The notes under the pieces: model-generated
Databases searched by the model: none
The model's input: the letters and a program-made list of their open reading frames with translations, nothing else
Told to the model about the DNA's origin: nothing
Translations under genes and position numbers: made by a program
Assembly (NCBI GenBank): GCA_051439425.1
Contig: JBFRWD010000167.1
Coordinates: 1-14,041, forward strand
Length of the DNA: 14,041 nucleotides
Direction: 5' to 3'
DNA from: Synechococcus sp.
Lineage (GTDB): Bacteria > Cyanobacteriota > Cyanobacteriia > Thermostichales > PCC-7336
In this document: positions 1 to 14,041 of the stretch, one piece after another
How positions within the stretch are numbered: position 1 is the first letter of the stretch
Layout: each line of letters starts with the position of its first letter

Positions 1-211
1 ATGAGATCAATCGCAGACTGAGCCTCTTCCCGTACACTGATATTTCGCCTGATGACTTCTAGAATCCTTACTGAAAGAGGGTTTTAGCCTTAGCGTAGTT
101 TTCTGTTCCAAAACTACTCAAACCCCTTTATCAGCGGCTACACTTGTCTGCTTTGCCTCTAAGTTCTAAATGGCTCGAAGGCAGCTAGATTCCCAGCCCT
201 ACATTTAAGGT

Positions 212-391
212 ATGAACAGCGCCGGTCTTGTTGTCTTCGCCATCGTTTTGGCATTGAGCTTTCTCCCCTCACCAGGGGAATATGCAACGCAATGGTTAGC
301 TCGTTCATCAGTGCACACCTTCATACATGCAGTCGTGCCAGTGTGCACAAGTTCAATAGAACAAGAGTTCAGAGCCATCCCCATTCAGTAG
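212..391 (+). CDS. Possible small protein (59 aa) with hydrophobic N-terminus
   Basis: Manual translation MNSAGLVVFAIVLALSFLPSPGEYATQW...IPIQ*, ATG 212, TAG 389-391. Below the ORF-track cutoff; no family recognised. Confidence 0.25.
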   Translation: MNSAGLVVFAIVLALSFLPSPGEYATQWLARSSVHTFIHAVVPVCTSSIEQEFRAIPIQ

Positions 392-409
392 AGAGAAGGA
401 CGCGCTTAA

Positions 410-455
410 TCCTTACCAGATAGAATAGATTCGTACTTTTAATCCAAAGTAAGGA
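410..455 (+). promoter_or_regulatory. Putative antitoxin operator upstream of the AbrB/VapC pair
   Basis: Inverted repeats TCCTTAC (410-416)/GTAAGGA (449-455) and TACTTT-N6-AAAGTA (434-451) directly before ATG 456. Confidence 0.5.
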
Positions 456-716
456 ATGAAGCCCATCAGCACCACCCTTACCAGCAAAGGGCAAACCACC
501 ATTCCCAAACAGATTCGAGACCTATTGCACCTGCAACCCGGCGATCGCATTGACTTTGTCATCGATGGTGACAAGGTCTACCTCAAACCCGCCAATGTAG
601 ATGTGCGACAACTATCCGGCTTCCTCCACAAGCCCAATCGCCCTCAGGTCTCTCTAGAAGAGATGGAAGAGGCGATCGGCTCCGCTGCCTGCGAGTCTGC
701 TGGGGTAGACGATTGA
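456..716 (+). CDS. AbrB/MazE/SpoVT-family DNA-binding antitoxin (VapB-like)
   Basis: TLTSKGQTTIPKQIRDLLHLQPGDRIDF is the AbrB swapped-hairpin motif; acidic C-terminus; stop overlaps the toxin start (TTGA). Confidence 0.93.
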   Translation: MKPISTTLTSKGQTTIPKQIRDLLHLQPGDRIDFVIDGDKVYLKPANVDVRQLSGFLHKPNRPQVSLEEMEEAIGSAACESAGVDD

Positions 717-1108
717 AGGGACTCGATACGAATGTGCTGCTCCGCTTTTTGATGCGAGATGACGAGCAGCAATGGCAAATAGCCGATGCTTACGTGCGCG
801 AGGCGATCGCTAACGGCGAAAGCTGCTTTATCAACAACATCGTGTTGTGCGAAACGGTCTGGGTCATGCAGCGGGCCTACAAACTATCCCGCGCCGACAT
901 CGTGAATGCTCTAGACCATATCCTCAGCGGCAGTCAGTTTGAATTTGAGGATAAAGGGGTGGTCTTGCTGGCTTTGCAACGGATGCGATCGGGCAAGGCT
1001 GACTTTGCGGACTATCTCATCGGTGCAGTCAACGAACAAGCGGGGTGCAATGAAACCGCGTCATTGGATCGAAAACTAGTCGGCGCGACAGGATTCACTC
1101 ACCCTTGA
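713..1108 (+). CDS. vapC: PIN-domain VapC-family toxin
   Basis: GLDTNVLLR, VLCETVWV, ADFADYLIG and SLDRKL supply the PIN acidic residues; TTG start coupled to the antitoxin stop. Confidence 0.93.
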   Translation: MKGLDTNVLLRFLMRDDEQQWQIADAYVREAIANGESCFINNIVLCETVWVMQRAYKLSRADIVNALDHILSGSQFEFEDKGVVLLALQRMRSGKADFADYLIGAVNEQAGCNETASLDRKLVGATGFTHP

Positions 1109-1178
1109 AGCAAACGCTCCAGTCAATGGGATTGCAGGATTCCAATGATGTTGACTTCAAATTAACCACTGGAACCAC

Positions 1179-1212
1179 TTGACACCAATACTCGCATTTT
1201 GCGAGCATTGGT
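1179..1212 (+). promoter_or_regulatory. Putative higBA promoter/operator
   Basis: TTGACA at 1179-1184, then ACCAATACTCGCA-ttt-TGCGAGCATTGGT (13-bp arms, 1 mismatch, 1184-1212); GAGAGG RBS precedes TTG 1234. No clear -10 box at canonical spacing. Confidence 0.6.
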
Positions 1213-1233
1213 TTATCAGTTGAGAGGCAAACT

Positions 1234-1533
1234 TTGCACGTCATCAGTCGTCCAGCCTTACGCCGATTCAGCAGATCCCACGCTGACGCTGCAGGAGCAC
1301 TGGATAGCTGGTACAAGGTCGCAAGCAAGGCGACGTGGAAAAACCTTACTGAAGTGCAGTCAGATTACCCAAGCTCAGAAGCGGTGGGCGGCTTCACTGT
1401 ATTCAACATCAAAGGCAATCATTACCGGCTGATCATCAGCATTGACTACCCTGGTCAAGCGATTTTCATCAAATATGTCTTGACTCACGCTGAGTACGAC
1501 AAGGATAAGTGGAAAAATGACCCCTATTTCTAG
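1234..1533 (+). CDS. higB: HigB-family mRNA interferase toxin
   Basis: MHVISRPALRRF...W..., TVFNIKGNHYRLI and THAEYDKDKW are typical HigB motifs; toxin-first gene order. Confidence 0.93.
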   Translation: MHVISRPALRRFSRSHADAAGALDSWYKVASKATWKNLTEVQSDYPSSEAVGGFTVFNIKGNHYRLIISIDYPGQAIFIKYVLTHAEYDKDKWKNDPYF

Positions 1534-1906
1534 CGCTGTTGCTGATTTCCTGCCGTGGACAACTCCCAAGTTGATTCAGACAGAGGAGGATTACGAACAA
1601 GCCTTGGCGGTCATTGAATCAATGATGAACCGCGATCGCACGCCAGAGCATTCGGACTTGTTTGATTTGCTGGTGGTGCTCGTGGAGCGATACGAAGATG
1701 AGCACTATCCCATCCCTGACGCTTCACCGAGAGACATGCTGGAGTTTTGGATGGATCAAAAGGGTGTCAAGCAGGCGCAGTTAGTTGGAGTCATTGGCTC
1801 TAGTGGGACTGTGTCAGATCTAGTCAATGGCAAGCGTGAGATATCCAAAAAGCAGGCGCGAGCACTTGGCGATTTTTTCTCAGTGGATTACACGCTCTTT
1901 CTTTGA
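1517..1906 (+). CDS. higA: HigA-family HTH antitoxin
   Basis: IQTEEDYEQAL...LVERYEDEHYPIP, then XRE-type HTH (KQAQLVGVIGSSGTVSDLVNGKREISK); overlaps higB by 17 nt. Confidence 0.93.
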   Translation: MTPISSAVADFLPWTTPKLIQTEEDYEQALAVIESMMNRDRTPEHSDLFDLLVVLVERYEDEHYPIPDASPRDMLEFWMDQKGVKQAQLVGVIGSSGTVSDLVNGKREISKKQARALGDFFSVDYTLFL

Positions 1907-2056
1907 GGGTGAGCCCAACTCCATAGAAAAAAATTCAATCAGAACGAGACACCCGCTCCTGCCAAGACACTTATATGGGAGATCTGGTTCCAGGCTTGGA
2001 AGCGCGATCGCAGAGTATCTCAGTAGAGACTCGCCGCCATTAAATGCCTTCACAGA

Positions 2057-2128
2057 GCCGCAGGATGCGATGAAACCGCTTCGTTCGATCGCAAACTAAC
2101 GGGTGCGACTGGCTTTTGCCGAATGTAG
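2057..2128 (+). pseudogene. 3' remnant of a second VapC/PIN toxin gene
   Basis: Translates AAGCDETASFDRKLTGATGFCRM*; 16 of 19 residues match AGCNETASLDRKLVGATGF of the intact VapC; in-frame stop upstream at 2024-2026. Confidence 0.75.
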
Positions 2129-2224
2129 AGCCCATCCAGATCGAAGTGTTTCCAGCGATGGCTACTCAGATATGACGGCCATGAACAAGAATGGCCTCGA
2201 CCAGAGATCAAGTTAAAATTGGTT

Positions 2225-2698
2225 CTAATTAGAATGATTGGACATAATACCTTCAATATATTTTTCGACCAAAGTATCGCCAAAGCTCGATAAGTGATAC
2301 TGTCTTCCAGGACGTGGTCTTTCGATTAATCCCATTCCTTCTAACTTATCTAGTGATGGTCGATAGAAGTTTGACTGCCTATAAATATTTAGGTATCGTC
2401 CTTCAGGCTCATCAATCAACTCTCGTAAAATTCTAAAATCTTTTCTCTCAAGGAGATCTAACAGTTTTGCGGCTGCTTCAGACTCGTTAGCTGTTTCTTG
2501 CCTAATTTGAGAAGCTTGTTCAGCTGCATTAATAGCTACTTTTGCATCACCAGCCCCAAACTCAACGTTGGTTATTTTGCCGATCCACTCTCCTATCGGG
2601 ACCCTAAGCGTGTAGAGCATGATAAGAACCACTGAGGGCCAAGCAATATCACCTACAAGCTCAAACCAAGATTCGACTAATTGACTGTAACATTCCAT
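2225..2698 (-). CDS. Hypothetical protein, N-terminal TM helix and probable C-terminal winged helix
   Basis: 157-aa low-GC ORF; hydrophobic IAWPSVVLIMLYTL; LDKLEGMGLIERPRPGRQYHLSSFG resembles a wHTH recognition helix and wing. Confidence 0.7.
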   Translation of the reverse strand: MECYSQLVESWFELVGDIAWPSVVLIMLYTLRVPIGEWIGKITNVEFGAGDAKVAINAAEQASQIRQETANESEAAAKLLDLLERKDFRILRELIDEPEGRYLNIYRQSNFYRPSLDKLEGMGLIERPRPGRQYHLSSFGDTLVEKYIEGIMSNHSN

Positions 2699-2699
2699 C

Positions 2700-3280
2700 T
2701 ACAAAGTCTCAGACAAAAACAGCCATTTATCATCAGCATTAAAAGTCGATTAAACAACAAAAAATCGACAATTCACAATCAAATAATAATTTGAGCTCCT
2801 CTTTTAAATACTATAAATATAAAGGCCGACAATGATTTTCTCTGTTCATCTTAATTGCCCCCCAAATCAACACAGAATATATTCATCATCACCTTAAGAA
2901 AAATATTCACAGCCATAATCCATCTATGAATCTGACAGAAGTCCAGATTTTAATTTTTGCCAACAACCTAGATATTATCGAATCATATTGTTTTTCTCTT
3001 AGAATATAATCATTTATTTATTCTTGTCTACAGTATATTGTTGCGAGTTTAATCACTCTAGGCCTACTGCTTTAGATTAGTTAGTTATTGTGAGAATTTA
3101 GCTTATATAATTTTGTCAAAAAAAAGAGTTCACAAAAATATCTTAGCCATCTACATATTTGGGCTTTATTTATTCCGTAAGTGTAAACATCATCTTGCCT
3201 CTACACCAAAAAGTATAATAAGAAGCTTTCTACGTTTATTCTGCCCATAACTATTAAAGCTCTCTTCGATTGTTACCGTC
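2700..3280. other. AT-rich non-coding or decayed region upstream of the Rep-like gene
   Basis: Visibly much lower GC than flanks, many A/T tracts, no ORF of 60 aa or more. Confidence 0.5.
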
Positions 3281-3584
3281 GCAAGATGCATGGCAGCTGC
3301 AACGAGTACGAGCAACAATTCAACACCTCGTTCCTGCACTTCGAGAAAGTCACATCAAGAGAAGGAGTAAGCCATAAACTAACCACAGAAATGTCTTCAC
3401 AGAATCATTTTCTACGTAAAATTGCCGATCGCATACTGAGATCTTCAGTAATTCATAAGAATCACCTATCTATCCCCCCACGAAATCGCGAGTAAAACAG
3501 ACTCTAGCGTGCTGCCGGATACGTTCTTGTAGCAGCACAGTCACAATATCTGCGGCTTAGCTCTCGTCCAGCGATCGCCGCGAT

Positions 3585-3636
3585 GAGGGAATTTCCCTCG
3601 GGTATCTGTTGCAGTTTCAGCAGTGCAAATGCACTG
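3585..3636 (+). promoter_or_regulatory. Two palindromes immediately upstream of the Rep-like start
   Basis: GAGGGAA-t-TTCCCTC (3585-3599) and CAGTGCA-aa-TGCACTG (3621-3636); ATG at 3645. Confidence 0.4.
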
Positions 3637-3644
3637 TACTTATT

Positions 3645-4625
3645 ATGGCGTCTATTAAAGTAGATGGGCCGTTTTTTGCCTTAACTCCAGATTTATTCGA
3701 TCGCCTTTTAAACCTCAATCTCACACGCAATCAATTTCGAATATTTCTCTGGTTTACCACCCGCGATTGGGCGGGCGATCGCTGGGTAGATTTCGACCCG
3801 TCGCAGGTGATGGCCGATTGCCAAGTCAGCCGCAGCAGCTACTACGGAACGATGGCCAAATTCATCGAATGCGGACTGCTCTGCGTCCGCGATCGCTCCT
3901 CCCAGTTCGTCAACCGCCTGGGCTCCCAACATTCCAAATTCCAGGACACCCAGTCCAGAAATCTGGACTCCCAATCCAAAAAACCGGACGCACTGTCCGA
4001 AAAACCGGACGTTCAACAGCCAAAGCCACCGCCGTTAGTGGGTTCTGGCGTACCTCAAACTCAGTCAAACCATTTCAACCTCTCTCAAACCGACTCGGGG
4101 TCAGTAGGCGAGCGCCCACCAGAGAGAGAAAACGCATTCGCTTTTGAAAACCAAACAACCGTTAGAGAAGAAACGCAGCCGCAAGAGGATCTGGCTAACG
4201 TTCAATCGGGCAATCTCCAAGACTGTCTGCAATCTTTCAAACACCAGGACTTCCCCCGCCGCGCCGCCGTCGCAGTGTTGGAGCAAGTTGCTGAGGAAGT
4301 GCCGCAGTTCTGGCAGTGGGTGAAGGACAAGGGGGCGAAGCTGCCCGATCCAGTCAAGAGCTACGAGTTGTGGGGGGCAGCCCAGATTCGCACAGGACAG
4401 ATGGCAGTGTGGTTTGACGAGTGGTTAGAGAGACAACTGGAGGCTCAGGCGATCGCTGTTAAATCCAAGCCGGTGGCCGCGGTGGAGGCTACTCCGGTAA
4501 CTCCGCTCATTCGGTTGCAGACCTGGTGGAATATGAAGCTGTTTGGGAAGGTCAGGGAGGCGATCGCGACTCATCCTGACTGGGGAATTGAGTTAACCGA
4601 TGCGGGACCACAGTTGGCGTTCTAG
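3645..4625 (+). CDS. Putative replication initiator / winged-helix DNA-binding protein (lambda O-like architecture)
   Basis: Likely start ATG 3645. N-terminal wHTH (LTRNQFRIFLWF...QVSRSSYYGTMAKFIECGLL), then a low-complexity linker encoded by 21-bp repeats, then a helical C-terminal domain. Confidence 0.65.
   Translation: MASIKVDGPFFALTPDLFDRLLNLNLTRNQFRIFLWFTTRDWAGDRWVDFDPSQVMADCQVSRSSYYGTMAKFIECGLLCVRDRSSQFVNRLGSQHSKFQDTQSRNLDSQSKKPDALSEKPDVQQPKPPPLVGSGVPQTQSNHFNLSQTDSGSVGERPPERENAFAFENQTTVREETQPQEDLANVQSGNLQDCLQSFKHQDFPRRAAVAVLEQVAEEVPQFWQWVKDKGAKLPDPVKSYELWGAAQIRTGQMAVWFDEWLERQLEAQAIAVKSKPVAAVEATPVTPLIRLQTWWNMKLFGKVREAIATHPDWGIELTDAGPQLAF
3933..4010. repeat. Four iteron-like repeats with 21-bp period inside the Rep-like gene
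   Basis: TCCAAATTCCAGGAC (3933), TCCAGAAATCTGGAC (3954), TCCAAAAAACCGGAC (3975), TCCGAAAAACCGGAC (3996). Copy 2 forms the perfect dyad GTCCAGA-aa-TCTGGAC. Confidence 0.8.
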
Positions 4626-6251
4626 TCAGTCAGTACCAGTAGCCTCCAGTGGAGCTGATTTACCAAGAGTAGCTACCGCGCCTGCAGAATCAGCCAGCGC
4701 TGTCTGAGATGGTCGATTTGCTTCTGCCTGCAAGAAATCAAAAACAGCTTGAGGGTTCATCAAAAACTGGGGATTTGCCTCTAATTTATTTTGAATTTCC
4801 GTTGATACTACAGTCGTAAAGACCTGACTCTTATCGTTCTCATCAGTGACCTTTACGATTATGAGCTTGCCGACAAGCAAAGCAATATTGTCAAATTCTT
4901 TGACCCTATCTAGCAACTCAGCAGTTACCTTCCCCAACTTCTCTGTATTCACTACCCCAGCCTTTTCTAATTGGGCTTCGAGATTAGCCTTCCCGCGATT
5001 AGCCATATCTTTGGTAGTTTCGTAAATCTCGGCCTTCCTTTCAGGCGTCAAAAACCTCGAAATCCCATATCGAATTCGTTTAAAAAGTGAGCCACGTTTT
5101 TTATCTATAACCTCTTCCTGCTCATAGCCAAGGACGGCCATGTAGCGCTCGATGGCAGCTTCTAATGCTTGTTCTTTTTCAAGGTCAACGCCGCGATCGA
5201 GGATATTTATGCTGATTATTTCATTGAGCCATTCAAGCTCTGTTCCTGCATGAATAGCTCCTATAAGGTTGGCTCCTATAAGGTTGGCTCCTGTTAGGTT
5301 GGCTCCTGTTAGGTTGGCTTCTTCGAGGTGGGCTACGTAGAGGTTGGCTCCTGTGAGGTTGGCTCCATAGAGGTTGGCTCCATAGAGGTAGCCTCCGTAG
5401 AGGTTGGCTTTTTCAAGGTTGGCTTCTGTTAGATTGGCGTTTTTGAGATTGACTTCTGTTAAGTTGGCTCTTTCGAGGTTGCCTCTTTCGAGGTTACCTC
5501 TTTCGAGGTTGCCTCTGAAGAGGTTGGCTCTTTCGAGGTTGCCTCTTTCGAGGTTGCCTCTGAAGAGGTTAGCTCTTTCGAAGTAGGCCCCTGTGAGGTT
5601 GGCTCCTGTGAGGTTGGCTCCTGTGAGGTTGGCTTCTGTAAGGTTGGCTTTTTCGAGGTTGGCTCCTTCGAGATTGGCTTCTTCGACGTTGGCTTCTTTG
5701 AGGTTGGCTTCTTCGAGGTTGGCTCCTGTGAGGTTGGCTCCTGTGAGGTTAGCTCCTGTGAGGTTGGCTCCGTAGAAGTAGTTTATGTGGAGGTTGGCTC
5801 TGTGGAGGTTGGCTCCTGTGAGGTTGGCTCTGTAGAGGTTGGCTCCTTCCAGATTGGCTTCTGTGAGGTTGGCTCTGTAGAGGTTGGCTCCTTCCAGATT
5901 GGCTCTGTAGAGGAAGGCTCCTATGAGGTTGGACCCTATGAAGTTGGCTCCTATGAGGTTGGATCCTTCGAGGTTGGATCCTATGAAGTTGGATCCATAG
6001 AGGTTGGCTCCTGTAAGGTTGGCTCCTGTAAGGTTGGCTTCTTCGAGGTTGGCTCCTGTAAGGTTGGCTCCTGTAAGGTTGGCTCCTATGAGGTTGGCTT
6101 TTGCGAGATTGGCTCCTATGAGGTTGGCTTCTTCGAGGTTGACCGCGACCCCAGGATTTTGTTCGCGCCAAGCATTCCAAACCTGTGGCCCTTGACGAAG
6201 AATTTCCAACAAATCAAGGTTATCTAGATCGACAAGAGTTGTGGTCGCCAT
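4626..6251 (-). CDS. Pentapeptide repeat protein with ~200-aa C-terminal domain of unknown function
   Basis: [19 protein letters not shown] cap, ~59 A(N/D)Lxx pentads, then a non-repetitive domain. Start ATG 6251 or TTG 6257 (GAGGT RBS). Confidence 0.92.
5259..6143. repeat. 15-bp coding tandem repeat array (~59 units)
   Basis: Units such as AGGTTGGCTCCTGTG recur in strict 15-nt register, with 45-nt higher-order duplications. Confidence 0.95.
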
Positions 6252-6423
6252 GGGCAAGAGCTACCTCGTTAATCTGCTGAGTCACTAGACCTTACTAACC
6301 TTTTCTCCGTCTTTACAACCGAAAAGAGTACAAATTACTCCCACTCTGGCAACAAAAAATACTCGCAACAAGCAGTTCAAAACGCTACTCGTATCCTTGC
6401 TTCGCTAACTCAACCTGCGAATT

Positions 6424-6435
6424 GAGCAATTGCTC
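6424..6435. promoter_or_regulatory. 12-bp perfect palindrome in the divergent promoter region
   Basis: GAGCAATTGCTC about 100 bp upstream of the ATPase start; GAGTA-N5-TACTC also occurs at 6326-6340. Confidence 0.3.
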
Positions 6436-6536
6436 CCTCTTCAGCACCCGATCGCCACTGAAGACAATTCACACTGTCAACATTTATACTCTCAATCCAA
6501 GCAGACCCTTTTTGTTTTCCCGTCCAAAACCCAACA

Positions 6537-7415
6537 GTGAACCCATCAGGAATCGACACCACAACGAACCAGGAACTATCCCTAATCGGTGCCGCGTCTT
6601 CCCGTTGCTACAGAGAGAGTGAGGAAAAAATTTCTCTCGGGGCGTTGGAGAAGGGCGAAAGTCTGCTGCTGGTAGGCGAGCAAGGGTGTGGAAAGACGTT
6701 CCTGGCTCGGCGTCTGATGGCGGGGTTACAGGGTTCTGTGCGCTGGCGGGTGCTGTTGGATGGGGGCGAGACGGTCAAAGAATTCGTGGCTGGCTTCGCT
6801 GAGGCGATCGCGATTGACCCCTACAACGAAGCGGGGAACATTTTGCCTACCACCAAGCTCCGCCCGGAGATCGAGGCAACGATTCGGAATAATCCGACGG
6901 ACGTGGCACTGATTGTGGACGATGCCAATCACCTCTCGAAAACGATCCGGTTATGGCTGTCGAAGTTGGTTGACCTTGGGTTACCGGTATTGCTATTGGC
7001 CACTCGTCCGCCCAACCGCGATATCTTCCGCAAGCTGCCCCGCATTGAGCTGGAGCCGTTGGGGGAGGAGGACATTCGCGAGATGCTGTTCCGGGCGGGG
7101 GGAGATCGCGGGATCGTCATGAGCCCTGCCAAACTTGCAGAGCTGTCGCAGCGGTGCGGGGGGAATCCTCAGTTAGCGAAGCGGGTTGTGACTGAGGAGT
7201 ATCTCAAGTTGCGGCATGTAGGCCCCGACCACACGTTGTTTATTGATGGGGTGCCGTTCCTGCTGGCTGCCGCTGCTTGTCTGGTGATTCTGCGCTACGT
7301 GGGCCTCGGCACTGGGGATCGCAATCTCTATCTGATTGGGGGTATGAGTACGGCGTTTGTCATGGTGGTGCGGGTGTTCGCCACCCAGGTTCCGAAGCGG
7401 GGCAGTCGATTATGA
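6537..7415 (+). CDS. AAA+ (ExeA/AAA_22-like) ATPase with two C-terminal TM helices
   Basis: Walker A GEQGCGKT, Walker B LIVDDAN, IELEPL and GGNP motifs; hydrophobic hairpin VPFLLAAAACLVIL...LYLIGGMSTAFVMVVRVF; no ABC LSGGQ signature. Start uncertain. Confidence 0.88.
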   Translation: MNPSGIDTTTNQELSLIGAASSRCYRESEEKISLGALEKGESLLLVGEQGCGKTFLARRLMAGLQGSVRWRVLLDGGETVKEFVAGFAEAIAIDPYNEAGNILPTTKLRPEIEATIRNNPTDVALIVDDANHLSKTIRLWLSKLVDLGLPVLLLATRPPNRDIFRKLPRIELEPLGEEDIREMLFRAGGDRGIVMSPAKLAELSQRCGGNPQLAKRVVTEEYLKLRHVGPDHTLFIDGVPFLLAAAACLVILRYVGLGTGDRNLYLIGGMSTAFVMVVRVFATQVPKRGSRL

Positions 7416-8470
7416 TGGCCCGCTCCACGATCGCCTTCAGTGTGTCGCTGGGGGCTCTGATTCTGGCGACCACGTCTCCAGCAGAGTTGGCAGTCTGTGC
7501 TGGGGCGTCGCTGCTGCCCGATGTAGATATGAGTCGCAGCTATGCCGGTCGATTTTTGCCGTGGGTGGCCCGGTGGCTGGAGCACCGCTGGGCGCACCGG
7601 ACCATCACCCACTCGTTTGTGGCCAGCATTGCGATCGCTGCGGTGTTGTGGCCCCTCAACTTAGTCGGTCTGGGTTGGGTGTGGCGGGCGGTGGTGTGTG
7701 GCTATTCGTTGGGTTGGTTTTCGGACACGTTTACCAAGGCGGGTGTCTGTGCCTTTTGGCCTGCCCCCCATCGGTTGGTGATGGGCAAGAATCCCCGCTA
7801 CCGATTGGAAACGGGCAGCCGTGCGGAAAACTGGGTGTTCGGCTTCCTATTAATGGCCTGCTGTGGCGCGATCGCTCTGCAGATTCAGGGGGGCATTTTT
7901 AAGGTGTTTTCCCAGGCGTTAGCCATGCCTGCGGGAGCGGTGTCCGCTTACGAAGAAGTGGCGTTTACCCATCGGGCGCAGTTGGAGATCCTGAACGGAT
8001 TTGAAGCGGCCACCCTACAACCCATTCGCCACCAGCGCTACGACATCGTCAAGCGCATCAGCACCTACGACCTATTGGTCAGAGACCGGGATCGCTTCTT
8101 TCAGGCGGGGACGGGATCGGATGTGCACTTGCATGTGAAGCGGGCGCGGGTGCTAGCAGGGGAGCCGGTGCAGTTGGAGGTGGCGGAGGCGTATCCGTCC
8201 TATGTAGATGTGACAGACGTGCTGGAGCCCTACCGAGATCGCGAGGTGTATGTCACCGGTCGGCTGGAGTTGAAGGGGGTGTATAACCTGCCCACGGCCA
8301 ACAGCCCGTCCAGTTTTGCGGTGGTGCGGTTCCAGTACACCAGCCCCGGTGAGGGGGTGGCGCTGTTGGAGAGTTGCCCGATTGAGGTGGCGATCGCCGA
8401 GCTGTCGGAGTTCTACGCCACCACCGGAGAGTTGCAGTTTTTGATTACTAGCGAGGTTGACGATGTTTAA
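7412..8470 (+). CDS. YdjM-like inner-membrane metal-dependent hydrolase with C-terminal soluble extension
   Basis: ATGA overlap with the ATPase stop supports start 7412; LLPDVD, HRTITHS and DTFTKAGV...WP motifs among several TM helices; ~150-aa beta-rich tail. Confidence 0.85.
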   Translation: MMARSTIAFSVSLGALILATTSPAELAVCAGASLLPDVDMSRSYAGRFLPWVARWLEHRWAHRTITHSFVASIAIAAVLWPLNLVGLGWVWRAVVCGYSLGWFSDTFTKAGVCAFWPAPHRLVMGKNPRYRLETGSRAENWVFGFLLMACCGAIALQIQGGIFKVFSQALAMPAGAVSAYEEVAFTHRAQLEILNGFEAATLQPIRHQRYDIVKRISTYDLLVRDRDRFFQAGTGSDVHLHVKRARVLAGEPVQLEVAEAYPSYVDVTDVLEPYRDREVYVTGRLELKGVYNLPTANSPSSFAVVRFQYTSPGEGVALLESCPIEVAIAELSEFYATTGELQFLITSEVDDV

Positions 8471-9050
8471 GCAGTTGCTGGAGACAATCCGAGCCAGCCG
8501 CCGACTGGAGCCCACAGTGCGCAGGCTATCCAGATTCATCGAGTCCCGAACGGGGGTCTCCGTGCCTCTGTTGGCACCTCCGCCGCCTTACATTCCCAAC
8601 CGTCCCAATTACCGCCGCCGCCAAGCAGTGTTTGCCGCCCTCGATCGCGCCTGGGAAACCTACGGCTATCGCTCTGTCACTGACCTGCAGAAGTTGGTGA
8701 AGCAGGATACCGGTAAGGGGTGCTCGCGGCGATTGGTGTGCGAGTGGCGTCGGGAGCAGGGCAAGACCGACAAGCGTAGAGATGCCGTCTACCGTCATCT
8801 GGATAAAGCGCGGGCCTCCGGTCTGCGTAGTTATGCCGAATTGCGAGAATTTGTGCGAAAACACTCTGGCACCGGCTGCGGAAGCGAGTTAATTCTGGCT
8901 TGGAAGAAGTCGAGGGGGATCGAGATTAATAAGAGAGTTCGCAATGTCGATTCGGAAAATATATCAGTTGTATGCAGCGATTCTGGGGATGGCACTTGGC
9001 CTATCCCTCCCCACCTTCGCTCAGCGGCCCCCTCAGCCAAGGGTGCTTGA
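8463..9050 (+). CDS. Basic protein with two tandem HTH-like repeats, probable DNA-binding
   Basis: GAGG RBS before ATG 8463; repeats RRQAVFAALDRA...VKQDTGKGCSRRLVCEWRREQG and RRDAVYRHLDKA...VRKHSGTGCGSELILAWKKSRG. Confidence 0.75.
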   Translation: MFKQLLETIRASRRLEPTVRRLSRFIESRTGVSVPLLAPPPPYIPNRPNYRRRQAVFAALDRAWETYGYRSVTDLQKLVKQDTGKGCSRRLVCEWRREQGKTDKRRDAVYRHLDKARASGLRSYAELREFVRKHSGTGCGSELILAWKKSRGIEINKRVRNVDSENISVVCSDSGDGTWPIPPHLRSAAPSAKGA

Positions 9051-9696
9051 GTGGACGGTCACGCTGGATGACCCTTCAGAGTTGTTGGTGGGTGAAGGGG
9101 ACAGCATCGAACCCGGACAACCGGTTGTGGTCAGAACCAATGCCCTACGCCAGTTGGAATCTCGCAAAGACCGGTTGAATGTCCAACTCGATCGCCTGCA
9201 ACTAGTGGATCTAAATGTCCCGGCGCTGCCTGCAGATGTGGAAGCTTACAGTGCTCGTTTAGAGAGAGAAAAGTTCGAGTACGAGAACGCCGAGCGTCAG
9301 GTATCGGTGCAGCAAAACATTCTCGATTTGATGGCTGAGAACTCAAACGTGACTGAACTAGTCATAGACCACGAGACGGCCAGGTTACGTGAGCTACAGG
9401 CGATGGCGATAATTCAACGGTTGGAAGTGGAGGAAATTGAGGGTGAGATAGCAGATGCTAGCGCCCGTGCTGCCACGGCCACAGCCGCCGCCCGATTTGA
9501 CGCAAATGTCGAAGCTCAACGAAACGCGATCGCTCAATCCGGCGTGTTGGCTCAACTGGAGGCAGTCGATCGAGACATCCAAGCGGCGCAGGCGTTTACT
9601 GCTCCCTTCGGAGGCGAGATTTCCTATGTCGAATTCCTGGATGCTACTGACGGCAGGATTCGCGCTCTGTTGCATGTCCAGCCCAGCGATCGCTAA
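8944..9696 (+). CDS. HlyD/membrane-fusion-like periplasmic adaptor
   Basis: Signal peptide (MSIRK...LPTFA|Q); split lipoyl-like halves LLVGEGDSIEPGQPV and FTAPFGGEISYV around a long coiled coil. Confidence 0.8.
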   Translation: MSIRKIYQLYAAILGMALGLSLPTFAQRPPQPRVLEWTVTLDDPSELLVGEGDSIEPGQPVVVRTNALRQLESRKDRLNVQLDRLQLVDLNVPALPADVEAYSARLEREKFEYENAERQVSVQQNILDLMAENSNVTELVIDHETARLRELQAMAIIQRLEVEEIEGEIADASARAATATAAARFDANVEAQRNAIAQSGVLAQLEAVDRDIQAAQAFTAPFGGEISYVEFLDATDGRIRALLHVQPSDR

Positions 9697-10318
9697 CCCG
9701 CTCCCCTGCGAAGACCCCAGCGGCGAGTGCGTACAGCAGCTCCACCAATTAGCACTAGAAAACTCCCAGGCTTGGGAGGTACAGAATCAGGCGATCGCTA
9801 CCAGGCAAAAGACGTTGTGGGCGGAAGGATTGCCCAGGATTTCAGCCGGTCAGAACCTGCTGTCAGATGATTTCAGCGACGGGGCACAATTGAGTCTATC
9901 CATGGATCTAGTCAATCTATTCGGTGGTGGCGATCGGGCCCGGGCGCGGTTGTTTATTGCCGAATTGCAGGCGAGTCAGGCTGAGTTTTCGACAGATTTG
10001 ATGTTGGCGATCGCCGATCGGTTGGTTCAGTTGGATGCAGCAACTGGGGAAGTACTCAGCTTGCAGGATGAGTTAGAAAGTCGGCAGCAGGCGTTGCAGT
10101 TTTACGAGTTGGGGTATGCCTCGGGGCAGGGCTCAACGTTAGAGTATTTCGGGCTGCAGGATGCGATCGCTGGGGTGGAACGGGAGTTATGTGCGGCGTT
10201 GAATCAGGAGCAGTTGGCGCGATTGGAGTTGGTGTCTACTGTGGTGCCGGATGGGTTGGGGGATGTTGGGTTTGATGGGTGTCGGCAGGGGGTTGGAGAA
10301 ACGGCGCAGCGGTTTTGA
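9626..10318 (+). CDS. Short TolC/outer-membrane-efflux-like protein (single OEP repeat)
   Basis: GGAGG RBS then ATG 9626 (alternative 9641); signal peptide; ALENS, LPRISAG, LSLSMDLVNLFGGG and YASGQGSTLEYF resemble OEP motifs; only ~230 aa. Confidence 0.72.
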   Translation: MSNSWMLLTAGFALCCMSSPAIANPLPCEDPSGECVQQLHQLALENSQAWEVQNQAIATRQKTLWAEGLPRISAGQNLLSDDFSDGAQLSLSMDLVNLFGGGDRARARLFIAELQASQAEFSTDLMLAIADRLVQLDAATGEVLSLQDELESRQQALQFYELGYASGQGSTLEYFGLQDAIAGVERELCAALNQEQLARLELVSTVVPDGLGDVGFDGCRQGVGETAQRF

Positions 10319-10330
10319 AGTTGGTTGAAG

Positions 10331-11716
10331 TCAGCAGTCGTTTTCAAGTCGGTACCAGGAATATTCACATAGTTCTTCTGGTGAAAGCTCGTCGATGTGA
10401 ATCATGCCCGCAGCTTCAAAGTCAAAGTTTGGATCGGGGAAGCGATCAACTGTGAAATCGTTGTATACCGCTCCCTCCCAAATGGTGGAGCAGGGATAAA
10501 CGTCTCCATTTTCAAACGCTGTTTGAACCTCTTCATCTCTGAGATCCGGATTGCTTTCCCTGAAAATCTTGATACAGATTTCTTTTGATGAGTTCTCTTC
10601 ACTTGTGTATTTCACCCACCTGAAGTCCGCATCCTGAAGGTTGGCATACCCCAGGGATGCGTACTGAAGGTTGGCGAGCCCCATGTATGCGTCCTGAAGA
10701 TCGACCCCACCCAGGGATGCGTACTGAAGGTTAGCAGAATCCAGGGATGCGTACTGAAGGTTGGCACTCTCCAGATCTGCATCCTGAAGGTTGGCAAACC
10801 CCAGGTATGCGTACTGAAGGTTGGCGAACCCCAGGTATGCGTACTGAAGGTTGGCCCCACTCAGGACGCAGATCTGAAGGTTGGCACTCTCCAGATCTGC
10901 GTTCCGAAGGTCGGCACCCCCCAGGTATGCGTCCTGAAGGTCGGCACCCCCCAGGTATGCGTCCTGAAGGTTGGCATCCTCCAGGTATGCGTCCCGAAGG
11001 TTGGCATCCTCCAGGTCTACGTCCTGAAGGTCGGCACCCCCCAGGTATGCGTCCTGAAGGTTGGCGCGAGACAGGATCGAACCGGGTAATTGCAGCCCGC
11101 TTAGGAATGCCCCCGTACCTGTTACTTTCGTATCGGCCTCACCGTCGAGCCCTACATCCAAACCCGCAAGGCTTTGAGGTGGTTGTCGAATAATGCAACT
11201 TGGCCATCTATTCATGTCTCTACACAGAGGCCAAGGAAATCGCCACGGTCGAGACACCAAAAACTCGATCGCCTCTTTCCTCCCCCCATTACCCGGCTGC
11301 CCCGAAGCACTGGTAATGGTTTGCCAAGCCGTAAATACATCTTGCTCGTACCTGATGTCCTGATTGGCAATGAATGAGACAACGGCAATAGCAATACCCA
11401 CGCTGCCCACCACTTCAAAGATTTCGAAGATCGCAAGACTCTTGAACCAGCGCAATGCAGCTTCGAGTTTTCTTTCAACCTTGACCAAGGGGCCAGTTAC
11501 TCGGGCTGCTTCTCTCTTAAGCTGGCGTTCTGCTGTGACCCAGTAGTATTCATCTCGGTCATCCTGGCGACCATCGATATCCCATAGAAAAGCTGCTCTC
11601 TTCGCAATCCGCTCGCGAGAGATTCCAGGCTTGTCTTTCTTCTGCGAATACATTTGCCTGACGGCTTTTTGCAGCTCGGCCTTCCTGTCTTCTGAGCGAC
11701 TGTGTTCGCTTCGCAT
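10331..11716 (-). CDS. Membrane-anchored pentapeptide repeat protein with DUF2934-like N-terminal domain
   Basis: ERIAKRAAFLWDIDGRQDDRDEYYWVTAERQL (DUF2934-like), TM helix VVGSVGIAIAVVSFIA, AWQTI...GGRKEAIEFL cap, 30 pentads, acidic tail. Confidence 0.9.
   Translation of the reverse strand: MRSEHSRSEDRKAELQKAVRQMYSQKKDKPGISRERIAKRAAFLWDIDGRQDDRDEYYWVTAERQLKREAARVTGPLVKVERKLEAALRWFKSLAIFEIFEVVGSVGIAIAVVSFIANQDIRYEQDVFTAWQTITSASGQPGNGGRKEAIEFLVSRPWRFPWPLCRDMNRWPSCIIRQPPQSLAGLDVGLDGEADTKVTGTGAFLSGLQLPGSILSRANLQDAYLGGADLQDVDLEDANLRDAYLEDANLQDAYLGGADLQDAYLGGADLRNADLESANLQICVLSGANLQYAYLGFANLQYAYLGFANLQDADLESANLQYASLDSANLQYASLGGVDLQDAYMGLANLQYASLGYANLQDADFRWVKYTSEENSSKEICIKIFRESNPDLRDEEVQTAFENGDVYPCSTIWEGAVYNDFTVDRFPDPNFDFEAAGMIHIDELSPEELCEYSWYRLENDC
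10616..11065. repeat. 30-bp (2x15) coding tandem repeat array
   Basis: Units like CCAGGTATGCGTCCTGAAGGTCGGCACCCC, 15 in register, encoding alternating ANLQ(D/Y)/AYLGx pentads. Confidence 0.92.
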
Positions 11717-12191
11717 GGTTTGTGATCAGCGAGTGTTCTGCAGGCAATTGGAGCCGCTATTGTGCTTCAGTTCAAGCTTTTGCTGATTTCGACTCTCGCT
11801 GTCTGGGGTTTCTACAGATGAGAGATTAGCGATCACAGAGCAATTGGTGGATTGCAAGCGGTAAACTCGGAGCTGGAAGCGCTGGATTATTGCAGCCCCC
11901 TAAAAAGACGAAAAGCAGAATTTTACAAGTTGTTGTCGGCTCAGGAGTGATTCGACCAATGCATATTTTGCATTACCTTCTGTTGTAAATCAATCAGGAG
12001 AGACTTGCGCTACAAGCAGCTAGCGCCGCCAGAGCTAATTCCCATAGTGGCACCGGATGTGTTGCCTAAAATTCCATTCACTGAGTGAGGGCGTTTTTCG
12101 GCATAACCGGATTAAGGACTAAATCTAAAGATCAAAATAATTTATCCTATCTTGAGCTAGCTTGTTTGCGTTTCTTACTCCTTCAGAAAAT

Positions 12192-12758
12192 ATGGATAAT
12201 CTGTGGATTAAAGCAATTTCATCTGAACTTTTCTGGGATGCTCTTTCATCTATTGCAACTCTATTGGGATTACTAGTTGCATTATTCTTGCCATTTATTA
12301 GCAACTACAACAAGTACAACAGAATTGAAAAACTAATTAAGGCAGAGCTCGATCACAACTATCTCATCATCAGGAATATGCGTTCGTTAGATACAGTGAC
12401 GATTCCTAAACCTCCTGGGAAAGCTCCTATTGCGATAGACCCTGCTTCAAGGAATGAGTCTTACCGGCAACATATTGAATTAAGGATATGGAGACAGTAT
12501 AGATATGAGCTTGCTTCGGCCCGACTGAACAAATTTGAGAAATTTCAGTCTGTCAATAAGCTTGTTGAATATATTGTCGATCAATTTGAAAAACCTAATT
12601 TTCCACCGGGTGCAATAGCTATTATGCAAGCGGATGCAGCTAAATCTTTCGTCGAAATCTACAAAGAGCTTTGGCCCCCAAAAAGCTCTTTGCTTAATTG
12701 GAATATGGATGCCTTAGTTCTTGATCGCTCAAGTAAGAAGCAATCTTCTCCGGGGTAA
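12192..12758 (+). CDS. Hypothetical low-GC protein with N-terminal TM helix
   Basis: Likely start ATG 12192; ALSSIATLLGLLVALFLPFI then helical LIKAELDHN; 188 aa open in AT-rich DNA. Confidence 0.75.
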   Translation: MDNLWIKAISSELFWDALSSIATLLGLLVALFLPFISNYNKYNRIEKLIKAELDHNYLIIRNMRSLDTVTIPKPPGKAPIAIDPASRNESYRQHIELRIWRQYRYELASARLNKFEKFQSVNKLVEYIVDQFEKPNFPPGAIAIMQADAAKSFVEIYKELWPPKSSLLNWNMDALVLDRSSKKQSSPG

Positions 12759-12787
12759 CTTGCGGTTACTCTGCACCAGTGTTTGCT

Positions 12788-13090
12788 ATGAGCAGCTATA
12801 TCTGCCAGCACTTCCGACCAGCATCCTTTTTGTCTGACTGGAGCACCGAGATATCGAGTGAGGTCAGGCGATTTCGTTCCACTATCGGCAATGGTGCCCT
12901 AAAGCTGTCGGTCGTGCCGCTCCCCGATCGGCGATCGCGAGTCATTTTGGAGTGGATACAGGAACGGGATTTCAGCCTTGAAGACTTATCAGGTCTACCC
13001 TGCAACCTCAACTCAGACTCCGAGTGCATAGTCATCGTGGATAGCGGTCCGGTGTTGGTTCACCGATTAGATCTGGTGGCAGCAAAATGA
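12788..13090 (+). CDS. Possible hypothetical protein (100 aa)
   Basis: Open frame filling the gap, contains a HIP1 site; no recognisable motif. Confidence 0.35.
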   Translation: MSSYICQHFRPASFLSDWSTEISSEVRRFRSTIGNGALKLSVVPLPDRRSRVILEWIQERDFSLEDLSGLPCNLNSDSECIVIVDSGPVLVHRLDLVAAK

Positions 13091-13147
13091 GCGCAAAACA
13101 TCCGGTACCTGCGAACCGACTTGGCTGAGAGCAGGAAGCGTTCGGAA

Positions 13148-13468
13148 TCACCCCATAGCTTGCGATTGAATCTTCTCCGGTGTCAGCTGATATCCCAACG
13201 CCCTCATAATCGCGTTGATGCTGGCAAACTGCGGATTCCCATCTTCAGACAGCGCTTTCTGTAATCCCTTGCGGGATATTCCCGCCGCCTCAGCCGTCGC
13301 AGTAATTCCCTTCGCACGACTCACAATCCGCAGGGCGGAGAGTAACGCCCCCATGTCGCCATCTTGGGCGAATTCCTCAAACGAGATTTTCAAAAAATCG
13401 TCGATTTCCTCTGGATGCTCGCGATAGTACTCGGATGTGACGTCACTTAGGGTTCTGTAGTTACGCAT
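13148..13468 (-). CDS. Addiction-module antidote protein (HTH antitoxin, HI1420-like)
   Basis: Start ATG 13468; ALLSALRIVSRAKGITATAEAAGISRKGLQKALSEDGNPQFASINAIMRALG; 8-nt overlap with the toxin. Confidence 0.92.
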   Translation of the reverse strand: MRNYRTLSDVTSEYYREHPEEIDDFLKISFEEFAQDGDMGALLSALRIVSRAKGITATAEAAGISRKGLQKALSEDGNPQFASINAIMRALGYQLTPEKIQSQAMG

Positions 13469-13820
13469 TGTCCAAATAATCCCTCCAATACTCCTTTGCC
13501 GCTTGAATATCCTTCTGCTGACTGCTCTTATCCCCTCCACTCAGCAAAACCACGATGGTATTTTTGTCCTGCCCGAAATACACCCGATATCCGGGGCCAA
13601 AAAACATCCTCAACTCCGAAACCCCATCTCCCACACTTTGACAATCCCCGAAGTTCCCTTGCTCCAATCTCAGCAACCGAGCTTCAATCCGTTTTCTCCC
13701 CAGCCGATCCTTCAACCCTCTCAACCAGTCCGTAAACGGCTCGTAGCCTCGCTCATCGGCATAGACAATGACGACTTTTTGACTGCTTTCACCAGGCACA
13801 GGATACTGTCGCTGCTTCAT
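13461..13820 (-). CDS. RelE/ParE-superfamily addiction-module killer toxin (HI1419-like)
   Basis: PFTDWLRGLKD, RLEQGNFGDCQSVGDGVSELRMFFGPGYRVYF, LLSGGDKSSQQKDI. Start ATG 13820 or GTG 13799; the track's 13988 start lies in intron sequence. Confidence 0.93.
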   Translation of the reverse strand: MKQRQYPVPGESSQKVVIVYADERGYEPFTDWLRGLKDRLGRKRIEARLLRLEQGNFGDCQSVGDGVSELRMFFGPGYRVYFGQDKNTIVVLLSGGDKSSQQKDIQAAKEYWRDYLDNA

Positions 13821-13842
13821 TATATGCGTACCATAGTACGCA
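13819..13842 (-). promoter_or_regulatory. -10 box and adjacent operator palindrome of the third TA operon
   Basis: Minus-strand TATAAT at 13819-13824 abutting TGCGTAC-N4-GTACGCA (13825-13842). Confidence 0.6.
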
Positions 13843-13916
13843 GCACTGGGCCTCTTGCCCACACGCGAACGCAGAGGACACAGGCAAATAGCTCTGGGCA
13901 CGCCATCAGAGCCCAG

Positions 13917-14041
13917 ATTAGGGGTCGACGGAGCAGTTACCCGCTCCGCCTCCCATTCAAAACCGTGCATGCGAGTTTCCCAGCACACGGCTCCTCCTTA
14001 GTTAGCCAAAGTAGTAGGGCTAGCGACCCGAGTGGGGGGTC
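13917..14041 (-). mobile_element. 3' end of a group II intron (domains V and VI), continuing beyond the window
   Basis: Minus strand GAGCCGTGTGCTGGGAAACTCGCATGCACGGTTT (DV, 13960-13993; AGC triad, GAAA loop), then GGGAGGCGGAGC-GGGTAACT-GCTCCGTCGACCCCTAAT (DVI hairpin, AY terminus near 13917). Confidence 0.9.

Follow-up and report, generated by a model that had tools for sequence, protein, structure and literature searches.

An overlapping five-gene operon from Synechococcus sp. probably encodes a noncanonical, DNA-related tripartite envelope conduit

A stretch of 14,041 nucleotides from Synechococcus sp. (contig JBFRWD010000167.1, positions 1 to 14,041; hereafter, the window) carries five overlapping genes, p1 to p5, whose products probably form a noncanonical tripartite envelope conduit with a DNA-related role. 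The gene set resides mostly on cyanobacterial plasmids typed as non-mobilizable, and our literature search found no paper on the cluster, no experiment on its function, and no described function for it.

The five ORFs run co-directionally on the + strand from 6537 to 10318, with successive overlaps of 4, 8, 107, and 71 nt; the coordinates and overlap lengths given by the first-pass annotation were borne out, as was its view of the five genes as one unit. A promoter-like site (AAGACA, 18-nt spacer, TATACT; 6461..6490, + strand) lies 47 nt 5' of the p1 start. It is the one such site between 6100 and 10500, where shuffled sequences give an expectation of 1.6, and only its position, which is suggestive, speaks for it. 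The ORFs are genuine genes rather than chance frames: 29 of 400 other cyanobacterial genomes carry a full-length p2 relative, dozens of loci show the same gene order, and annotated plasmids keep the overlap between the adaptor (p4) and OEP (p5) genes, at 68 nt in pSYSX and at 92 nt in the Microcystis plasmid p1. In the protein collection, automatic gene calling truncates p4 (to 235 aa) and p5 (to 138 aa), but family alignments A3 and A4 back the longer forms.

The product of p1 (6537..7415; GTG start, 292 aa) matches AAA_22 in Pfam (E 1.1e-11, 45.6 bits against a cut-off of 27) and shows hydropathy peaks at residues 232 to 260 and 263 to 283, predicting a cytoplasmic AAA+ domain, a lid region, and a C-terminal two-segment membrane hairpin. 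Both its Walker A (GEQGCGKT) and Walker B (IVDD) motifs are intact. Its nearest named relatives are DNA-handling AAA+ proteins, namely, RuvB among PDB proteins (3e-4, residues 34 to 219) and a MuB-type "DNA transposition protein" in PHROG (6e-6); PADLOC gives a weak match to mads8 (3.6e-5). The invariant features of the family are the lid, a GGNPMLA motif, and the hairpin, and the Walker A and B motifs are not conserved across it. The P-loop region is absent from the relatives at three loci (L046, L055, and L058) and from a 234-aa protein of pAQ5, so some versions have no evident ATPase. The earlier claim that the AAA+ protein is the motor is accordingly not supported as stated, nor is the label "ExeA-like," p1 having no periplasmic domain.

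The p2 protein (7412..8470; ATG start, 352 aa) matches YdjM (PF04307; E 1.8e-19, 70.3 bits, cut-off 29) and combines a YdjM/DUF457 membrane domain (residues 1 to ~160) with a family-specific C-terminal domain of ~190 aa (~165 to 352) that has no match in Pfam, PDB sequences, or the Atlas. Hydrophobic segments at 1 to 29, 64 to 91, and 138 to 163 alternate with K/R-rich loops at 36 to 67 and 105 to 140, and by the positive-inside rule we infer an N-in/C-out topology, with the C-terminal domain probably periplasmic. That both p1 and p2 are membrane proteins is well supported. Alignment of 21 sequences revealed the invariants P36, D37, D39, H62, R63, T66, H67, and D105; H6, present in at least 90% of these sequences, is a threonine in the window's p2, which is also the longest branch of a quick tree (length 1.86). 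No relative closer than about 35% identity to the window's copy was found in the genomes or metagenomes searched.

The p3 gene (8463..9050; ATG start, 195 aa) encodes a soluble protein with two copies (residues 46 to 100 and 105 to 169; alignments A1 and A6) of a domain of ~55 aa. It has no match in Pfam, and the first-pass description as a tandem HTH protein, for which a weak profile match (hhalign probability 12%, E 0.0024) to N-termini of the KfrA_N type speaks, is not supported as stated; p3 is a putative DNA-binding protein. In relatives, the p3 domain either forms one protein with the adaptor, joined at its cytoplasmic N-terminus, as in L031 to L033, or lies at the end of the gene upstream of the ATPase; tblastn matches fall inside the fused proteins.

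The p4 protein (8944..9696; ATG start, 250 aa) has no match in Pfam. Its AF2 model (pLDDT 89.6) well supports a minimal membrane-fusion (periplasmic adaptor) protein of the HlyD/EmrA type, with Foldseek matches in the PDB to EmrA (1.2e-5), HlyD (1.9e-5), MacA (1.9e-4), and LipC (1.3e-3). Behind a signal-peptide-like N-terminus, two lipoyl halves flank a long alpha-hairpin, and the protein has neither a beta-barrel nor a membrane-proximal domain; motifs are conserved among 24 relatives, and the hairpin of the window's p4 is the shortest in the family. The p5 protein (9626..10318; ATG start, 230 aa) matches OEP (PF02321; E 1.2e-5, 25.6 bits, cut-off 22) in a single stretch covering model positions 2 to 182 of 187, and its identity as a secreted OEP protein with one repeat, equal to half a TolC-type protomer, is well supported. 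Behind the signal peptide come a conserved Cys pair (LPC...C), a helix, and a probable beta-hairpin, and then an LFGGG motif and a long helical hairpin. Its AF2 model has a pLDDT of 78, falling below 50 in the beta-hairpin (residues 73 to 96), and the top Foldseek matches are OprM, OprJ, VceC, TolC, and CusC (best E 6.4e-3). VIA aligns it to OprM residues 44 to 245 over 168 residues with a Z of 9.6, in the range below about 13 where helical matches can be unspecific. Its relatives are annotated "TolC family protein," and the family is small and separate, with 352 cluster representatives (E <= 1e-3) among 1.84 billion, the best 150 of which span 79 to 490 aa. The first-pass calls for p1 (an AAA+ ATPase ending in a membrane hairpin), p2 (a YdjM-type polytopic protein), and p5 (OEP) thus hold, all three with Pfam matches above the cut-offs, and the models give p4 and p5 the folds that an HlyD-like adaptor and a mini-TolC imply.

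Conservation of gene order well supports the view that p1 and p2 genes are almost always side by side and that the AAA, YdjM, adaptor, and OEP genes travel together in cyanobacterial plasmids and Acidobacteria. The AAA gene adjoins the YdjM gene in 18 of 20 loci found by tblastn; a recount over 30 loci gave 27 with AAA, 25 with the adaptor, 20 with OEP, and 13 with all five families. Among a further 55 loci with enough flank, these genes were present in 50, 47, and 43, respectively, and all three together with YdjM in 39; the count for Acidobacteria MAGs is 6/6. The homologues are thus strongly syntenic, and the earlier proposal stands on this point. Its linkage of the operon to a Rep-like gene does not, that gene lying outside the conserved neighborhood. 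Scans of 10 proteins and 11 small ORFs from the window turned up no ABC, RND, or MFS gene, and none of the 108 large neighbors of relatives scanned, drawn from 141 candidates with the remainder omitted by a size limit, gave such a match (E <= 1e-6), upholding the earlier observation that a canonical pump is missing. In PLSDB, 48 of the 49 records with p2 relatives and 42 of the 44 with p1 relatives are plasmids typed as non-mobilizable; carriers include pSYSX of Synechocystis 6803 and pAQ5 of PCC 7002. The idea of a machine belonging to a mobile element fits these records and the three toxin-antitoxin pairs in the window. The phage collection yielded no relative, and no relaxase or T4SS gene was evident.

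Relatives carry accessory parts. An FtsK/HerA-type ATPase, a P-loop protein of ~360 aa that looks short and soluble, lies between the YdjM and adaptor genes in 31 of the 55 loci. It matches TrwB_AAD_bind, DUF87, and FtsK_SpoIIIE in Pfam, is named [quoted passage not shown] by PGAP, and has its best PDB matches in DptH (4.6e-20) and HerA proteins, with EccC5 also matched (3e-5). Within this set of 55, 47 loci carry the adaptor gene and 20 of those do not have the ATPase; the loci without it form their own clade on a quick tree; therefore, the core works without it. A family of ~200 aa encoded upstream (21/30 and 26/55 loci), a DNA-binding-type adaptor protein, has a conserved C-terminus and swappable N-terminal HTH-type domains (KfrA_N at 1.5e-9 in one). 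Secreted four-cysteine proteins of ~212 aa are encoded convergently to the operon (13/30 and 22/55 loci), often as tandem paralogues with a larger form, one of which has F5/8 type C lectin domains. Nucleases bearing signal peptides or lipoboxes adjoin the operon and belong to three unrelated families: SNase in 17 of the 55 loci and in pSYSX, Endonuclease_NS directly 3' of the OEP gene at loci L089 and L104 and, in pAQ5, some 1.2 kb downstream of that gene, and S1/P1 nuclease in L086. The secreted proteins and nucleases may serve as cargo and not as helpers. Restriction-modification, McrBC, Abi, and toxin-antitoxin genes are frequent neighbors. The window's copy has no HerA-type ATPase, upstream adaptor protein, four-cysteine protein, or nuclease, and the ATPase was not found in its genome either (96% complete; single-protein and 14-sequence profile queries). 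This copy is a reduced, very divergent version, so it may function in another way or be in decay.

We propose that the five proteins would build one envelope-spanning apparatus on the tripartite plan of pump, adaptor, and TolC, with a different inner-membrane base. In place of an ABC, RND, or MFS pump, p1, with its cytoplasmic AAA+ domain and membrane hairpin, and p2, with the metal-type motif of its YdjM domain facing the cytoplasm and its C-terminal domain in the periplasm, would form that base; p4 would bridge the periplasm, and p5 would be the outer-membrane duct, probably as a hexamer, one repeat providing half of a TolC protomer's share. In the window, p3 would make the link to DNA; in relatives, the upstream adaptor protein would do so together with the FtsK/HerA-type ATPase. 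The task we tentatively favor, as the most likely one, is moving or handling of the element's DNA at or across the envelope, whether by export, transfer, or uptake. The first-pass proposal of DNA transfer gains circumstantial support from the ATPase, DNA-binding-type adaptors, and nucleases of relatives, but the window's copy lacks all three, and we retain it as a working hypothesis.

A somewhat unlikely alternative is protein export, in which four-cysteine proteins and/or nucleases would be carried out of the periplasm through the outer membrane, in the manner of MacAB-TolC-type machines, with the HTH-type proteins as regulators. An adaptor with a TolC-like duct is a classical export device, the convergent secreted proteins and the nucleases with their export signals are candidate cargo, and FtsK-type ATPases power protein secretion too, in line with the EccC5 match. 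However, the window has no candidate cargo gene, the four-cysteine family is missing from 33 of the 55 loci and SNase from 38, and export explains neither why the upstream protein combines a conserved C-terminus with exchangeable DNA-binding-type N-termini nor why the p3 domain is joined to the cytoplasmic end of the adaptor. It is less likely again that the window's copy, whatever the family does, is a functionless, decaying remnant of a full system. The missing accessory parts, the long branch and lost H6 of p2, the short p4 hairpin, and the lack of close relatives would fit decay, but all five frames are intact, tightly overlapping, and of full length relative to their families, p2 keeps its other invariants and p1 its Walker motifs, the p4 and p5 models are confident, and versions without the HerA-type ATPase make up a large conserved clade. 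Least likely is a plasmid defense or exclusion complex in the envelope that would detect or stop DNA entering the cell, be it from phage, transformation, or rival plasmids; periplasmic nucleases would be its effectors, and its HerA-type ATPases would parallel those of known defense systems. For this reading speak the matches of the accessory ATPase to DptH and to HerA of defense complexes, the mads8 match of p1, the adjoining nucleases, and the defense-gene neighbors. Against it, PADLOC has no match for p2 to p5, cyanobacterial plasmids are rich in defense genes anyway, so that neighborhood is weak evidence, the search of the phage collection gave no relative, and an adaptor with an outer-membrane duct is not known as a feature of defense systems.

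The probable DNA-related conduit resembles several known systems in part. As in HlyBD-TolC, MacAB-TolC, and EmrAB-TolC, a gene for a lipoyl and alpha-hairpin adaptor adjoins an OEP-family gene, and an inner-membrane component has a probable periplasmic domain; in contrast to them, the base consists of a hairpin AAA+ protein and a YdjM-type protein rather than an ABC, RND, or MFS transporter, p4 has no beta-barrel or membrane-proximal domain, and p5 has one repeat instead of two. With the TolC/OprM family (PF02321), p5 shares the signal peptide and the order of helix, probable beta-hairpin, FGGG, and long helix, but at 230 aa with a single repeat, it would need a hexamer to form a TolC-like duct. 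The accessory ATPase of relatives shares the TrwB_AAD_bind, FtsK_SpoIIIE, and DUF87 matches with the coupling proteins TrwB/VirD4, and conjugation by an FtsK-like ATPase is known from TraB of Streptomyces; unlike TrwB/VirD4, this ATPase is closest to DptH and HerA among solved proteins, there was no sign of relaxase or mating-pair genes, and the carrier plasmids are typed as non-mobilizable. ExeA/GspA of type II secretion, an inner-membrane ATPase with a periplasmic peptidoglycan-binding domain, resembles p1 in its AAA_22-type ATPase and its attachment to the inner membrane, but p1 ends in a two-segment hairpin instead of that domain, and the operon has neither a secretin nor a GspB-like partner. 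Finally, E. coli YdjM (PF04307) is an SOS-regulated inner-membrane protein whose membrane domain, with PDxD, HRxxTHS, and D motifs, is shared by p2, whereas p2 differs in its extra C-terminal domain of ~190 aa and in the obligate pairing of its gene with an AAA+ gene.

The analyses show that the cluster consists of real genes and forms a conserved, plasmid-associated unit that includes an adaptor-fold protein and an OEP-fold protein and has no canonical pump. Its five co-directional open reading frames lie on the plus strand, namely p1 (6537-7415, 292 aa), p2 (7412-8470, 352 aa), p3 (8463-9050, 195 aa), p4 (8944-9696, 250 aa), and p5 (9626-10318, 230 aa), and the overlaps of 4, 8, 107, and 71 nt reported in the first-pass annotation were reproduced. 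A promoter-like site is found at 6461-6490, a single site in the region being no more than chance expectation. The earlier claim that a canonical pump is missing holds for the window, where no ABC, RND, or MFS transporter was present among the proteins scanned; none was detected beside related loci either, among 108 large unassigned neighbors at E <= 1e-6 (the scan covered 108 of the 141 such proteins encoded no more than 3.5 kb from a core gene).

p4 and p5 would provide the periplasmic and outer-membrane parts. An AlphaFold2 model of p4 built from 24 relatives (pLDDT 89.6) contains an N-terminal hydrophobic helix followed by a lipoyl domain whose two halves enclose a long hairpin, with strands at residues 35-62 and 224-247 and the hairpin at 65-215. 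This lipoyl domain split by an alpha-hairpin, together with Foldseek matches to EmrA (1.2e-5) and HlyD (1.9e-5), followed by MacA (1.9e-4) and LipC (1.3e-3), confirms that p4 is a HlyD-like adaptor, as first proposed. Most adaptors have beta-barrel and membrane-proximal domains, whereas p4 is devoid of both and ends straight after the second lipoyl half. In our reading of the alignment, its relatives start with AxA-type or lipobox-type N termini. Curated adaptor models gave no Pfam family at E <= 1 and an NCBIfam HlyD E value of 0.26 at best, and the adaptor-family profile yielded nothing beyond weak coiled-coil matches among PDB sequences. Word-index homologue searches with p4 and p5 recovered the window's own proteins plus one fragment and no more, since both families are too divergent for this approach.

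p5 matches the Pfam OEP family (PF02321) with 25.6 bits (cutoff 22; E = 1.2e-5) in a single stretch (positions 2-182 of the 187 in the model), and a second OEP repeat is not present in this Pfam match. Relatives score 24.1 and 25.1 bits, and others stay under the cutoff. The top Foldseek matches of p5 are outer-membrane factors as well (best E = 6.4e-3), and the description of p5 as a mini-TolC is thus upheld. VIA aligned 168 residues with OprM 44-245, one of the two OprM repeats, at a Z of 9.6, a level at which helical matches can be unspecific, and the p5-family profile hit OprJ among PDB sequences (E = 0.026). The p5 model (pLDDT 78) has helices at residues 33-68, 102-165, and 171-206, while residues 73-96, where the beta-hairpin is expected, fall below pLDDT 50 in the monomer. 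Common to the family are a signal peptide, two cysteines in the arrangement LPC...C, and, ahead of a long helix, the motif FGG(G/N). Among 1.84 billion proteins the profile retrieved 352 cluster representatives at E <= 1e-3, the best 150 of which range from 79 to 490 aa; the p5 family is small and set apart from canonical TolC proteins. The TolC or OprM protomer contains two tandem OEP repeats, so that a trimer provides 12 strands. With one repeat per chain, a TolC-like duct would need six p5 chains, and p5 may accordingly act as a hexamer.

The putative inner-membrane base would be composed of p1 and p2. p1 matches AAA_22 (E = 1.1e-11; 45.6 bits; cutoff 27). Its residues 34-219 can be aligned with RuvB (E = 3e-4), and among PHROGs it matches a MuB-type family (E = 6e-6). 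Two hydrophobic segments (232-260 and 263-283) close the protein, which therefore looks like a cytoplasmic AAA+ domain anchored by a membrane hairpin. ExeA/GspA proteins combine an AAA_22 domain with one membrane span and a periplasmic peptidoglycan-binding domain, whereas p1 has two hydrophobic segments that end at residue 283 of 292; hence the initial label "ExeA-like" does not apply in the strict sense, as the AAA domain alone matches and there is no periplasmic domain. Residues that are invariant in the p1 family map to the lid, to the motif GGNPMLA, and to the membrane hairpin. Walker motifs are altered or the P-loop region is absent in several relatives, and the homologue of PCC 7002, annotated as hypothetical, has 234 aa.

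The first ~155 residues of p2 belong to YdjM/DUF457 (PF04307; E = 1.8e-19; 70.3 bits; cutoff 29). Invariant among 21 family sequences are P36, D37, D39, H62, R63, T66, H67, and D105, including the PDxD and HRxxTH motifs, and H6 is kept in at least 90% of these members and replaced by T in the window's p2. By the positive-inside rule, the K/R-rich loops at 36-67 and 105-140 suggest a topology with the N terminus inside, the polar motifs in the cytoplasm, and a C-terminal domain of ~190 aa in the periplasm. Pfam, PDB sequences, and the Atlas yielded nothing that matches this C-terminal domain, and whole p2 is likewise without a match among PDB sequences. Complex prediction of p2 with p4 (alignments A8 and A4) scored 0.00, which weighs neither for nor against contact.

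p3 is a soluble protein with two copies (38% identical) of a domain of ~55 aa. Pfam contains no family matching p3 or any of six copies of this domain, and the Atlas returned no usable match. In the nearest relatives (loci L031 to L033) the domain forms the cytoplasmic N terminus of the adaptor protein, and in L034 it closes the gene that precedes the ATPase gene. It resembles KfrA_N-type DNA-binding N termini weakly (hhalign probability 12%; E = 0.0024).

In a sample of 400 other cyanobacterial genomes, 29 contain full-length relatives of p2, and p1 adjoins p2 in 18 of 20 loci examined by tblastn. We compared gene content in two locus sets, which overlap and represent the same kind of collection and hence are not independent. 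The first comprises 30 extended loci, several of them cut by contig ends; by our recount with family HMMs, 27 encode the AAA protein, 25 the adaptor, 20 the OEP protein, and 18 an additional ATPase of ~360 aa between YdjM and adaptor, with all five families present in 13 and an adaptor without the additional ATPase in 9. The second was built with one genome per species from 98 p2 relatives, 80 loci being retained, mostly from cyanobacteria; Acidobacteria MAGs contributed nine, and MAGs with the labels Acetobacteraceae and Heliobacteriaceae contributed one each. Fifty-five of these loci have flanks of at least 1.2 kb upstream and at least 3.5 kb downstream and were counted: AAA in 50, adaptor in 47, OEP in 43, all four core genes (AAA, YdjM, adaptor, and OEP) in 39, the extra ATPase in 31, and an adaptor without it in 20. 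All six counted acidobacterial loci contain the four core genes and none the extra ATPase. In a quick tree of YdjM-type proteins, the adaptor-bearing loci that have no extra ATPase group together in a single 20-member clade. Scanning metagenomes added at least 322 relatives, none above ~35% identity to the window copy among the matches listed, and a scan with p2 alone found no relative. HNH endonuclease genes lie within or beside the operon in L047, L077, and L120 and may be mobile homing-type insertions.

Several accessory families recur in these loci. Of all components, the extra ATPase is conserved best (mean column identity 52%), with Pfam matches to TrwB_AAD_bind (down to 4e-11), DUF87, and FtsK_SpoIIIE and DptH (4.6e-20), HerA proteins, and EccC5 as its best solved relatives; it is a member of the FtsK/HerA superfamily and not a typical coupling protein. 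Neither a single protein nor a 14-sequence profile detected it in the window's genome (96% complete). A family of ~200 aa, encoded upstream in 21 loci of the first set and 26 of the 55 in the second, varies in its N-terminal HTH-type domains (KfrA_N at 1.5e-9 in L050) and is conserved in its C-terminal half; it is not encoded in the window. In 13 loci of the first set and 22 of the 55 in the second, genes convergent to the operon encode secreted four-cysteine proteins of ~212 aa with an internal duplication (ANxCG...C twice; e.g., L036, L042, L094, L096, L106, L125, and L132), often as a small and a large (350 to 580 aa) paralogue in tandem. One large member contains F5/8 type C domains; otherwise neither Pfam nor PDB sequences gave a match for this family. 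Secreted nucleases of three unrelated families are found near the operons: SNase in 9 loci of the first set and 17 of the 55 in the second, and as the "thermonuclease" 3' of the pSYSX cluster; Endonuclease_NS 3' of the OEP gene, directly so in L089 and L104 and at ~1.2 kb in pAQ5; and an S1/P1 nuclease adjoining L086. ParA/ParB and actin-like partition genes are common neighbors. In the Nostoc-type operons L099, L118, and L120, a Wzy_C (O-antigen ligase-like) membrane protein and a protein of ~600 aa are encoded downstream of the OEP gene in place of the four-cysteine genes.

Relatives of p2 are present in 49 PLSDB plasmid records, 48 of them non-mobilizable according to the MOB-suite typing given by PLSDB; the corresponding figures for p1 are 44 and 42, and the full-length extra ATPase occurs in 29 records. 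Hosts include Synechocystis 6803 (two copies on pSYSX), Synechococcus elongatus UTEX 3055 and PCC 11801, Picosynechococcus PCC 7002 (pAQ5), Microcystis, Nostoc, and Anabaena. Both pSYSX copies fall within the tandem duplication whose coordinates, 4,092-27,731 and 58,810-82,449, appear in PMC10899382. Gammaproteobacterial plasmids (L053, Allochromatium pALVIN01; L054, Nitrosococcus plasmid A) encode a hypothetical protein, AAA, and YdjM in this order and no adaptor or OEP protein, so that the AAA/YdjM pair is a module of its own. These two plasmids also contain phage-like genes (siphovirus Gp157 and ssb), and in Nitrosococcus a MazF-type toxin pair separates the AAA and YdjM genes. A search of the phage collection gave no match to p2.

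The window is an entire contig from a genome of 4.8 Mb, in which GCGATCGC-rich repeats and pentapeptide-repeat proteins give a cyanobacterial look. Terminal repeats of at least 20 nt, sought as a sign of circularity, were absent from the contig, and a megablast of the whole window against plasmids gave no match. Three toxin-antitoxin pairs (MazE-type antitoxin and PIN, 456-1108; HigB and HTH antitoxin, 1234-1906; Gp49-like protein and HI1420-type antidote, 13148-13988) on one 14-kb contig fit a plasmid or mobile island. The Rep-like gene (3609-4625, plus strand, 338 aa) has no Pfam match and a weak DnaD-like PHROG match (E = 0.011). Weak relatives of its N-terminal third occur in four cyanobacterial plasmid records, three of which also contain the operon at a distance of ~20 to 65 kb. 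Two pentapeptide-repeat genes on the minus strand, 4626-6257 and 10331-11716 (the second also with DUF2934), flank the operon, and their repeats give rise to long spurious open reading frames in other frames. Pentapeptide proteins also occur near or inside related operons (L099, between ATPase and adaptor; L102; L119), which may be coincidence given the cyanobacterial hosts. A further open reading frame on the minus strand (2225-2698, 157 aa) has an N-terminal hydrophobic segment, a weak PADLOC match to a CARF-TM model (E = 0.001), and no Pfam match.

What task could such a cluster perform? We tentatively favor a DNA-related one, in either direction of movement, because the DNA-binding-type upstream adaptors are swappable while their machine-facing half is conserved, the p3 domain can be fused to the cytoplasmic end of the adaptor, the AAA+ relatives of p1 are of DNA type, an FtsK/HerA-type ATPase is frequent among relatives, unrelated secreted nucleases were recruited repeatedly, and the setting is plasmid-borne. 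However, the core is retained where the FtsK/HerA ATPase is missing, and some lineages have no intact P-loop at all. The secreted neighbors could also simply be cargo, which would make the cluster a protein exporter, a reading that we regard as rather improbable. Decay of the window copy is unlikely, although this copy is the most reduced and most divergent version seen and its p2 stands alone on a very long branch (1.86) in the quick tree; window p1 has the Walker A sequence GEQGCGKT and the Walker B sequence IVDD. Decay overlaps with the readings of function, so that these likelihoods are not shares of one whole. Defence or exclusion has in its favor that the closest solved relatives of the extra ATPase are defence proteins, a point that also counts against a DNA-related task, and is quite unlikely.

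Within the favored DNA-related task, a more specific and somewhat doubtful proposal is a previously undescribed DNA route across the diderm envelope, used by plasmids that have no relaxase and type IV secretion genes. Along this route, a DNA-binding adaptor would pass plasmid DNA to the membrane-anchored AAA+/YdjM base, an FtsK/HerA-type translocase would assist in many versions, and DNA would travel through the minimal adaptor and then a hexameric half-TolC duct, with secreted nucleases and lectin-bearing surface proteins possibly acting outside the cell. If so, it could account for the spread of "non-mobilizable" cyanobacterial plasmids, one possibility being export and subsequent natural transformation, and p5 would be an extant representative of the single-repeat TolC ancestor. 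In the survey of PMC8600333, ~88% of 424 cyanobacterial plasmids are without a full conjugation or mobilization gene set. Strains that are open to genetic work carry the cluster on plasmids of this kind (Synechocystis 6803 pSYSX, PCC 7002 pAQ5, and S. elongatus UTEX 3055), which makes the hypothesis directly testable. Literature searches, with supplements and subscription journals outside their range, found no publication on the cluster, including under the tags slr6005-8, slr6065/66, and pAQ5 (SYNPCC7002_E0), and none outside supplements on a single-repeat or half-size TolC; work on conjugation of cyanobacterial plasmids consisted of general plasmid papers, none on the cluster. One candidate DUF457 paper (bioRxiv 10.1101/2025.11.13.688252) deals with DUF4579 rather than DUF457 and was set aside.

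Among known systems, the anti-phage systems catalogued in PADLOC-DB 2.0 include none to which the components could be matched, p2 to p5 giving no match and p1 weak P-loop-level matches only (best mads8, 3.6e-5). A conjugative T4SS with its MOB functions relies on a relaxase, a VirB4-type ATPase, and a membrane-anchored coupling protein, none of which has a Pfam match in the window; should DNA transport prove to be its task, the cluster would represent a system of a new kind. The closest comparison is with tripartite efflux and type I secretion, whose adaptor has its counterpart in p4 but whose ABC, RND, or MFS transporter has none among the proteins scanned. New here are the base and the half-size duct protein of a tripartite envelope system: whatever the cargo, the adaptor/TolC design can pair with an inner-membrane base other than such a pump, and a single-repeat OEP family bears on the origin of TolC by internal duplication.
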